The notes beneath the pieces are model-generated. The model saw only the letters and a list, made by a program, of their open reading frames with translations. It was not told the DNA's origin and did not search any database. Below are positions 1 to 64,000 of a DNA stretch of 64,000 nucleotides, in pieces. Each line of letters opens with the position of its first letter. The stretch's first letter is position 1. This DNA is from Syntrophorhabdaceae bacterium. Lineage in GTDB: Bacteria; Desulfobacterota; Syntrophorhabdia; Syntrophorhabdales; Syntrophorhabdaceae. The translations under genes and the position numbers were made by a program. Location: assembly GCA_963665295.1 (NCBI GenBank), contig OY762209.1, positions 5,280,001 through 5,344,000 on the forward strand, in the 5' to 3' direction.

Positions 1-715
1 CGGGACCGGAGGGCACGGCTCCATGCCCCGCCGGGACAATGCCAACCTCAAAGTGATCGAAGCGGCAAGGGCAATTTCCGCTTACCAGTGGCCCCTCAAG
101 GAAACATCCATCGTAAGGGCCTATATGAACGGGCTATTTAAAGGCATGAAAGGAAAGGGGTTCACCTACACCACCCTCAAGGAGGCCCTGAAGACCAAAG
201 GGTTCAGAGACTTCGCGGAGGAAAGCCCCATCTATAACGCCCTCCTTCGAAACACGACGGCCCTCACCATCCTCCTGGGCGGCGAAAAGGTGAACGTTAT
301 ACCGGCCGAGTCCAGCGCGTATTTCGACGCCCGACTGCTGCCGGGAGAGAGTTATGCGAAGTTTATGAAAAAGATAAAGTCCCTGGCGGGGAATAAGGTG
401 CAGGTCGTTCCCATCAGCGATGGAAGTGACGAACCCACGCCGTCGGGGTACAATACGGAGTATTTCAGGGCCATCACCAGGGCTATGAGAAGGGCGAAAG
501 CTCTCCCCGTTCTCCCCTTCATTACCACGGGAGCCACGGACCTCCGTTATTTCAGGGGGTTCGGCGCCATGGCCTACGGGTTCTTCCCTGTTAACCTTCC
601 CGCAGAGGAGCTTCTCAGAATGCACGGGGCCAACGAGCGCATAGCCCTTTCCAGTCTCGAAGAGGGTCTGGAAAGTATGAATTTGATCGTAAAGGAACTG
701 GCGGTCCTGGCCTGA
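1..715 (+). CDS. M20/M25/M40 family metallopeptidase (5'-truncated by window)
   Basis: Frame is open from the window start; contains GGHGSMP, KVNVIP, GATD and HGANE motifs typical of M20 peptidases. Confidence 0.85.
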   Translation, partial: GTGGHGSMPRRDNANLKVIEAARAISAYQWPLKETSIVRAYMNGLFKGMKGKGFTYTTLKEALKTKGFRDFAEESPIYNALLRNTTALTILLGGEKVNVIPAESSAYFDARLLPGESYAKFMKKIKSLAGNKVQVVPISDGSDEPTPSGYNTEYFRAITRAMRRAKALPVLPFITTGATDLRYFRGFGAMAYGFFPVNLPAEELLRMHGANERIALSSLEEGLESMNLIVKELAVLA

Positions 716-1074
716 AGGTAAATCCGCCGGCTGTCGGGCAGGGTTTCACAATTCTTTTTTCAGCGGTCATTTGCGGGTCTTTCCGCACCTGTGGAATACG
801 CAATCCCTTCATTCCCGCGGGTGTCCGTTCATTTTACAGTTTTGTATCCAAAAACAGGTTATGCGATTGTGCGCTGTCCGCACGTGAAATACGCTCAAAC
901 CTCTTGACAAGTTCTTCTTTTCAGGAGAAAATAAAAAGTGAATAAATTAACAAGCCGTTGTGGTGACATTTACCGGAAAACCGGGGGGCGATGCACCGCA
1001 CAACAAAATTAAAGCAAAGGAGGTGGGTTGTTGTTTCACATTAAAATCAAGGCGTTACGCCACATGGGGGTTTT

Positions 1075-2877
1075 ATGAAAGAAATAATGCAGGGCAACAG
1101 CGCGATTGCAAGAGGCGCCTGGGAAGCGGGAGTAAAGATCGCTGCTGCATATCCCGGGACACCAAGCAGTGAGATTTTGAAGGAAATAGCGGATAACTAC
1201 CCGGACATCTATGCCGAGTGGGCTCCGAACGAGAAAGTGGCGGTTGAAGTGGCAAGCGGCGGCGCAATAGCGGGTGCAAGGTCCATGGCGTCCATGAAGC
1301 ACGTGGGTATGAACGTTGCAGCAGACCCCTTTATGACCCTTGCGTACACGGGCGTCAAAGGCGGCTTCCTCATCATCGTCGCAGACGATCCCAACGTACA
1401 CAGCTCACAGAATGAGCAGGACAGCCGTAACTGGGCACGTTTCGGCAAAGTACCCATGCTCGAGCCCGGCGACGCACAGGAATGTAAAGACTTCACGAAG
1501 ATCGCCTTTGATATCAGCGAGCAGTTCGACACGCCCGTTTTCCTGAGGACCGAGACAAGAGTCGCCCACTCCGATTCTCCCGTAGAACTGGGAGACAGAG
1601 TGGAGTCTAAGATCCAGATGAACCTTGACCCGAAGGAAGCCCCGAAATACGTAATGGTACCGGCGAATGTGCGGGTAAGACGTAAATTTATCGAAGAGCG
1701 CATGAGAAAACTCGAAGCCTACGCTGATGAGTTCAAGGGCAACTTCATAGAAATCAACGATCCGAGCATAGGGGTCATCACGAGCGGCGTCTCCTATCTC
1801 TACACGAAAGACGTATTCCCGCAGTATTCATACCTGAAACTCGGGATGGTCTGGCCTCTTCCGAAGAAGATGATCGCCGACTTCTTCAAGAAAGTGAAGA
1901 AAGTCATCGTAGTGGAAGAACTCGATCCGTTCCTGGAAACAGAAATCAAGGCCATGGGTTACAAGCTGTTCCACGGAAAAGACGTGGTTCCCAATATGTA
2001 CGAACTCACCCCTGAGATCGTTGAGAAATCTCTCATGGGCAAAAAGTACAAAGAACCCAAAGTAAGGGTAAAACCGGAAGACCTTCCCCGGAGACCGCCG
2101 AATATGTGCGCCGGTTGTTCTCACCGTCCTCTTTTCTACGCCCTTAAGAAACTCGGCGCCTTTGTATTCGGCGACATCGGCTGCTACACCCTTGCTTCCG
2201 CACCTCCCCTTTCTGCTCTCCATACGACAGTCTGTATGGGCGGCGGCGTGGGCGAAGCGCACGGCGCGATGAAGGCCCTCGGCAAGGATTGGCTCGGCAA
2301 AGTCTGCGCCGTCCTCGGCGACTCCACTTTCCTCCATTCAGGGGTAACTCCTCTTATGGATGCGGTATACAACAAAGGTATGTCTACCACGATAGTCCTC
2401 GACAACAGGATCACAGGCATGACAGGCCATCAGGAACACCCGGGGACAGGTTTTACCGTCCGCGAGGAACCGACGAACATGATCGATTATGAGACCCTTG
2501 CCAAGGCGATCGGCGTGAAAAACATCCGCAATATCGATCCGTACAACATAAAGGAAAGTATGAAGGTCATAAAAGAGGAAATGGACAGGCCCGAAGCCTC
2601 CCTTATCCTCTGCAAGGACTCTCCATGCATGATGCTGAAGAGAGAGAAAAGAAAGTTTGCGGCCCCCTTCTACGTCGTAGACACGGACAAGTGCCGCGGC
2701 TGCAAGGTCTGTCTCGAAATCGGCTGCCCTGCCATAAGCTGGCAGGAAGGCGCGGGTACCACAGCGGACGGCCACAAGCGGAAAGGGACTGTTTATATCA
2801 ATAAAGACAACTGCGTTGGTTGCGAAGTATGCACGCAAGTGTGTAAATTCGAATCCATTCAGCCGGGCACGAAGTGA
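1075..2877 (+). CDS. iorA: Indolepyruvate:ferredoxin oxidoreductase alpha subunit
   Basis: YPGTPSSEI, NEKVA, MKHVG, SSQNEQD, CAGCSHR, GDIGC, GDSTF and two C-terminal CxxCxxxxCP/CxxCxxCxxxC ferredoxin motifs. Confidence 0.95.
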   Translation: MKEIMQGNSAIARGAWEAGVKIAAAYPGTPSSEILKEIADNYPDIYAEWAPNEKVAVEVASGGAIAGARSMASMKHVGMNVAADPFMTLAYTGVKGGFLIIVADDPNVHSSQNEQDSRNWARFGKVPMLEPGDAQECKDFTKIAFDISEQFDTPVFLRTETRVAHSDSPVELGDRVESKIQMNLDPKEAPKYVMVPANVRVRRKFIEERMRKLEAYADEFKGNFIEINDPSIGVITSGVSYLYTKDVFPQYSYLKLGMVWPLPKKMIADFFKKVKKVIVVEELDPFLETEIKAMGYKLFHGKDVVPNMYELTPEIVEKSLMGKKYKEPKVRVKPEDLPRRPPNMCAGCSHRPLFYALKKLGAFVFGDIGCYTLASAPPLSALHTTVCMGGGVGEAHGAMKALGKDWLGKVCAVLGDSTFLHSGVTPLMDAVYNKGMSTTIVLDNRITGMTGHQEHPGTGFTVREEPTNMIDYETLAKAIGVKNIRNIDPYNIKESMKVIKEEMDRPEASLILCKDSPCMMLKREKRKFAAPFYVVDTDKCRGCKVCLEIGCPAISWQEGAGTTADGHKRKGTVYINKDNCVGCEVCTQVCKFESIQPGTK

Positions 2878-2885
2878 GGTGGATG

Positions 2886-3479
2886 ATGACAGATAATAAT
2901 AAAGTAACCAATATATTTCTCTCCGGCGTAGGCGGCCAGGGTACGATTCTCGCCAGTAATATCCTCGCTGAGGTTTTTCTCAAGGCAGGGTACGATGTGA
3001 AAAAGAGTGAAGTCCACGGCATGGCCCAGAGAGGCGGGGATGTAACCACCCACTTCAGGTTCGGCAAGAAGGTATACTCGCCCCTCATCAAGTACGGCGA
3101 TGTCGACTTTCTCCTCTCCTTCGAGCTTCTGGAAGCCCTGAGATACATCAACTGGGTAAAGCCCGAAGGCAAGATCATCATCAACAGGCAGGAGATCTAT
3201 CCTCCCGGCGTAAACCTGGGAACAGCGAAGTATCCTGACGATGTGGAAAAGACATTCAAGAAGTTTTTTAAGGAAAACGTTACTGTCCTGAACGGACAGG
3301 AAATGGCGCGGAAGCTCGGGAACACCCAGGCTGCAAACGTCATTCTTGTAGGCGCCTTTTCGAACTTCTTCCCTGAAATCAAGGAAGAACAGTTCATCGA
3401 TGCCATCAAGACGCTTATGAAACCGAAGCTTCACGAACTGAACATAAAAGCATTTTATGAAGGAAGGGCGGCCCTCTAA
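2886..3479 (+). CDS. iorB: Indolepyruvate:ferredoxin oxidoreductase beta subunit
   Basis: GVGGQG and SEVHGMAQRGG motifs; directly follows iorA; start could be 2883 or 2886. Confidence 0.93.
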   Translation: MTDNNKVTNIFLSGVGGQGTILASNILAEVFLKAGYDVKKSEVHGMAQRGGDVTTHFRFGKKVYSPLIKYGDVDFLLSFELLEALRYINWVKPEGKIIINRQEIYPPGVNLGTAKYPDDVEKTFKKFFKENVTVLNGQEMARKLGNTQAANVILVGAFSNFFPEIKEEQFIDAIKTLMKPKLHELNIKAFYEGRAAL

Positions 3480-3498
3480 TAAAGAGCTTTTCATCCTT

Positions 3499-6015
3499 TT
3501 GAGAAAGACTTTTTTTCTGATTCTCCTTTTTTTGGGGGTGTGTACTGCGGGAAGGGCATACGGAATGAACCTGATCACCATAGATGACCGTTTGAGTTGT
3601 GTTTTCGAACAGCGAAAAGGGACCGGCGTGGTGGCGGTTCAGATTTGGGTGAAAGTCGGTAGCCGGGACGAATTGCCCCGGCAGGCGGGTATTACCCACT
3701 TCATCGAACACTTGATATTCAAAGGGACCGACAAGGTAAAGGCCAATGAGATGGCCTCCCGCATCGAGTCCCTGGGGGGAAGCATAAATGCTTTTACCTC
3801 CTATGATAATACCGTGTACCACATTGTGGTGCCGAAGCCGGCGTTTCAGGAGGGCCTTGAGCTTCTCGTGGATGCCGTCTTCAACCCTTCCTTCCCGGAG
3901 GCTGAAGTAGAAAAAGAGAACAAAGTCGTACTGGAAGAAATCAAGATGGGGGAAGACGACCCCCAGAGGAAATTGTTTAGAGACCTCTTCTCACTGGCCT
4001 ATGACGGTAAGCCTTACGGCAGACCGATCATAGGCTACGAGGAGACGGTTAAAGCCATCAAAAGAGAAGATATCCGTCAGTATTTCACCACTCACTATGA
4101 ACCGGAAAACATGGTTGTCGTAATAGTGGGTGATTTCGATGAAGGCAGAGCAAAAGCGTTCCTCCGGAAATCGCTCCGGATGAAAGGAGACCGCGTCGCG
4201 CCTCCCCGTGAAAAGGGCGGCGCCCTGGCCCGGACCGATCAGACGGAGCGCATTACCGAGAGGGAACTGAGAGAGAGCCGTCTCGCGTTTGCCTTCCCCA
4301 TTCCGCCAATCACCCACGAAGATATCCCCGCCCTGGACGTGCTGGGGACGATCCTGGGCGACGGCGAAAGCTCCAGACTTCAAGCGGAACTGAAGAACAA
4401 AAAGGGCATCGTGACCAACATCGGGACTGCCTTCTTTTCTCCCAAAGAGGAAGGTCTCCTCGTGGTCACCGCGCATTTCAAGGGGGCTGATTACCGCTCC
4501 ATCGTGAAGGCAGTGGAAGACCAACTGGCCAGGCTGCGAAAGACCGGACCCGGTGAGTGGGAACTGCTCAAGGCAAAAAACATCATAGAAGCTTCCTATA
4601 TATACGGCGCGGAAACCGCCCAGGGAAGGGCCCGGCAGATCGGTAATTTTCTCACCCTCACCGGCAACCCTGATTTCACCGAACAATATCTCAAGGCCAT
4701 CGACCGGGTAACCGCAGCCGATGTAAAGAGGGTCCTCGAAAAATACGTGTCGGGAAAAGAGAAGTGTCTGGCGGCGCTCCTGCCGAAGGGCTCCTCCAAC
4801 CCCCACACCTTCCGGCTTGAGAACGGTTTGACTTACACGGTGAACCGAAATACCGCGTCACCGAGCATCGCTTTCAGGATAGGCTTTGTGGGCGGTCTCA
4901 AAGAAGAACCCAAAGGGAAGAACGGGGTCTTCAACGTCCTCTCCAAGATGCTCTTGAGGGGCACGAAGGACAAGGACGCCCGGACCATTGCTAAGGAGAT
5001 CGACCTCCTCGCGGGGAGCGTGGCGCCCTACACGGGACGAAACGTGTTCGGCTTGGCAGGCAGCTTCCTGAGCAAGGATATGAAAGAGGCTTTCACCCTT
5101 CTCCGGGACCTCCTCGTTTCGTCGAGGTTCAAGGAAAAGGAACTGAAAACAGTCAAGGCGGAAGTCCTCTCCGAGATACGGCAAAAGGACGACGACCCCA
5201 TCTCCAACACCTTCAGACGGTTCAACGAAGCCATATATGGAGAACATCCCTACGGCAAAGACCCCAACGGCACGGAAAAGGACGTGGAAGCTCTGACTCT
5301 CAGCCAACTGAGGGAGTTCTACGAACAGTATGTGAGTCCTGAAAGTATGGTGCTCGCCGTATCGGGCGACGTAGACGAAAAGGAACTCAAGGATCTTGTC
5401 ACCTCTCTTTTCTCCGGATGGAAGGGCACACCGAACACCCTCAGGAAAGAGCCCGCTACGCTGCCGATAAAAAGGGACGTGAAGATCAGGAAGGATATGC
5501 AGCAGGCCCACCTCGTGTTCGGATTCTTCGGCCCCGGGCTTATCGACCAGGACCGCTACGAAGTTGAAGTGATGTCCGCCGTGCTCTCAGGGATGGGGGG
5601 CAGGATTCACAAGATACTGCGTGAAGACAAGCCCTATGCGTACGCCCTGACCTTCTTTAATCAGATGGCTTACGAAGTAGGAGCCATGGGTATCTACATC
5701 GGCACCGGCACGAACCTCACCAAGGAGGTGGAGACCATCGTGAGGGCCGAGATAGAGCGACTCAACCGCGAAGGCTTTACGGACAAGGAGGTGGCCGACG
5801 CCAAAAACTACCTGGTCGGCAACCACTATATAAGAAAGCAGAGCAACGGCTCCATGGCGACCGATATGTGCCTCGATACCATGTACGGGTTAAAAGCAGG
5901 CTATTTCAAAGAATGGCCCGCCCTTATAGGACGCGTCAAAAAAGAGGACGTAGACAAGGCGGTCCGGAAATATCTTTCCCTGGACAAAATGGTGCAAGTG
6001 ACCCTGTCACCCTGA
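3499..6015 (+). CDS. M16 (pitrilysin/insulinase) family zinc protease, two-module, probably secreted
   Basis: HFIEH (HxxEH) zinc motif and INAFTS; second, inactive M16 module; TTG start at 3499 gives a signal-peptide-like MRKTFFLILLFLGVCTAGRAYG. Confidence 0.88.
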   Translation: MRKTFFLILLFLGVCTAGRAYGMNLITIDDRLSCVFEQRKGTGVVAVQIWVKVGSRDELPRQAGITHFIEHLIFKGTDKVKANEMASRIESLGGSINAFTSYDNTVYHIVVPKPAFQEGLELLVDAVFNPSFPEAEVEKENKVVLEEIKMGEDDPQRKLFRDLFSLAYDGKPYGRPIIGYEETVKAIKREDIRQYFTTHYEPENMVVVIVGDFDEGRAKAFLRKSLRMKGDRVAPPREKGGALARTDQTERITERELRESRLAFAFPIPPITHEDIPALDVLGTILGDGESSRLQAELKNKKGIVTNIGTAFFSPKEEGLLVVTAHFKGADYRSIVKAVEDQLARLRKTGPGEWELLKAKNIIEASYIYGAETAQGRARQIGNFLTLTGNPDFTEQYLKAIDRVTAADVKRVLEKYVSGKEKCLAALLPKGSSNPHTFRLENGLTYTVNRNTASPSIAFRIGFVGGLKEEPKGKNGVFNVLSKMLLRGTKDKDARTIAKEIDLLAGSVAPYTGRNVFGLAGSFLSKDMKEAFTLLRDLLVSSRFKEKELKTVKAEVLSEIRQKDDDPISNTFRRFNEAIYGEHPYGKDPNGTEKDVEALTLSQLREFYEQYVSPESMVLAVSGDVDEKELKDLVTSLFSGWKGTPNTLRKEPATLPIKRDVKIRKDMQQAHLVFGFFGPGLIDQDRYEVEVMSAVLSGMGGRIHKILREDKPYAYALTFFNQMAYEVGAMGIYIGTGTNLTKEVETIVRAEIERLNREGFTDKEVADAKNYLVGNHYIRKQSNGSMATDMCLDTMYGLKAGYFKEWPALIGRVKKEDVDKAVRKYLSLDKMVQVTLSP

Positions 6016-6218
6016 ATCCTTCCGCGCCGTGGCCATCAAGGCTCGCGGCCCGCGAAAGCTCGCTTCCTACCTCGAACCCTCCATAGCACGTTCCGCCGTC
6101 CGCCATTACAGCTCCCATCTCCAGGCACTATGATCATTTTCGCGTGCAGACACAAATAAGACCCCCTTCGGTTCGCCCTGAGGGAGTCTTATTCACTTCA
6201 CGCGTTTCGTTGCCCTGT

Positions 6219-7325
6219 TCAGGCGGTAAAGAACTCCCTTACCGACGCCATTATGTAATCCTTTTCCACCTTTGTAAGCTCGGGGAATACGGGCAGAGCC
6301 AGACTTGTCATTGCTGCCTTCTCCGACACGGGCATGTCTCCCATCTTGTAGCCCAGGTACTGGAAACAATCCTGAACGTGCAGGGGCACGGGATAATAGA
6401 CGCCGGTAACGATGCCCTTTTCCTTGAGGAAGTTCTGGAGACGGTCCCTCTCCTCGACACGGATTACGTACTGGTGGAATATATGGGACGAATCATCCTC
6501 GATGGGAGGCAGGATGACCGGCAGGTCTTTCATCTTTTTGTTGTAGAACTTCGCGTTCTCCATCCTCTTCCGGTTCCATGATTCGAGGTGGGGAAACTTC
6601 GCCACAAGGGCGCACGCCTTGATCTCGTCGAGCCTGCTGTTGATCCCTATCATCTCATGATGATAGGCAACGCTGCCCATGCCGTGGACACGAAGCTTCT
6701 TCGCTCTTTCGCCGAGTTCCTTATTCTTTGAGAGCACCATGCCGCCCTCCCCTATTCCGCCCAGGTTCTTGGTGGGATAGAAGCTTATGCCTGCAATGTC
6801 TCCGAAGCTTCCCGACATCTTCCCGTCCTTCCTGGAACCAAGGGACTGGGCCATATCCTCCACCACGGGGATGCCGTGCTTCTCCGCTATCGCGCATATC
6901 CGATCCATCTTGCAGAGCTTCCCGAAAAGGTGGACCACCGTGATGGCCTTCGTCTTCTTCGTGATCGCCTTTTCGATGAGGTCCGGATTTATGTTCATAG
7001 TCTCCGGCTCTATATCGACGAAAACAGGTTTTGCGCCCAGGAGAGCGATGGAACTCGCCGTCGAAAAAAATGTGTAAGGCGTGGTGATCACCTCGTCGTC
7101 CCGCGTGATACCGAGAGCCATGAGGCAAAGGATGAGGGCGTCCGTGCCGTTCGCGCACGAGATCGCGGAAGGGACCCCCGCGTAATCGGCAATCGTGGTT
7201 TCCAGCAATCCACAATACTTGCCGAGTATTAATTTCTGCTCCGAAAGTATCTCGTTCAAACAGCCGGTAATCTCTTTTCTTACCTTCTTATACTGGGCCT
7301 TAAGGTTAATGGGTGGTATATTCAT
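6219..7325 (-). CDS. DegT/DnrJ/EryC1/StrS family PLP-dependent aminotransferase
   Basis: ANGTDAL, EDMAQS, SFYPTKNLG and NSRLDE motifs; AAGGA RBS before ATG at 7325. Confidence 0.93.
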   Translation of the reverse strand: MNIPPINLKAQYKKVRKEITGCLNEILSEQKLILGKYCGLLETTIADYAGVPSAISCANGTDALILCLMALGITRDDEVITTPYTFFSTASSIALLGAKPVFVDIEPETMNINPDLIEKAITKKTKAITVVHLFGKLCKMDRICAIAEKHGIPVVEDMAQSLGSRKDGKMSGSFGDIAGISFYPTKNLGGIGEGGMVLSKNKELGERAKKLRVHGMGSVAYHHEMIGINSRLDEIKACALVAKFPHLESWNRKRMENAKFYNKKMKDLPVILPPIEDDSSHIFHQYVIRVEERDRLQNFLKEKGIVTGVYYPVPLHVQDCFQYLGYKMGDMPVSEKAAMTSLALPVFPELTKVEKDYIMASVREFFTA

Positions 7326-7456
7326 GGCGATTTCCTTGGTTTTATTTGGTACCTGCCGTGAAAACGGACTCGCATTATATAACACATATGGTACAAGAAT
7401 TTCCACATTTAGAGCCGTCCGTTGCCCTCGATACCCCTTCGGGGCGCCGATTCCTG

Positions 7457-7485
7457 TTGACTTTGGCCGCGTTTTGCTTTAATGT
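7457..7485 (+). promoter_or_regulatory. Putative sigma70 promoter of the tRNA
   Basis: TTGACT-17 nt-TAATGT ending 10 nt upstream of the tRNA. Confidence 0.5.
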
Positions 7486-7495
7486 ATACACACAC

Positions 7496-7572
<77 letters not shown>

Positions 7573-7580
7573 ACGAAAGC

Positions 7581-7615
7581 AAGGGGTTAGCCATTACGGT
7601 TAGCCCCTTTTTCTT
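7581..7615 (+). terminator. Intrinsic terminator after tRNA
   Basis: AAGGGGTTAGCC-attac-GGTTAGCCCCTT stem (G-U pairs allowed) followed by a T-run. Confidence 0.65.
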
Positions 7616-8098
7616 GTCTTGTAGCGGGTTTTCCAACCATTTCTAACCGAACAGCATCAAATACAGCAAAGCAACAGGTAAATTGCACGGAAAATGATAT
7701 AGACGTTGTGTTTGATTGGCTAGGAATTGCATTTGAGTGGTGGAAGAATGCGACGTCCGTCTTCACGGGGATCGCGCAAAATCCATACTGTCTTGCAGGC
7801 CGATTTAGTACCTGTAGATTGTCAAATACATTTGACCCTTCTTTGTCGGATGAAGTGACCCCTACAGGCTCCGGACTTCTTTTGCAGTAATCCGAAATAA
7901 CAAGGATCACGGGCTCTCAAGGAAATCAGGAAAAGGATGGACCCTTCGTATCCACCTGCAAAAGGGGGTCAGAAGTATTTGACAATCTACACCCTCCGAA
8001 ACCGGCATGGCAAATTTTGTCTGACCAGGTTGCACAAAGGAACCGGAATCACTGCTGAGGTGACTGCCGACAACAACTGTTCTCTGTCGTGGCCCTGC

Positions 8099-10036
8099 CT
8101 ACGCCTTCTTTTTCCCCGCCTTCGCGGCGCTCATAGGCTGAAACCACTTGCTGTCGGCCCCTGCACCCTGACGGGCTATGTCTACGTCAATCAGGAATGG
8201 CGTTCCCGACCTTGTCGCCTCGATGCCCCGGCGTAATGCTGCCCTGAGGTCTGCCGGCCTCTCCACCCGTATCCCGTCGCAGCCCTGGGATTTTACGAGG
8301 CCGACGAAATCCACGAGGGGATGGTCCAGCACCGTTCCCAGGCACCGGTTGGCTGCTTTCATCCTCCCGTCGAAGGCTGCGAAGGCCTTATGCACGGTTT
8401 CGTAACAGTGGTTGTTCGAGACTATGGTCAGCACCGGAGTCTGGTAGCGGGCCATGCTCCAGAAGCCTGCGGAGGAGAACATGGTGGCCCCGTCGCCGAT
8501 ATCGAGCACCACCTGCCTGTCCGGAGCGGCGATCTTCGCACCGAGGGAGGCACCCACGCCCCAACCGAGACACAAGCCCCTGCTCGAAATCCACATTTTC
8601 TCTTTTTCCCGGTGGCCCACGGTAAAAAACTGCTGGGAGCTCTGGTGGTACTCGTGGACGAGGATACAATTCTTGTCGAGCTCCTCGTCCATTACCGCGG
8701 CGAGCTCGTCGGGGTGGATGGGTGTAAGACCCGTGTTCTCCCTCTTGAGCTTTGCCGCCTTGTTTCCGTAATCGGGCGCCTGGCCGATGCGGCCGGAGGC
8801 GATCTGCCTGATGCGGGATTCGGTTGCCACGGACTTGATCGTATCGATCAGAGCCCTGAGAAAGAGCTTCGTGTTGGCCACCGCGGCGATGGCGAAAGGG
8901 AAGACGCGGCCCATATAGTCTCCGCTCGTGGAGCAGCAGATCATGGGGGTATTCTCCGCGAGGCCGAAGCGATAGAAGCCCGGAAGGATGTGGATGAAGC
9001 CCAGGGCGAGGACGAGGTCTTTGCCTGCACCGGTATAGAGGCCTCCGTAAAGGGGATGCCTGTGCGGGAAATTCGCATATACGGAGCCCACGGGAAAAGT
9101 CGTTTCCAATGCGGGGTCATTATTGGGCGCGGAGGGAAGGGGATAGTCACAGGCCGGGATCGAGAGAAGCTCGGCCAGCTCGAGCGCTTCGGCGCATGCA
9201 TTATCCTTTGTCACCTGGTCCCCGAGCCACATAACCGGAGCTTTTGCGGAGAGGAGCGCAATCGCCGCCTCCTTGACCGTATCGGGGTCCGGGGCCATAT
9301 GGTTCGGGATGATGAAATTGTCCCTGTCGTAGATGGAGGCGGTTACATTCCTCCGGGTCTGGGCATCCTCGGAGATAGCGAGGTAGACCGGCCCTCCGGG
9401 CTCGGTGGCGGCGAGCTTGTAGGCACGCCGTACCTGCGTGGGGAGCGCCTTTGCGTCGCGGGTCTCCCATGAGATCTTCGTGAACTGCCGCGTCATCTCT
9501 TTCAGGCTCCAGCCGGGTCTGGCGGCGAGGACATATTCGTCGTTCTGCGATTCGTTCTCCCTCATACCGGAGAAGACGACCATGGGCGTCCCGTCGACGT
9601 GAGAGTTGTAGAGCTGCCCCAGGGTCTGGGCAGTGGCGGCCACATGGACGAGGACGAAACCGGGGTCGCGGGAGACTTTGGCATAGCCGTCGGCAGCGGA
9701 AATGACGATGCCCTCGTGCATGCAGAGGATGAGGTTCATCGGCTGATCGAGGAACCCGTCGAGGAGGCCGTATTCATAGGTACCGGGATTGGCGAAGAGA
9801 TATTTCACCCCCGCGGCCTTCATCTGCTCCACGGCGAGCTGCCCGCCCGTGCCCGTAAACTGCCGGGCCTTGAGAGGCGCAATGCCCTTTTCTACCGCTT
9901 GGGCGCCCTTGACCATCGATGATATTCCGGCGGCCGATACCCCTGCGACACCAAGCGCCTTCATAAAGCCGCGGCGTGAAATACGATGATCAAACAGCTG
10001 ATTCAGAAGCTCGTTGACCTTTCCACCGGTGTTCAT
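8099..10036 (-). CDS. Thiamine-pyrophosphate-binding enzyme (benzoylformate decarboxylase/acetolactate synthase-like) with Tat signal peptide
   Basis: NPGT, conserved HE glutamate, GDG...N TPP motif; N-terminal SRRGFMK plus hydrophobic stretch and AQA; RBS before 10036. Confidence 0.85.
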   Translation of the reverse strand: MNTGGKVNELLNQLFDHRISRRGFMKALGVAGVSAAGISSMVKGAQAVEKGIAPLKARQFTGTGGQLAVEQMKAAGVKYLFANPGTYEYGLLDGFLDQPMNLILCMHEGIVISAADGYAKVSRDPGFVLVHVAATAQTLGQLYNSHVDGTPMVVFSGMRENESQNDEYVLAARPGWSLKEMTRQFTKISWETRDAKALPTQVRRAYKLAATEPGGPVYLAISEDAQTRRNVTASIYDRDNFIIPNHMAPDPDTVKEAAIALLSAKAPVMWLGDQVTKDNACAEALELAELLSIPACDYPLPSAPNNDPALETTFPVGSVYANFPHRHPLYGGLYTGAGKDLVLALGFIHILPGFYRFGLAENTPMICCSTSGDYMGRVFPFAIAAVANTKLFLRALIDTIKSVATESRIRQIASGRIGQAPDYGNKAAKLKRENTGLTPIHPDELAAVMDEELDKNCILVHEYHQSSQQFFTVGHREKEKMWISSRGLCLGWGVGASLGAKIAAPDRQVVLDIGDGATMFSSAGFWSMARYQTPVLTIVSNNHCYETVHKAFAAFDGRMKAANRCLGTVLDHPLVDFVGLVKSQGCDGIRVERPADLRAALRRGIEATRSGTPFLIDVDIARQGAGADSKWFQPMSAAKAGKKKA

Positions 10037-10489
10037 GTTCCCTCTCCCCTCCAAAGTGCAGAATTTTGTGCAGATGTGCAATCCTTTCGGCTGCTATCAC
10101 TTGGGGCAGGGGGCGGAATATCCATCCATAGCGCCGCCGGCGGGGCCTTCAACGAATGGTACGGGACGTGCCCACTGCAACTCGCTGTATCGGGCGACAG
10201 GGTGCATGAGCATGTGCGCCCTTGTCCACGCTGCCTCTGGTGCACCTTTTATTGTCTCCCGCGAGCTGCATGGATGTCAAGAAAAATGGCTGCCCGGAAG
10301 TATTACGGGGAGCAGGGCGGTGCAGAAATGGCGAGCATCATAGAACGAGCCGCAAGGGGTTCACTTCGGGTCTGATGGAGACCGCAAGAAAGGAGGGGGT
10401 TCATCTGGTAGCCGTGGGCGATCTGGAGGAGCTGTAGATAACAGCCTGAACGCTGTTCGGGAAGAGGTGCTACCCGGCAAGGGGAGGAT

Positions 10490-10680
10490 TACTATGGTTC
10501 CCTCGTGAGCACTGGAGGAGGATCAGAATGAACAATCCCCTGACTGGATCATGAAGGTGATCAGGAGGCGCACCAGGGCGGTCGGATCATTCCCTGACGG
10601 CAATTCGGCGCTATGCGGTATGAACGTAAGCAGCGAACCACTTGAAGACGGGTCTATGCTGTGTGAAAGACCTTGACCGG
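10490..10680 (+). pseudogene. Degenerate 3' remnant of an IS256-family transposase
   Basis: Frameshifted pieces read YY.FPREHWRRIRMNNPL / IMKVIRRRTRAVGSFPDGNSAL, matching the IS256 C-terminal signature (HWRRIRTNNPLERI..EIRRRTRVVG.FPDG.SAL). Confidence 0.65.
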
Positions 10681-10868
10681 TTCGCACTAACAGAATTTTG
10701 ATGCAATTCCGTGAATTCGGACTTAAAATAGATAAATAATTAAGAGGACAATGGAGTCATCGAGTGGATACCGAAAGAAAAGAGGATGTTGAAAGTTGTC
10801 ATGATGGTCGATTACGTCCTCAGAGTCACCGGAAACCGCTGGAAAAATGACAACATGGGGGGGAGAAG

Positions 10869-12482
10869 ATGTCTGCAACCCGGCTTTTGTTTATAGGCTT
10901 AGCCATGCTGCTTGGGACAGTAGGGCCGCTTGGGGCGTCGAACGAACTGTTCGACCCCTCCGTCGTGACCACTGATAAGGGGAAGGTACGCGGTGTTATC
11001 CGGGGTGGCGTCCGGGAGTTCAAGGGCATTCCCTACGCCGCGCCGCCCGTAGGCGATTTACGATGGAGTCTGCCTCGGGAAGCCCTTGCGTGGTCCGGCG
11101 TTCTGGATGCCACCAGATATAAGAGTGCCTGCCCTCAAGCCGACCGATACGGCATCCCGGAATCGAGTGACAACGAAGACTGCCTCCATATCAATGTGAC
11201 CGTACCGTACAAGGACAAATCGGACCTTGCGCGCACGCGCGCGGTGATCGTCTGGATTCACGGCGGCGCGTTCGTCGGCGGGTCGAGCGCCCTTTACCCC
11301 CTTGATTACATGGCACGGTCAGGCGATGTGGTTGTCGTGTCGATGAACTACAGGCTCGGCGTCTTCGGCTTCACCGCCCATCCGGCGTTCGCCGCCGATC
11401 ATAACGGTGGATACGGCCTTGAAGACCAGCGCGCGGCGTTAAGGTGGGTGAAGAGGAACATCACGGCCTTCGGAGGGGACCCCAACAACGTCACCATAGC
11501 CGGGGAGTCAGCCGGAGCAGCGGGTGTATGCATGCATATTCTGGCGCCGGACGAGACAACGGGGCTTTTCCACAAGGCGATCATCCAGAGCGCAGGTTGC
11601 GTGACGCCTCTTCCGAGTCTCAAGGAGGGCGAGAAGATCGGTGAGAAGGTGGCGTCCCTCGTCGGTTGTACGGATAGGGCCACTGCCCTGCCATGCCTCA
11701 AGAAGAAGCCGGTAAAAGAGCTACTCGATGGGGCGGCGAAAGCGGCAGGCTCGGCCATCCTCACCTACATGCCCGTCACGGGCACAAAGACCGTCCCCCT
11801 GCCGGGCGCCCGGGCTATCGCCGCAGGAAAGTTCGTCCGCGTGCCTGTGCTCGCCGGAGGAACGAAGGATGAGCTGAGGCTCTATGTCGCGTATGCGGTC
11901 CAGGCCGGCCAATCGGTGACCAGGGACAACTATCTGAGCCTCCTTAAGGAGGTCTATGGCAAGAATGGGGATGCCGTGCTTGGCCAATATCCCGTGGGCA
12001 ACTATTCCTCGGCGCCCACGGCCCTCGGGACCGTCTGGTCTGATTTCAGGCCCGATGTGGGGATCAACAATTGCATATATCTCCAGACGTCCAAACTGCT
12101 CCGGAAATCCGTTCCCGTCTATCAGTTCGTCTTTGCCGACAGCGAGGCGCCGCCGGTGACGAGCGATCCCGGATTCGAGATGGGAGCGGTGCATTCGTCC
12201 GAGTTGCCCTATCAGTTCCCGCACTTTGACAATACCACAAAAGTGGCGGGTCCCGATCTCAAACCGGCCTCGAAAAAACTGGCGGCACAAATGATGTCTT
12301 ATTGGACAAGTTTTGCGAAAACAGGGAAGCCGTACGCACCCGGCTCGCCGGAGTGGGGCACTTTCAATGACGATACTATGGTAATGAACCTCGAACCGGG
12401 CAAAGTGGGCTATTTCAATTCAAGTGCGGCGCACAAGTGCGCGTTCTGGAAAACACTTTATCCGGAGATTCTGAGCGAATGA
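10869..12482 (+). CDS. Type-B carboxylesterase/lipase, secreted
   Basis: Signal peptide; GIPYAAPP, EDCL, WIHGGAF, GESAG nucleophile, and HSSEL. Confidence 0.93.
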   Translation: MSATRLLFIGLAMLLGTVGPLGASNELFDPSVVTTDKGKVRGVIRGGVREFKGIPYAAPPVGDLRWSLPREALAWSGVLDATRYKSACPQADRYGIPESSDNEDCLHINVTVPYKDKSDLARTRAVIVWIHGGAFVGGSSALYPLDYMARSGDVVVVSMNYRLGVFGFTAHPAFAADHNGGYGLEDQRAALRWVKRNITAFGGDPNNVTIAGESAGAAGVCMHILAPDETTGLFHKAIIQSAGCVTPLPSLKEGEKIGEKVASLVGCTDRATALPCLKKKPVKELLDGAAKAAGSAILTYMPVTGTKTVPLPGARAIAAGKFVRVPVLAGGTKDELRLYVAYAVQAGQSVTRDNYLSLLKEVYGKNGDAVLGQYPVGNYSSAPTALGTVWSDFRPDVGINNCIYLQTSKLLRKSVPVYQFVFADSEAPPVTSDPGFEMGAVHSSELPYQFPHFDNTTKVAGPDLKPASKKLAAQMMSYWTSFAKTGKPYAPGSPEWGTFNDDTMVMNLEPGKVGYFNSSAAHKCAFWKTLYPEILSE

Positions 12483-12501
12483 TGAAGGGGGAAGCGGAGT
12501 A

Positions 12502-14739
12502 ATGCGAAAAAGCAAGGCACTGCTACTACTCGCCGCTCTGGCGGTTACAGCCTGTCTGCTCATGGCATCCGCGGCGGAAGCCGCAAAGCGGATATGGTAT
12601 GTAAATGCAGAAAACAAGAGGGGCGGAAACGGGTTTGCCTGGCAGACGGCCTTTGACACTATAGGGAGTGCGTTGGCCAAAAGCCGCCCGGGAGATGAAA
12701 TCTGGGTGGCGAAGGGAACATACTATCCCCACGCGAGCGATCGCAACGTATCCTTCGACCTCAAGAAGGATGTGGCCCTTTACGGCGGTTTTTCCGGCAG
12801 GGAGACAAAACTCGGTCAGCGCGACTACGGGAAGAACGTGACCACGCTGAGCGGAAACATAGGGAAAGGAGACAAAACCAGGAATACGGTTACTATTGTA
12901 AAAGGGGCCGACAATGCGGTGCTTGACGGCTTTACCGTCAGCGACGCCTATGCGACGGACGAGCCGCGAATGCATCTTCTCCCGTCCGATATAGAGAAGA
13001 ATGATATGTCTGTGGGCGGCGGCATGCGCAACTTCAAGACAAGCCCGATCGTCCGCAACTGCCTTTTCAAAGACAATCGCTCGCCCAAGGGTGGGGCCGT
13101 TTACAATATGCAGGATTCCCGGGCGGCGCAAGCCCTGTTCGTTAATGTGACTTTCAGCCACAACACCGCGGGGATGAGGGGAGGAGCGGTGAGCAATGAT
13201 CTGGGAGCCATGCCGACCTTCATAAATTGCAGGTTCATCAACAATGTCTGTGAGGATAAGGGCGGAGCGCTGTACAATGATTTTGCGGCCTCTCCCATTC
13301 TTCTCAACTGTCTTTTCCAGTCCAACCGCGCGATGAGTGCAGGCGCCATAGGCAATGACGGGGGTTCGGCCCCGCTTTTAGTGAACGTGACTATCGACGG
13401 CAATGAGGCAACGAGCGGCATGGGGGGAGGGCTTTACCAGGGTACAGGCATCCAGAATAATCCCGTTGTAATCAACTCTTCTGTCGACAACGTTTACAAC
13501 TGGCACGAGGATATAGTCGTAACCCTCAACTCCAGGGTCCCCGAGAATCAAATCATGCCCCTTGCGGATTTCATGCCTGTAAGCAACATGAAGGAGACCT
13601 TCGGGCCGGATGACCTGGCCCGGCTGCCGGGCACAAAGATCGGTTTCCAGACAAGCCTGGACGGCTCGTTGCTCCTTGAGAACACTCTCGTCAAGAAACT
13701 CATTCAGTTCTACAAGAAGAACGGCGGTGCAATACGCTACCAGGATGTGTATTCCAGGCCCGAGATCGGAGCGGGCCCCGCAACCGGGACTGTTGTTGTG
13801 TATGCGGCTCCCCGGTCTGAGGGTGGGACGCAGGACGGCAACTCCTGGGAGACGGCCTTTGCCGATTTACAGCAAGCTATCAATAAGGCTTCCCTGAACA
13901 AGGCATCGGTGTGGATTAAAGCCGGCACCTACGCTCCATCCCGCAAGGGCTCGCAAATAGCCGCCTTCATTATTTACGATTACGTGAAATTGTATGGAGG
14001 ATTCGCCGGAACGGAGAAGAGTACCGGCGAGCGCGATATCCATAAAAATCCTGTGATTTTGAGCGCAAAGACCGCGGATGGAACCTTTCAATATCCCCAT
14101 GTTTTGTACGGCGCCAACAACGCAGTGTTGGACGGGCTTACCATTCGCGACGGGAAGGCGGACGGCCTTACCTATAACGGCAAAGGCGGCGGACTGCTGG
14201 CCTACCACGCGGGCAAAACCTATAGCCCCTTTGACAAAGGTCCGGGTCCGGGTTTCGTGATGCAGCTCAGCAACTGCCGTTTCGTTGACAACCAGGCCAG
14301 AGAAGGTGGGGGAATTTACGCATTCGGCAAGGCCAATCTCTCGATCTCAAACACCACTTTTCAGGGCAATAAGGCGATGTACGGGGGGGCGGTAATGGAC
14401 CGGGAAGGCAACAAGATAACGTACGACAACTGCTCCTTCATCTCCAATGATGCATCGGTCGATGGCGGGGGAGCCTATGAAGACTACGGCTCCCATGCGA
14501 GCTTCAAAAACAGCGCTTTTGACGGGAACAGGGCGCAGCATGAGGGCGGGGCGCTCTACGTGATAAGCCGCGCGTCCCAACTGGAGGCAACCGAGGTTAC
14601 CGTTGAAAAGAGCAGTTTCGATAAGAACAGCGCCCCGAAAGGCCTCGCCATATTTAATGCCGATACCAGTAAGGTAACGATAAAGAATTGTGTCCTCGAC
14701 AAGGCCACGGTCTCGGGGGCTGCCTCCTTCGAGCACTGA
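12502..14739 (+). CDS. Secreted right-handed beta-helix protein (Pmp-like GGA repeats), internally duplicated
   Basis: Signal peptide; two modules starting ...G..W.TAF...IW.(K/A)GTY...LYGGF.G.E; repeated FxxN...GGA motifs. Confidence 0.8.
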   Translation: MRKSKALLLLAALAVTACLLMASAAEAAKRIWYVNAENKRGGNGFAWQTAFDTIGSALAKSRPGDEIWVAKGTYYPHASDRNVSFDLKKDVALYGGFSGRETKLGQRDYGKNVTTLSGNIGKGDKTRNTVTIVKGADNAVLDGFTVSDAYATDEPRMHLLPSDIEKNDMSVGGGMRNFKTSPIVRNCLFKDNRSPKGGAVYNMQDSRAAQALFVNVTFSHNTAGMRGGAVSNDLGAMPTFINCRFINNVCEDKGGALYNDFAASPILLNCLFQSNRAMSAGAIGNDGGSAPLLVNVTIDGNEATSGMGGGLYQGTGIQNNPVVINSSVDNVYNWHEDIVVTLNSRVPENQIMPLADFMPVSNMKETFGPDDLARLPGTKIGFQTSLDGSLLLENTLVKKLIQFYKKNGGAIRYQDVYSRPEIGAGPATGTVVVYAAPRSEGGTQDGNSWETAFADLQQAINKASLNKASVWIKAGTYAPSRKGSQIAAFIIYDYVKLYGGFAGTEKSTGERDIHKNPVILSAKTADGTFQYPHVLYGANNAVLDGLTIRDGKADGLTYNGKGGGLLAYHAGKTYSPFDKGPGPGFVMQLSNCRFVDNQAREGGGIYAFGKANLSISNTTFQGNKAMYGGAVMDREGNKITYDNCSFISNDASVDGGGAYEDYGSHASFKNSAFDGNRAQHEGGALYVISRASQLEATEVTVEKSSFDKNSAPKGLAIFNADTSKVTIKNCVLDKATVSGAASFEH

Positions 14740-15013
14740 CGCCGCCATGCCCCCGCGGAGCGCCCCGGGGCCGCAAGGCGGAACCTTGGGAACGCACTTC
14801 GCTTTTATGAGGTATAATCAAATTTTGGTGACAGGCAATAAAAAGGCGTATCCTATGTTATCAGACCTATCTACAGTGCCCGCTCATCGCCCGTCATTCT
14901 TCCCCATTGAAGTACTCTCTTCGAAGTGGTAATAGTAAGGTAGGCAAGGGGCTAGTCCGGGCTCTCCTGTTTTGGAAAAAATTATCGAATTCTGTGGCGA
15001 GGTGCTCCAAAGA

Positions 15014-15553
15014 ATGAAGAGACTGCCTTATATAGCTGTCCTGTTTTGGGGCATTCTCATGACGGCTTGCATGACCGTTCCGGCAACGACTGGGGGGAAA
15101 GAAAAAGGTTTTCTCTCTGTACCGCCGGAACTTGCCGGTGTTGACTGGAAAAGAACGCCGGAAGCAGTATTGAGTAACCCCGTCAAGGACGAACCGCTCA
15201 TCTGGCTAGGCATCGTAAGAAAGGTCGATGTCACTCAAAGAGACAAAAAGATCGAAATCGCCTGGTACTGCGAACACTTGTCTTTTGTCGAAGCCGGGCC
15301 TCCGGCCATAGGCAAACGCCCTATCAAGGCAAAAGAGGGAAAAGGTTTCTTTGCGTTGTCACTCATACTTGACGACATGAGTATTGAGCAGGCGTTGAAA
15401 TTCAAAAAAGAGCACACTGCCTCACCACATTATGCTCTGGTGGGGGGCAAATTTGATGCAGTAATTGAGAGAGAAGGAAGGCCAATTCCTTTTCTGTATA
15501 CCCTCCGTTTTGGCATGGGACCGAATTTGGCCGTGATAGAGGATACGAAATAG
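15014..15553 (+). CDS. Hypothetical lipoprotein
   Basis: MKR + hydrophobic stretch + MTAC lipobox. Confidence 0.65.
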   Translation: MKRLPYIAVLFWGILMTACMTVPATTGGKEKGFLSVPPELAGVDWKRTPEAVLSNPVKDEPLIWLGIVRKVDVTQRDKKIEIAWYCEHLSFVEAGPPAIGKRPIKAKEGKGFFALSLILDDMSIEQALKFKKEHTASPHYALVGGKFDAVIEREGRPIPFLYTLRFGMGPNLAVIEDTK

Positions 15554-15555
15554 AT

Positions 15556-15951
15556 ATGACGACAGAGCCGACTTCGGGCCGCTTGTATTCGCTGACGACC
15601 ATCCTTTTGCTTGTCCTGGCCATATCAGGTTGCGCATCGCGCGACGACACCATGCAAAAATGGACGCCTTCCGATTTGAATGGTCGACGGCTCAGCCTCG
15701 TTGACGAGCAGGAAGTGGAAAACCTTGCCTTCTTCCCGGGAGGATATGTCCAGATAACAATCGGTTCTAAAAGTGCAGTCGCCGGTCCTGAAGGTCGTTG
15801 GGAAATAGATTCTAAGGGCGTGCTGGTTATCAGAGATATGGACGGAAGCGTCGAAGCAAGATTCAAGAAGCTTCATGAAACGAATGGCAAGATAATGGTC
15901 GAGCGCTGTGGATATGTGTTTTGCAGCAAGCGTGAATATCGAGTCAAGTAA
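15556..15951 (+). CDS. Hypothetical lipoprotein
   Basis: Hydrophobic stretch + ISGC lipobox; 2 nt after the upstream stop. Confidence 0.65.
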   Translation: MTTEPTSGRLYSLTTILLLVLAISGCASRDDTMQKWTPSDLNGRRLSLVDEQEVENLAFFPGGYVQITIGSKSAVAGPEGRWEIDSKGVLVIRDMDGSVEARFKKLHETNGKIMVERCGYVFCSKREYRVK

Positions 15952-16266
15952 CCAATTACAACCCGCCCGACCTTCATAATATCTTTGTAATCCCAAGAAT
16001 ATAATGATGCAGCATGATTCGCACATCCGATGCGAATCTCTTCCGCCTCCTGATATGTGGCGGGTCTATTTGCGGCCCGCCGGCAATGAATCAGGAATTT
16101 TCTAAACCTCGTAGGGGTATTATGCGATAATAATAATGGAGACCACGTCCCTATGCCGAATCCGTCTCTTATTTGCGGAATCATGCATATGCCTCCACGG
16201 TTGCCGATTCAGCGTCGGGGCGGGTTCGCGTATCATTCTTGAGATCTATCATCCTGGGGGGGCCCG

Positions 16267-19200
16267 ATGAACAAGTTATCGAAGAGAGAAACGGAGTTAA
16301 TGGAGGAGAATGCTTTCCTGAAAGAGAGAATCAGGGAGCTGGAACGATCGGAAACGGAGCGCAGGCGGATGGAGGAGGAGCTGGTGGTCAGCAAAAACCG
16401 CCTGTCCAGGGCTGAGATCATCTCCCGTTGCGGTAACTGGGAGTTCGACCTTAAGTCGGATAGGGTATTTGCGTCGGAAGGGGCTCGAAGCATATATGGG
16501 CTTCTCGACCGGGAGTGGACGATTCCCGAGGTACAAAAAATACCTCTTCCCGAGTACAGGGGCATGCTCGACGAGGCCCTCTCGCGACTTGTCAACGAGG
16601 ACCGCCCCTATAATATGGAGTTCAAGATAAGGCGGCCCGATACGGGGGAAATCAAGGATATGTATGCCGCCGCAGAGTATGATCGCCAAAAAAACGTGGT
16701 CTTCGGCGTCATCCAGGATGTCACCGCCCGCACCCGGGCGGAGGAGGCGCTCCACGAAAGCGAGCAACGATACAGGGCGGTGTTCGAGAATACCGGGGCA
16801 GCCTCCCTTATCATGGATGATGATACCACAATCAATCTTTGCAACGCCGAGTTTGAACGCGTTTCCGGCTATACCAGAGATGAAATCGAGGGCAAGAAGA
16901 GATGGACGGAGTTTGTGGTCCCGGAAGACCTGGATCGCATGGTTGCCCAGCACCGGTTGCGAAGGGAGACTTCCGGCCAGGCCTCGCAGAGGTATGAATT
17001 CCGGTTTGTCTCACGGACCGGAGAGATACGTAACATGTATATTGTTATCGACATTATTCATGGTACGGAGAAGAGCGTGGGCTCCTTCATAGACATTACA
17101 GAGCGCAAGCAGGCCGAAGAGGCGTTGAGGGAGTCGGAACGGCAATTCAAGGACCTTTCCGAGAAATCGGTTGTCGGTATCTACCTTGTGCAGGACGGCG
17201 TCCTCAGATACGTCAATTCAAAGTTTGCCCAACTGCTGGGATATGCCATTGATGAAATGATCGATAAGACGCCGGTGGAACAGATCATCTTTCCGGAAGA
17301 CTGGCCTACAGTGGAAGGGAATCTGCGCAAGAGACTCTCCGGCGAACTGGAATCCCTCCATTACGAATTCAGGGTAGTCCGAAAAAACGGTCAAGTAAGG
17401 AACGCCGAGATATATAGTTCCATAACCACATACCGGGGAAGACCTGCAGTAATAGGCACCCTCCTGGATGTCACCGAGCGCAAGGAGGCGGAGCAAAAGA
17501 TAATCGAATCGGAACAGTTGCTGTCCGGCATTCTTGCCGCCTCTCCTATAGGCATCGGCAAGGTGCAGGATCGAAACGTGGTGTGGGTAAATGAAACGTT
17601 GTGTCGCTTCTCAGGATACACGCAGGAAGAATTACAGGGGAGGCACACCTCACGTTTCTACGAAAGCCGCGAGGAATCCGAAAGAGTCGGAGGACTCCTC
17701 TACAAGGAAGGTGTGGCAGAAGGAAGGGTGGTGAGAAAGGATGGTGAAGTCCGGAACGCGTCGATCTGGATATCTCCCACCGACAGTCACTCATATATCT
17801 TTACCATTAACGATATAACAAGGGAGAAGGAAGCGGAAGATGCGCTGCGGAAGAGCGAAGAGAGGTATCGCAACCTCTTCGAAACGGTGATCGACGGTGT
17901 GTTCATCGTTAACGGGCGCGGCCGTTTCCTCGAGGTCAACAAATCCGCATGCCTGCAGCTGGGATACAGCCGTGAGGAACTGCTTCAACTCTCCCTGTCC
18001 GACACTTCCACCATCACGAAGTCGGCTCTTCTCAAATTCAGGAAGGAGATCAAAGCTGAACGGCCTCTGAGCTTTGAGACGTCCCACCGCCGGAAAGATG
18101 GGACGATACTGCCTGTCGAGTTGGTCGTGACGCGTGTTCAGCACGAAGGGCAACGGGCCTTCCTCGGGGTTGCCCGGGATATCACCGAGCGCGAGCGGGG
18201 GGAGCGGGAAAGAAATAAACTTCAGGAACAGTTGCGCCAGGCACAGAAGATGGAAGCCATCGGCACCCTGGCAGGAGGCGTTGCCCACGACTTTAACAAT
18301 ATCCTCACCGTCATCACCGGATATGGCTCGCTGCTCAAGATGGCAATAGACGGAGCGGAACCACTCAAGGCTTACGTTGACCAAATACTATCCTCTTCTC
18401 AAAAGGCGGTGAATCTTACCCGAAGCCTTCTGGCCTTCAGCAGAAAACAGCCGATCACCCTTGTTCCCACAAGCATCAATGGATGCATCAGAGGGACGGA
18501 GAAGCTCCTGAAACGTCTCCTCACTGAAGATATCGATTTCTCAATTTCCCTTTCTCCCGTGGATATCATCATCATGGCGGACGCAACGCAGATTGATCAG
18601 ATACTGATCAATCTCGCCACGAACGCCAGGGACGCCATGAAGAAAGGGGGCAAGCTCACCATAGAAACGAAGGCTTTCGAAATCGACTACGGGTTTAGCG
18701 TCTTCCATGACCTCGGTGAACCGGGAAGATACGCCCTTCTGTCTATTTCCGATACGGGCCACGGCATGGATGGCCCAACAAGAGAAAAGGTGTTCGATCC
18801 CTTCTTCACCACAAAAGAACCGGGCAAAGGGACGGGACTCGGTCTTGCCACGGCCTACGGTATCGTGAAGCAGCACAACGGGTATATAGACGTAATCAGC
18901 GACCCGGGCCGGGGAACCACGTTCTCCGTCTACCTCCCCGCGGTAGAGGCAGCGGGAGAAGACCGGAGTGTCCTCTCCGACGCAATCAAGGGAGGAAATG
19001 AGACCGTCCTCGTTGCCGAAGACGATGCAAGCGTAAGGCGCCTTTTGAAAAAGATCCTTGCCGGCCATGGGTATACCGTTCTTGATGCGGTAGATGGTCA
19101 GGACGCCATAGACACCTTCCAAAAGCACAAGGGCATCGACCTCATAATCCTCGATTCCGTCATGCCGAGGAAGAACGGGAGAGAGACTTACGATGCCATA

Positions 19201-19371
19201 AGAAGCATGAAACCCGACGTGAAAGCCCTCTTCATGAGCGGCTATACGAAAGATATCGTCCTCGACAAGGGCGTAGAAGAGGGAAAGGTCGACTTCATCG
19301 CAAAGCCCGTTTCACCCGATGAACTATTGGCAAAGGTGAGAGAGGTAATGGATAGACAGGGTTTGCGGTAA
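16267..19371 (+). CDS. Multi-PAS hybrid sensor histidine kinase with receiver domain
   Basis: About five PAS/PAC units ending in D(I/V)T; AHDFNN H-box, NARDA, DTGHG, FFTTK, GTGLGL; C-terminal REC domain. Confidence 0.95.
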   Translation: MNKLSKRETELMEENAFLKERIRELERSETERRRMEEELVVSKNRLSRAEIISRCGNWEFDLKSDRVFASEGARSIYGLLDREWTIPEVQKIPLPEYRGMLDEALSRLVNEDRPYNMEFKIRRPDTGEIKDMYAAAEYDRQKNVVFGVIQDVTARTRAEEALHESEQRYRAVFENTGAASLIMDDDTTINLCNAEFERVSGYTRDEIEGKKRWTEFVVPEDLDRMVAQHRLRRETSGQASQRYEFRFVSRTGEIRNMYIVIDIIHGTEKSVGSFIDITERKQAEEALRESERQFKDLSEKSVVGIYLVQDGVLRYVNSKFAQLLGYAIDEMIDKTPVEQIIFPEDWPTVEGNLRKRLSGELESLHYEFRVVRKNGQVRNAEIYSSITTYRGRPAVIGTLLDVTERKEAEQKIIESEQLLSGILAASPIGIGKVQDRNVVWVNETLCRFSGYTQEELQGRHTSRFYESREESERVGGLLYKEGVAEGRVVRKDGEVRNASIWISPTDSHSYIFTINDITREKEAEDALRKSEERYRNLFETVIDGVFIVNGRGRFLEVNKSACLQLGYSREELLQLSLSDTSTITKSALLKFRKEIKAERPLSFETSHRRKDGTILPVELVVTRVQHEGQRAFLGVARDITERERGERERNKLQEQLRQAQKMEAIGTLAGGVAHDFNNILTVITGYGSLLKMAIDGAEPLKAYVDQILSSSQKAVNLTRSLLAFSRKQPITLVPTSINGCIRGTEKLLKRLLTEDIDFSISLSPVDIIIMADATQIDQILINLATNARDAMKKGGKLTIETKAFEIDYGFSVFHDLGEPGRYALLSISDTGHGMDGPTREKVFDPFFTTKEPGKGTGLGLATAYGIVKQHNGYIDVISDPGRGTTFSVYLPAVEAAGEDRSVLSDAIKGGNETVLVAEDDASVRRLLKKILAGHGYTVLDAVDGQDAIDTFQKHKGIDLIILDSVMPRKNGRETYDAIRSMKPDVKALFMSGYTKDIVLDKGVEEGKVDFIAKPVSPDELLAKVREVMDRQGLR

Positions 19372-19458
19372 TACGGGATTGACATTTCTGTATACGAGAG
19401 ATAGTCTTTTCCGGACTCTAATCCATCCCAACGCTGCGTATGATTACGGGGAAGCCTG

Positions 19459-21978
19459 ATGAACGACATGAGAACGAAGTCGGTTCTGATCGAAGAGATA
19501 TCCACCTTAAGAAAGAGAAATCAGGAATTGGAGCGATCGGAAACCGCTCGCAAACAGGCGGAGGAGGAACTTGTCGCCATCAGAGACCGCCTGTCAAGGG
19601 CTGAGATCATCTGCCGCTCCGGCAATTGGGAGCTCGACCTTGCGTCGAAGAGGGTCTTTGTGTCGGAAGGGTCCCGAAACCTGTTGGGACTCCTCCATGG
19701 AGAGTGGACGATTGAGGAGGCACAAAAACTTCCTCTTCCCGAGTACAGGGATATGCTCTACGGGGCCTTTCGGGGACTGATCAACGGGAATCAGCCTTGC
19801 AAGGTGGAGTTTAAAATAAAACGCCCCGATACCGGGGAGATCATCGATATCTACTCCGTCGCGAAGCATGACAGCGGAAGGAACGTGGTTTTCGGGGTGA
19901 TGCAGGACATCACCGAGCGCAAGCGTTACGAGGATGCCCTTCGGGAAAGCGAAGACCGGTTCCGCTCAATAGCCAGTTACACCTACGACTGCGAAAGCTG
20001 GATAGACGAGAACGGCAAGCCTGTCTGGATCAATCAGGCAATATTCAGGCTCAGCGGATACACGGTCGACGAGTGCATGGCCATGCATGACTTCCCCCTG
20101 TCCCTCATTGACGATAATGACAGGAATAGATTGGCCCGGCTTATCACAAGCGCGACACGGGGTTCGAGCGGTAACGACGTGGAGTTTCGTGTTCGGCGCA
20201 AAGATGGCAGCCTGAGATGGGCCGCTATTTCCTGGCAGCCCATCTATGACGGCAATGGGTCCAACCGGGGACACAGGTCCACTGTCCGCGATATCACCCG
20301 ACGGAAGCAGATGGAAGACGAGCTTCGTCGCAGTCATGAAAAACTGGAACTCCGGGTCCGGGAGAGAACCGCCGAACTGCAGAATGCATACAACACCGTC
20401 GAAAAAAACGAGAGGTTATACAGAAATCTCTTTGAGAACGCTTCTATCGGCATGTTCCAATCGCGCCTCGACGGCAGCGGGTTCCTGCGCATCAATAAAT
20501 CATATGCAACCATGCTTGGGTATGAATCACCTGAAGAGGTGATGTCGGCCATCACCGACACGGAAACACAGATCCATACCGATCCGCAAAACCGTCATGA
20601 CGCCATTGCCGCCCTGGAGCGAGGTGACTGGTACTATGCCGAACAGCCCTATTTCCGCAAAGACGGTTCCATCATGATAGGGAAACTGGCAGTCCGTAAC
20701 GTCCTGAACCCGGATGGCACACCCGCGTATCGTGAAGGAATTGTAGAGGATATTACTGAAAGTAAGGAAGCTGAGAGGGTGCTGCGGGAAAGGGAGAAGC
20801 AGTACCGCGACCTCATTGAAAATGCCCCCTTTCCCATAGTAATCAGCGACCCCGAGGATAGCAGTATTGAATATATCAACCAGAGGGCGTCTGAATTATT
20901 CAGAATATCGTCACAGGACGCAGTCGGCAGACCGGTTGCCTATTATTACGACAACCCCTTGGGAAGGGAACTGCTGGTACAACAACTTCAGAAAACCGAC
21001 TCCGTGAAGGACTACCAGGTAGGCCTCAAGAACGAAAAGGGAGAACGGATATGGGTGCTGATCTCGGCCAACAGGGCCCGTTACAATAATAAGAACGCGA
21101 TTTTTGTATCCCTGAACGACATCACAAAGCGCAAACTTGCCCTTGACAGCCTTCATGAGAGTGAAATCAAATACCGGACGCTCTTCGACCATGCAAATTT
21201 TGCAATACTCATCGTAAAAGACAAAGTGTGCGTGGATTGCAACAAGGCGGCGTCCGCCGTATTCGGCTGCTCAAGGGAAGAAATCATCGGACAGGCCCTT
21301 TCCAGGTTCTATCCGTCCCCTCAGCCGGATGGACGGGGTTCAGCCGGCTGGGAACAAGAGGGAGTCGATCCGGCGCTCACGGGGGAGCCGCAGTTTTATG
21401 AGGCAAAGCTATGCAGGTATGACGGGACTTTGTTCGATGCCGAGATAGGCCGGAAAGGGATTGAACTGGACAGAGAACATCTGGTGCAGGTCATCGTCCA
21501 GGACATTACCCATCGGAAGGAAACGGAGAGGGAGCTCGAAAGAAAGTCCCTCAGCCTTGAAGAAATGAATATTGCCCTGAAGGTATTATTGGAGCAGAGA
21601 GGAAGGGACCGGGATGAACTGGAAGGGAGAATACTGCACAACGTGAGCCAGTTGGTCCTGCCCTACATAGACATACTGAAACAGAGGCGTCTGGGCGAAG
21701 AACACGCAGTCTATCTGGACGTCCTTGAGGCAAATTTGAAAAATATCGTGTCCCCTTTCATCCAGAAGATGACCTCCGTCTATGAAAACTTCACCTACAC
21801 GGAGATCAAGGTGGCAAATCTCATAAAAGACGGAAAAACAATTAAGGAGATTGCGAAAATATTCGGCGTGTCAGAGGCTGCCGTCCATTCACACAGGCAA
21901 CACATAAGAAACAAGCTCGGGATAGCCAATCAGAAAACCAACCTGAAGACGCACCTCATATCTCTTGCGACGCGATGA
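19459..21978 (+). CDS. Multi-PAS one-component regulator with C-terminal LuxR/NarL-type HTH
   Basis: Five PAS units; FTYTEIKVANLIKDGKTIKEIAKIFGVSEAAVHSHRQHIRNKLGI. Confidence 0.9.
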   Translation: MNDMRTKSVLIEEISTLRKRNQELERSETARKQAEEELVAIRDRLSRAEIICRSGNWELDLASKRVFVSEGSRNLLGLLHGEWTIEEAQKLPLPEYRDMLYGAFRGLINGNQPCKVEFKIKRPDTGEIIDIYSVAKHDSGRNVVFGVMQDITERKRYEDALRESEDRFRSIASYTYDCESWIDENGKPVWINQAIFRLSGYTVDECMAMHDFPLSLIDDNDRNRLARLITSATRGSSGNDVEFRVRRKDGSLRWAAISWQPIYDGNGSNRGHRSTVRDITRRKQMEDELRRSHEKLELRVRERTAELQNAYNTVEKNERLYRNLFENASIGMFQSRLDGSGFLRINKSYATMLGYESPEEVMSAITDTETQIHTDPQNRHDAIAALERGDWYYAEQPYFRKDGSIMIGKLAVRNVLNPDGTPAYREGIVEDITESKEAERVLREREKQYRDLIENAPFPIVISDPEDSSIEYINQRASELFRISSQDAVGRPVAYYYDNPLGRELLVQQLQKTDSVKDYQVGLKNEKGERIWVLISANRARYNNKNAIFVSLNDITKRKLALDSLHESEIKYRTLFDHANFAILIVKDKVCVDCNKAASAVFGCSREEIIGQALSRFYPSPQPDGRGSAGWEQEGVDPALTGEPQFYEAKLCRYDGTLFDAEIGRKGIELDREHLVQVIVQDITHRKETERELERKSLSLEEMNIALKVLLEQRGRDRDELEGRILHNVSQLVLPYIDILKQRRLGEEHAVYLDVLEANLKNIVSPFIQKMTSVYENFTYTEIKVANLIKDGKTIKEIAKIFGVSEAAVHSHRQHIRNKLGIANQKTNLKTHLISLATR

Positions 21979-22201
21979 CGGCAGCGATTCATCATGGCCC
22001 CGTCGCCTGTCCCCGGAACATAGACCCGTATGTTGGGTTCCGCCCTTCACCGTAAAAGGCATTGCGAGGCAGGAAATATAAAAGAAGGGACTCGGCGCGC
22101 ATCGCCCCGGTTTCCCGCCTTCCGGAATCAAGGTTATCTTCGTGATGTGGGCTCCGAGGGGGTCTTAAAAGCACCTTAGCCCTATCCTGTCCATACTGTT
22201 A

Positions 22202-22220
22202 TGATGGTAATCTACCATCA
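22202..22220. promoter_or_regulatory. Palindromic operator candidate upstream of the OYE gene
   Basis: Perfect TGATGGTA-atc-TACCATCA. Confidence 0.45.
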
Positions 22221-22424
22221 CTTATACATCATTCAACTATCATTTATTTGCGGGCTACTTGTGGTAATAACTACCTATCATGCTCGAAGAAGGAAAACCG
22301 GGACGGTTATCCATCCTTGACGCACGACGGAACAACAGAATACCTGGATCGGGAGGTGAAGGCGCGATTGATTGTCGAGAGGGTTGGGATCTCAGCAGGT
22401 TAGTTACTCACGAAGGAAAGGAGG

Positions 22425-23705
22425 ATGACAAGAATGGCTTTTGACAGATTATTCGAACCGATAAGAATTGGGTCAACGGAGCTTAAGAATCGATATGCCA
22501 TGGCCCCGTGCAATTTTCTGTTCACTGATTGGACGGGAATGATCACCGAGGAGGACATCGCATACTATGTAGCAAGGGCAAAAGGCGGATCCAGCGTGTG
22601 TATTGTCGGTGCGATCCTGGTCACCGAACTGGGCAAAAAGGTTGCAAATATCCCATGGCCTTATCTGACGGGGATTGAACATGTACCCGGTATGGCGCAC
22701 CTGGCCGAAAGTATTCATGTAGCCGGATCAAAGGCCATCATGCAGATATTACCCGCCTGCGGCAGCAGGGGCAACCCCATGCGCGATGACGTGCAGCCTA
22801 TCGCGCCATCCGAAGGCATCGAGTACGTCTTTTCTACCGATCAATCGCACGGTCAGGCGGAAGGGATCCTCAAGAACCGTATGACCGGCCGCTGGTTGAA
22901 AGAAAAGTATTTGTCCCATCCCAAACCCCGGGAAATCACCGTCGGGGAAATGGAACAACTGATCAAAGAAGCCGCCCGGAATGCCAAGTTGGCGGTCCTT
23001 GCCGGGTTTGATGGAGTCGAGATGCATCTCTGCCATCATTACATACTGGACCAGTTCCGCGATCCGCGGTTCAACAAAAGGACGGACAAATATGGTGGAA
23101 GCCTGGAGAACAGGAATCGGTTCATCATTGAATACGCTGACGCCGTCATTCGATCATTAAGGGAAGAAAGGCCGGACTTTACCATCGGAGTACGAGTGGG
23201 GAGCGAGTGCGGCGAAACCGGGGGATATACCCTCGATGATACCTTGGTCCTGGCGGCGCAACTCCAGGAAATGGGTATAGATTACTGGCACACCACAATA
23301 GGTTTTCCGCCTATACCCGATGCGAAGATGGACAGCAAAAAGGATGGCGGCTACCTCGCGTGGTCGAGAGAACTTAAGAAGGTCCTGAAAGTTCCCGTGT
23401 TCACACCCAGCGTTCATTCGCCCGAACTCGCGGAGGAGGCTATCGCCAAGGGATGGACGGACGTGATAGGGCTGGGCAGACCGCTTGTCGCTGATCCGGA
23501 TATTCCCCGCAAGGTTCAGGAAAACAGGGTGGCGGACATCAACAAGTGTAAAAAGGACAATCTTTGCTGGGTGGGATTTGACCTTTGCCTGCCCGGGAGA
23601 TGTTCCGCAAACCCGGAACTGGGGAGAGAGAAGTACAACCCGAAATACATATTGACGGAAGGGTTCAAAGGAGCGGCAATGTTGCCCTATGTTTGTCGAA
23701 AATAA
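22425..23705 (+). CDS. NADH:flavin oxidoreductase (Old Yellow Enzyme family)
   Basis: LKNRYAMAP, YYVARAKGG, AGFDGVEMH..H.Y, N.RTD.YGGSLENR, GRPLVADP; start may be 22434. Confidence 0.92.
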   Translation: MTRMAFDRLFEPIRIGSTELKNRYAMAPCNFLFTDWTGMITEEDIAYYVARAKGGSSVCIVGAILVTELGKKVANIPWPYLTGIEHVPGMAHLAESIHVAGSKAIMQILPACGSRGNPMRDDVQPIAPSEGIEYVFSTDQSHGQAEGILKNRMTGRWLKEKYLSHPKPREITVGEMEQLIKEAARNAKLAVLAGFDGVEMHLCHHYILDQFRDPRFNKRTDKYGGSLENRNRFIIEYADAVIRSLREERPDFTIGVRVGSECGETGGYTLDDTLVLAAQLQEMGIDYWHTTIGFPPIPDAKMDSKKDGGYLAWSRELKKVLKVPVFTPSVHSPELAEEAIAKGWTDVIGLGRPLVADPDIPRKVQENRVADINKCKKDNLCWVGFDLCLPGRCSANPELGREKYNPKYILTEGFKGAAMLPYVCRK

Positions 23706-23855
23706 GGGGAGACGGGAATCGTGCGACGAATCACTAACTAAGGGGTTAGTAATATCATGGGTCGGATAATTGTGCGGGTTGTTGAGTGATCATCCAGGTT
23801 GCAGGAAAAGAAGGTGGGGATATGAGATGGCAAAAAAGCTTAAGGAGGCCGGAAC

Positions 23856-25919
23856 ATGTATAAAGTCTGTGTTGATATAGGCGGCACCTTTACGGATTGT
23901 GTAGTGTCGGATGAACAGGGAAACCTTCGTCAGTTCAAAGCGCCGAGTACTCCGAAACATTTTGAGCAGGGTGTGTTCGACGCGATGGGAGAGGCTGCCG
24001 CAGGTTACGGCCTGACACCCGGAGAATTTGTGAGCCACGTTGAATTGCTGGTCCATGGTTGCACTGTGGCCACGAATGCCGTGGTTACCAGGAATTTGGC
24101 GAAGACGGCAATGATTACCACGAAGGGCTTCAGAGATATCATTGAGATGCGGCGTGCGAACAAGATTGAGACAAAATCCATGTACGAAGCCCTTATTCCT
24201 CCCTACGACCCGATAGTGCCCCGCTACCTGAGGTTCGTAATGGAAGAGGAAACGCGCTATGACGGCACGATCACCAAACCGGTCAACAGGGGAGAATTAA
24301 AGGTTATCATTGAAAAATTGAAGAAAGAGAAAGTAGAGGCGGTGGCTATATGTTTTATCAACTCCTACGCCAATCCGGAGAATGAAAGGACGACCGCCGA
24401 GCTTTGCCGGGAATTCCTGGGCGACGATGTGTTCGTTACCTACTCCGCCGATATACTTCCCACCATGGGCGAGTATGAGAGAGCAAGCACCGCCGTTGTG
24501 AGCGCGTGCGTCGGCCCTGTCGTATCGAGATATACGACCGATCTCGAAAAAGGCCTGAAGGCGTCCGGTTTCGCAGGTCAACTGCTCATCATCCAGGCAA
24601 ACCAGCTTGCACAGTCCGTGACCGCGTTGAAACGAAAACCGGTCTATCTGATCGGCTCCGGCCCGTCCGCCGCACCGGCAGGCGGTGTCTTCCTGGGGAG
24701 CGTCCTGGGGGAATCGAACTATCTCGCGGGAGACATGGGTGGAACCACCTTCGATGGAAGCCTGATCCATAAAGGCGAGGTCGCCCTCACGGCGGGCTAT
24801 TGGCTCGGGGAGGAGAGGGTCGGCATCAAGGCGGTCGATGTGGTAAGCATAGGCGCCGGGGGCGGAAGCATCGGCTGGATCAATTCACTCGGCTTGCTGC
24901 AGGTTGGTCCGCAAAGCGCCGGAGCCGACCCGGGGCCATGCTGCTATAACAGGGGAGGGACCGAGCCTACTGTGAGCGATGCCGCGGTGGTTCTGGGGTA
25001 TATTCCCGCCGACGAATTCTGGGGAGGAAAAATGAAGCTCGATGTGGGTTCGGCGCGAGCGGCGGTAAAGAAGGTAGCCGACCCCTTGGGCATGTCCATA
25101 GAGGAGGCATCACAGGCCATTCTGACTACGGTCAATGCGAATATGGCAGATGGTATCACGGAGATATCAACGAAAAAAGGTTATGACGTGAGGGACTTCA
25201 GCCTGTTGGCGATCGGCGGGGCAACCCCTTTGTGCGCAGCGTCTATCGCAGATCTACTGAACGTAAAAAAGGTCACCATCCCCGAATTCGCCCCTACTTT
25301 CAGCGCCTGGAGCATGTTCTGCCTGGATATCGGGCGAGACTACGTGAGGTCCTATATCTGCCCGTCGGAAAGGGCTGATCCAGGGGACATCAATCGTCTT
25401 TTCGACGATATGGTGCGGGAAGCCTTGAAGGAGTTCGAGGCATTGAACATATCAAAGGACGAATTGATACTCAGTAAGTCTGTGGATGTCCGCTATATGG
25501 GACAGTACCATGAAGTGGAGATGAGCCTGTCCGAGGGGGACATAACCCGTCGGGACATCGCGAAAGCCACGGAGGAGTTCCATAAGAAACACAAGGAACT
25601 CTACACTTTCTCCCTGCAGTGGGTGCCTGTTGAATTCCGTAATTTGAGATTAATAGGTAAATCCAGAGGACAAAGAACAAAGGTGGCGCGCATAGAGGCG
25701 GGAACAGCAGATGCTTCGGAAGCAATGAAGCCGAAGAGGCAATGTTACTTTGGCGGCAGTTACAAAGAGACAAGTATCTATGATGGCGCCAGATTCAAGG
25801 CGGGAAACACGATCTCCGGATTTTCCATTATAGAGACCCCCTTGACTACTGTGGTGGTGCCCGAAGGATGGCAATGCACTATCGATGATTATGGCAATCA
25901 TATCATGAGGAGGATATAA
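23856..25919 (+). CDS. Hydantoinase/oxoprolinase A family (ATP-binding subunit)
   Basis: DIGGTFTD, TVATNA, SGPSA, DMGGTTFD, IGAGGGS, AGADPGP. Confidence 0.93.
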   Translation: MYKVCVDIGGTFTDCVVSDEQGNLRQFKAPSTPKHFEQGVFDAMGEAAAGYGLTPGEFVSHVELLVHGCTVATNAVVTRNLAKTAMITTKGFRDIIEMRRANKIETKSMYEALIPPYDPIVPRYLRFVMEEETRYDGTITKPVNRGELKVIIEKLKKEKVEAVAICFINSYANPENERTTAELCREFLGDDVFVTYSADILPTMGEYERASTAVVSACVGPVVSRYTTDLEKGLKASGFAGQLLIIQANQLAQSVTALKRKPVYLIGSGPSAAPAGGVFLGSVLGESNYLAGDMGGTTFDGSLIHKGEVALTAGYWLGEERVGIKAVDVVSIGAGGGSIGWINSLGLLQVGPQSAGADPGPCCYNRGGTEPTVSDAAVVLGYIPADEFWGGKMKLDVGSARAAVKKVADPLGMSIEEASQAILTTVNANMADGITEISTKKGYDVRDFSLLAIGGATPLCAASIADLLNVKKVTIPEFAPTFSAWSMFCLDIGRDYVRSYICPSERADPGDINRLFDDMVREALKEFEALNISKDELILSKSVDVRYMGQYHEVEMSLSEGDITRRDIAKATEEFHKKHKELYTFSLQWVPVEFRNLRLIGKSRGQRTKVARIEAGTADASEAMKPKRQCYFGGSYKETSIYDGARFKAGNTISGFSIIETPLTTVVVPEGWQCTIDDYGNHIMRRI

Positions 25920-25921
25920 CC

Positions 25922-27685
25922 ATGGTACAGACTGATCCGATCACCATAGCGACAACGTGGCATGCCTTGCAGAGAATCTGCAGGGAGATGCGTCAGCATA
26001 TCGAAAGAACGGCAACCAATGTACTGGCGTGTACCCTTCACGATCTGGCCTACGGGATATGGGACGCCGAAGGTCAAGCCATAGCCATCCCCGAGGGTTT
26101 TCCCTGCCGGCTGGTGTCAAGTTCCTTTCAAATAAAGGCAGTCCGGAAGCGGTTCCAAGAGCGGATTTTCCCGGGCGACGTGTTCCTGACCAACAGTCCC
26201 TTTCAGGCCGGAGCCGTCCACCTTCCGGATTGGGTATTCGTCAGGCCCATATTCTTCGAAGATGAACTCGTTTTTTGGACCTGCATGGGCACCCACGTCC
26301 CGGATAACGGCGGCGCTTTGCCCGGGGCCTATTTCCTGGCTTTCGATTCTATTGCCGAGGGCCTCAATATCCCGCCGGTAAAAGTGATGGAACGAGGCGA
26401 ACTGAAGGACGATGTCGTCGATTTGATCCTTGCCAACAATCGTTTGCCCGACATGATGCGCCGGGAGATGCGCTCTCTTGTCGGCAGTACGACATTAGCC
26501 GAGCAGAGAACGATCGATTTACTCAAGAGGTACGGCAAGGAGACGGTATTGGCCTGTGTGGAGGAGATGATCAACCGCACGGAAAGAGCAGTGCGGGCGG
26601 AAATCGCAAAGTGGCCCGACGGCACGTATTACGCGGAAGCGCAGACGGATGACGATGGCGCCCAAATGGGAACCCCCGTCACCATCCGGTGCGCGTTGAC
26701 CATCAAAGGTGACGAGGCGATCTTCGACTTTTCAGAAAGCGACGAACAGGTGAGAGGCTATGCCAATGAGGGCTATTCCGTTACCATGAGCGAGGCCATG
26801 GCCGCCGCCTTCCTGTTCTTCGGCTCCGGATTGGCCGCCTATCATAACGAAGGAAGCCTGCGGCCTATCCATATAGTCGCGAAGGAGGGTACCGTCACCA
26901 ATTGTAAACCGGGAAGCCTTGTGGCGGCCGCACCTTCTCTTATCGGCAATAAGGTCATGGAGTGCGTCTTCGCGACGCTGTCACAGGCCCTCCCGCATCA
27001 AGCCCTTGCAGCCCATCCCGGGCCCGTCGAGCTTATGTTCATCGGCCCGGACACAAGAACAGGGCAACTATACGTATATATCTCATTCTGTCCCGATGCC
27101 GGCGCCGGGGCGACCTACGGGAACGACGGCTATCAGTCTTTCGCGTGTGGGGGCTCTCTCGGAGTTGTCGCGAAAGCCGACGCGGAGGAAGAGATGGTGA
27201 GGTTTCCGTGGCGTATCACAAAATACGAGTTCATGACCGATTCACACGGAGCAGGGAAGTGGCGCAGTGCGCCCGGCGTTCATTGGGAAGCGGTAAACGA
27301 AGCGATAGAGTGCCATTCCAACATGGGGCCGTGCGATGGATGGCACACCCGGGGCGCGGGTCAACTGGGAGGGCACCCTACCCTTCTCAACAAGGCCTAC
27401 ATTATCCGGAACGGAGAACAGATTGAGATTAAGGAGCCCCACATTTCCCAGAATTTAAAGGCAGGGGACATCTTTGTCGCCAAAGCGGGTGGCGGCGGCG
27501 GTGTGGGACGGCCGGAAGAGAGAGACCCTGAAGCGGTGAGGCTGGACGTAAGGAACGGCCTCGTTTCCCTGGAGATGGCGCGGGACGTTTACAGGGTCAG
27601 CATAGACCCCGACACCTTCGAAATCTACGAAAGTGCCACCCAAAAAATGAGGGGAGAGATCCCGGAAGTCGCAATAGCGGGGTAA
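25922..27685 (+). CDS. Hydantoinase B/oxoprolinase family subunit
   Basis: GDVFLTN, HLPD, H..D.GG, EGL.IPP, GAGKWR, GGGGG.G.P.ERDP. Confidence 0.92.
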   Translation: MVQTDPITIATTWHALQRICREMRQHIERTATNVLACTLHDLAYGIWDAEGQAIAIPEGFPCRLVSSSFQIKAVRKRFQERIFPGDVFLTNSPFQAGAVHLPDWVFVRPIFFEDELVFWTCMGTHVPDNGGALPGAYFLAFDSIAEGLNIPPVKVMERGELKDDVVDLILANNRLPDMMRREMRSLVGSTTLAEQRTIDLLKRYGKETVLACVEEMINRTERAVRAEIAKWPDGTYYAEAQTDDDGAQMGTPVTIRCALTIKGDEAIFDFSESDEQVRGYANEGYSVTMSEAMAAAFLFFGSGLAAYHNEGSLRPIHIVAKEGTVTNCKPGSLVAAAPSLIGNKVMECVFATLSQALPHQALAAHPGPVELMFIGPDTRTGQLYVYISFCPDAGAGATYGNDGYQSFACGGSLGVVAKADAEEEMVRFPWRITKYEFMTDSHGAGKWRSAPGVHWEAVNEAIECHSNMGPCDGWHTRGAGQLGGHPTLLNKAYIIRNGEQIEIKEPHISQNLKAGDIFVAKAGGGGGVGRPEERDPEAVRLDVRNGLVSLEMARDVYRVSIDPDTFEIYESATQKMRGEIPEVAIAG

Positions 27686-27739
27686 ACGACATTTAGATCG
27701 GATTTGACAACCGCCAGAATAGAACCGGAACAGGTCATT

Positions 27740-27776
27740 CGATCCGCCCCCTCTCCTCTTGCGAGGGGGCGGATCG
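27740..27776. terminator. Strong hairpin (terminator-like or RNA-stabilising) after hydantoinase B
   Basis: CGATCCGCCCCCTC / GAGGGGGCGGATCG perfect 14-bp stem; no clear U-tract. Confidence 0.5.
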
Positions 27777-28007
27777 GAGGGCACGCGATATGTTGTCCGG
27801 CTCTGGTGATTACTACCTGGTTAGTCATATCGTACGAGGAGGGAAGGCGGTGTTCCGGTCGGCCTTTCCGGTATGGACGCAACGTGGAGACCATGGAAGG
27901 CCTCACCTCTCAGGACTTCCCGGTACCGCGGAAGGTGGGTAGAAGGATATACGAACCTTCATCAAAAAGAAGAAAGCGGCATTCAATAAAGATATAAGGA
28001 GGAGCAC

Positions 28008-29183
28008 ATGAAAGAGATTGTGATAGTAGGGGCAACGCGGACGCCTATCGGCGAGTTCGGCGGGTCTTTAAGAGGTGTACCGGCGGTTTCCCTGGGTGTA
28101 ACCGCTATCAATTCCGTTGTCGAACGTGCCGGTATCGAAAAGAACATGGTAGACCAGGTAATCATGGGGAACTGCTTCGAGCCTTTGGACATGAATGTTG
28201 CCCGTATTGCGGCGATAAAAGCAGGTCTGCCCATCGAGACCACGGGGTTCCATATTGTGGCCACCTGTGGGTCGGGTATGCAGGCGATTATGTGCGGCGT
28301 TCAGGCAATCCGGGACGGAGACGCCGATATCGTGATTGCAGGAGGTGCGGAGAGCATGAGCAGTGCGCCTTACGTACTTACCTCCGCGCGATGGGGTCAG
28401 AGACTCCAGCATGCGCCGGACATAGACATGCTCTGGCGTTGCATGCAGCAGTATCCCATAGGAGACGGCATGGGCATGACTGCCGAGAACCTGGCGGTGA
28501 AATACGACATTCCAAGGGAGGAGCAGGACGCCTTCGCCTTGAGAAGCCAGCAGTCAGCTTCAATGGCAGTCAAGGAGGGAAAATTCAGGGAAGAGATCAC
28601 CCCTGTCGTGATGCCGGGAAAGAAAGGAGACACCAAAGTCTTTGATACGGATGAATATCCGAAACCGGACGCAACCCTTGAAGGGCTTGCCAAACTGCCC
28701 GCGGTCTTCAAAAAGGGCGGAACAGTGACCGCAGGCAATGCGTGCGGCATGAACGATGCAGCAGCGCTCGTAGTGTTGACAAGCAAGGAAAAGGCGAAGG
28801 AGTTGGGCCTCAAGCCCCTGGCAAAGGTTTTAAGCTACGCAGTAGCCGGCGTTGATCCTTCACATATGGGTATAGGGCCTGTGCCCGCGACGAAGAGGGC
28901 CCTCAAAAAAGCGGGCCTCTCCCTCAACGACATTGACCTGGTGGAGATCAACGAGGCCTTTGCAGCCCAGTATCTCGCGTGCGAAAGAGAGCTTGGATGG
29001 GACCGCGACATTGTGAATGTCAATGGGAGCGGCATATCCCTCGGCCATCCCGTAGGGGCCACCGGCTGCCGCCTCGTTGTTACCCTTATCCATGAAATGG
29101 CAAAAAGGGACCTGCCCCTGGGTCTCGCCACGCTTTGCGCCGGCGGCGGACAGGGGTTTGCGACAATTGTGGAAAGGATGTAA
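28008..29183 (+). CDS. Acetyl-CoA C-acyltransferase (thiolase)
   Basis: CGSG catalytic Cys, [28 protein letters not shown]. Confidence 0.95.
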
Positions 29184-29782
29184 GACTGAACCGGCCTAGC
29201 CCTTCAGTCAAGGAAAATGCGATACTCAGGAAAAAGAGCGGTGATCCGCTGAAACCTTCCCATCAGCGTCACGCGCTCTGTTCCTGGGGCGCCCGCACCG
29301 GGTCTGTAACAGTTCACCTTAATTTACCTGAAAGGGCAGGTTAGAAACGGCCCTGCCCTTCTTGACCGGCAATCGTCGCGACAGGCGCGCTCTCCCTTCC
29401 CCGCGGCCCAACTACCCCTTTTTTGGAACTACTGTGCCTTTGTGCCCGAATAATAAGGGGAAAATCGGCAGGAAGGGCAGCGAGTCTCCCCCATAGTCAG
29501 GTCATCCCTGTCTAATATACATGCCTATTATTTACGTTCTGTTTTCTTTGTGCCTTTTCAGTCATAATTATTGTGCGTTTGTCTTGACTTTCGCTTTCAC
29601 CATATTTTACTATTTGTATACAAATCGTCAAGTTCAAAAACGAGGCCGCAGTGGAACCCCGTTTTAGTACCGCCGATACTACATCTAAGTAAGCGCATCA
29701 AGGGGGTTTTTGTCGAATATATCACTTAAGTTGGCTTTTACGTGTACCAGGAATCTCTTGCCAAACCAAAGGAGGATTGCGG

Positions 29783-32479
29783 ATGAACATCACGATTAAC
29801 GGAATAGCATGCGAGGCCGAAAACGGCCAGACGGTGCTCCAGGTAGCGAGGGCGAACGGGATTCACATTCCCACCCTCTGCGACCTGCCGGAACTGACCC
29901 CTACCGGGGCCTGCCGTGTATGCATGGTAGAGGTTGACAATTCACGGAATCTGGTGGCTGCCTGTTCGTATCTGGCCACCGAAGGCATCAAGGTCCAGAC
30001 TCACACCGAGCGGGTCCTCGAAGCCCGTCGGTTTGTCGTTGAGCTGCTGTTATCATGTCACCCCCTCGATTGTCTTACCTGCGAAAAGGGAGGGGATTGC
30101 GCCCTTCAGAACCTCGCGTACGATCTTGGGTTAAGCAGCAGTCGCCGGATAGAAGGAGAAACACACGACTATGCCGTGGACACTTCCAACCCATTCATTA
30201 TCAGGGATTACAACAAATGCATCCTGTGCCAGAGATGCGTGCGGGCATGCGACGAAATCCAGGGAATCCAGGCCATCAAGAACAGCTATCGCGGGTTCGA
30301 CACGAAAGTGACCACCGCCTTTGACACTCCCTTGCAGGAGAGCAACTGCGCCTTCTGCGGACACTGCGTCCAGGTGTGCCCGGTAGGGGCGCTGACGGAA
30401 AAGAAGGGCGTAGGTAAAGGACGCTCCTATGATACCAAGAAGGTGCGCACCACCTGCCCATATTGTGGAGTCGGCTGTCAACTCTATCTCCACACTAAAG
30501 GTCAGCAGATCGTCAAGGTCACGGGCGTTCAGGATGGTTCACCGAACAAGGGAAGGCTCTGTGTGAAAGGGCGGTTCGGCTACGATTTCATCTACTCCAA
30601 GGACCGGCTGACGACCCCCCTTATAAAGGAAGACGGGGAATTCCGGGAAGCCTCATGGGACGAGGCCCTGGATCTGGTGGCCACCAAGTTCAAAGAAATT
30701 ATCGCTGAAAGCAGTCCCGATGCTATCGCGGGCGTCAGTTGTGCCCGGAGCATCAACGAGGACTCCTACCAGATGCAGAAGTTATTCCGCGCGGTGATCG
30801 GTACGAACAATATCGACCACTGCGCCCGTACCTGACACGCCCCCACTGTCGCCGGTCTGGCGCAATCTTTTGGCTCGGGGGCCATGACAAATTCTTTTGG
30901 AGAATTCGCAAATGCAAAGATGTTTTTCTGTATAGGCACAAACATGACGGAGGCCCATCCCGTGGCAGCCACGTTTCTTAAGAATGCCATGCGAAAAGGC
31001 GCGAAACTTGTCGTAGTGGACCCGCGCAAGCAACCTCTCGTGGACTATGCCAACATCCACTGTCAGATCAAGGTGGGCACCGACATCGCCTTCCTCAACG
31101 GCCTTATGAATGTGCTTATCAACGAAAACCTGTATGACAAGGATTTTGTGGAAGCCAGGTGTGAAAATTTCGATGCCTTCAAGGCGAAGATAATGGAATA
31201 CCCCGTGGAGCGGGCCGCGGAGATTTCGGGCGTGGACGCGGAAAAGATCCGCGCTGTAGCCCGTCTTCTTGCCTCCGTGAAACCGGCCATGTTGATCTAC
31301 ACATTGGGGATCACGGAACACACCACCGGGAAAGACAATGTGATGAGCACCGCCAACCTCCAGTTGCTGCTGGGGAATATGGGTATGCCCGCCGCAGGGG
31401 TGAACCCCCTCAGGGGTCAGAACAATGTCCAGGGAGCCTGTGACATGGGTGCCTTGCCGAACGTCTTCCCCGGGTACCAGAAGGTGATCGACCCGGCTAT
31501 GACCGATAAATTCGCCAAGGCTTGGAACGTCGACACACTGCCCACCGCCAACGGCATCATGATGCCCCAGATGATGGACGGGTTGGTGAGCAAGAAAATC
31601 CGCGCCTTTTACGTCTTCGGCGAGAACCTCGCAAACACGGAACCCGACATCCACAAGGTGGAGCATGAACTGGCTTCCGCGGAGTTTCTCGTATGCCAGG
31701 ATATCTTCCCCACCGAGACGACCCGTTTCGCCCATGTCGTCTTTCCCGCCGCCGCATGGAGCGAAAACGACGGGACCTTCGCGAGCAGCGAACGGCGGGT
31801 GAGTCGGGTCCGCAAGGTCAAGAACCCTCCGGGCCAGGCCAAACCGAACTGGTGGATATTCAAAGAACTGGCCCGTCGCATGGGCCACACGTGGACCTCG
31901 GAAAGTGCCCGTGAAATATGGGATAATGAAGTCTCGGTCCTGGCTCCCGCGCTGGGAGGCATCAAATACAGTCGCATCGAAGAAGACGGCCTTCAGTGGC
32001 CGTGTCCGAACACGGATCATCCGGGCACACAATTCCTTCACCGGGACGGGATGTTCACCCATGGAAAGGGCGTATTCAATCCGGTTGACTGGAAGGCGCC
32101 CGCAGAGGTCCCTGATGAGGACTATCCCTTCGTTCTCAGCACCGGTCGCCGTCTGTTCCACTATCACACCCGTACGCAGACAGGACGGTCAGGAATGGAC
32201 GAGCTCGTGTCGGAAGAGACCGCCGATATCTCCCAGGCCGATGCGGAGAAGCTGGGTATAGAACATGGAGAGTACGTCAAGGTCCGGTCCCGCCGGGGCG
32301 AGGTAAAGGTCAAAGCCAATGTAACCCCCCAGGTGCCACCTGGTATGATATGGATGGCCTTTCATTTCCGCGAGGGATGCGCGAACTGGTTGACCAATGC
32401 GGTCTACGATCCTGTAACTTTTACCGCGGAGTACAAGGCCTGCGCAGTAAACCTGGAAAAGCTCCAGGCTCCGGGGTAA
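29783..32479 (+). CDS. fdhF: Selenocysteine-containing formate dehydrogenase alpha subunit (cytoplasmic; N-terminal 2Fe-2S/4Fe-4S), about 898 aa
   Basis: ORFs 29777-30835 and 30884-32479 are in frame, joined by TGA 30833-30835 in DHCART-U-HAPTVAGL; CPYCGVGC, LRGQNNVQG; SECIS-like hairpin follows. Confidence 0.93.
30836..30870 (+). promoter_or_regulatory. Bacterial SECIS element
   Basis: CGCC-GGTCT-GGCG stem-loop starting about 14 nt after the in-frame TGA, resembling the fdhF SECIS apical loop. Confidence 0.75.
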
Positions 32480-32493
32480 GCGGCTTTTAAGGC

Positions 32494-33111
32494 ATGGACA
32501 CATGTATTCTTGATCATACTTTTGAAGAATACCTGGAAATCGTGACAAGATTCCACGGTGGTGAAGCCCCCGGTGTAATCATCGGGGGCTTCATGGTGGA
32601 TCTCGCCCTAAGGAACCTCCCGGATGGCATCCTCTATGATGCCATCTGTGAAACCCGCTCCTGCCTGCCTGATGCCATCCAGATCCTCACACCCTGCACG
32701 GTGGGGAATGGCTGGCTCAAGATCATTCCTTTGGGACGTTTCGCCATGTCCCTGTATAACAAACAGGATTATCACGGCATAAGGGTCTTTATGGACGCGG
32801 AGAAACTGGAGGCATGGCAGGAAATAAAAGCCTGGTTCTTTAAGCTGAAGACCAAGAAAGAACAGGCGAGAGAAGACATTATCCGTGAGATCCGTGAGGC
32901 GGGCGCGAGTATTCTGGGTAGCCATCCCGTAAACGTTCAGCCCGAAGCAGTAATAAAGGCACATAAGGGAATAATCAGGGTATGTCCCCAATGCGGAGAA
33001 GCATATCCATCCGATGAAGGTGGATTGTGTCTTGCGTGCCGGGGAGCAAATCCCTATCAGCCCGTGAATACCCCGGAACAGGCCGGGAAAAGTGGGGAGA
33101 TCGCGTCCTGA
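32494..33111 (+). CDS. FmdE (formylmethanofuran dehydrogenase subunit E) family protein
   Basis: FHG..APG, ET..CLPDAIQ..TPCTVGN, C-terminal CxxC...CxxC zinc finger. Confidence 0.85.
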   Translation: MDTCILDHTFEEYLEIVTRFHGGEAPGVIIGGFMVDLALRNLPDGILYDAICETRSCLPDAIQILTPCTVGNGWLKIIPLGRFAMSLYNKQDYHGIRVFMDAEKLEAWQEIKAWFFKLKTKKEQAREDIIREIREAGASILGSHPVNVQPEAVIKAHKGIIRVCPQCGEAYPSDEGGLCLACRGANPYQPVNTPEQAGKSGEIAS

Positions 33112-33214
33112 TCCAACACTGCTGTTTCGATTACCTGAGAAGAAGCAATCATTCATACCCCGTCCCTCCTGGGGCCGGGGTATTTCACCTTCAGAAGAAG
33201 GGGGAGCGGCACGC

Positions 33215-34051
33215 ATGAAGGGTCATTCAGGAGAAGGAGGGGCGCCGGGGAGCGCGGCCGACGTCCCTGTAACCGCCTATTCGGACGGGGAGCGCTCGGA
33301 GGTGCATAACCTCATCGCCGTAGAGGAACCTCTCGAGGTTTTCATCAACAACACCCTCTTTTACACCACTATGCGGACGCCGGGAGAAGAAATATTCCTT
33401 GCCCTTGGCTATTGTTTCACCCGGGGCGTCATAGACTCCATCGATGATGTCCTCAGTCTTGCCTATTGCAGGGAGGGAACAGGAAACCGGATCGACCTTT
33501 TTCTTCCTTCAGATAAAGAGGGTAAGAGTCGCGTTGTGACGCCGAGAACTTTCACGGCTTATTCGAGCTGCGGCATCTGTGGATCCGACATAGTCAGGGA
33601 TATGAGTACTCTCCTTCCGAAGAAGGAAACGACGCTCTTCATAGGAGCCGGCAAGATACTTCTCTTCCACCGGACCCTGGAGAGCAGACAGGACGTGTTC
33701 CATGCCACCGGAGGCGCCCAGGCTGCCGGTATCTTCGACCCAACGGGCAACCTCCTTGCCTTCTCCGAGGACGTGGGAAGGCACAATGCCCTTGATAAGG
33801 CTATCGGACGGCTTGTGGCGGAGCGGAAACTTGATGAGCCCTCCGTGGTGGTCCTCACGTCGAGGCTGAGCTATGAAATGGTCCAGAAAGTTACCCGTAT
33901 CAACGCGGAGGTCCTTATCGGGGTTTCCTCGGCTACATCGCTCGCGGTAAGCCTGGCCCGGACCGTCAATCTCACCCTCGTCGGATTCTCGCGAAAAGAG
34001 AAAGGCATCATCTATACATGCCCCGAACGGATACTCCCGAACCACTCCTGA
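33215..34051 (+). CDS. fdhD: Formate dehydrogenase accessory sulfurtransferase
   Basis: EEPLE, TMRTPG, SSCGICG, TGG, EDVGRHNALDK. Confidence 0.93.
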   Translation: MKGHSGEGGAPGSAADVPVTAYSDGERSEVHNLIAVEEPLEVFINNTLFYTTMRTPGEEIFLALGYCFTRGVIDSIDDVLSLAYCREGTGNRIDLFLPSDKEGKSRVVTPRTFTAYSSCGICGSDIVRDMSTLLPKKETTLFIGAGKILLFHRTLESRQDVFHATGGAQAAGIFDPTGNLLAFSEDVGRHNALDKAIGRLVAERKLDEPSVVVLTSRLSYEMVQKVTRINAEVLIGVSSATSLAVSLARTVNLTLVGFSRKEKGIIYTCPERILPNHS

Positions 34052-34080
34052 TTGAAAGCGCCCGGGACCGCGGGCATATT

Positions 34081-36189
34081 TCACCGGGGCTGGGTGACGG
34101 GCGGTGACATATTTGAGGCGTCATGTTCGTCGGCGTCCGCGAACTCGATGGCAATCCCCTTGAATTCGCCTTCCACTGCGACGAAGGCGTCAACCACCGA
34201 GGGATCGAAGAAAACCCCTTTCAACTGTGTTATCATGGCCACTGCCTCTTCATGACTGAAAGGGGGTTTGTACACGCGCTGGGATACCAGGGCATCATAT
34301 ACATCCGCGATAGCCATTACCCTCCCCGACAGGGGGATATCCTCTCCCATCAGATGTTCGGGATACCCCGTCCCATCCCATTTTTCGTGGTGGGTATACG
34401 CCATTTCCTTCGCAAGGTCCAAAAAGGAGCTGTTGGTTCCGGTCCCGAACTTCTTCTCAGCCCTCTGAATCGCATCCCGTCCATATGAGGTATGTTTTTT
34501 CATCTCTTCAAATTCCTCCGCCGTAAGCTTTCCGGGTTTATGAAGGATATGGTCGGATACACCCACCTTTCCGATATCATGAAGGGGGGCGGACTTATAG
34601 AGGTTCTCCAGGGTCTCACTGTCAAGCAGTCCCGCGAAAGCATGGTTGTGGGACAACGCGGCGCACAGAGCCGCGACATAGCGCTGAGTCCTCAAGATGT
34701 GTCCCCCTGTCTCGCTGTCCCTCGCCTCCGTGAGCGATGCGAGGCAGCGGATCGTAAAGTCCTGAGTGAGGGTTAATTCCCTGCTCCTTAACTTCGCCTT
34801 TCGTTCCTCACGCCAGAATTTGAGCAAGGTGATGAGGGAAAAATCAGCCCCCAGGGTAATGAGGGGGACCACAGGAGAAAGGAAGGCGCCCGACCCATGG
34901 AGTATCCATGAGGAGGAGTGCCATAACCCTATCGCCCCCAGGCAAAGGAAGGCAAGGCTCCACAACGCCCCCGTCCAGGTAAGAAGGAGGGTGCAAAAGA
35001 ATCCGGCCCCCAGAATCAGCAACACCTCGAGAGCAGGCGCCCAATTCGGCCGGAAGAAGAAATCTCCGCTCAGGATGTTTTCCACAATGGTGGCATGAAC
35101 TTCTACGCCCGGCAACACGGTATCGACGGGGGTCGGGTGAAGATCGGCGAGTCCGACCGCTGAAGCGCCCACGAAGACGATTCGCCCTTTTACCCGATTA
35201 CTTCCGACAGCCCCTGAGAGAACGTCCGCTGCGGAAACGGAATCCAGGGTCCTGCTCTTCCCCCGGTACCGGATCAGCAGGTTGCCCCTCGCGTCGAGGG
35301 GTACCACCTTTCCGCCGAAACGGAGCGATTCGATCCCTCCCCGGTCCACGTGAAGAGTGAACTGCTTTATTTCAAGGGCCCGTGTGAGGGCGGCCAGGGC
35401 GAGGCTCGGAAAGAATTCGTTGTGGTACCCGATTACAAGCGGGACCCGGCGTATCACCCCATCCGTATCGGGAATTATGTTAAGAAATCCGGAACAGGAA
35501 ACCGCTCGCGCGAGAACTCCTATATTGCAGACCGCGCCCTGCCCCTGATAAAGAAACAGGGTATCTTTCACACCGCCTTTTCCCCCGGTCACCGCCACGT
35601 TGATCGGATTAAGGAGACAGCCGGCATGAAGCGGAGATTGTGACGCGGAAAATGAGAACTTGTACGCCAGCACAAAGGGTCCCCGGGAGAGGACCTGTGA
35701 GAGGGCCTTGTCGTTGTCCATAAACGATTCGGGAACACCGTTCATGGGCACTGTAAAATCGAGTTCCCGGTAGATATCCCTCCGGATAACCGCGAGGGAA
35801 GTCCGGTCGGGTTCCGCGAAAATCATGTCGAGGCCGATGCTCGATGCACCCAGACCTTCAATCTTTTCGAGCAGTCTCGCAAGGCGGTACCGGGGCCATG
35901 GCCACTGACCGTATTCGGACAGGCTCCGTTCATCGAGATCGACTACAAGCGGGGCCCGGGCCTTATCACGGATCTGTTCAGGCCTCTCTCTGAGCATGGT
36001 GTCATAGAATCTGTTGTCGAGAAACTCGATGAAGGCGGGCTTGAAGAGGTAGAAGAAGACCATGGCAACCGTAAGTATGGAACTGGCCAGTATGATTACT
36101 TTACGGGCCTTGCCCGGCCCCTGAAGCATAATATTGCGCCACATTCCGCTGCCCTTCATGAACGGCTCGCCTCGTCTTCGCCCTGACAT
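34081..36189 (-). CDS. CHASE2 domain membrane sensor with HD-GYP phosphodiesterase
   Basis: WPWPR, D..F.EP, DGVIRR, GVEVHA (CHASE2); TM helices; HDIGK, HHEKWDGTGYP, IADVYDAL. Confidence 0.92.
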   Translation of the reverse strand: MSGRRRGEPFMKGSGMWRNIMLQGPGKARKVIILASSILTVAMVFFYLFKPAFIEFLDNRFYDTMLRERPEQIRDKARAPLVVDLDERSLSEYGQWPWPRYRLARLLEKIEGLGASSIGLDMIFAEPDRTSLAVIRRDIYRELDFTVPMNGVPESFMDNDKALSQVLSRGPFVLAYKFSFSASQSPLHAGCLLNPINVAVTGGKGGVKDTLFLYQGQGAVCNIGVLARAVSCSGFLNIIPDTDGVIRRVPLVIGYHNEFFPSLALAALTRALEIKQFTLHVDRGGIESLRFGGKVVPLDARGNLLIRYRGKSRTLDSVSAADVLSGAVGSNRVKGRIVFVGASAVGLADLHPTPVDTVLPGVEVHATIVENILSGDFFFRPNWAPALEVLLILGAGFFCTLLLTWTGALWSLAFLCLGAIGLWHSSSWILHGSGAFLSPVVPLITLGADFSLITLLKFWREERKAKLRSRELTLTQDFTIRCLASLTEARDSETGGHILRTQRYVAALCAALSHNHAFAGLLDSETLENLYKSAPLHDIGKVGVSDHILHKPGKLTAEEFEEMKKHTSYGRDAIQRAEKKFGTGTNSSFLDLAKEMAYTHHEKWDGTGYPEHLMGEDIPLSGRVMAIADVYDALVSQRVYKPPFSHEEAVAMITQLKGVFFDPSVVDAFVAVEGEFKGIAIEFADADEHDASNMSPPVTQPR

Positions 36190-36213
36190 GGGGTATTCCT
36201 CCGTGGGGTCCGA

Positions 36214-36837
36214 CTATCGAACAGTCACCTCGACCCTTCTGTTCTTCGGTTCGGGAACGTTATCAAGGGTTTTGATTATCGGATTGTCCTCTCCATGGGA
36301 GTCGATTTCTATGAAACGGGGGTCAACCCCCTTAGATACAAGGAGGGTCTTGATGCGCTCAGCCCTCTCAAAAGAAATCTCATAGTTCTTTTGTCTCGTC
36401 CCCACCCGGTCGGTATGACCCACTACGCTTATGTCGGTCGATTTTCGGGACTGGATCGCGGCGAGAAGGCCGGATATCGATTGCGCCGATTCCCCGGCAA
36501 GCTCGCTCGACCCTGTTTTGAAATAGAGGACAAATATTTCCGGCTGCGCGGGTTGTGCTGCAAGGGCGGCCCCAAAGATCCTTGATATTGTCTTCTCATC
36601 CATGGGTTGGGCTGTGGTTGGGCGGGTAACCGCGTCCTTCACCTCCGTCGAATGATTCGCCCTGTCGATAGTTTCAGTTCCCGCCTTGTTGGAGACGGTA
36701 ATCGTGCCTGTCTTACCGTCAGGATCGGCAACCAGGACTACAAGGTTCTTCGGCGCGGTCGAGCATGCCGACAGGAGAAAAAGCAGGAGAAGGACCATAG
36801 CCGACATGGGCTTGGCTGCATGGATAAAGGATTTCAT
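36214..36837 (-). CDS. OmpA-like (peptidoglycan-binding) lipoprotein
   Basis: LSAC lipobox; GHTDRVG, N..LS-like RA, NRRVEV. Confidence 0.88.
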   Translation of the reverse strand: MKSFIHAAKPMSAMVLLLLFLLSACSTAPKNLVVLVADPDGKTGTITVSNKAGTETIDRANHSTEVKDAVTRPTTAQPMDEKTISRIFGAALAAQPAQPEIFVLYFKTGSSELAGESAQSISGLLAAIQSRKSTDISVVGHTDRVGTRQKNYEISFERAERIKTLLVSKGVDPRFIEIDSHGEDNPIIKTLDNVPEPKNRRVEVTVR

Positions 36838-36859
36838 GGAACGCACGTCCCCCTTTGGA

Positions 36860-37306
36860 TCACTCGTCATCAATCTTGACGAGAAATTTGGTGCCCCGGA
36901 TACCGACAGTCGCAACGGGGGTCTCGAACCGCACGGATTGGGGCGAAAGACGTCCGATAATCCCGGAAACGTATGCTACCGTCCCCCTTATCATTCGCGT
37001 AACAATGGAAAGTTTTTCCTGGGCAGGGTTAAAAAGAAACTCGTCGATCACAATCTCGGTCCGAGGCCCGAGAGAAAACGTCGTATTGTCCTTGAAGGTT
37101 ATGCCCAGAGAACTGTCGGGCCCTGTCCGGAGGGTGTCACCTTTATAGAGATTCTCTTCCAGTTTTACTGCGAGCACCTTGCCCTGTCTCGCAACCAGCG
37201 CCTCACCGCTCACGGTCTTGACCCTCGCCACAACAGCCTGGGAATCGGCAAAGGCAGCGCCCGACGCGAAAAGGATGATGCACATCCCCATAACGACCAG
37301 TCTCAT
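36860..37306 (-). CDS. Secreted FecR-domain protein
   Basis: Signal peptide (AFA); GD.L.TG, F.D.T.F.LGP, TP.ATVGIRGT; GAGGAG RBS. Confidence 0.85.
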   Translation of the reverse strand: MRLVVMGMCIILFASGAAFADSQAVVARVKTVSGEALVARQGKVLAVKLEENLYKGDTLRTGPDSSLGITFKDNTTFSLGPRTEIVIDEFLFNPAQEKLSIVTRMIRGTVAYVSGIIGRLSPQSVRFETPVATVGIRGTKFLVKIDDE

Positions 37307-37592
37307 ATACACTCCTCTCAGGGTTCCCGTAAATTTCATCAATATTGATGTAATCTTACAGAAACTTCTTGTCCTTGTCAATTTACGGATGCCTGTTGAG
37401 CAAGCCGGGCAAGGTAACACCCGGAGCATGGCGGCCTCTCCTCCCCGTATGCCCCTGTTGTCATGCCCGAAATGTGCGCAAGAAAGGTTTGATTGTCATG
37501 AAAGGCATTTGATATACTGATTGTGGATGAAAGACAAAAAGTCCGGGCGACTTGAAACGCATGGGGCAGTGCGGGGTTGGAGGGGGCGGGAA

Positions 37593-38273
37593 ATGAAATA
37601 CGTGGTCCTTTTTCTTGCGGGCTTTTTCGCAATTGCCTCACTCGCCTCCTGCGCGGCCCCGACAAGGACTACCTTCGGGCCTATAGCAGACCCTCTCTCC
37701 AAAGTAGAACCCCCTCCACGGCGTCGTGAACCGCCGAAGAACGTCTTTGTTCTCATAGAAGACCATGAAGGCAAGACAGGGAGGATTACTGTGGGGAACA
37801 AGGAAGGGACCCAGGATATCACCCGGCCGGGACTCGCCGCGGAAGTAAAAGATGCCGCCAGTTCTCCCGCTCCCCCTACGCTCATGAGCGAAGAGGAGAT
37901 CAATAGGATCTTCGGCGCCGCCCTGTCGGCGCTGCCTCGGCCTCCCCTGACGTTTACACTCTATTTCAAAAACGGTTCGACCGACTTCACGGAAGAATAT
38001 GCGAAGGGTTTTCCTTCTGTTCTCGCTGCCATCGATGCGAGGAAATCAAGGGAAATCGTCGTGACAGGACATGCCGACAGGGTGGGCACGAGACAGAGAA
38101 ACTATGACCTTTCCCGCAACAGGGCTCAAAGGGTCAAAGAAATCCTCACGTCAAAAGGCATTGATCCGGAGGCCGTAGAGACCGAGTGGCACGGAGAGGA
38201 CGAACCTCTCGTCAAAACCGACGATGAAGTGGCGGAACCGAGGAACCGCAGGGTCGAAGTTACCGTAAGGTAG
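37593..38273 (+). CDS. OmpA-like lipoprotein (paralogue of 36214-36837)
   Basis: LASC lipobox; GHADRVG, NYDLSRNRA, NRRVEVTVR. Confidence 0.88.
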   Translation: MKYVVLFLAGFFAIASLASCAAPTRTTFGPIADPLSKVEPPPRRREPPKNVFVLIEDHEGKTGRITVGNKEGTQDITRPGLAAEVKDAASSPAPPTLMSEEEINRIFGAALSALPRPPLTFTLYFKNGSTDFTEEYAKGFPSVLAAIDARKSREIVVTGHADRVGTRQRNYDLSRNRAQRVKEILTSKGIDPEAVETEWHGEDEPLVKTDDEVAEPRNRRVEVTVR

Positions 38274-38362
38274 CCTTTTACCTGCGCGAGGGTTAAGATT
38301 CACGGGGCATGAAAGGCGAGCGGACACACAACTCCCCATTCGTGCAGGAAAGGCCTGAAAGG

Positions 38363-39370
38363 CTAATAGCCCACCACTGCCATGCCTTCGGAAAACCGGG
38401 ACACCTGTGTAAACCGCGGACTGATCGCCATGGTCCCGTCCGTCCTGATGAAACCCCATACATTCTCCACCAGTACGGCCGCGAGCCCTTCCGAGAAGTC
38501 TTCCCCGTAGTAGAAGACCGGATCGATGACAATCCTTCCGGCCTTGTCGATATACCCGTACTTCGCTCCCTGCTTCACAACCGCCCGCCCATCCCGGAAG
38601 TTACCCGCCCATTCAAAACGGAGAGGGATGATTTCCCTCCCGACTTTGTCAATGAAACTCCAGTTTGTCCCTTTCCTCACCCGGGCGAGGCCCTCCCGGA
38701 AGTTGTCGGTTTCAAAATAAAGGGTTTCAATGACCGTTTTTCCGCTCCTGTCCACAAAACCCCAGTACGTGCCCCGCTGCACGCGGGCGAGGCCCTCCGA
38801 AAAATCATCGGCGTCATCAAACTGAAAATCTATGACCATCTTTCCATCCTTCGATATATATCCCCATTTTTCCCCCACCTGCGCCCGAGCAAGGCCCTCC
38901 GCAAATCTTCCTGCGCCGTTAAATCCGGAGCCAATGACATATTTCCCTTCCCCGTTGATCCAACCGTATTTCCTACCTGTTCCCGCTGAGGCAAGGCCTT
39001 CGGAGAAATCACCGGCGTCAGTAAACTGGGGATGGACCGCGTAGTATCCCGATCTATGCACATACCCCCACTTGCCTCCCGCCTTCACGCGGGCGAGGCC
39101 TTCCTTGAAGGGCCCCCTGTCTTCAAACCGGACGCCTATGACCGTCTTTCCTTTTCTGTCGATGTAGCCCCATCTCCCTGCAATAGCCGTGGCCGCAAGC
39201 CCTTCGGAAAAGGGATCGGCCTCGATGAACCTTCGATCCAACGCCGTTCTCCCTGTCTTATCGATAAACCGGCACTCCAGGGCGGGGGTTGTTATCCCCT
39301 GGTCCAGGGTGCTGCACGACACGAGGCCAAACATGACCAGGGCCATGACAAAGATGGCGGTCCCTCTCAT
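38363..39370 (-). CDS. WG-repeat lipoprotein
   Basis: Lipobox VSC; about eight 35-aa repeats FSEGLA.V....WG.ID..G. Confidence 0.9.
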   Translation of the reverse strand: MRGTAIFVMALVMFGLVSCSTLDQGITTPALECRFIDKTGRTALDRRFIEADPFSEGLAATAIAGRWGYIDRKGKTVIGVRFEDRGPFKEGLARVKAGGKWGYVHRSGYYAVHPQFTDAGDFSEGLASAGTGRKYGWINGEGKYVIGSGFNGAGRFAEGLARAQVGEKWGYISKDGKMVIDFQFDDADDFSEGLARVQRGTYWGFVDRSGKTVIETLYFETDNFREGLARVRKGTNWSFIDKVGREIIPLRFEWAGNFRDGRAVVKQGAKYGYIDKAGRIVIDPVFYYGEDFSEGLAAVLVENVWGFIRTDGTMAISPRFTQVSRFSEGMAVVGY

Positions 39371-39608
39371 AAATCCTCCTCCTCAGTCAGCAAAACAGTT
39401 CGTTCCGGAACCAAGACAGCCTTTCAAGATGTCCCGGGTCGTGCCTTCTTCCTCTCCCCTTTTGGGGACCTCTCTGTAAGCATACAGGAACAAAAGGACG
39501 GTTGCAAGCACGGCCCCCGTTGCCCGGGAGGGGAAAAATGAATATGTTTTCTGCAGGAGGCGGCGGATCACGGCAACAGGACCTCACTACAGGGAAAGGA
39601 GGAAAAGC

Positions 39609-40058
39609 ATGAAGTCGATGGGATATTCACGGAGAGCGCTCTCGGCCGCGGCATTGCTGGTCGCGTGGCCGTTACTGGTTTTCGCCCAACAAACGGGCGA
39701 GCCTTCGGCAAACTCAACCCCTGCCGCGCAGGAAGAGGCTGCCACAACGAAGCAGGACACGGGGACATCGGAAAAATCTTCGAGCACTTACAAAGGGGAG
39801 GCAAAGAAAGAGATAAAGGACCTCAACAGGAAGATAGCAGCCCTCGGCAGGCAGATCAGGAAGGAAAGAGCAAAGGCGGGGGCCGAGGCAAAGGAAAGTT
39901 GGAGGGACCTGAAGATAAAGCAGACGGAAGCGAAGAAACAATTGAAGGAGCTTTCATCCGCAAGAGAGGAAGCCTGGGAAGAGACAAAATCCGAGTTCCG
40001 CAAATCCGTCGACGAGGTCCGCAAGGCCTACGACAAGACCGCGTCGTACTTCAAATGA
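39609..40058 (+). CDS. Hypothetical secreted coiled-coil protein
   Basis: Signal peptide (VFA), Lys/Glu-rich helical body, AGGAGG RBS. Confidence 0.7.
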   Translation: MKSMGYSRRALSAAALLVAWPLLVFAQQTGEPSANSTPAAQEEAATTKQDTGTSEKSSSTYKGEAKKEIKDLNRKIAALGRQIRKERAKAGAEAKESWRDLKIKQTEAKKQLKELSSAREEAWEETKSEFRKSVDEVRKAYDKTASYFK

Positions 40059-40064
40059 GTTTTC

Positions 40065-40108
40065 GAACGTGAAGGGCAGAACTGTTTCCTGTCCCGCCCT
40101 TCACGTTC
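40065..40108. terminator. Hairpin between convergent genes
   Basis: GAACGTGAAGGGC / GCCCTTCACGTTC perfect 13-bp stem. Confidence 0.6.
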
Positions 40109-40159
40109 AGCGCAATCCTATACCCCTGATCCGGCGTCGCGCCATGACGCGTTGTGCCG

Positions 40160-40465
40160 TTACTTCTTGCTTTCCCTGGTCTTCCTGTCGTATTTGTCGC
40201 GAACCGCCTTGAGTTCATCCGGGGTTCGGCATATCTGTTCCGCCTGTACGGCTTCCATGTTCTTCAAAATGGAAAACCCGTATTTCTCGCTATATGTGGT
40301 CTGACCCCACACGACATCCTCAACCACGGAATGGTCCTCTTTCCTCATTACCTTCCAACCTTCCGGGGTTTCCCATGCCAAAGGTTCCTTTTCAACCGCC
40401 CTGACGATGGCGTCGGCGTCCAATGCACCTGCGCGCTCCACGGCAGCCTTTATAGAATAAAATAG
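40160..40465 (-). pseudogene. C-terminal fragment of an ABC transporter (LivK-like) substrate-binding protein
   Basis: IKAAVERAG.LD.DAIV.AVE...ETPEG...MRKEDH is typical of SBP C-termini; no room for the N-terminal ~300 aa. Confidence 0.6.
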
Positions 40466-40479
40466 ACCTTCACGACGAA

Positions 40480-42006
40480 TCAATCCGCCAGGTCGCCCGT
40501 ATCTTCCTTGACGCCTGCAACGGAAGAGGCTCCCGTCTTTTCCGGGTACGGCAGATGAAAATCATGTACCGTAATATATTGAGCGATCAAGTCTTTCGTA
40601 TCAACTACGCCGAGTTGCCCGAACAAGAAGGCAAACTGGTCGTAGAGCTTCTCGGCGACGCCTGCCCGGACCTCTTCCGGCATGGTCCACACCATCCATT
40701 TGAAAGGGCCTGTGGCCTGTTTACGGGTGCTGTAGGCAAACTGGGCAAAGGTCTTACCGGCCTTCCACTCTCCCCTGAATTTGTCCGCGAGAAACTGTTC
40801 TATCTCGCTTTGCAGGCCTTTCACTTTATAGATCCCGCCGTCGAAGGTGATATTCTGAAAACCGGTGGCGAGATGAACCTCTACCGCCTTATGCTTCGGA
40901 AACAGGCTGAAGGCGTTATCCGGCAACGTGGACGCTCCATGCTGAACCGAACCGGCCCATCCGTACTTCCTCCCGATGTCCGTTGCCATCTTCAATATGT
41001 CAAAGGCTATGGCTACATCGGCCACCGACCCGTCGGGAAGCGGTGTGCCTCCGTGGGCGGTGCCGTCATTCACCGCTATCTTCCGAATACCGAGGGCAGG
41101 GTCGATCCCCAACCGCTTCATATTCGCGATGATGCCTTCGGCGTACGCCTCGAGGTCTTCCTTTCTCGTGTTCATTTTTCCGACTTCGCCCGTTTCTCCC
41201 CCCAGCAACACCGTCCAGGGAATTCCAAGCTCCTTTTCCAGGGCCCTTACATCGGCGATCTTCTCGGCGGTCAATCTCGCGTTTTCCGCCTGCTGTTCTT
41301 CAAAGGAAAGATTTTCCTCGGTCCTCCGCTCAAAGGGGGACATATCGAGATCGATCGACCCGAAACCTGCGGCCAGTAAATCCCGAATAAGAGACCTGTG
41401 GGCATTTATTTCTTTCGTTGCCCCTTCTCCGCCATCCCTGACCGGTTTCGATTTCAACTGCACGTGGTCGCCCTGAAGGAAAAGGGGCCCCTGAAACCCT
41501 TCCAGCATCGCCGCTGCCTGAAGGACCGCGGCAAATTCCGCCGGGCTCTGACTGGTATAACCCATTTCGGAACGGGCTATTTCGATAATAAGCGCCCCGA
41601 CCTTATTGTCGTTGGCGGCCTTGAACAACGCCCTTGCGGTATCGAGTGCGCCCACACGGATATTGACTGCAGGAAAAGACATTTCCCTGGTTATCCGGCC
41701 CTCTGCTATGGCAACATATGCTTCCTGGGGAGATGCGAGTTTTACATTGAGCTGCTGCGCCGCTTCACCTATTATCCATCTGGATAGTGTCTGCACATCG
41801 GCGGGAGCGCTCTTCTCGCCAAAATCAACTGCGTTGGCCGCCAATGTCGGCAATGAACCCACAAAGGCATCCCTGTTTTCTATATGAATCGCGCCTTTAC
41901 TTACAGTTGCGCCTTTCAGGCCGTTGCTCAACAGATCGTTTCTATTCGCAAAAACCTTGATCGCCGACGTTTGATGGACCATATTCGCACCGATTCTTAA
42001 TGCCAT
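40480..42006 (-). CDS. Class II fructose-bisphosphate aldolase family protein
   Basis: PAVN, QGDH, GETGEVG, GTAHGG, VQHGAS metal-binding motifs. Confidence 0.85.
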   Translation of the reverse strand: MALRIGANMVHQTSAIKVFANRNDLLSNGLKGATVSKGAIHIENRDAFVGSLPTLAANAVDFGEKSAPADVQTLSRWIIGEAAQQLNVKLASPQEAYVAIAEGRITREMSFPAVNIRVGALDTARALFKAANDNKVGALIIEIARSEMGYTSQSPAEFAAVLQAAAMLEGFQGPLFLQGDHVQLKSKPVRDGGEGATKEINAHRSLIRDLLAAGFGSIDLDMSPFERRTEENLSFEEQQAENARLTAEKIADVRALEKELGIPWTVLLGGETGEVGKMNTRKEDLEAYAEGIIANMKRLGIDPALGIRKIAVNDGTAHGGTPLPDGSVADVAIAFDILKMATDIGRKYGWAGSVQHGASTLPDNAFSLFPKHKAVEVHLATGFQNITFDGGIYKVKGLQSEIEQFLADKFRGEWKAGKTFAQFAYSTRKQATGPFKWMVWTMPEEVRAGVAEKLYDQFAFLFGQLGVVDTKDLIAQYITVHDFHLPYPEKTGASSVAGVKEDTGDLAD

Positions 42007-42327
42007 AATTATTTCCCCCTTTAAATCGTATTAGAAAACTGACAGGAATAGCTTTTCGGCATGACATAAGAATAGCAGAACAAAGGCAAACCATCAATAT
42101 ATTCTGAGCGCGACAGGGAGTAGGGAAGGCAAAAGCTGCCGCCATATCCGGCTCGTAAGGCCTTAACATCTCAGGGTCTATGCCCCTGGGCCGGTGTGAT
42201 CGGTCTTCGCGACGCCTCCGATAGCCCCATAATCTATCCGATAAGATATTGACTTCCGCCTGTATTCATGAGATAAGGTCTCAGAGCTAGAATTTTCCGG
42301 CTTCAATAAAAAAAGGGGTGTTAAAGC

Positions 42328-42534
42328 ATGGCAAAAGGAACAGTGAAGTGGTTCAACGATTCTAAAGGTTTTGGATTCATCTCCCAGGAGGACGGCGAAG
42401 ACATCTTTGTCCACCATTCAGCTATCCAGGGAGAAGGTTTTAAGTCTTTATCGGAAGGTGACGCCGTTGAATTTGAAATCGTGAAGGGACCGAAGGGCCT
42501 GAACGCCGCAAACGTGAGGAAGGTTAAATCCTAA
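42328..42534 (+). CDS. Cold-shock protein (CspA family)
   Basis: [14 protein letters not shown] (RNP1), FVH (RNP2). Confidence 0.97.
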
Positions 42535-42797
42535 GGAGCGACGGCAAAGCGACAGGCGCTCTCCATTGCCGAATTGCGTAGCGCAAAAGATTTAATCTGT
42601 CGACTTCCTTGAGGCGCGGGCCGACCGGGCGGGGCTGACAATACACACAGTGAACCCCTTCGGACCCGAGAAACCCGCTTCTCCACTTCTCAGACTTAAG
42701 GTGTCCGTGGCGATCCTTGCATTGGAGTCATAGATTTTTCTGCGTGAGAAGGCAGTCGTAAACTACGCATCAAAATAAACTGAAAAGGAAGCATAAA

Positions 42798-44390
42798 GTG
42801 CCGGCAGTAGATCACCATCGTTTCTGGCGATGGTTTAGAGATGACTTTCTGGGCATTGTACGTGAGATGCGTTGGAGCTACGTACCTCCCCTCATGATTT
42901 ATCTGGCGGCCGGTGTTTCGGGTTTTACCGGGATCGTCGAGAGTTTCTTTGTGAAGGAGAGCCTGGGGTTATCCGCTGCCTTCCTCGCAAGTCTGGCGTT
43001 CTGGGCGGGTCTCCCGTGGGCGTTAAAGATGCCTTTCGGCCACCTTGTCGATCTGTTCTGGCACAGAAAATCCTTCTTCGTCTACCTGGGCGCCGTCCTG
43101 ATGGCCGCAAGTCTCATAATCATGGTGGGACTCACGGGCTACAAGGAATTCATGGCAGCCATACTGCCGCCCGACGTGTGGTATATTATCTCTTCACTGG
43201 TCTCCCCCATCGGTTTCGTCCTCCAGGACGTGGTGGCCGACGCCATGACCGTCGAGGCTGTCCAACCCTACGACAAGGATGGTTCGCCTTTTCCGGAACA
43301 TGTGATTAAGCGTATGCACATCACCATGCAAACCCTTGGACGGATCGCCATCATAGGCGGAAGCGCCATCGTCGCGGGAATAGGCGGCTGGCTCGCCACG
43401 ACCATGTCGTACAAGACCATGTATGAGTTCTCCCTCATCATACCGGTAGTCTCCGTACTGGGAGCGGTGCTGGGCACGTGGAACCTCCGGAGACTGCGGG
43501 TCGAGTATAAGCGGGCGGGCCGTTCCGACAAGGAGATACGTAATCTCCTGCGCGCCGGGGAGGGTCCTCTGAAACCCAACTGGTACATACTCGGGGGCAG
43601 CGCCGCCTTCGTGGGGGCAAGCCTCTTCTTCGGCCTCTCGTCGTTTTCCGCAAAAAAGGAGATCATCTTCCTCGCCTCCCTGGGCACCATCTGTTACCTG
43701 ATGCACGAACTGTTGAAGGACCTCGATCCCTCCAAACGCCGCGACATCATCGGCATCGCGATCATCGTCTTCGTGTTCAGGGCCATGCCGAATATAGGGG
43801 CGGGAGCCAGTTGGTGGCAGATCGACGTACTCAAGTTCGACGAGGCATTTTTCGGCACCCTGCGCCAAGTCTCCTCCATACTGGCCATTGTGGGTATGTT
43901 CGCCCTCCGGGGCTGGATGACCCGGCGGCCCATCCCCTACCTCATTATTTTTCTCTCCCTTTACAGCACCTTGATGATCCTGCCCTTCATAGGCATGTAT
44001 TATAATCTCCACGAGTGGACCGAAAGGACATTCGGTTTCGGAGCGAGAACCATCGCCATCATCGACACCATGGCGGATTCCCCCCTCGGCCAGGTTGCCA
44101 TGATTCCTATGCTCGCCTGGATCGCCAGGGAGGCGCCCAACGACCGGAAAGCCACCTATTTCGCGGTCATGGCAGCCTTCACCAACCTCGCCCTCTCGGC
44201 GTCAAGTCTCGGGACTAATTACCTCAACGAAGTTTTCGTCATCGGGCGCGGCCGGTACGGCGAACTGGGGCACCTGATGATCACCGTGACCCTGATCGGT
44301 CTCGTACTCCCCGTTGCCACGGTCCTCATCGTTAATGCGGTAAAACGTTCCCGGTCTTCCGGCCGGGCCCCTTTACAAGGGCACCCATGA
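42798..44390 (+). CDS. MFS transporter, BT1 (folate/biopterin) like
   Basis: About 12 TM helices; LPWALK..FG...D, DVVADA motifs. Confidence 0.75.
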   Translation: MPAVDHHRFWRWFRDDFLGIVREMRWSYVPPLMIYLAAGVSGFTGIVESFFVKESLGLSAAFLASLAFWAGLPWALKMPFGHLVDLFWHRKSFFVYLGAVLMAASLIIMVGLTGYKEFMAAILPPDVWYIISSLVSPIGFVLQDVVADAMTVEAVQPYDKDGSPFPEHVIKRMHITMQTLGRIAIIGGSAIVAGIGGWLATTMSYKTMYEFSLIIPVVSVLGAVLGTWNLRRLRVEYKRAGRSDKEIRNLLRAGEGPLKPNWYILGGSAAFVGASLFFGLSSFSAKKEIIFLASLGTICYLMHELLKDLDPSKRRDIIGIAIIVFVFRAMPNIGAGASWWQIDVLKFDEAFFGTLRQVSSILAIVGMFALRGWMTRRPIPYLIIFLSLYSTLMILPFIGMYYNLHEWTERTFGFGARTIAIIDTMADSPLGQVAMIPMLAWIAREAPNDRKATYFAVMAAFTNLALSASSLGTNYLNEVFVIGRGRYGELGHLMITVTLIGLVLPVATVLIVNAVKRSRSSGRAPLQGHP

Positions 44391-44925
44391 TGTCCACACC
44401 GCAATCAGGCTGTCACGTGTCGGTTGACCTCGCCTTCTTCCCATGGGGTGTGCTCTTTCCGCACTGAGGGCGTGTTTCACGACGGCTCCGGCGTATCAGC
44501 GTCACACCGGGGATAATATGCCATCTCAGAAACAGTACGGCAGCAGTGGCAACCAACGCCGGGAAGGCTATCCTCGATAATAGGGCAAATAACTCCTTAA
44601 TCAGATTTTCCAATATGGTCCCGGCCTCTCTTCGGGCTCCGTCCCCCGGGCTTTAAGGCGGGATGACGCTCCAACGCTCCATCCGGGCCCTGGTGGGGGC
44701 GGCCCTCCGTTACATCGAATAAATGTATATTCCATCGACGGCTGCCGGGGATGTGATCACTGTCACGACCCTGTCCGTCCGAATACGCGACCGCCGGAAC
44801 GGACGCACCGGTACACGGACACGGGAGATTGCCGTTGAAAGTGTTTCATGAAGACAAAAGCCCGGCAAAGTAAATTTCTATTTTTTAAAAGACTTGGTAG
44901 TGGGTCAGTTTGATTTTTTTCCATA

Positions 44926-44954
44926 TTGATATGCTTAAGCGGTCATGCTAGACT
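44926..44954 (+). promoter_or_regulatory. sigma70 promoter, apparently leaderless, for the small basic gene of element A
   Basis: TTGATA-17-TAGACT with extended TG, 6 nt before ATG 44961, no RBS. Confidence 0.6.
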
Positions 44955-44960
44955 TATGAC

Positions 44961-45233
44961 ATGGCAAAGAAAAGACCGACAGACATAAACTTACTCGCTC
45001 GACAGATCGTAGAGGAAGCCATAGGAGAACCGCTTATAGATAAGGTCCAAGAACCTACCGAAGAAACCCCGACACAGGAACCAGTCAAAGAGAAGAACGC
45101 CGCCGCTGTTGCCCTTGGTAGATTGGGAGGATTGAAGGGGGGCAAGGCACGGGCAGAACGACTTACCCCCGAACAGAGGAAGGAGATCGCTAAGAAAGCG
45201 GCTGCGTCTCGCTGGACAAAGAAAGATCACTGA
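44961..45233 (+). CDS. Small basic protein with GGKARA..LTPEQR.EIA.KAA..RW motif (putative DNA-binding regulator of the element)
   Basis: 90 aa; homologous to 48247-48492 and to the N-terminus of 45190-46239. Confidence 0.8.
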   Translation: MAKKRPTDINLLARQIVEEAIGEPLIDKVQEPTEETPTQEPVKEKNAAAVALGRLGGLKGGKARAERLTPEQRKEIAKKAAASRWTKKDH

Positions 45234-46239
45234 ATAGTGGTAAGTCTTTGAGTTTAGTATATCTCGGATATGCTCTATCTAACATTACTTTGAATTGTTC
45301 CCATCCCTTGTCTTCTGCTATACGCATCAAGCCTATAACTGCGTATAAATGTTGCGCTAATGCTGGATGGCCTACGTCCTCGGTCAAAAATTGATGGTGT
45401 TTAACTTTCCTGTAGCCCTTATCGTTTTTAGGATTCTTTCTTTCCAGTTCTTCCAGAAGACCAGGAGTAAGGCGACTATAGACTATATCATTCGTGTATT
45501 TGGCTACTATTTGAGGGGGATTAACCTTAAGTCCTTTCCACTCCCATCCCCGTAGTCTAAATATCTCTTTATAGAATTCAAGCGGGAACTTTCTTGCCCA
45601 CGCTGCGAATTCTTTTCTTAAGAACCGATCAAGTATTGCCTGTAATGCTTGACGATCTCTTACGTCTTGGTATCCGGTAGCTTCATCAACGAGGGCAATA
45701 ATACCTACAGTGGCAAGACCCCTAATAAGGATTCTACATTTTTGAGCGATGTGTTTCTGCGTGGCGGTAAGAACACCCGCTTCATCAGCATCAATAAATA
45801 CTCCACATACTTGAGGAAGCAATTCAGCCTTGTAGCCGATAAACTGCGTGTTTTTGTGTTGAAAAATAATGGGAGATGAATTCTCCTTTAAGTCATCAGG
45901 AATATAGGCCTTTATATTATTTGCAGTTAGAAAAACAGGCAGTTTGAATTCATCGTCGTAGGCCCTACCACCCTTAGCTTTCCCCTTTCTGCCTATGGCC
46001 TTAACAAAGGTCGCTCGTGTTAATACTCTCGTGCCATCTTCAAGAACTGCCGCCTTGAATTCTGCGTTGCCTACTTTTAATTCATTGAAATATTCTGTGG
46101 TAAGTACCTTTCCTTCTATGCCAGATTTAGCCCATCGCTTTTGTACTGCCTTCCTCGCTATCTCACTTCTTTGCTCAGGAGTCAATTTGGCCGCTCTTGC
46201 AAAACCACCTTTGGCTTTTCCAGAAGCTTCATCGTCCAT
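45190..46239 (-). CDS. P63C-domain protein (phage-type) with N-terminal GG.ARA.KLTPEQR.EIA motif
   Basis: VGIIALVDEATGYQ, W..KFP.EFYKEIFRL.GW, TNDIVY.RL, HQFLT.DVG; AAGGAG RBS. Confidence 0.85.
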   Translation of the reverse strand: MDDEASGKAKGGFARAAKLTPEQRSEIARKAVQKRWAKSGIEGKVLTTEYFNELKVGNAEFKAAVLEDGTRVLTRATFVKAIGRKGKAKGGRAYDDEFKLPVFLTANNIKAYIPDDLKENSSPIIFQHKNTQFIGYKAELLPQVCGVFIDADEAGVLTATQKHIAQKCRILIRGLATVGIIALVDEATGYQDVRDRQALQAILDRFLRKEFAAWARKFPLEFYKEIFRLRGWEWKGLKVNPPQIVAKYTNDIVYSRLTPGLLEELERKNPKNDKGYRKVKHHQFLTEDVGHPALAQHLYAVIGLMRIAEDKGWEQFKVMLDRAYPRYTKLKDLPLFSDLSLSSETQPLS

Positions 46240-46334
46240 ACTTGCATTCTCCTTAGTTTTAATACTTGCATTTTATCTTAAAACAACTTTATAATGCAAG
46301 TATTATTTGATGGCAAAAAAGAAACATACTTGCA
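46238..46334. repeat. Four copies of ATACTTGCA (one inverted) in the divergent P63C/transposase region
   Basis: 46238-46246, 46262-46270, 46295-46303 (TGCAAGTAT), 46326-46334. Confidence 0.8.
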
Positions 46335-46342
46335 AAAAAGAC

Positions 46343-46372
46343 TTGACATGCTTAACCGCTCAAGCATATAAT
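46343..46372 (+). promoter_or_regulatory. Consensus sigma70 promoter of transposase A with palindromic spacer
   Basis: TTGACA-18-TATAAT, ATG 6 nt downstream; spacer TGCTT-N8-AAGCA. Confidence 0.75.
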
Positions 46373-46378
46373 GTAAAT

Positions 46379-47209
46379 ATGAACAGGTTAGACAGAAAAA
46401 GACAGGCACAGGTGATAGCGGCATTAGTTGAGGGTAATTCTATCCGTGCTACTGTCAGAATGACCGGCGTAGCCAAGAATACCATTGTTAAGCTCCTTGC
46501 CGATATAGGTAGGGCGTGTGCGGAATACCAGGACAAGACCCTGCGCAACTTACCCTGTACCAAAATCCAATGTGACGAGATATGGTCTTTCTGCTATTCC
46601 AAGGAAAAGAACATACCTGAAGACAAGAAAGGTCGCTTTGGATATGGCGATGTATGGACCTGGACGGCATTAGACCCCGATACTAAGCCCATGGTATCAT
46701 GGTTGGTTGCAGATCGCAGCGCAGGGGCCGCCATGGAGTTTATGACCGATCTTTCAGAGAGACTAAGCAACAAGATTCAGCTTACCACGGATGGTTACAG
46801 GATATATCTCAACGCCGTTGAAAGCGCCTTCAGAGGCAACATTGATTATGCCATGCTCGTCAAGATATATGGCAACGACTCGGAAGGTGAAAAGAGATAT
46901 AGTCCCGCCGCTTGTAGAGGCTCGGAAAAGATTGTTGTATGTGGTAAGCCTGATATGCAGCATGTTTCAACAAGCCATGCAGAGAGGCAAAACCTTACGA
47001 TGCGTATGAGCATGAGAAGGTTCACGAGACTCACGAACGGCTTTTCAAAGAAGGTCGAGAATCACAGCCACGCAATATCACTCTATTTCATGTACTATAA
47101 CTTCTGCCGGATTCACCAGACGTTAAGGGTGACACCCGCAATGGCAGCAGGGATAACAGATCATGTATGGGATATTAAAGATATAATAAGTCTTATGTCT
47201 CAAAAATAA
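46379..47209 (+). CDS. IS1-family DDE transposase
   Basis: N-terminal HTH; CDEIW, TTDG, ERQNLTMRM..RRFTR...FSK, YNF. Confidence 0.88.
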   Translation: MNRLDRKRQAQVIAALVEGNSIRATVRMTGVAKNTIVKLLADIGRACAEYQDKTLRNLPCTKIQCDEIWSFCYSKEKNIPEDKKGRFGYGDVWTWTALDPDTKPMVSWLVADRSAGAAMEFMTDLSERLSNKIQLTTDGYRIYLNAVESAFRGNIDYAMLVKIYGNDSEGEKRYSPAACRGSEKIVVCGKPDMQHVSTSHAERQNLTMRMSMRRFTRLTNGFSKKVENHSHAISLYFMYYNFCRIHQTLRVTPAMAAGITDHVWDIKDIISLMSQK

Positions 47210-47291
47210 GGAGCATTTCTTGAGACTATTGTTGTTAACGTACCCACTTGACAGATTAGAACAAGTGTGCTACTGTTCGATATAGAACTAA

Positions 47292-48065
47292 ATGAGGCAA
47301 ATAAGAGCAAAAAAGGATGGGCTAGATATCCAAGGCAAGAATGGTGGATTCCATGGCGTTAACCGTGCCGACCACGAGTTGAGACAGTTGATACAGAGTT
47401 GGGAGAACAGGTTGACCCTCGAAAGCCTGTCCTTCATCGAACAATACATTGAAGGCAGGCTTTCCATAATTTGTGATCTTTACCGCGCCACTGAAAGATA
47501 TCGCGTTGAGCTTTTTGCCTTGGGGAACGGCAAGAGTAGTGCCATAAAAGGCGTTCCCGTTTTCATCGATCATGTCTACCCCAGTCAGACCTGCAATGGT
47601 CAGTACGGGGACAAGCAACTTGTGTTTGTCCATGATATCGATTTGGTGGAGGGAATACAAGGCGTCGTTCCCTCCTGGATAAGGCTTAATAGTATCGACA
47701 ATGAGGCCAATAATAGCGGCGGGCAAAGGCTGTTCTTTTCTACCATCCAGGGTTGCTACAAGCTCGTCCCTAGTCTTCCTAAACGGGAACTTCGTATATT
47801 GGGTGGGAGTTTGTCCCGCAATAGTTACCACTTCCCAAAACATCAGATCAAGAGAGGATCGGAGGTTATGGACAATATCTCCCATTACCAATGGAATGGT
47901 TATGGGAAGAGATTTAGTCATCTCAAGCTGTATAACATGCTGTCTAGTGTTAGAATCTTCCTCGACGCTAAGACGGCAAAAATCTTCCTTGGAAAAGAAG
48001 GCAAGGACGGTTACCAACTCGGAGATATGCTGGTTGGCCCTTTCGATCTTGAGGCGCGCTCCTGA
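47292..48065 (+). CDS. Hypothetical protein antisense to 47322-48080 (may instead be an antisense transcript)
   Basis: 257 open codons in low-GC DNA; upstream TTGACA-17-TACTGT promoter at 47248-47276. Confidence 0.35.
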   Translation: MRQIRAKKDGLDIQGKNGGFHGVNRADHELRQLIQSWENRLTLESLSFIEQYIEGRLSIICDLYRATERYRVELFALGNGKSSAIKGVPVFIDHVYPSQTCNGQYGDKQLVFVHDIDLVEGIQGVVPSWIRLNSIDNEANNSGGQRLFFSTIQGCYKLVPSLPKRELRILGGSLSRNSYHFPKHQIKRGSEVMDNISHYQWNGYGKRFSHLKLYNMLSSVRIFLDAKTAKIFLGKEGKDGYQLGDMLVGPFDLEARS

Positions 48066-48080
48066 AAATAGAGGACTCAT
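47322..48080 (-). CDS. Hypothetical cargo protein, possibly HEPN-like
   Basis: 252 aa; KIERA..HI, GD.VHNLRSSLD, FP, L..LH..D..DKH motifs; TTTACA-17-TAATAT 8 nt before the ATG. Confidence 0.7.
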   Translation of the reverse strand: MSPLFSGARLKIERANQHISELVTVLAFFSKEDFCRLSVEEDSNTRQHVIQLEMTKSLPITIPLVMGDIVHNLRSSLDLMFWEVVTIAGQTPTQYTKFPFRKTRDELVATLDGRKEQPLPAAIIGLIVDTIKPYPGGNDALYSLHQIDIMDKHKLLVPVLTIAGLTGVDMIDENGNAFYGTTLAVPQGKKLNAISFSGAVKITNYGKPAFNVLFDEGQAFEGQPVLPTLYQLSQLVVGTVNAMESTILALDI

Positions 48081-48246
48081 ATAAGAGGATATTATCGTTT
48101 ATTTTGGCTTTTGTAAAACAGTTTCGCAAAAGCTTATCTTCTTTTTCAAACTGACCCACTACCAAAGACTTGGTAGTGTCTCAGTTTCACGCAGCCCTCT
48201 CTTGACAAAAGGGTGAAAAAAGATAGCAGCCATGATATACTTAGAT

Positions 48247-48492
48247 ATGCCCAAGGGACCGCAAGGACAGAAACGACCCGCCGATGTAATAGGCAATGCT
48301 ATAACGGTTGCCAGAATCGCCACAGGGGAAATTGAGGAAACTACCGATGGCAAGGATTATGCGCGCGAAGGTGGGCAGAAGGGGGGAAAAGCGAGAGCAG
48401 AGAAACTTACTCCCGAGCAGAGATCCGAGATAGCGAAAAGGGCAGCGGAGATAAGATGGGCAGCGAAGGCGGGGGTTAAGGGTGAACGATAA
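48247..48492 (+). CDS. Small basic protein with GGKARAEKLTPEQRSEIAKRAA..RW motif
   Basis: MPKGPQGQKRPADV...; extended -10 TGaTATACT 5 nt before the ATG; paralogue of 44961-45233. Confidence 0.8.
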   Translation: MPKGPQGQKRPADVIGNAITVARIATGEIEETTDGKDYAREGGQKGGKARAEKLTPEQRSEIAKRAAEIRWAAKAGVKGER

Positions 48493-48499
48493 GTTTTTG

Positions 48500-49414
48500 C
48501 TATTGCAGACTTTGGTGTTTAACGAAAGCGACTCCGTTATGATTTTCGATCATCTTGTATGCATCAGTGTTCATTAGACTATGCATGAAGCAATGATGTA
48601 CTGTTAAAATTAGGTCTTGTAGATCGTTGTCGTCTTCTATCCTATCAACACATAATCCAATATCCTCACATTCTTCCATGTGCAGATGTCTTCCGTGAGT
48701 TTTGTTTAGTTGTGGGTCTGATAAACTTTTCGCGATAGCTTTAGCCTTTTTCTTGGCATCCGGTTCCCCGGCAAACATTATTTCTTCAAGTTGATCCTGG
48801 ACAAATTTATTTGACCATTCTATTGCCTTTTCGCATTGGCCTAAAAAGGTAGGCCTGTATTGGCCTATAATGGATACCCATAATGGAATCTTGTCCGGGT
48901 CTTTCTTGCATTCTTTGTAAGCCCTTTTGAACTCTTCAAGAACTCCATAGGCGGGGACCCCTCGCAGATGTGGATCAATAGGCCCTAGATTTGAATGTTC
49001 TGTCATTAGTATTCTCTTACACGAACAGGCAATCATGGTCCCCGCCGACATAGCTATTTGGGGGACAATTGCCCTGACATCGTTCTTGAACATCTTATGT
49101 AAATAATTAACGATCGATTGGGTAGCGGCAATACTACCGCCTTCGGTATGGAGAATAAGGTCAAGCCCCTTGGCTCTGTCCAATTGATGAACCGCCATCA
49201 TAAATCCATTCTTGTCTTCATCGTTGATGTCGGATTGGGCAACATTTGGCTTGGATAAAAAAGCTGAATAGTACGCGATTATATTTCGATTGGTCTTTTC
49301 GTGAAGCTTCTTTAAGTAGTCTCGACGGACAATATCCACAGCGCCTTGTGATTGGCTGTGAAGTTGAGCCTGTGTTATTTGAATTTCTTTAAGAATGTCG
49401 TTCCAATTTGGCAT
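48500..49414 (-). CDS. SDH/S49-like ClpP-fold serine protease
   Basis: LDLILHT.GG, AMSAGTMIA (catalytic Ser), LGPIDP, HGRH. Confidence 0.85.
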   Translation of the reverse strand: MPNWNDILKEIQITQAQLHSQSQGAVDIVRRDYLKKLHEKTNRNIIAYYSAFLSKPNVAQSDINDEDKNGFMMAVHQLDRAKGLDLILHTEGGSIAATQSIVNYLHKMFKNDVRAIVPQIAMSAGTMIACSCKRILMTEHSNLGPIDPHLRGVPAYGVLEEFKRAYKECKKDPDKIPLWVSIIGQYRPTFLGQCEKAIEWSNKFVQDQLEEIMFAGEPDAKKKAKAIAKSLSDPQLNKTHGRHLHMEECEDIGLCVDRIEDDNDLQDLILTVHHCFMHSLMNTDAYKMIENHNGVAFVKHQSLQ

Positions 49415-49417
49415 TCG

Positions 49418-49597
49418 CTATATCGGCTTTTCGTATGCTCCATATGTTGTTACACTATTTACGATCTTTCGAGCGTGAGGCTGCTCCAACGAATAATCAT
49501 CTGTACCGTGTGTTGTAAAGGGTTTCACTACAATCTCTAGGTACTGAGATTCTATGGATTTCTTTAGCTGCGAAGGTTTTTCTTTCTTTTCTGCCAT
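49418..49597 (-). CDS. Small hypothetical protein (59 aa) coupled to the protease
   Basis: GAGGAGGTG RBS before ATG 49597; stop 3 nt before the protease start. Confidence 0.6.
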   Translation of the reverse strand: MAEKKEKPSQLKKSIESQYLEIVVKPFTTHGTDDYSLEQPHARKIVNSVTTYGAYEKPI

Positions 49598-49689
49598 CAA
49601 TACACCTCCTCTTATCGTGAGGCACTCTTCAAAGCAAGTATAGCACGTTTTTGCTGAAAGAGAAAGAAAGTTTAAACTGCAAATAATGC

Positions 49690-49718
49690 TTGACACCTAA
49701 GCATAAAGTTCATATACT
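49690..49718 (+). promoter_or_regulatory. sigma70 promoter of transposase B with overlapping palindrome
   Basis: TTGACA-17-TATACT, ATG 6 nt downstream; ATGCTT-N7-AAGCAT over the -35. Confidence 0.75.
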
Positions 49719-49724
49719 TACAAT

Positions 49725-50549
49725 ATGAACAAGCTGCCAATATCGAAAAGAGTTCAAATCCTTCAGATGCTTTGCGAGGGATCGTCTATGAGGTCCATAT
49801 CAAGGGTGGCCGACGTATCTATCAACACGGTAACAAAATTGCTAGTGGATGCAGGAAAAGTATGTGCTTCGTATCAAGACAAGACGCTCCGTGGCTTGGC
49901 CTGCAAAAGAGTACAGTGCGATGAAATATGGTCGTTTTGTTACTCAAAAGAGAAAAACATACCTGAAGACAAGAAAGGTCGCTTCGGTTACGGTGATGTA
50001 TGGACCTGGACGGCGTTAGACCCCGATACAAAGCTCATGGTATCATGGTTGGTTGCAGATCGTAGCGCAGGGGCCGCCATGGAGTTTATGACCGATCTTT
50101 CAGAGAGACTAAGCAATAAGATTCAGCTTACCACGGATGGTTACAGGATATATCTCAACGCCGTTGAAAGCGCCTTCAGAGGCAACATTGATTATGCCAT
50201 GCTCGTCAAGCTGTATGGCAATGACTCCGAGGGCGAAAAGAGATATAGCCCCGCTAAATGCCTTGGAGCGGAGAAGTCGATTATATGTGGGTCACCCGAC
50301 AAAAACCATATATCCACAAGCTATGTGGAGAGACAGAACCTTACCATGAGAATGAATATGAGGCGGTTTACAAGACTGACTAATGGTTTCTCAAAGAAAG
50401 TCGAGAATCATTGTCATGCCCTCGCCCTCTATTTCATGGCATATAATTTTGTAAGGATTCACAAAACACTGAGAGTCACGCCCGCAATGGCGGCAGGGGT
50501 GACAGATCATGTATGGGAAATAAAGGATATCATTAGTTTAATTGAGTAA
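49725..50549 (+). CDS. IS1-family DDE transposase
   Basis: Same motifs as 46379-47209 (CDEIW, TTDG, ERQNLTMR, FSKK). Confidence 0.88.
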   Translation: MNKLPISKRVQILQMLCEGSSMRSISRVADVSINTVTKLLVDAGKVCASYQDKTLRGLACKRVQCDEIWSFCYSKEKNIPEDKKGRFGYGDVWTWTALDPDTKLMVSWLVADRSAGAAMEFMTDLSERLSNKIQLTTDGYRIYLNAVESAFRGNIDYAMLVKLYGNDSEGEKRYSPAKCLGAEKSIICGSPDKNHISTSYVERQNLTMRMNMRRFTRLTNGFSKKVENHCHALALYFMAYNFVRIHKTLRVTPAMAAGVTDHVWEIKDIISLIE

Positions 50550-50648
50550 ATTTTCACATTTACCTTGACTTGCAACCCCTCCCATGCAAATATTAGTTAA
50601 TGAGTGGCTCCGATGGACGATAATACGTCAAAAGGAGGGTAGGCCATT

Positions 50649-51092
50649 ATGCCAAATTATACTGCTTCCGATATAGCCAATTATTTTCTTTTCAAAGCTC
50701 AAGAGGAAGACCAAGAATTATTATCGAATTTAAAACTTCAGAAACTCGTTTATTATGCTCAAGGACTTCATCTTGCGATTTACGGTGGGCCTCTTTTTGA
50801 TGATAGAATAGAAGCGTGGCAATATGGTCCTGTAATACCCAGCTTATATCATGAATACAAACATTATGGGGCTAGCGGAATCCCTGCCCTAGACAGTTAT
50901 GATCCTCCCATTATCGATGCTGAGACGATTGATTTCTTAGATGAAGTCTATGAGTTTATGGGGCAGTATTCGGCTATTCGTCTGATGGAAATGGCCCATT
51001 CTGATGATTGTTGGATAGACGCTGGAATAGGTAATATAATTACTTGTGATGCCATGAAAAATGACCTAAAAAAGTACCTCAAGGATGAGTAG
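50649..51092 (+). CDS. Panacea (DUF4065/SocA) antitoxin
   Basis: LSNLKLQKLVYYAQG, IEAWQYGPV, L.EMAH...W; AGGAGG RBS. Confidence 0.9.
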   Translation: MPNYTASDIANYFLFKAQEEDQELLSNLKLQKLVYYAQGLHLAIYGGPLFDDRIEAWQYGPVIPSLYHEYKHYGASGIPALDSYDPPIIDAETIDFLDEVYEFMGQYSAIRLMEMAHSDDCWIDAGIGNIITCDAMKNDLKKYLKDE

Positions 51093-51245
51093 ACATCTAA
51101 AAAAATCGCAATCGAAAAGTACTAACCGTTTTCAAGATACAAAGATACCTCCTTCAAAAAACTACGATTTGGAAAAGCCAGTTTTTTCACTGAGACATAT
51201 CGGAACGTGTCAATGAAAATGAGACACTTCCATCAGATATTTAGT

Positions 51246-53166
51246 CCGAAGTTCCCCCTGTGAAATCCCCCCAATATCACTCTATCCCGTTGAAATGACG
51301 GGAATAGGGTGATAATCATATCTTCTACTTGTTGCCATGTAATAGTGCATTATGTACTTGACATGTAGGTAAGCTATTTGCTATATATGTTCCATGTACA
51401 TCGAAAGCATCCCCAACCGCAACTCCCGGCCCGCCATCCTCTTGAGGGAGGCATGGAGGGAAGGCAAAAAGATAAAGAAGAAGACAGTCGCAAACCTCAC
51501 TGATTGGCCGGAAGAGAAGATCGAGCTCTTGAGGCGTGTATTGAAAGGGGAGTCTCTCGTCTCTCCGAAGGAAGCCTTTAAGGTTGAGCAGTCTCTCCCC
51601 CACGGCCATGTGGAGGCCATACTCGGGACAATAAAGAAGCTTGGCCTTGATACGGTCATTGCCTCGAAGCCTGGAAGGGAGAGAGACCTCGTAATCGCCA
51701 TGATCGTGGAACGCCTCATCCACCCCTCATCGAAATTAGCAACTACGAGGCTCTGGCATACTACTTCGGTGGCGGAGGAACTCTCGGTTGCAGATGCCGA
51801 TGAGGACGAACTCTATGATGCCCTGGACTGGCTTTTGGCAAGACAGGAGCGGATCGAGAAGAAGCTGGCGAATAAGCACCTTACCGAGGGCTCGCTCGTG
51901 CTCTACGATGTGACGAGCAGTTACTACGAGGGCCACACCTGTCCCCTTGCGCAGTTCGGCCATGACCGGGATGAAAAGGGAAAGAGGATCATCGTCTATG
52001 GAGTACTCACCGATCACGAAGGCCGACCTGTTGCAGTTACCGTCTATCCGGGGAATACGGGCGATCCCTCTACCATTCCCGACCAGACGGCAAAGCTCAA
52101 AGAAAGATTCGGTCTCGATCACCTCGTCCTCGTGGGCGACAGGGGCATGCTTACGGAGACACAGATTACAAAGATAAAGGAGATGCCCGGCATAGGGTGG
52201 ATATCGGCCCTCAGGTCTTCCGCCATACGCGAGCTTGTGGGACAGGGGAGCATCCAGATGTCCCTCTTCGATACCCAGGACTTTGCGGAAATCACCTCTC
52301 CCGAGTATCCGGGGGAAAGGCTCATCGCTTGCTTCAACCCCCTTCTTGCCGAAGAGAGAAAGAGGAAAAGAAACGCGCTCCTCGATGTGACGGAAAAGAA
52401 GTTGTCCTCCATTGTACGGGCGGTCGGGAGAAGGACAAGGACGCCTCTTTCCGCAGCGGAGATAGGGAAGAAAGTCGGCGCGGTAGTCAACGATCACAAG
52501 ATGGCGAAGCACTTTATCCTTACCATCGGAGACGGGTCCTTCTCATTCGCCCGGAACGAGGAGTCAATCACCGAAGAAGAAGCCCTCGACGGGATCTATG
52601 TGATCCGTACGAGTGAACCAGCCCTTCCTCCCGCCGATGTGGTACGGAACTACAAGAACCTTGCCCGGGTAGAGCGGGCCTTCAGGACCTTGAAGGGCAT
52701 CGATCTTCTCGTCCGTCCCATTCACCACCGTACCGAGGATCACGTGCGAGCCCACATCTTTCTCTGCACCCTCGCCTATTACGTAGAGTGGCATATGAGG
52801 GAGGCCCTTACGCCGCTGCTCTTCGACGATGAGGAGCTTCCCCTCTCACGAACGACGAGAGACCCGGTAAAGCCCGCGGAGTCATCTTCTTCCGCAAAGA
52901 AAAAGAAGACCACCAAGCTCACCCCTGACGGCCTTCCCGTCCAGAGCTTCCGTACCCTCCTTGCCGCACTGGGGACCCGATGCAAAAACCGGTGCAGGAT
53001 GGTTTTGGACTCCATGGCCCCGGCCTTCACCCTTCTTACTGATCCGACACCTCTCCAGGCCCGCGCCCTTGCCCTCCTCGGACTGTAGCCAGTAACGGGA
53101 AATCAATTTCTGCCATAATCATTGGAATATCAAGGTGATGGGTTAATATTGGGCGGGGAACTTCGG
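51246..53166 (+). mobile_element. IS1634-family insertion sequence
   Basis: 12-bp TIRs CCGAAGTTCCCC / GGGGAACTTCGG; 6-bp TSD TTTAGT (51240-51245, 53167-53172). Confidence 0.9.
51394..53088 (+). CDS. IS1634-family transposase
   Basis: LYDVTSSYYEG, VGDRGM, Y..L..VERAFR.LK, RPIHH, HIFLC.LAY. Confidence 0.92.
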   Translation: MYIESIPNRNSRPAILLREAWREGKKIKKKTVANLTDWPEEKIELLRRVLKGESLVSPKEAFKVEQSLPHGHVEAILGTIKKLGLDTVIASKPGRERDLVIAMIVERLIHPSSKLATTRLWHTTSVAEELSVADADEDELYDALDWLLARQERIEKKLANKHLTEGSLVLYDVTSSYYEGHTCPLAQFGHDRDEKGKRIIVYGVLTDHEGRPVAVTVYPGNTGDPSTIPDQTAKLKERFGLDHLVLVGDRGMLTETQITKIKEMPGIGWISALRSSAIRELVGQGSIQMSLFDTQDFAEITSPEYPGERLIACFNPLLAEERKRKRNALLDVTEKKLSSIVRAVGRRTRTPLSAAEIGKKVGAVVNDHKMAKHFILTIGDGSFSFARNEESITEEEALDGIYVIRTSEPALPPADVVRNYKNLARVERAFRTLKGIDLLVRPIHHRTEDHVRAHIFLCTLAYYVEWHMREALTPLLFDDEELPLSRTTRDPVKPAESSSSAKKKKTTKLTPDGLPVQSFRTLLAALGTRCKNRCRMVLDSMAPAFTLLTDPTPLQARALALLGL

Positions 53167-53167
53167 T

Positions 53168-54166
53168 TTAGTGTACCCCGCCATCGCTCGTTGATAATGG
53201 CTTATTGATCCAGACGGCGTCAGGCAGTGACGCCGGTTTCGGCATCCTCCCCTTGAACCGTTCCGGATGTTTTTCATACGCAGCCCGCAGTACGTCCGTA
53301 CGACCTTCAATGATCCTCAACGCTCTTCCATAATGGACGTCCTCGGGGGTGAGAAGACCTATCCCCGAATGGTAATGCTCGGTATTGTACCAGGGGAAGA
53401 ATGTCTGGCAAAAGGCCCGGGCATCCTCAATGGAGCCGAACCTTTGAGGGAACTCGGGCCGGTACTTCATGGTCTTGAACTGAGATTCGGAATAGGGGTT
53501 GTCATTACTGACCGAAGGCCTCGAATGGCTCTTGGTGACCCCGAGATCGGCCATGAGCAGGGCGACGGGTTTCGACGTCATACTCGACCCCCTGTCCGCA
53601 TGGATCAGGAGCTTACCGGGCTCTATCATTTGCTTCTCGCAGGTCTCCGCGATCAGTTTGCGAGCAAGGGCGGCAAGTTCCCTGTGGGCCACCATCCACC
53701 CCACCACATAGCGGCTGTAGATGTCGAGGATCACATAGAGGTAGTAGTAGGTCCATTTTACGGAACCCTTGAGCTTCGTGATATCCCAGCTCCACGCCTC
53801 GTTGGGCGCCTTCGCGAGGATCTCCGGTTTTGCGTACCGGGGACGGGAGACCTGCCTCCTCCTTTCTTTCAGCTCACCTTCTTCTTCAAGGATCCGGTAC
53901 ATGGTGCGCACTGAACAGAGATAGCTCTTCTCGTCCAGGAGGGCCGCGTAGATTTCCCGGGGTGCTTTATCGATGAAGCGGTCCGAATGAAGGATATCAA
54001 GTACATCGTTCCGTTCCCCGAAGGAGAGGGCCAAGGGAGAGAGACGGTTCAAAGGTTCCTTCTCTTTCGGATGCTGCCACCGGTAAAAGCCCGCACGGGA
54101 TACGTCGAGGGCGTTGCAGGCAGGGCGGATACCCACTTCATGGGCAAGCGATTGCGTGATGTTCAT
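53168..54166 (-). CDS. IS3-family transposase OrfB (rve/DDE)
   Basis: WSWDIT, LDIYSR, HADRGS, DNPYSESQFKT, WYN..H.HSG. Confidence 0.92.
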   Translation of the reverse strand: MNITQSLAHEVGIRPACNALDVSRAGFYRWQHPKEKEPLNRLSPLALSFGERNDVLDILHSDRFIDKAPREIYAALLDEKSYLCSVRTMYRILEEEGELKERRRQVSRPRYAKPEILAKAPNEAWSWDITKLKGSVKWTYYYLYVILDIYSRYVVGWMVAHRELAALARKLIAETCEKQMIEPGKLLIHADRGSSMTSKPVALLMADLGVTKSHSRPSVSNDNPYSESQFKTMKYRPEFPQRFGSIEDARAFCQTFFPWYNTEHYHSGIGLLTPEDVHYGRALRIIEGRTDVLRAAYEKHPERFKGRMPKPASLPDAVWINKPLSTSDGGVH

Positions 54167-54561
54167 GACTTCTCCTCGCTCGACCCCTTGAGCAGCTCGG
54201 CCACTTTTTTTTGGACCTCGATAATGAGCTCCGCCTGTTTCAGTTTATGGGTGAGCCTCGTGTTCTCCTTTTCCAGTTCGATGGTGCGACGGATAAGGGG
54301 ATCAGGCTTTTGTGTGACGGGTCCTCTCTTTTTCGGGATGAGGCCCTGGTGAACCTGACGCCGCCATGAGGTGAGGCTCGATGAATAAAGTCCCTCTCTG
54401 CGCAGAAGCGCCCCTATCTCACCCTTCCCGGTACAGTTCTCCACCTCCTTGAGGATACGGAGCTTGTACGCCGCGGTGAATTTCCGGCGAACTGCCTTTT
54501 CCGGTACTTCCGGATCGGGGACTACCCTTGGTGATGCCATGACTGATTTCTTTTCTTCCAC
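54163..54561 (-). CDS. IS3-family OrfA (HTH)
   Basis: RRKFTAAYKLRIL...LRREGLYSS.L..WR; A8 slippery run (T 54205-54212) permits a -1 frameshift into orfB. Confidence 0.85.
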   Translation of the reverse strand: MEEKKSVMASPRVVPDPEVPEKAVRRKFTAAYKLRILKEVENCTGKGEIGALLRREGLYSSSLTSWRRQVHQGLIPKKRGPVTQKPDPLIRRTIELEKENTRLTHKLKQAELIIEVQKKVAELLKGSSEEKS

Positions 54562-54944
54562 GATCGTTCTTTCCTTCCCGCCCCCAAGAGTCTAAACTAT
54601 TGGGTGGGAAGTGTCTCACTTATATTGGCACGGAGGGGATAGTGTATGAAGGGCCATATTGCGTATCCCAATGTGATGAGGAAAAGAAGGCAACTATCTT
54701 GCAAAGATTATTAAGGCTGAGCCAATCAACGTGGCAAGAGATAAAGAGACTACCAAGAGAAGATGGATTTGAAATTATTCCTCACCATAGATTCAGGGCC
54801 CCCCTTCCATCTATTTTAACTCCAGAGACCGTAATACTTGTTGCTCGCTATGATGGTGATGGCGGCAGGCTTGCAGGCTATAGAGACAAAGATGTATACC
54901 ATATAGTCCTTGTAGGCAGAGATTTGTATCCACATTAATTCTTT

Positions 54945-54962
54945 TCAAACTGACCCACCACC
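54945..54962. repeat. Extra internal right-end TIR of element-A type
   Basis: TCAAACTGACCCACCACC, 17/18 identical to the element A TIR. Confidence 0.8.
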
Positions 54963-55007
54963 CTACAAAAAAATTTATCTTTTTCAAACTGAGACACTAC
55001 CAAAGAC

Positions 55008-55038
55008 TTGACAAATTTGCGTGTGTAATATATATAAT
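55008..55038 (+). promoter_or_regulatory. Putative sigma70 promoter of the ATPase operon
   Basis: TTGACA, then TATATA at 17 nt or TATAAT at 19 nt; the -35 overlaps the TSD. Confidence 0.55.
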
Positions 55039-55260
55039 GATATTAGGTTTAGTAGTTGTTCTATCTCCGGTAGCCGAGAGCAGGACGTACTGCTCGGAGT
55101 CTTTTACAGTGGGCGGTGGCGCGAGACGGCAGTAAGCGACAGGAAAAGGTGATTGTCGCGTAACGGTTCAGCATGCGTCACCAGGCGGTTTAACCACGAA
55201 TATCAGTGATGTCGCCGACCCCGGAGGCCGGCGTGCACGCTGAAGGACCAGGGGGTAGAT

Positions 55261-56010
55261 ATGTGCAAGCCTGTTGATTTAAACAAATGTATTTCCTTTA
55301 TTAAGTCCGGATTTCTCCAGAAGATCGACAACGCTTCTCTCTCAACCATGGTAAGGCCGACGGTGACAATTTCACGGATGACGGGGTCCGGCGGACATAC
55401 GGTCGCCGCGAACCTCGCGGATTACCTGCGGATGACCCTGCCGGATCGTGGCGAATGGGCCGTTTTTGACCGGAATCTGGTGGAGAAGATCCTGGAAGAG
55501 CACCATCTCCATAAACGGGTTGGCGATTTCATGAAAGAAGGTCACAAGACCATGTTTACCGACGTGGTGGAGGAGTTGGTAGGTCTCCATCCCGGCGGCT
55601 GGACGCTCTTGCAGAAGACAAATGCCACAATATTGCACCTCGCACAGATGGGAAATGTCATCCTTGTGGGTCGGGGTGCATGCGTAGTGGCGGCCAAAGC
55701 AAGAAACGCCCTCCACGTGCGTCTGGTAGGGTCCCTTGAAAAACGGATCAAATGGGTGGAACGGACCTGTAATGTCGATGCTAAAGCGGCCCTTCAGTTC
55801 ATCAAGAAAGGTGACGAAGGGCGCAGGCGCTACCTGAAAGATAACTTTGATAGAGACGTCGATGACCCGCTCCTCTATCACATGGTTATCAATACGGATA
55901 TTGTGAGCCACGAAGAAGCCGCCCGGATGATCGGCAATGAATTGATCAGGCGGTTCAAACTGGACAGACAGGTGAAGGCGACGGGAAGCAGGCAGAGCGC
56001 GATCCAATAA
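55261..56010 (+). CDS. Cytidylate kinase-like family protein
   Basis: TISR.TGSGG, ILVGRGA, HVRLV, D..R..Y, Y..VINT. Confidence 0.85.
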   Translation: MCKPVDLNKCISFIKSGFLQKIDNASLSTMVRPTVTISRMTGSGGHTVAANLADYLRMTLPDRGEWAVFDRNLVEKILEEHHLHKRVGDFMKEGHKTMFTDVVEELVGLHPGGWTLLQKTNATILHLAQMGNVILVGRGACVVAAKARNALHVRLVGSLEKRIKWVERTCNVDAKAALQFIKKGDEGRRRYLKDNFDRDVDDPLLYHMVINTDIVSHEEAARMIGNELIRRFKLDRQVKATGSRQSAIQ

Positions 56011-56040
56011 CAGGACCCGCTTTTCAGGGGAGGCATTGCC

Positions 56041-56352
56041 ATGCGCGATGTAATTCAGAGGATCATCGCGACGGAGAGCGAGGCGAGGCTTATTGTCGAT
56101 GCGGCCAGGGCCGAAGCGGACCGCATCTTGTCTGAAGCCCGGAAAAAGGGAAAAGATGTTGTTGAGAGGGCCCGCCAGGAAGCGCTCTTCGAGGCGGAGA
56201 AGATCGTAGAAGCCGCAGTGGAAGAAGCGGAGAGCGAAAAAAAACGCCGCCTGGACCATGCCGCGGTCACCACCGAAAACGAAATCCAGTTCGGACAATC
56301 CGATAGGGAAGGCGCGGTGAAAGGGGTCCTCCGGTGCGTGTGCGGACTGTAA
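56041..56352 (+). CDS. V/A-type ATPase subunit H (G)
   Basis: Short Ala/Glu/Arg-rich helical protein at the head of the operon. Confidence 0.7.
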   Translation: MRDVIQRIIATESEARLIVDAARAEADRILSEARKKGKDVVERARQEALFEAEKIVEAAVEEAESEKKRRLDHAAVTTENEIQFGQSDREGAVKGVLRCVCGL

Positions 56353-57440
56353 CGGCCGATTCCCTCGCCCCCCGGTCGAGACGAATAGCGAGGGACCTCG
56401 ATTATCTCGCGGCCCGGCTTCACGGCCGGCGCAGCCGCATGGCCGAGGGCGCGCGACTCGATAGCCTCTGTCGTATGCGGAGCCTCCCGGAATTCTTTCA
56501 CGCACTCTTTCCCGACGCGGAGCTTAAGGAGGCTTCCGATTTCCAGCGCCTGACGATTGATAACATGGTCCGCGAGATCAGCGGATTTCCCGCCCACATG
56601 CCCGGGCCCGGGGCGGACTTCCTTGATTGGATCCTGATCCGGTACCAACTCGAAAACCTGAAGGTATGGATCAGGGTCCTTCTCACGAATACACCCGCAA
56701 CCGGCATCGAACAATACCTTATCTCCATCCCGGGAAAACCGACCCTCCACGTTCGAGGGCCGTCCGCGGCGGAGTCTCTCAGGGATCTTGTTCACCTCGT
56801 CCCAAGAGGACTGCTCAGAGACAGCCTCAGAAGGTCCCTCGCGACGTATGGCGACCAGGCGCCGCCCTTCTTCTTCGAAACGGACCTTGACCGAAGCTAT
56901 CTCGAGGGGTTGCTCGAGTCCCTTGAACGGCTTCCACAGGAGGACCGGGAGATCATCGAGCCTCTGGTTCGTCAGGAAGTCGATATATTTCACCTGATGC
57001 TAGTGGTCAGGGGCAGATTCCACTACGCCCTGACACCGGAGATACTGCTGCCCCTGCATATTTCGGGGACGAGAATCTCCCACGCCCTCTTTGCTGCCAT
57101 GCTCGGTGACCCGGATCTCCCCACCGCGGTGGGCCGTGCTGTCGGACGCGCCCTCGATACCGCGCCTCCGGGATGCGCGTCAGCCGACGCTTCCATGACC
57201 GACACCGTTGACAGCGGGGTCGTAGAGCGTCTCGGGTGGAAGCGGTACCTCCGTTTGGCCAACCTCGCTTTTCGCAGAAGCCACATGGGGCTGGGAGCGG
57301 TCATAGGGTACGTCGGCCTTCGCCGGATGGAGACGGCGGATCTCATCACCATTTCCGAGGGTATTCAGAAAGGCGTGGCCTCCGAGACAATCCGGGCGCG
57401 CCTGATCACAAGTACCGATTCCGAGGCGGCCTATGTTTAG
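56334..57440 (+). CDS. V/A-type ATPase subunit C (V0D/AC39 family)
   Basis: YL.ARL, ENLK...R, E.D..LDR.Y; operon position. Confidence 0.75.
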   Translation: MRVRTVTADSLAPRSRRIARDLDYLAARLHGRRSRMAEGARLDSLCRMRSLPEFFHALFPDAELKEASDFQRLTIDNMVREISGFPAHMPGPGADFLDWILIRYQLENLKVWIRVLLTNTPATGIEQYLISIPGKPTLHVRGPSAAESLRDLVHLVPRGLLRDSLRRSLATYGDQAPPFFFETDLDRSYLEGLLESLERLPQEDREIIEPLVRQEVDIFHLMLVVRGRFHYALTPEILLPLHISGTRISHALFAAMLGDPDLPTAVGRAVGRALDTAPPGCASADASMTDTVDSGVVERLGWKRYLRLANLAFRRSHMGLGAVIGYVGLRRMETADLITISEGIQKGVASETIRARLITSTDSEAAYV

Positions 57441-59409
57441 GGTGGCCCCCATGACACGACTCAACGCGGTAGTGCTCGAAGGCGATGAACACACCGTGTT
57501 GAGAGACCTGGGCCGCCTCGGCGCAATACAACTCACGCGCACCTTACCCGGTCCGGACACGGGGCCTCTCGCCTTTCGCGATCACGCTGCCGACCTGGCC
57601 CGTTACGACCGCCTCCGGGGCTGCAGCGAAGAACTACGCCGGTCACTGGAAATCCCCCCTTCCTCCTCAGGGCAGGAACCCGGGAAGATGACCATCGACG
57701 AGGCTGAAGATGCGCTCCGCTCCATGGAAGCGCAGGCCGACCACCTGCTGGAGAGTCGCCGGCAACTGGTCCAGCGTCAAAAGGAACTGACCGCTGTCCA
57801 CGAAAGGGTGTCGCATTTCTGCGGCCTCGATTTCCCCCTTGATGACGCCAGCCGGTTCTCCTTTCTCCGTTTTGTCACCGGAAGCCTGCCCTTCAAGAAC
57901 CTCGAGGGCCTTGAGCGCGAGGTGGGGGGGAACGTGGCCCTCCTTCCCACGGCGCAACGAAACGGGCGGCAGGCGCTCGTGGCAGTCACCACCCGTGAGG
58001 GACTGCCCACCCTGGAAGAGGTCCTGCAAAAGGCGGGGTTTCAGCACGAGGCGCTCCCCGAAATCCCGGGCAGCACCGCAGACGCCCTGTCCGAGGAAGG
58101 AGACAGGGAGCTTGAGCGGGTAGGCGCGGAATTGGAGGACGTAAACAAGAGGCTGCAAACCTTCGCAGCCGGGATAGCGCCATCTCTCAATGAGATTGAA
58201 AGATTCGGGGATGTCGAGTGCCGCCTCATGGACGTGTCCCAGAGGTTGCCCCGTACGGAGAATGCGGTCCTCCTTTCGGGATGGGTCCCCGCCGACGACG
58301 CGGCAGCCATCGAGTCGCGGGTGCGGGAGATTACGAATGGCCGGTGCGCCTTCGAGACGACGCCGCCGGACAATTCAGCACGGGAGCAGGTCCCTGTCCT
58401 GCTGAGGCATTCGCGGCTGCTCCGGCCATTCGAGATGCTGGTCTCCACGTATGGTCTGCCGGACTACCGGGAACTCGAGCCCACACTCTTTGTGGCCCTC
58501 AGTTACCTGTTCATGTTCGGTATGATGTTCGGCGACGCCGGACACGGCGCCGTTCTGGCCGCCTGCGGTTTGACCGCCCTCATCGCCGGCCGTTCCGAGA
58601 AGGCCCGGGACTTCGGCCTGCTCCTTCTTTTAGGGGGTTCGGCAAGTATCATCTCCGGCGTGGTCTATGGAAGTTACTTCGGTATCGAGGGGCTCAAAAG
58701 ATACGCGCTGTGGCGGGACCCTCTCGAGGGCGACCCCATGAACCTCATGTATGCCGCTATCGGCTTCGGGATCGTCATGGTAAGTCTCGGTCTGATACTC
58801 AATGTCATCAACCGTTTTCGACGGGGCGACACCCTGGGGGGCATCCTGGACAGATTCGGCCTTGCGGGCCTCTTCTTCTACTGGGGCGCTCTCGCCCTGA
58901 TCATGAACGGGACGGCCATCCGGTCACGGGGGCTCATGCCCCTGATGATCACCCTGTTTCTCGTGGTCCCCATTGTGGCCTGGATAATCAAGGAGCCCAT
59001 GGAGCACCTCCTGCACAGCCGCAAAGGGGTGAAGGACGAGGCAAGCGGCGGTATGGTCGGCGCGATCATGGAATCCTCCGTCGGAGCCTTTGAAGGGGTT
59101 CTCGGCTATCTTGCCAATACCATAAGCTTCGTCCGTCTTGCTGCCTACGCCATGAGTCATGCAGCGCTTCTGCTGGCTGCTTTTATGCTGGCCTCGGAGG
59201 TGAGGGGCCTTTCCATGGGGGGCAGTTTCTGGAGCGTCCTCATCATCATTCTCGGCAATATGGTGGCAATCATCCTTGAGGGTATCATCGCCTCGGTGCA
59301 GGCGTTGCGTCTTGAATATTATGAATTCTTTGGAAAGTTTTTTTCGGGCAACGGACAACCCTTCGAGCCGTTTCGCTTGAGCGGGAACGGCCGGCCTCCC
59401 GGACCGTGA
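57433..59409 (+). CDS. V/A-type ATPase subunit I (a)
   Basis: GWVP, YGLP.Y.E..PT, FGMMFGD.GHG, SF.RL.A...H, RL.YYEFF.KF. Confidence 0.93.
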   Translation: MFRVAPMTRLNAVVLEGDEHTVLRDLGRLGAIQLTRTLPGPDTGPLAFRDHAADLARYDRLRGCSEELRRSLEIPPSSSGQEPGKMTIDEAEDALRSMEAQADHLLESRRQLVQRQKELTAVHERVSHFCGLDFPLDDASRFSFLRFVTGSLPFKNLEGLEREVGGNVALLPTAQRNGRQALVAVTTREGLPTLEEVLQKAGFQHEALPEIPGSTADALSEEGDRELERVGAELEDVNKRLQTFAAGIAPSLNEIERFGDVECRLMDVSQRLPRTENAVLLSGWVPADDAAAIESRVREITNGRCAFETTPPDNSAREQVPVLLRHSRLLRPFEMLVSTYGLPDYRELEPTLFVALSYLFMFGMMFGDAGHGAVLAACGLTALIAGRSEKARDFGLLLLLGGSASIISGVVYGSYFGIEGLKRYALWRDPLEGDPMNLMYAAIGFGIVMVSLGLILNVINRFRRGDTLGGILDRFGLAGLFFYWGALALIMNGTAIRSRGLMPLMITLFLVVPIVAWIIKEPMEHLLHSRKGVKDEASGGMVGAIMESSVGAFEGVLGYLANTISFVRLAAYAMSHAALLLAAFMLASEVRGLSMGGSFWSVLIIILGNMVAIILEGIIASVQALRLEYYEFFGKFFSGNGQPFEPFRLSGNGRPPGP

Positions 59410-59534
59410 CCGGCGATTATTCCCGGTTCGCCCGGAACTGGTGGAATGGGGAGATATTTGATGACGAGAAACCGGTTGATGATCCCGGAAACACGAACAG
59501 GGCGCTTCACGGCCCATGCGAGGGGAGGTGTCAC

Positions 59535-59882
59535 ATGTTAAAGGCGTCACGTTGGCGGCTTGGGGGAATAGGAATGGTTCTGGCGGCACTGCTGGTCCTG
59601 CTCGGCGCCGCGGTTATGGCCGGGGAGACCACACATGGCGGCGCGCCGGTCGATCAGGCAACGGCGTACAAGACAATAGGATTGGCCGCGGCCGCTGCTT
59701 TCGCCATCGGCATGAGCGTTCTCGGCGCAGGGTATGCCGTGGGGCGGATCGGGTCCGCGGCCCTCGGACTTGCCGCGGAGAAACCGGAGCTTCTGACCCG
59801 CAGTATCCTCTTCGTGGCATTGGCGGAAGGACTGGCCGTGCTCGGTTTTGCTATCGCCATGATGCTGATGCAGAAGATATAG
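59535..59882 (+). CDS. V/A-type ATPase subunit K (c), one hairpin with N-terminal extension
   Basis: GAG.AVG, EKPE, ALAEGLA.LG; GGAGGTG RBS. Confidence 0.9.
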   Translation: MLKASRWRLGGIGMVLAALLVLLGAAVMAGETTHGGAPVDQATAYKTIGLAAAAAFAIGMSVLGAGYAVGRIGSAALGLAAEKPELLTRSILFVALAEGLAVLGFAIAMMLMQKI

Positions 59883-59892
59883 GAGGAAGGCG

Positions 59893-60201
59893 GTGAAGTT
59901 CTTTTGTATCGGTGACGAAGATACGGTCCGGGGATTCCGCCTTGCCGGGATCACGGCCGAGACAGCGACAACCGCGGAAGAGGCCTATAACGCCATCCGG
60001 GTCGCGAGGGCCCAACCCGACTGTGGGATCATCATCATTACCCAGGAGGTAGCCGCGTGGATTCGGGAGGAAGTGGAAACCATCCGGCTGGAGCAGGACC
60101 GCCCGTTGATCGTCGAGATTCCCGGGCCGGAAGGGCCGCTGCCGGGGCGCAAGGGCTTGCGCGAACTGGTGCAGGAAGCCGTGGGTGTACGAGTTGGTTA
60201 A
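59893..60201 (+). CDS. V/A-type ATPase subunit F
   Basis: IGDEDTV.GFRLAG, P.IVEIP, AVG. Confidence 0.92.
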   Translation: MKFFCIGDEDTVRGFRLAGITAETATTAEEAYNAIRVARAQPDCGIIIITQEVAAWIREEVETIRLEQDRPLIVEIPGPEGPLPGRKGLRELVQEAVGVRVG

Positions 60202-60213
60202 AGGGGCACGGAT

Positions 60214-60867
60214 ATGACGACGAATGCAGAATCTGCTGAAGTGATGCGCGAGGAAATCCTCGCGGAAGCCCGGAGACAGGGCCGGGAAATTATCGAACGG
60301 GCCGTGAGGGATGCGGAAGCTGCCACGGCCCGTGCCGCCGCCGAAGCCGACGCGGTTCGCAAAGAACATGTCGACCGCGCCCGCGCTGAGGCAGCCCGTC
60401 AGAGGGAGATGATCCTCGCGACGATCACCGTGGAAACCGGCCGGCTCCAGGCGGAGCGTATCGAGACCCTGCTCGAATCGGTACGCCGTGATGTGCGCCG
60501 GCTGCTGCTGGCCCACGACGGTTTCGAATACAGGGAAACGGTAATTACCCTTGCCTCCCATGCCATACACCGGATGGCGGGCGAGACCATTGTGCTCCGC
60601 ATGTCGGAAACGGATCGCATCGCCCTGGGCAATGGATTCATCGAAGATATCGGGCATCGTGTAGGGCGGCCGGCCCTCTCCATTGCCGTTTCCTACGAGC
60701 CGGGCCTCGCGGATGACGGCGTGGTGGTGGAAGGCGCCGAGGCCCACCAGATGTGGGATAACCGCCTTACGAAAAGACTCGAGAGAATGTGGCCGGAGCT
60801 GAGGCGACACCTGGCCGTGCAGGCTTCGTTTGTCCCGAAACCGGAATCAGGAGAAGGTGGCCCATGA
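60214..60867 (+). CDS. V/A-type ATPase subunit E
   Basis: Helical N-terminus, GVVV...DN.L..RL; operon position. Confidence 0.8.
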   Translation: MTTNAESAEVMREEILAEARRQGREIIERAVRDAEAATARAAAEADAVRKEHVDRARAEAARQREMILATITVETGRLQAERIETLLESVRRDVRRLLLAHDGFEYRETVITLASHAIHRMAGETIVLRMSETDRIALGNGFIEDIGHRVGRPALSIAVSYEPGLADDGVVVEGAEAHQMWDNRLTKRLERMWPELRRHLAVQASFVPKPESGEGGP

Positions 60868-62651
60868 TCGCCGTTACGAAAGAGACCGAACCGGTAGTCA
60901 CCCGTATCAGCGGGCCCATTGTCACCGCCGTGGGGATGCAAGGGGCCGAGATGTATGAAGTGGTGCAAGTGGGGGACCTGGGCCTCGTGGGAGAGGTAGT
61001 GAGGCTGGTCGGTGACCATGCCACCATCCAGGTCTACGAGGACACTACCATGCTTTCTCCCGGGGCGCCGGTGCGATGCACGGGAGTCCCCTTGTCCGTG
61101 TGGCTCGGGCCGGGACTGATCGGTAATATTTACGACGGCATTCAACGTCCCTTGCCGGGAATCATGGCGCGTAGCGGCGCCTGGATACGCCGGGGCGAGA
61201 AGGTTGACTCCCTGGACACGGAGAAGCAGTGGACCTTTGAGCCCTCGGTCAAACTCGGTGAATCCGTGGTTGCCGGCCAGGCCATAGGTCAGGTTGCGGA
61301 GACCCCGCTGGTAATCCACAAGATCATGGCCCCGCCCGACGTCTCCGGCGTGGTGCAGTCCATAGTCGATAAGGGAGATTATGCGCTCCGCGACCCACTC
61401 GCCGTAATCGAGACTTCCACCGGTCCGCGGGAGGTCATAATGCTTCAGCAGTGGCCCGTGCGCGTGCCCCGTCCCATTTCCGAACGGATGCGGATTATAG
61501 AACCCCTGATCACGGGACAGCGCATCATAGATACCTTCTTCCCTATCGGCAAGGGCGGCGCAGCGGCCATACCCGGCGGGTTCGGCACAGGGAAGACGGT
61601 CACCCAGCACCAGCTCGCCAAGTGGTCCGATGCGTCAATCATTGTCTTCATCGGCTGCGGGGAGCGGGGGAATGAAATGACCGAGGTGCTCCGCGAGTTT
61701 CCCAAGCTTAAGGACCCGCGGTCCGGAAGGCCTCTCATGGAACGGACCATCCTCATCGCGAACACCTCCAACATGCCCGTGGCGGCTCGGGAAGTATCGA
61801 TCTACACGGGCATTACCCTCGCCGAATACTATCGGGATATGGGGCTCAGCGTGGCGGTCTTCGCCGACTCGACCAGCCGCTGGGCGGAGGCGCTGCGTGA
61901 ATTGGCGGCGCGGCTGGAAGAGATGCCCGCGGAAGAGGGCTTCCCCGCGTCTCTTCCCACGAGGCTTGCACAATTCTACGAGAGAGGCGGAGCGGTTACC
62001 ACCCTCGCAGGGGAGCCGGCTTCCGTGAGCATCGTGGGTGCGGTGAGCCCTCCCGGCGGAGATTTTTCCGAGCCCGTTACCCAACACACACGCCGTTTTG
62101 TCCGATGTTTCTGGGCCCTCGACACGGAACTGGCCAATGCCCGCCATTACCCTTCCATCCACTGGCTTCACTCCTATTCCGAATACGTGGAGGACGTGGC
62201 CGTCTGGTGGAAAAGACATGCCCCCGACTGGATCGAACTCAGGACCGAAGCCCTGACCCTCCTCCAGCGCGAGGACCGGCTCCAACAAATCGTGAAACTC
62301 GTGGGACCCGATGTCCTGCCCGACGGGCAGCGCCTGATCCTCTTCATCGCCGAGATTATGAAGGATGGTTTTCTGGCCCAGAGCGCCTCCGTTGAAAACG
62401 ACATGTATTGCACACCGGAAAGGCAGGTGACCCTTCTCAGGATCATCCTCACCCTGTACAGGAAAGGGCGGGATTTGATCCAGAACGGCGCCCCTCTCAC
62501 GCGTATCCGCGCCATGAACTGCGTGCCCCGGATACTTCGGGCAAAGGAGGCTTTCGGTAACGAAGACCTCGACAAACTGACGGAATTGGAACGGAAGGTC
62601 CTGGAGGAAATAGAAATGCTGTCGAAAGAATATCCCGGAAAGGTCGTGTGA
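60864..62651 (+). CDS. V/A-type ATPase subunit A (catalytic)
   Basis: GGFGTGKT P-loop, [25 protein letters not shown]. Confidence 0.96.
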
Positions 62652-62652
62652 T

Positions 62653-64000
62653 ATGGATATCGCGTACGAAACGGAAGACCGTGGACTGCAGTACATCGGC
62701 GCATCGCGCATCGAGGGGCCTCTGGTGGTGGTGGAACGGATCCGCAACGTGGGCTACGATGAAACCGTGGAGATCCTCGATTCCCTCGGTCGTCCCCGCC
62801 TTGGCCGCGTCCTCGATATTTCCGACACCCAGGCCGTCGTGCAGGTTCTTGAGGGCACCACGGGCCTGTCAAACCGGACCCTGCGCGCCCGCTTCCTGGG
62901 AGAGAGCTTTCGCCTCCCTGTTTCGCGCCATATGCTGGGGCGCGTCTTCGATGGCCTGGGCCGTCCTGCGGACGGTGGTCCGCCCCCGCTTTCCGCGGAA
63001 AGGCGCGACGTCAATGGAATGCCTATCAATCCATACGCGCGGCAATATCCGCGCGAATTCATCCAAACCGGTCTGTCCGCGATCGACGGGATGAACGCAT
63101 TGGTGCGCGGACAGAAATTGCCGGTCTTCTCCGGCAACGGCCTACCTCATGACAGGGTTTCCGCCCAGATCGTGAGGCAGGCACGTCTTCTCGAAGAGGA
63201 GGTCGAATTTTCCATCGTCTTCGCCGCCATGGGCGTGAAGCACGACGTGGCCGAATTCTTCATCCGCAACTTCCGCGACTCCGGCGCCCTCGCCCGGGCC
63301 ATCATGTTCTTCTCCCTCGCCGATGCGCCGAGCGTGGAGCGGCTCCTCACCCCGCGGGCCGCACTCACCATAGCGGAGCACCTTGCCTTTGACTGCGGGC
63401 AACACGTGCTCGTTCTCCTCACGGATATGACAAACTACTGCGAGAGCCTGCGGGAAGTCGGTACGGCCCGCGGGGAAATCCCGGGCCGCAAAGGCTATCC
63501 CGGTTACCTCTACTCCGATCTCGCGGGCATCTACGAGCGCGCCGGCCGTATCGAGGGTTCCTCCGGCTCCATTACACAGATGGCCATCCTCACCATGCCC
63601 GCGGACGACATCAGCCACCCCGTCCCGGACCTCACGGGGTACATCACGGAAGGACAGATCGTGCTTGACCGCGATCTCTTCCAACGCGGCGTGTACCCAC
63701 CTATCGCCGGACTGCCGAGCCTGTCACGCCTTATGAAAGACGGCGTGGGCAAAGGCTACACGCGGGAAGACCATCCGGCCCTTGCAAGCCAGTTGTTCGC
63801 GTGTTACGCCTATGTCAAGCGGGTGCGGGGACTGGCCGACGTCATCGGCGAGGAGGAATTGAGCCCCCTGGACAAGCTGTATCTCAAGTTCGGCGAAGCA
63901 TTTGAGACGCGTTACCTCAACCAGGGAGAATATGAGAACCGGTCCATTGAAGAAACACTCGAACTCGGCTGGGATGTGCTGTCCGTGCTGCCCCAGGATG
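62653..64000 (+). CDS. V/A-type ATPase subunit B (3'-truncated by window)
   Basis: Frame from ATG 62653: [61 protein letters not shown]; absent from the ORF track because no stop is reached. Confidence 0.93.

Follow-up and report, generated by a model that had tools for sequence, protein, structure and literature searches.

Organization of the Locus

The window analyzed here, a stretch of 64,000 nucleotides from a Syntrophorhabdaceae bacterium, contains two transposable elements lying in tandem beside a promoter-like site. Element A (44896..48163, plus strand, 3268 bp) carries the GG variant of a terminal repeat, and element B (48172..55001, plus strand, 6830 bp, or about 3390 bp without its nested insertion) the TC variant, GGTAGTGTCTCAGTTT. 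The terminal repeat of A, GGTAGTGGGTCAGTTT, starts at 44896 on the plus strand and at 48163 on the minus strand, and in its GG-variant form, GGTAGTGGGTCAGTTTGA, the inverted repeat is perfect over 18 nt. That of B starts at 48172 (plus) and 55001 (minus, the outer right repeat occupying 54986..55001) and is perfect over 16 nt. The terminal-repeat pattern, allowing up to two mismatches, was indeed matched six times in the window, versus 0.22 expected. A preliminary description of this DNA had given each element its own perfect repeat pair and a size of about 3.3 kb once the nested insertion is removed, in line with these values.

Three copies of one 8-mer, AAAGACTT, bound the two elements as target-site duplications: copy 1 at 44888..44895, copy 2 at 48164..48171, where it forms the 8-bp spacer of the A/B junction, and copy 3 at 55002..55009. 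This 8-mer occurs 10 times in the window, versus 1.8 expected, and none of 100 shuffles reached 10. The three identical copies show that A and B inserted successively into the same 8 bp, and the same-site tandem first proposed is thus upheld, by the three occurrences of AAAGACTT and by the perfect terminal repeats of both complete elements. On the right, a host promoter-like site, TTGACA-17 nt-TATATA (55008..55036, plus strand), follows, its exact -35 box beginning at position 7 counted from the tip of B; it is proposed below as an anchor that survives insertion.

It can be regarded as nearly certain that A and B are both real and belong to a single-ORF IS1 family, and that they inserted in succession. 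Had the pair been formed elsewhere and moved as a composite, using the left end of A and the right end of B, an older and unrelated inner 8-mer would have been retained; outer flank and inner spacer do differ, as such a move would entail, at 16 of the 60 sides with a distal end in other genomes, but here the inner 8-mer is identical to the duplication on either outer side, which refutes such a move at this locus and leaves it very improbable. It is hardly credible that the structure results from an assembly artefact merging two alleles, or from a diverged tandem duplication. In favor of an artefact or duplication, short-read contigs do break in the shared repeats at 46747-46835 and 50064-50210. 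However, the assembly merge at 48164-48171, which the preliminary description had named as its own possible refutation, is contradicted by Logan contigs bridging the junction: runs X1 and X3, which belong to two studies, each yield a 3259-bp contig that matches 46835-50093 letter for letter and has the same depth as the flanks; one of the two runs may be the assembly's own source. The genome is, in addition, a single 5.5-Mb contig. As for a duplication, the transposase proteins are 79% identical and their genes 75%; an old in-place duplication is excluded because cargo and terminal repeats differ between A and B while repeats and duplications are perfect. An empty or single-element allele of the A/B locus was looked for and none was found.

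Genes and Cargo of the Two Elements

In element A, a small basic gene (44961..45233, plus strand, 90 aa) adjoins the left end, a position conserved in relatives. The C-terminal motif of its product, GGLKGGKARAEKL..RKEIA..AA..RW, matches the N-terminus of phrog_2384, and this protein is probably the element's regulator. The first cargo slot holds a gene for a P63C-domain protein of 349 aa (45190..46239, minus strand; PF10546, 116.9 bits; phrog_2384, E 1e-117). The IS1-type transposase follows as a single ORF (46379..47209, plus strand), taken from the conserved ATGAAC start; the longest ORF begins upstream of it, at 46307. A sigma-70-type consensus promoter (46343..46372, plus strand, 12 of 12 matches) precedes this start and sits inside a conserved operator-like motif, aCTTGACATGCTTAAcCGcTCAAGC.

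The second slot of A encodes a 252-aa protein with no Pfam family and 257 homologues (47322..48080, minus strand). It had been described as a HEPN-like/antisense pair, of which the minus-strand ORF stands as a gene and the plus-strand partner does not: homologues were found only for the minus-strand ORF, and the overlapping plus-strand ORF at 47292-48065 is unsupported. HEPN proteins have a four-helix fold with an Rx4-6H catalytic motif. The AlphaFold2 model of the 252-aa protein (pLDDT 92) predicts a helical core resembling HEPN together with a beta-sandwich insert. Foldseek returned no match for this model at E<=0.001. In a wide VIA search the best matches were HEPN proteins, with Z-scores of 9.9 (4nqf), 9.1 (5yep), 8.8 (1ufb), 8.6 (2hsb), 8.5 (3o10) and 8.4 (LsoA), values below about 13 being common for helical bundles. 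Invariant residues are K11, R14, H18, D78, D151, K152 and H153, and the spacing between R14 and H18 is 3 residues, as against 4-6 in Rx4-6H.

Element B follows the same layout. Its small basic gene (48232..48492, plus strand, 86 aa) is followed in slot 1 by a gene for an SDH-type ClpP-like serine protease (48500..49414, minus strand; PF01972, 86.6 bits; phrog_11747), with a 58-aa ORF upstream of the latter (49418..49594, minus strand) that has AGGAGG in front. The transposase promoter (49690-49718) matches at 11 of 12 positions and precedes an IS1-type transposase of 274 aa (49725..50549, plus strand). Slot 2 encodes a Panacea-domain, SocA-like antitoxin (50649..51092, plus strand), scoring 79.3 bits with PF13274 (cut-off 25.7) and 78.9 with NCBIfam SocA, below the cut-off of 190. 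The fixed layout and its cargo, namely P63C, IS1-type transposases, the SDH ClpP-like protease and Panacea, were recovered as initially claimed.

The pairing of Panacea with a toxin gene was also recovered, but the initial account had omitted that this toxin gene is interrupted. Its N-terminal part (51085..51200, plus strand) overlaps the antitoxin stop by 8 nt, and its C-terminal part (54639..54938, plus strand) is 71% identical to an intact 143-aa homologue at locus L027; an intact 143-aa ORF is found in the related elements E27 and E28. This putative toxin family comprises nine homologues and matches phrog_8366, with no Pfam or PADLOC name. The gene is broken up by nested elements: where one IS had been reported, an insertion is present, not as a single element but as an IS3-family element containing an IS1634-family element. 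The former (about 51201-54638, minus strand, boundaries approximate; orfA 54163-54561, orfB 53168-54166) is multi-copy, its depth being about 10 times that of the flanks. The latter (about 51240-53166, plus strand; transposase 51394-53088) lies within it, the joint being 51239 to 53167.

Recombination Between Neighboring Elements

The right end of B is more complex than the outer repeat pair, correctly reported, had suggested, since an additional inner right end of GG type, GGTGGTGGGTCAGTTT (54947..54962, minus strand), had been missed. The order is toxin stop, inner GG-type end, CTACAAAA and outer TC-type end. In E27 and E28, both GG-type, the toxin stop is likewise directly followed by the element end. 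This shared arrangement, read from sequence, identifies B as a chimera, the mosaic showing that it bears the Panacea-toxin right end and terminal repeat of a GG-type element.

Over a tract of about 270 bp (46620..46890 in A, plus strand; about 49960-50230 in B), moreover, A and B are 92-99% identical, and 95-99% in its core. Along the two transposase genes, identity starts at 45-63% (nt 1-210), rises to 92-99% (nt 241-510) and falls back to 62-78% thereafter. Unitigs end in this tract, where depth is doubled. We read it as a gene-conversion or recombination tract, and, taken together with the chimeric nature of B, it shows that neighboring elements recombine. Stacked or nested members do so through their similar transposase genes, whereby cargo moves between them. 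The Panacea-toxin module is indeed accompanied by a protease in B and E27, and by a Rosmer pair in E28, so that the notion of swappable cargo is substantiated by one module found with different partners.

A Family of IS1-Type Transposons With Variable Cargo

The IS1 family is characterized by a DDE transposase like InsAB', terminal repeats starting with GGT and an 8-9-bp duplication; classical IS1 has two ORFs and a -1 frameshift. The ends of A and B start with GGTAGTG and are accompanied by an 8-bp duplication, in line with these features. Pfam DDE_Tnp_IS1 scored 31.4 and 29.2 bits on the two transposases (cut-off 24.1), covering only about 40 C-terminal residues. NCBIfam IS1 was the best model for both, yet at 54.6 and 65.8 bits, below its cut-off of 100. 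At least 8000 homologues were found, labelled "IS1 family transposase" by their sources. As each transposase is one unbroken ORF of 274-276 aa, with no two-ORF frameshift, A and B are placed in the single-ORF branch and not in classical IS1; the ISMhu11 subgroup, with its size range, is presumably to be named beside this branch.

Relatives are 2-4 kb long and have 8-bp duplications at unrelated sites and varied cargo. Complete relatives with perfect terminal repeats are flanked by the exact duplications GAATATTC, GATTTTGT, CCAATCCG, AAAAATGA, AAATTTTC and GCCCGGCG. Among eight elements comprising relatives and a third element of this genome, the duplication is exact in six and has one mismatch in two; among eight further single insertions, it is exact in seven and has one mismatch in the other. 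Cargo differs among seven complete relatives, one partial relative and the third element, and also among 31 further elements of at least 1.2 kb with confirmed duplications. This diversity supports the proposal of a compact IS1-type transposon family with variable cargo. Two cargo slots, by contrast, do not hold as a general rule, as the transposase gene is found at one end in E25, L104, L112 and L095.

The cargo of the family includes Rosmer, HicAB and Panacea pairs, SDH-type ClpP-like proteases, GmrSD, dCTP deaminase, PIN and Fic. The cargo of A and B comprises toxin-antitoxin and defence-type modules, with putative functions drawn only from the families to which they belong. The earlier suggestion of toxin-antitoxin or anti-phage cargo is retained as far as such families are concerned, but not as to any known defence system, none being named by PADLOC on the cargo of A and B.

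Same-Site Stacking and the Choice of Target

Junctions between back-to-back ends were scanned in data holding one genome per species; 112 junction loci were obtained, of which 8 unrelated palindromes were set aside. At the remaining 104 junctions, the gap is 8 bp in 83 and 9 bp in 9, gaps of 12-30 bp totalling 4. Among the 83 junctions with an 8-bp spacer, 39 pair different repeat variants. The spacers comprise 81 different sequences and show only a weak C......G preference; at 37 of the 60 sides that have a distal end, the flank there repeats the spacer with no more than one mismatch. Many stacked partners are cargo-free MITE-like elements or remnants of 27-36 bp. Same-site stacking is a trait of the family, and reuse of one site, initially claimed for this locus, is general. 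It is also a minority state: while stacking recurs, only one back-to-back pair was found among 72 ends in 401 genomes of the phylum, and one stack among about 135 ends in another set.

We favor the following explanation. A and B are distinct autonomous transposons that belong to the single-ORF branch of IS1 ("transporter IS"). Each unit comprises terminal inverted repeats, one DDE transposase, a consensus promoter of its own that comes with an operator-like motif, a small basic protein, probably the regulator, and passengers. The family would pick its target by a ruler against a -35-like TTGACA hexamer. In the major register the element tip would lie 15 bp upstream of this hexamer; a minor register, to which the window belongs, would bring it one helical turn nearer, to about 6 bp upstream. 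Hexamer and adjoining duplication copy would outlast each insertion, so that the next arrival could be directed into these 8 bp again and elements may pile up head-to-tail beside the promoter. TTGACA, with at most one mismatch, indeed starts at position 16 off the tip in 21 of 153 unique outward flanks (10 exact), versus a background of 0.72 per position and a maximum of 4, these ends coming from loci fetched by differing criteria and including non-independent kin. This box is found beside an outer end at eleven junction loci, and position 16 also holds an exact TTGACA in the case of the distant third element of the genome studied here. In the minor register, at positions 6-7, six ends were found versus about 1.4 expected, including the window, L040 and L103.

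Several observations count against such an anchor. The window lies outside the major register, and the minor one consists of few, partly weak matches; the box at position 16 is present in only 21 of 153 ends, most insertions having no recognizable anchor; and the -10 matches behind these boxes are often poor (1-4 mismatches). The anchor model further predicts that B, on the promoter side, is the younger element, and the two nested IS that B holds are neutral at best. Taken as a whole, including the anchor mechanism, sequential insertion, recombination and the reading of the cargo, this account seems to us just as apt to fail as to hold.

The sharp peak of gaps at 8 bp would equally be expected if a resident terminal repeat and its 8-bp flank were the preferred target in any host context, as with IS30 and IS911. 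IS30 inserts beside a resident repeat, with IRL-IRR junctions, and IS911 shows "targeted" transposition, as described in PMC9333248. Resident-end targeting would also accommodate the duplications at L108, L065 and L044, which contain terminal-repeat bases and thus correspond to insertion inside a resident tip, as well as the frequency of remnants or orphan ends among partners. In the window, moreover, the box is off position 16, so that the anchor model is at its weakest there. The three two-transposase pairs with an 8-bp spacer (window, L094 and L096) are all head-to-tail, which fits this mode of targeting, but three of three is not significant and the structure follows equally from reuse of an anchored site. 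Resident-end targeting leaves unexplained the peak at position 16 at ends without a neighbor, and it does not account for independent insertions that, in different genomes, lie equally far from a conserved host motif (five Solirubrobacterales loci, L064/L110, and L040/L044/L079/L103). The rarity of stacks also speaks against it. We consider it unlikely, yet the main rival of anchored site reuse.

Comparison With Known Systems

The concept of tIS, i.e., IS with passenger genes, is stated in PMC9330008. A and B share with the single-ORF IS1 branch and tIS a best match to IS1 models, repeats starting with GGT, an 8-bp duplication and passengers inside the ends, here P63C, the HEPN-like protein, the SDH protease and the Panacea pair. 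They differ from classical IS1 in their single-ORF transposase without frameshift, in the small basic gene beside the left end, in cargo occupying up to two slots, and in the proposed targeting anchored on a -35 box, which would lead to stacking. In the literature on IS1, the extra small gene, two-slot cargo and -35 anchoring with stacking were not found in print.

IR-targeting and (IS30)2 dimers of IS30, and targeted transposition of IS911, likewise place an element head-to-tail beside a resident end (PMC9333248), with a spacer of duplication length. Such junctions are reactive intermediates that link copies of a single IS, whereas those of the present family persist in the genomes of about 100 species and often join different variants, and a -35-like host hexamer at a fixed distance accounts for much of the pattern. 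From what is described of the ISAjo2/IS1202 group beside dif/pdif, insertion at a set number of bases from a short host site is a shared feature; that group belongs to another IS family, and the anchor here is a -35-like TTGACA, not dif, with two registers. Tn3-family transposons carry toxin-antitoxin pairs (PMC7157771), and such modules thus ride inside a transposon there too, but transposase family and size differ, and the present elements lack a resolvase and vary in cargo even among close relatives.

With integrons, the family shares the serial piling up of adaptive modules at one promoter-side locus. By contrast, tyrosine recombinase, attI/attC and promoterless cassettes are absent, and each unit is a whole transposon with its transposase, delimited by inverted repeats and duplications. 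A scan of 15 ORFs for the integrase family gave no match, so that "integron-like", as the array had been called, is an analogy only, no integrase or cassette site being present. What the locus illustrates, the same-site stacking of transposons, recurs across a large, poorly described IS1-type family.

Structure and reality of the array

The tandem array proposed in the preliminary description, in which two elements share one insertion site, is real. The 8-bp sequence AAAGACTT occurs at 44888, 48164 and 55002 and thereby bounds element A (44896..48163, 3268 bp) and element B (48172..55001, 6830 bp), two IS1-type transposons which carry passenger genes. The terminal inverted repeats are perfect in A (GGTAGTGGGTCAGTTT, at 44896 on the plus strand and 48163 on the minus strand) and in B (GGTAGTGTCTCAGTTT, at 48172 on the plus strand and 55001 on the minus strand), with 0.22 matches to the terminal-repeat pattern expected by chance. 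The window holds 10 copies of AAAGACTT vs 1.8 expected. Five more copies, at 1486, 3504, 28636, 40589 and 42442, fall outside the array and add to this excess; none has a terminal-repeat match near it. According to Pfam, the genes of A and B encode a P63C protein, two IS1-type transposases, an SDH-type ClpP-like protease and a Panacea antitoxin.

The suspicion that the A/B junction might be an assembly merge was not borne out. A 3259-bp short-read contig spans 46835-50093 with no difference and at flank depth, in two runs from two studies, one of which may be the assembly's own source; the genome is a single 5.5-Mb contig. No joint of an empty-site or single-element allele was found among the short-read contigs of the window, the low-support joints from 44917 to 49914 and from 46370 to 49914, with sides of only 21-22 nt, being set aside. 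No empty allele was readable in relatives either, because the alignable part of the right flank is limited there to coding sequence (68-75% identity).

To the right of the array, a promoter-like site beginning at 55008 is followed by a terminator-like hairpin (55078-55095) with a T run, about 170 nt before the next gene (55261-56010), which is weakly cytidylate-kinase-like. The region behind this promoter-like site (55008-55105) could encode a leader or a small RNA; Rfam returned no match in 43000-57000 at E<=0.1, this leader included.

Nested elements and cargo of A and B

The insertion nested in B, previously described as one IS, is indeed present but comprises two elements, an IS3-family element at about 51201-54638 which itself holds an IS1634-family element (NCBIfam scores of 188.9 and 324.9 bits, respectively). 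A contig joint from 51239 to 53167, at about 10 times the flank depth, indicates that an IS3-family copy without its IS1634-family guest exists elsewhere. Both elements individually reach about 10 times the flank depth in short-read contigs and are thus multi-copy in the organism or in its community. The IS3-family element interrupts the toxin gene of B, intact 143-aa homologues of which follow the Panacea gene in two relatives.

As for the "HEPN-like/antisense pair" attributed to A, the plus-strand ORF is no gene, but the minus-strand one (47322-48080) is real; its product fits no Pfam family and has 257 homologues, which are about 250 aa long. The model of this 252-aa protein (pLDDT 92) retrieved HEPN-domain proteins at the top of a wide structural search, with Z scores of 9.9-8.1, a range common to helical bundles, and the protein has a conserved R14...H18 pair whose spacing is not canonical for HEPN. 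Foldseek against the PDB gave no match with this model, and a protein atlas returned only unnamed clusters. The predicted fold is suggestive of HEPN.

PADLOC, which had been proposed as a check on the cargo of A and B, named nothing in it; PHROGs contained phage homologues for all four cargo modules. An Abi_C identity for a 58-aa ORF was dropped, the match being weak and under the cut-off (E 0.023). The small basic proteins of both elements (44961-45233 and 48232-48492) had no Pfam match even at E<=5. Their last 35 residues resemble the N-terminal motif of phrog_2384 (E about 1e-7), the family of A's own P63C cargo protein (45190-46239), so that one short basic motif is common to these small proteins and to the P63C family.

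A widespread branch of the IS1 family

The transposases of A and B are single ORFs for which IS1 is the best family, with the Pfam model above its cut-off and the NCBIfam IS1 model below its own. Their homologues fill at least 8000 protein clusters, many of them named "IS1 family transposase" by their sources, and this branch occurs in many phyla. A homologue was found in 10 of 60 related genomes, in which seven complete elements could be delimited. All seven have perfect ends; the target-site duplications are exact 8-bp repeats in six, each of another sequence, and carry a single mismatch in the seventh. Eight further single insertions were confirmed in a sample of the phylum.

A third IS1-type element of 3790 bp lies in the same genome as the array (locus L011, 7183-10972; G000:C1, about 1899182-1902971). 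It has a transposase 48% identical, ends GGTGGTGTCCTAATTT, an 8-bp duplication with one mismatch (CAATGGAG/CAATAGAG), and a cargo consisting of a Gp49/HTH pair, two unknown ORFs and a KilA-N protein. A solitary end-like match in this genome (locus L012, 6621-6636) was rejected as a chance match in GC-rich coding sequence.

Where an element has a small basic gene, it adjoins the left end. In such elements the operator-like motif CTTG[AC]CATGCTTAA[GC]CG.TCA is found in the promoters of both this gene and the transposase gene, the elements' own operator-like sequence being aCTTGACATGCTTAA..., and the transposase promoters agree with the sigma-70 consensus at 12/12 and 11/12 positions.

Stacking across genomes

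Reuse of one site is a property of the family. A scan of one genome per species for a right end, 0-30 bases and a left end gave 112 loci, 104 of which remained after removal of eight (L057, L058, L069, L077, L085, L091, L109 and L113) that matched by chance. These eight contain an unrelated palindrome, CTGAACCACTACCGG...CCGGTAGTGGTTCAG, which has a centre of 10-11 nt, occurs in Lachnospiraceae, Ruminococcus, Planctomycetota and others, and has no IS1-type transposase nearby. The spacer between the two ends was exactly 8 bases in 83 of the 104 junctions, 9 bases in nine, and 12-30 bases in four in total. Different repeat variants were joined in 39 of the 83, as in the window, where A is of the GG type and B of the TC type. 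Among the 60 sides with a distal end, the distal flank equalled the spacer at <=1 mismatch in 37 and its reverse complement in seven, leaving 16 others. Stacking is thus general in the family, but it is a minority state, with one back-to-back pair among 72 ends in 401 genomes of the phylum and one such pair among about 135 ends in an alphaproteobacterial sample of 401 genomes.

Partners in these stacks are often short: MITE-like (120-950 bp), pairs of abutted ends (27-36 bp) or orphan ends. The two-repeat-only mini-elements of 27-36 bp (L053, 8022-8051; L070, 8022-8048; L102, 7983-8013; and, left of the junction, L041 and L107) carry the same flanking 8-mer as the adjoining full element and are probably remains after loss of the whole interior. 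In six loci (L036, L070, L074, L076, L094 and L035; junction about 8013-8022), the spacer repeats the outer duplication in reverse complement (X|E1|rcX|E2|X), and it seems that the spacer between two facing terminal repeats was inverted.

Target choice

A sequence-specific hotspot is ruled out by the diversity of the spacers, since the 83 comprised 81 distinct 8-mers with a weak C......G preference. A different regularity appeared in the flanks. From 389 family ends in all fetched loci, 153 were retained after removal of end-facing ends and duplicate flanks. In 21 of these 153 flanks the first base of a TTGACA (<=1 mismatch) falls precisely on position 16 counted from the tip; 10 of the 21 boxes are exact, and the background is 0.72 per position with a maximum of 4. 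This position-16 box is found on the outer end of eleven junction loci, and the third element of the same genome has an exact TTGACA 15 bp past its right tip. A second register with a smaller excess, about one helical turn from the first, lies at positions 6-7 (six ends vs about 1.4 expected). The window belongs to it, with an exact TTGACA (55008-55013) that begins at position 7 and a TATATA 17 nt behind it.

These observations fit a model in which the family inserts at a set distance from a host -35-like hexamer, and we give this model an even chance. The hexamer and the adjoining duplicate would survive the insertion, and the next element would therefore be guided to the same 8 bp. Such anchoring would account for the sharp 8-bp spacing and the mixed pairs, and also for the finding that different genomes have independent insertions which keep one offset from conserved host motifs. 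Targeting of a resident end, as passages of PMC9333248 describe for IS30 and IS911, fits the structure of the stacks equally well; some insertions reach into the resident tip, and the non-canonical register of the window also speaks for it. It leaves unexplained, however, the position-16 peak at ends without a neighbour. We consider it the less likely of the two models. Anchoring and resident-end targeting may also act together.

Two groups of loci illustrate insertion near host motifs. In Solirubrobacterales, TT[TG]ACATAACATAnATTATCGAG abuts the duplication, on the left flank in L045, L060, L062, L104 and L111 and on the other side in L082, L095, L099 and L112. The 8-mers vary from genome to genome but agree within a genome; these are independent insertions at one relative position. 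A TTGACA-like box faces the element, and TGTCAA is found at position 26 in 13 flanks.

In Alphaproteobacteria, stacks lie 4-20 nt from GTTC-N7-GTTC boxes of the LexA type in L040, L044, L064, L079, L103 and L110; recA is downstream in L044, whereas L110 and L079 have a DNA polymerase III alpha gene there. Of 38 such boxes, 10 are within 60 nt of an end vs 0.8 expected (six junction loci). Targeting of the LexA box itself was rejected, as only one of about 135 ends adjoins such a box in 401 alphaproteobacterial genomes; the loci concerned are better read as SOS promoters in which the anchor is the -35 box.

From a mechanistic point of view, an element-encoded DNA-binding protein, either the small basic protein or the N-terminal HTH of the transposase, would bind operators of the aCTTGACA... 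type in both promoters of the element. It would also read host -35-like TTGACA hexamers and place the transposition complex upstream of them, at a distance of one or two helical turns. Different cargo-carrying elements would then stack at the hexamer and swap defence or toxin-antitoxin modules by recombination. That this IS1 branch has its own promoter ruler, with hexamers as reusable landing pads for stacking and module exchange, is a tentative proposal which we rate as somewhat unlikely.

Recombination and modularity of the cargo

Recombination between family members is visible in the window at the level of nucleotide identity. The transposase genes of A and B share 45-63% identity over their first 210 nt, 92-99% over nt 241-510 and 62-78% beyond, and in the high-identity tract short-read contigs break and depth doubles. 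The left part of B resembles E25, a TC-type element of another genome. Its right part corresponds to the right end of GG-type elements, with the Panacea gene, the toxin gene and a GG-type terminal repeat (54947-54962), followed by CTACAAAA and then by the final 31 bp of an end of the TC type. The simplest history that we infer begins with insertion of a GG-type element into a TC-type one, close to the right end of the latter; a crossover between the two transposase genes would then have produced the chimeric B. Such a sequence of events would be a route for gaining "slot 2" cargo. The layout with two cargo slots holds for A and B but is not universal, as the transposase gene of several members is placed at one end.

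The cargo of relatives includes RmrT/RmrA (Rosmer) pairs, PDC-S13 and PDC-S05 candidates, HicAB, a ClpP protease and DUF3800. Duplications were confirmed for 44 elements in other genomes, and the 31 of at least 1.2 kb were scanned for cargo (131 ORFs of >=85 aa). This revealed five more SDH proteases, GmrSD, two nSTAND/AAA NTPases, a dCTP deaminase, Fic and PIN proteins and an HTH+M78 protein. Two elements of other genomes share the Panacea-toxin module of B, E27 with a protease beside it and E28 with a Rosmer pair, and identity between the Panacea proteins is 68-71%.

Known systems and significance

Site-anchored insertion has reportedly been described in other families of IS. Insertion sequences with passenger genes are a known kind ("transporter IS" in passages of PMC9330008) which has been handled as a curiosity, and PMC6563490 is silent on IS1 cargo. 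In mostly open-access sources, we found no literature on an IS1 branch with routine defence or toxin-antitoxin cargo, on insertion of this branch at a set distance from a -35 hexamer, or on its mixed, recombining head-to-tail stacks. Searches for ISMhu11 found no literature, and those joining the IS1 family with passenger genes found nothing relevant.

What stands out most is the target rule, more than this one pair of elements. This IS1 branch is very large, and toxin-antitoxin and anti-phage modules are its usual load. The "integron-like" label of the preliminary description does not hold as a mechanism; if the ruler reading is true, the stacking platform would be a transposase-only functional counterpart of integrons. 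A nucleotide-precise ruler on the -35 box would be an unusual way for a DDE transposon to choose its target, and would give annotators a rule for finding elements and their remnants. If true, it would explain the promoter-side location of these elements, the head-to-tail lie of different members and the shuffling of their cargo, and would be a way of seeding defence islands.
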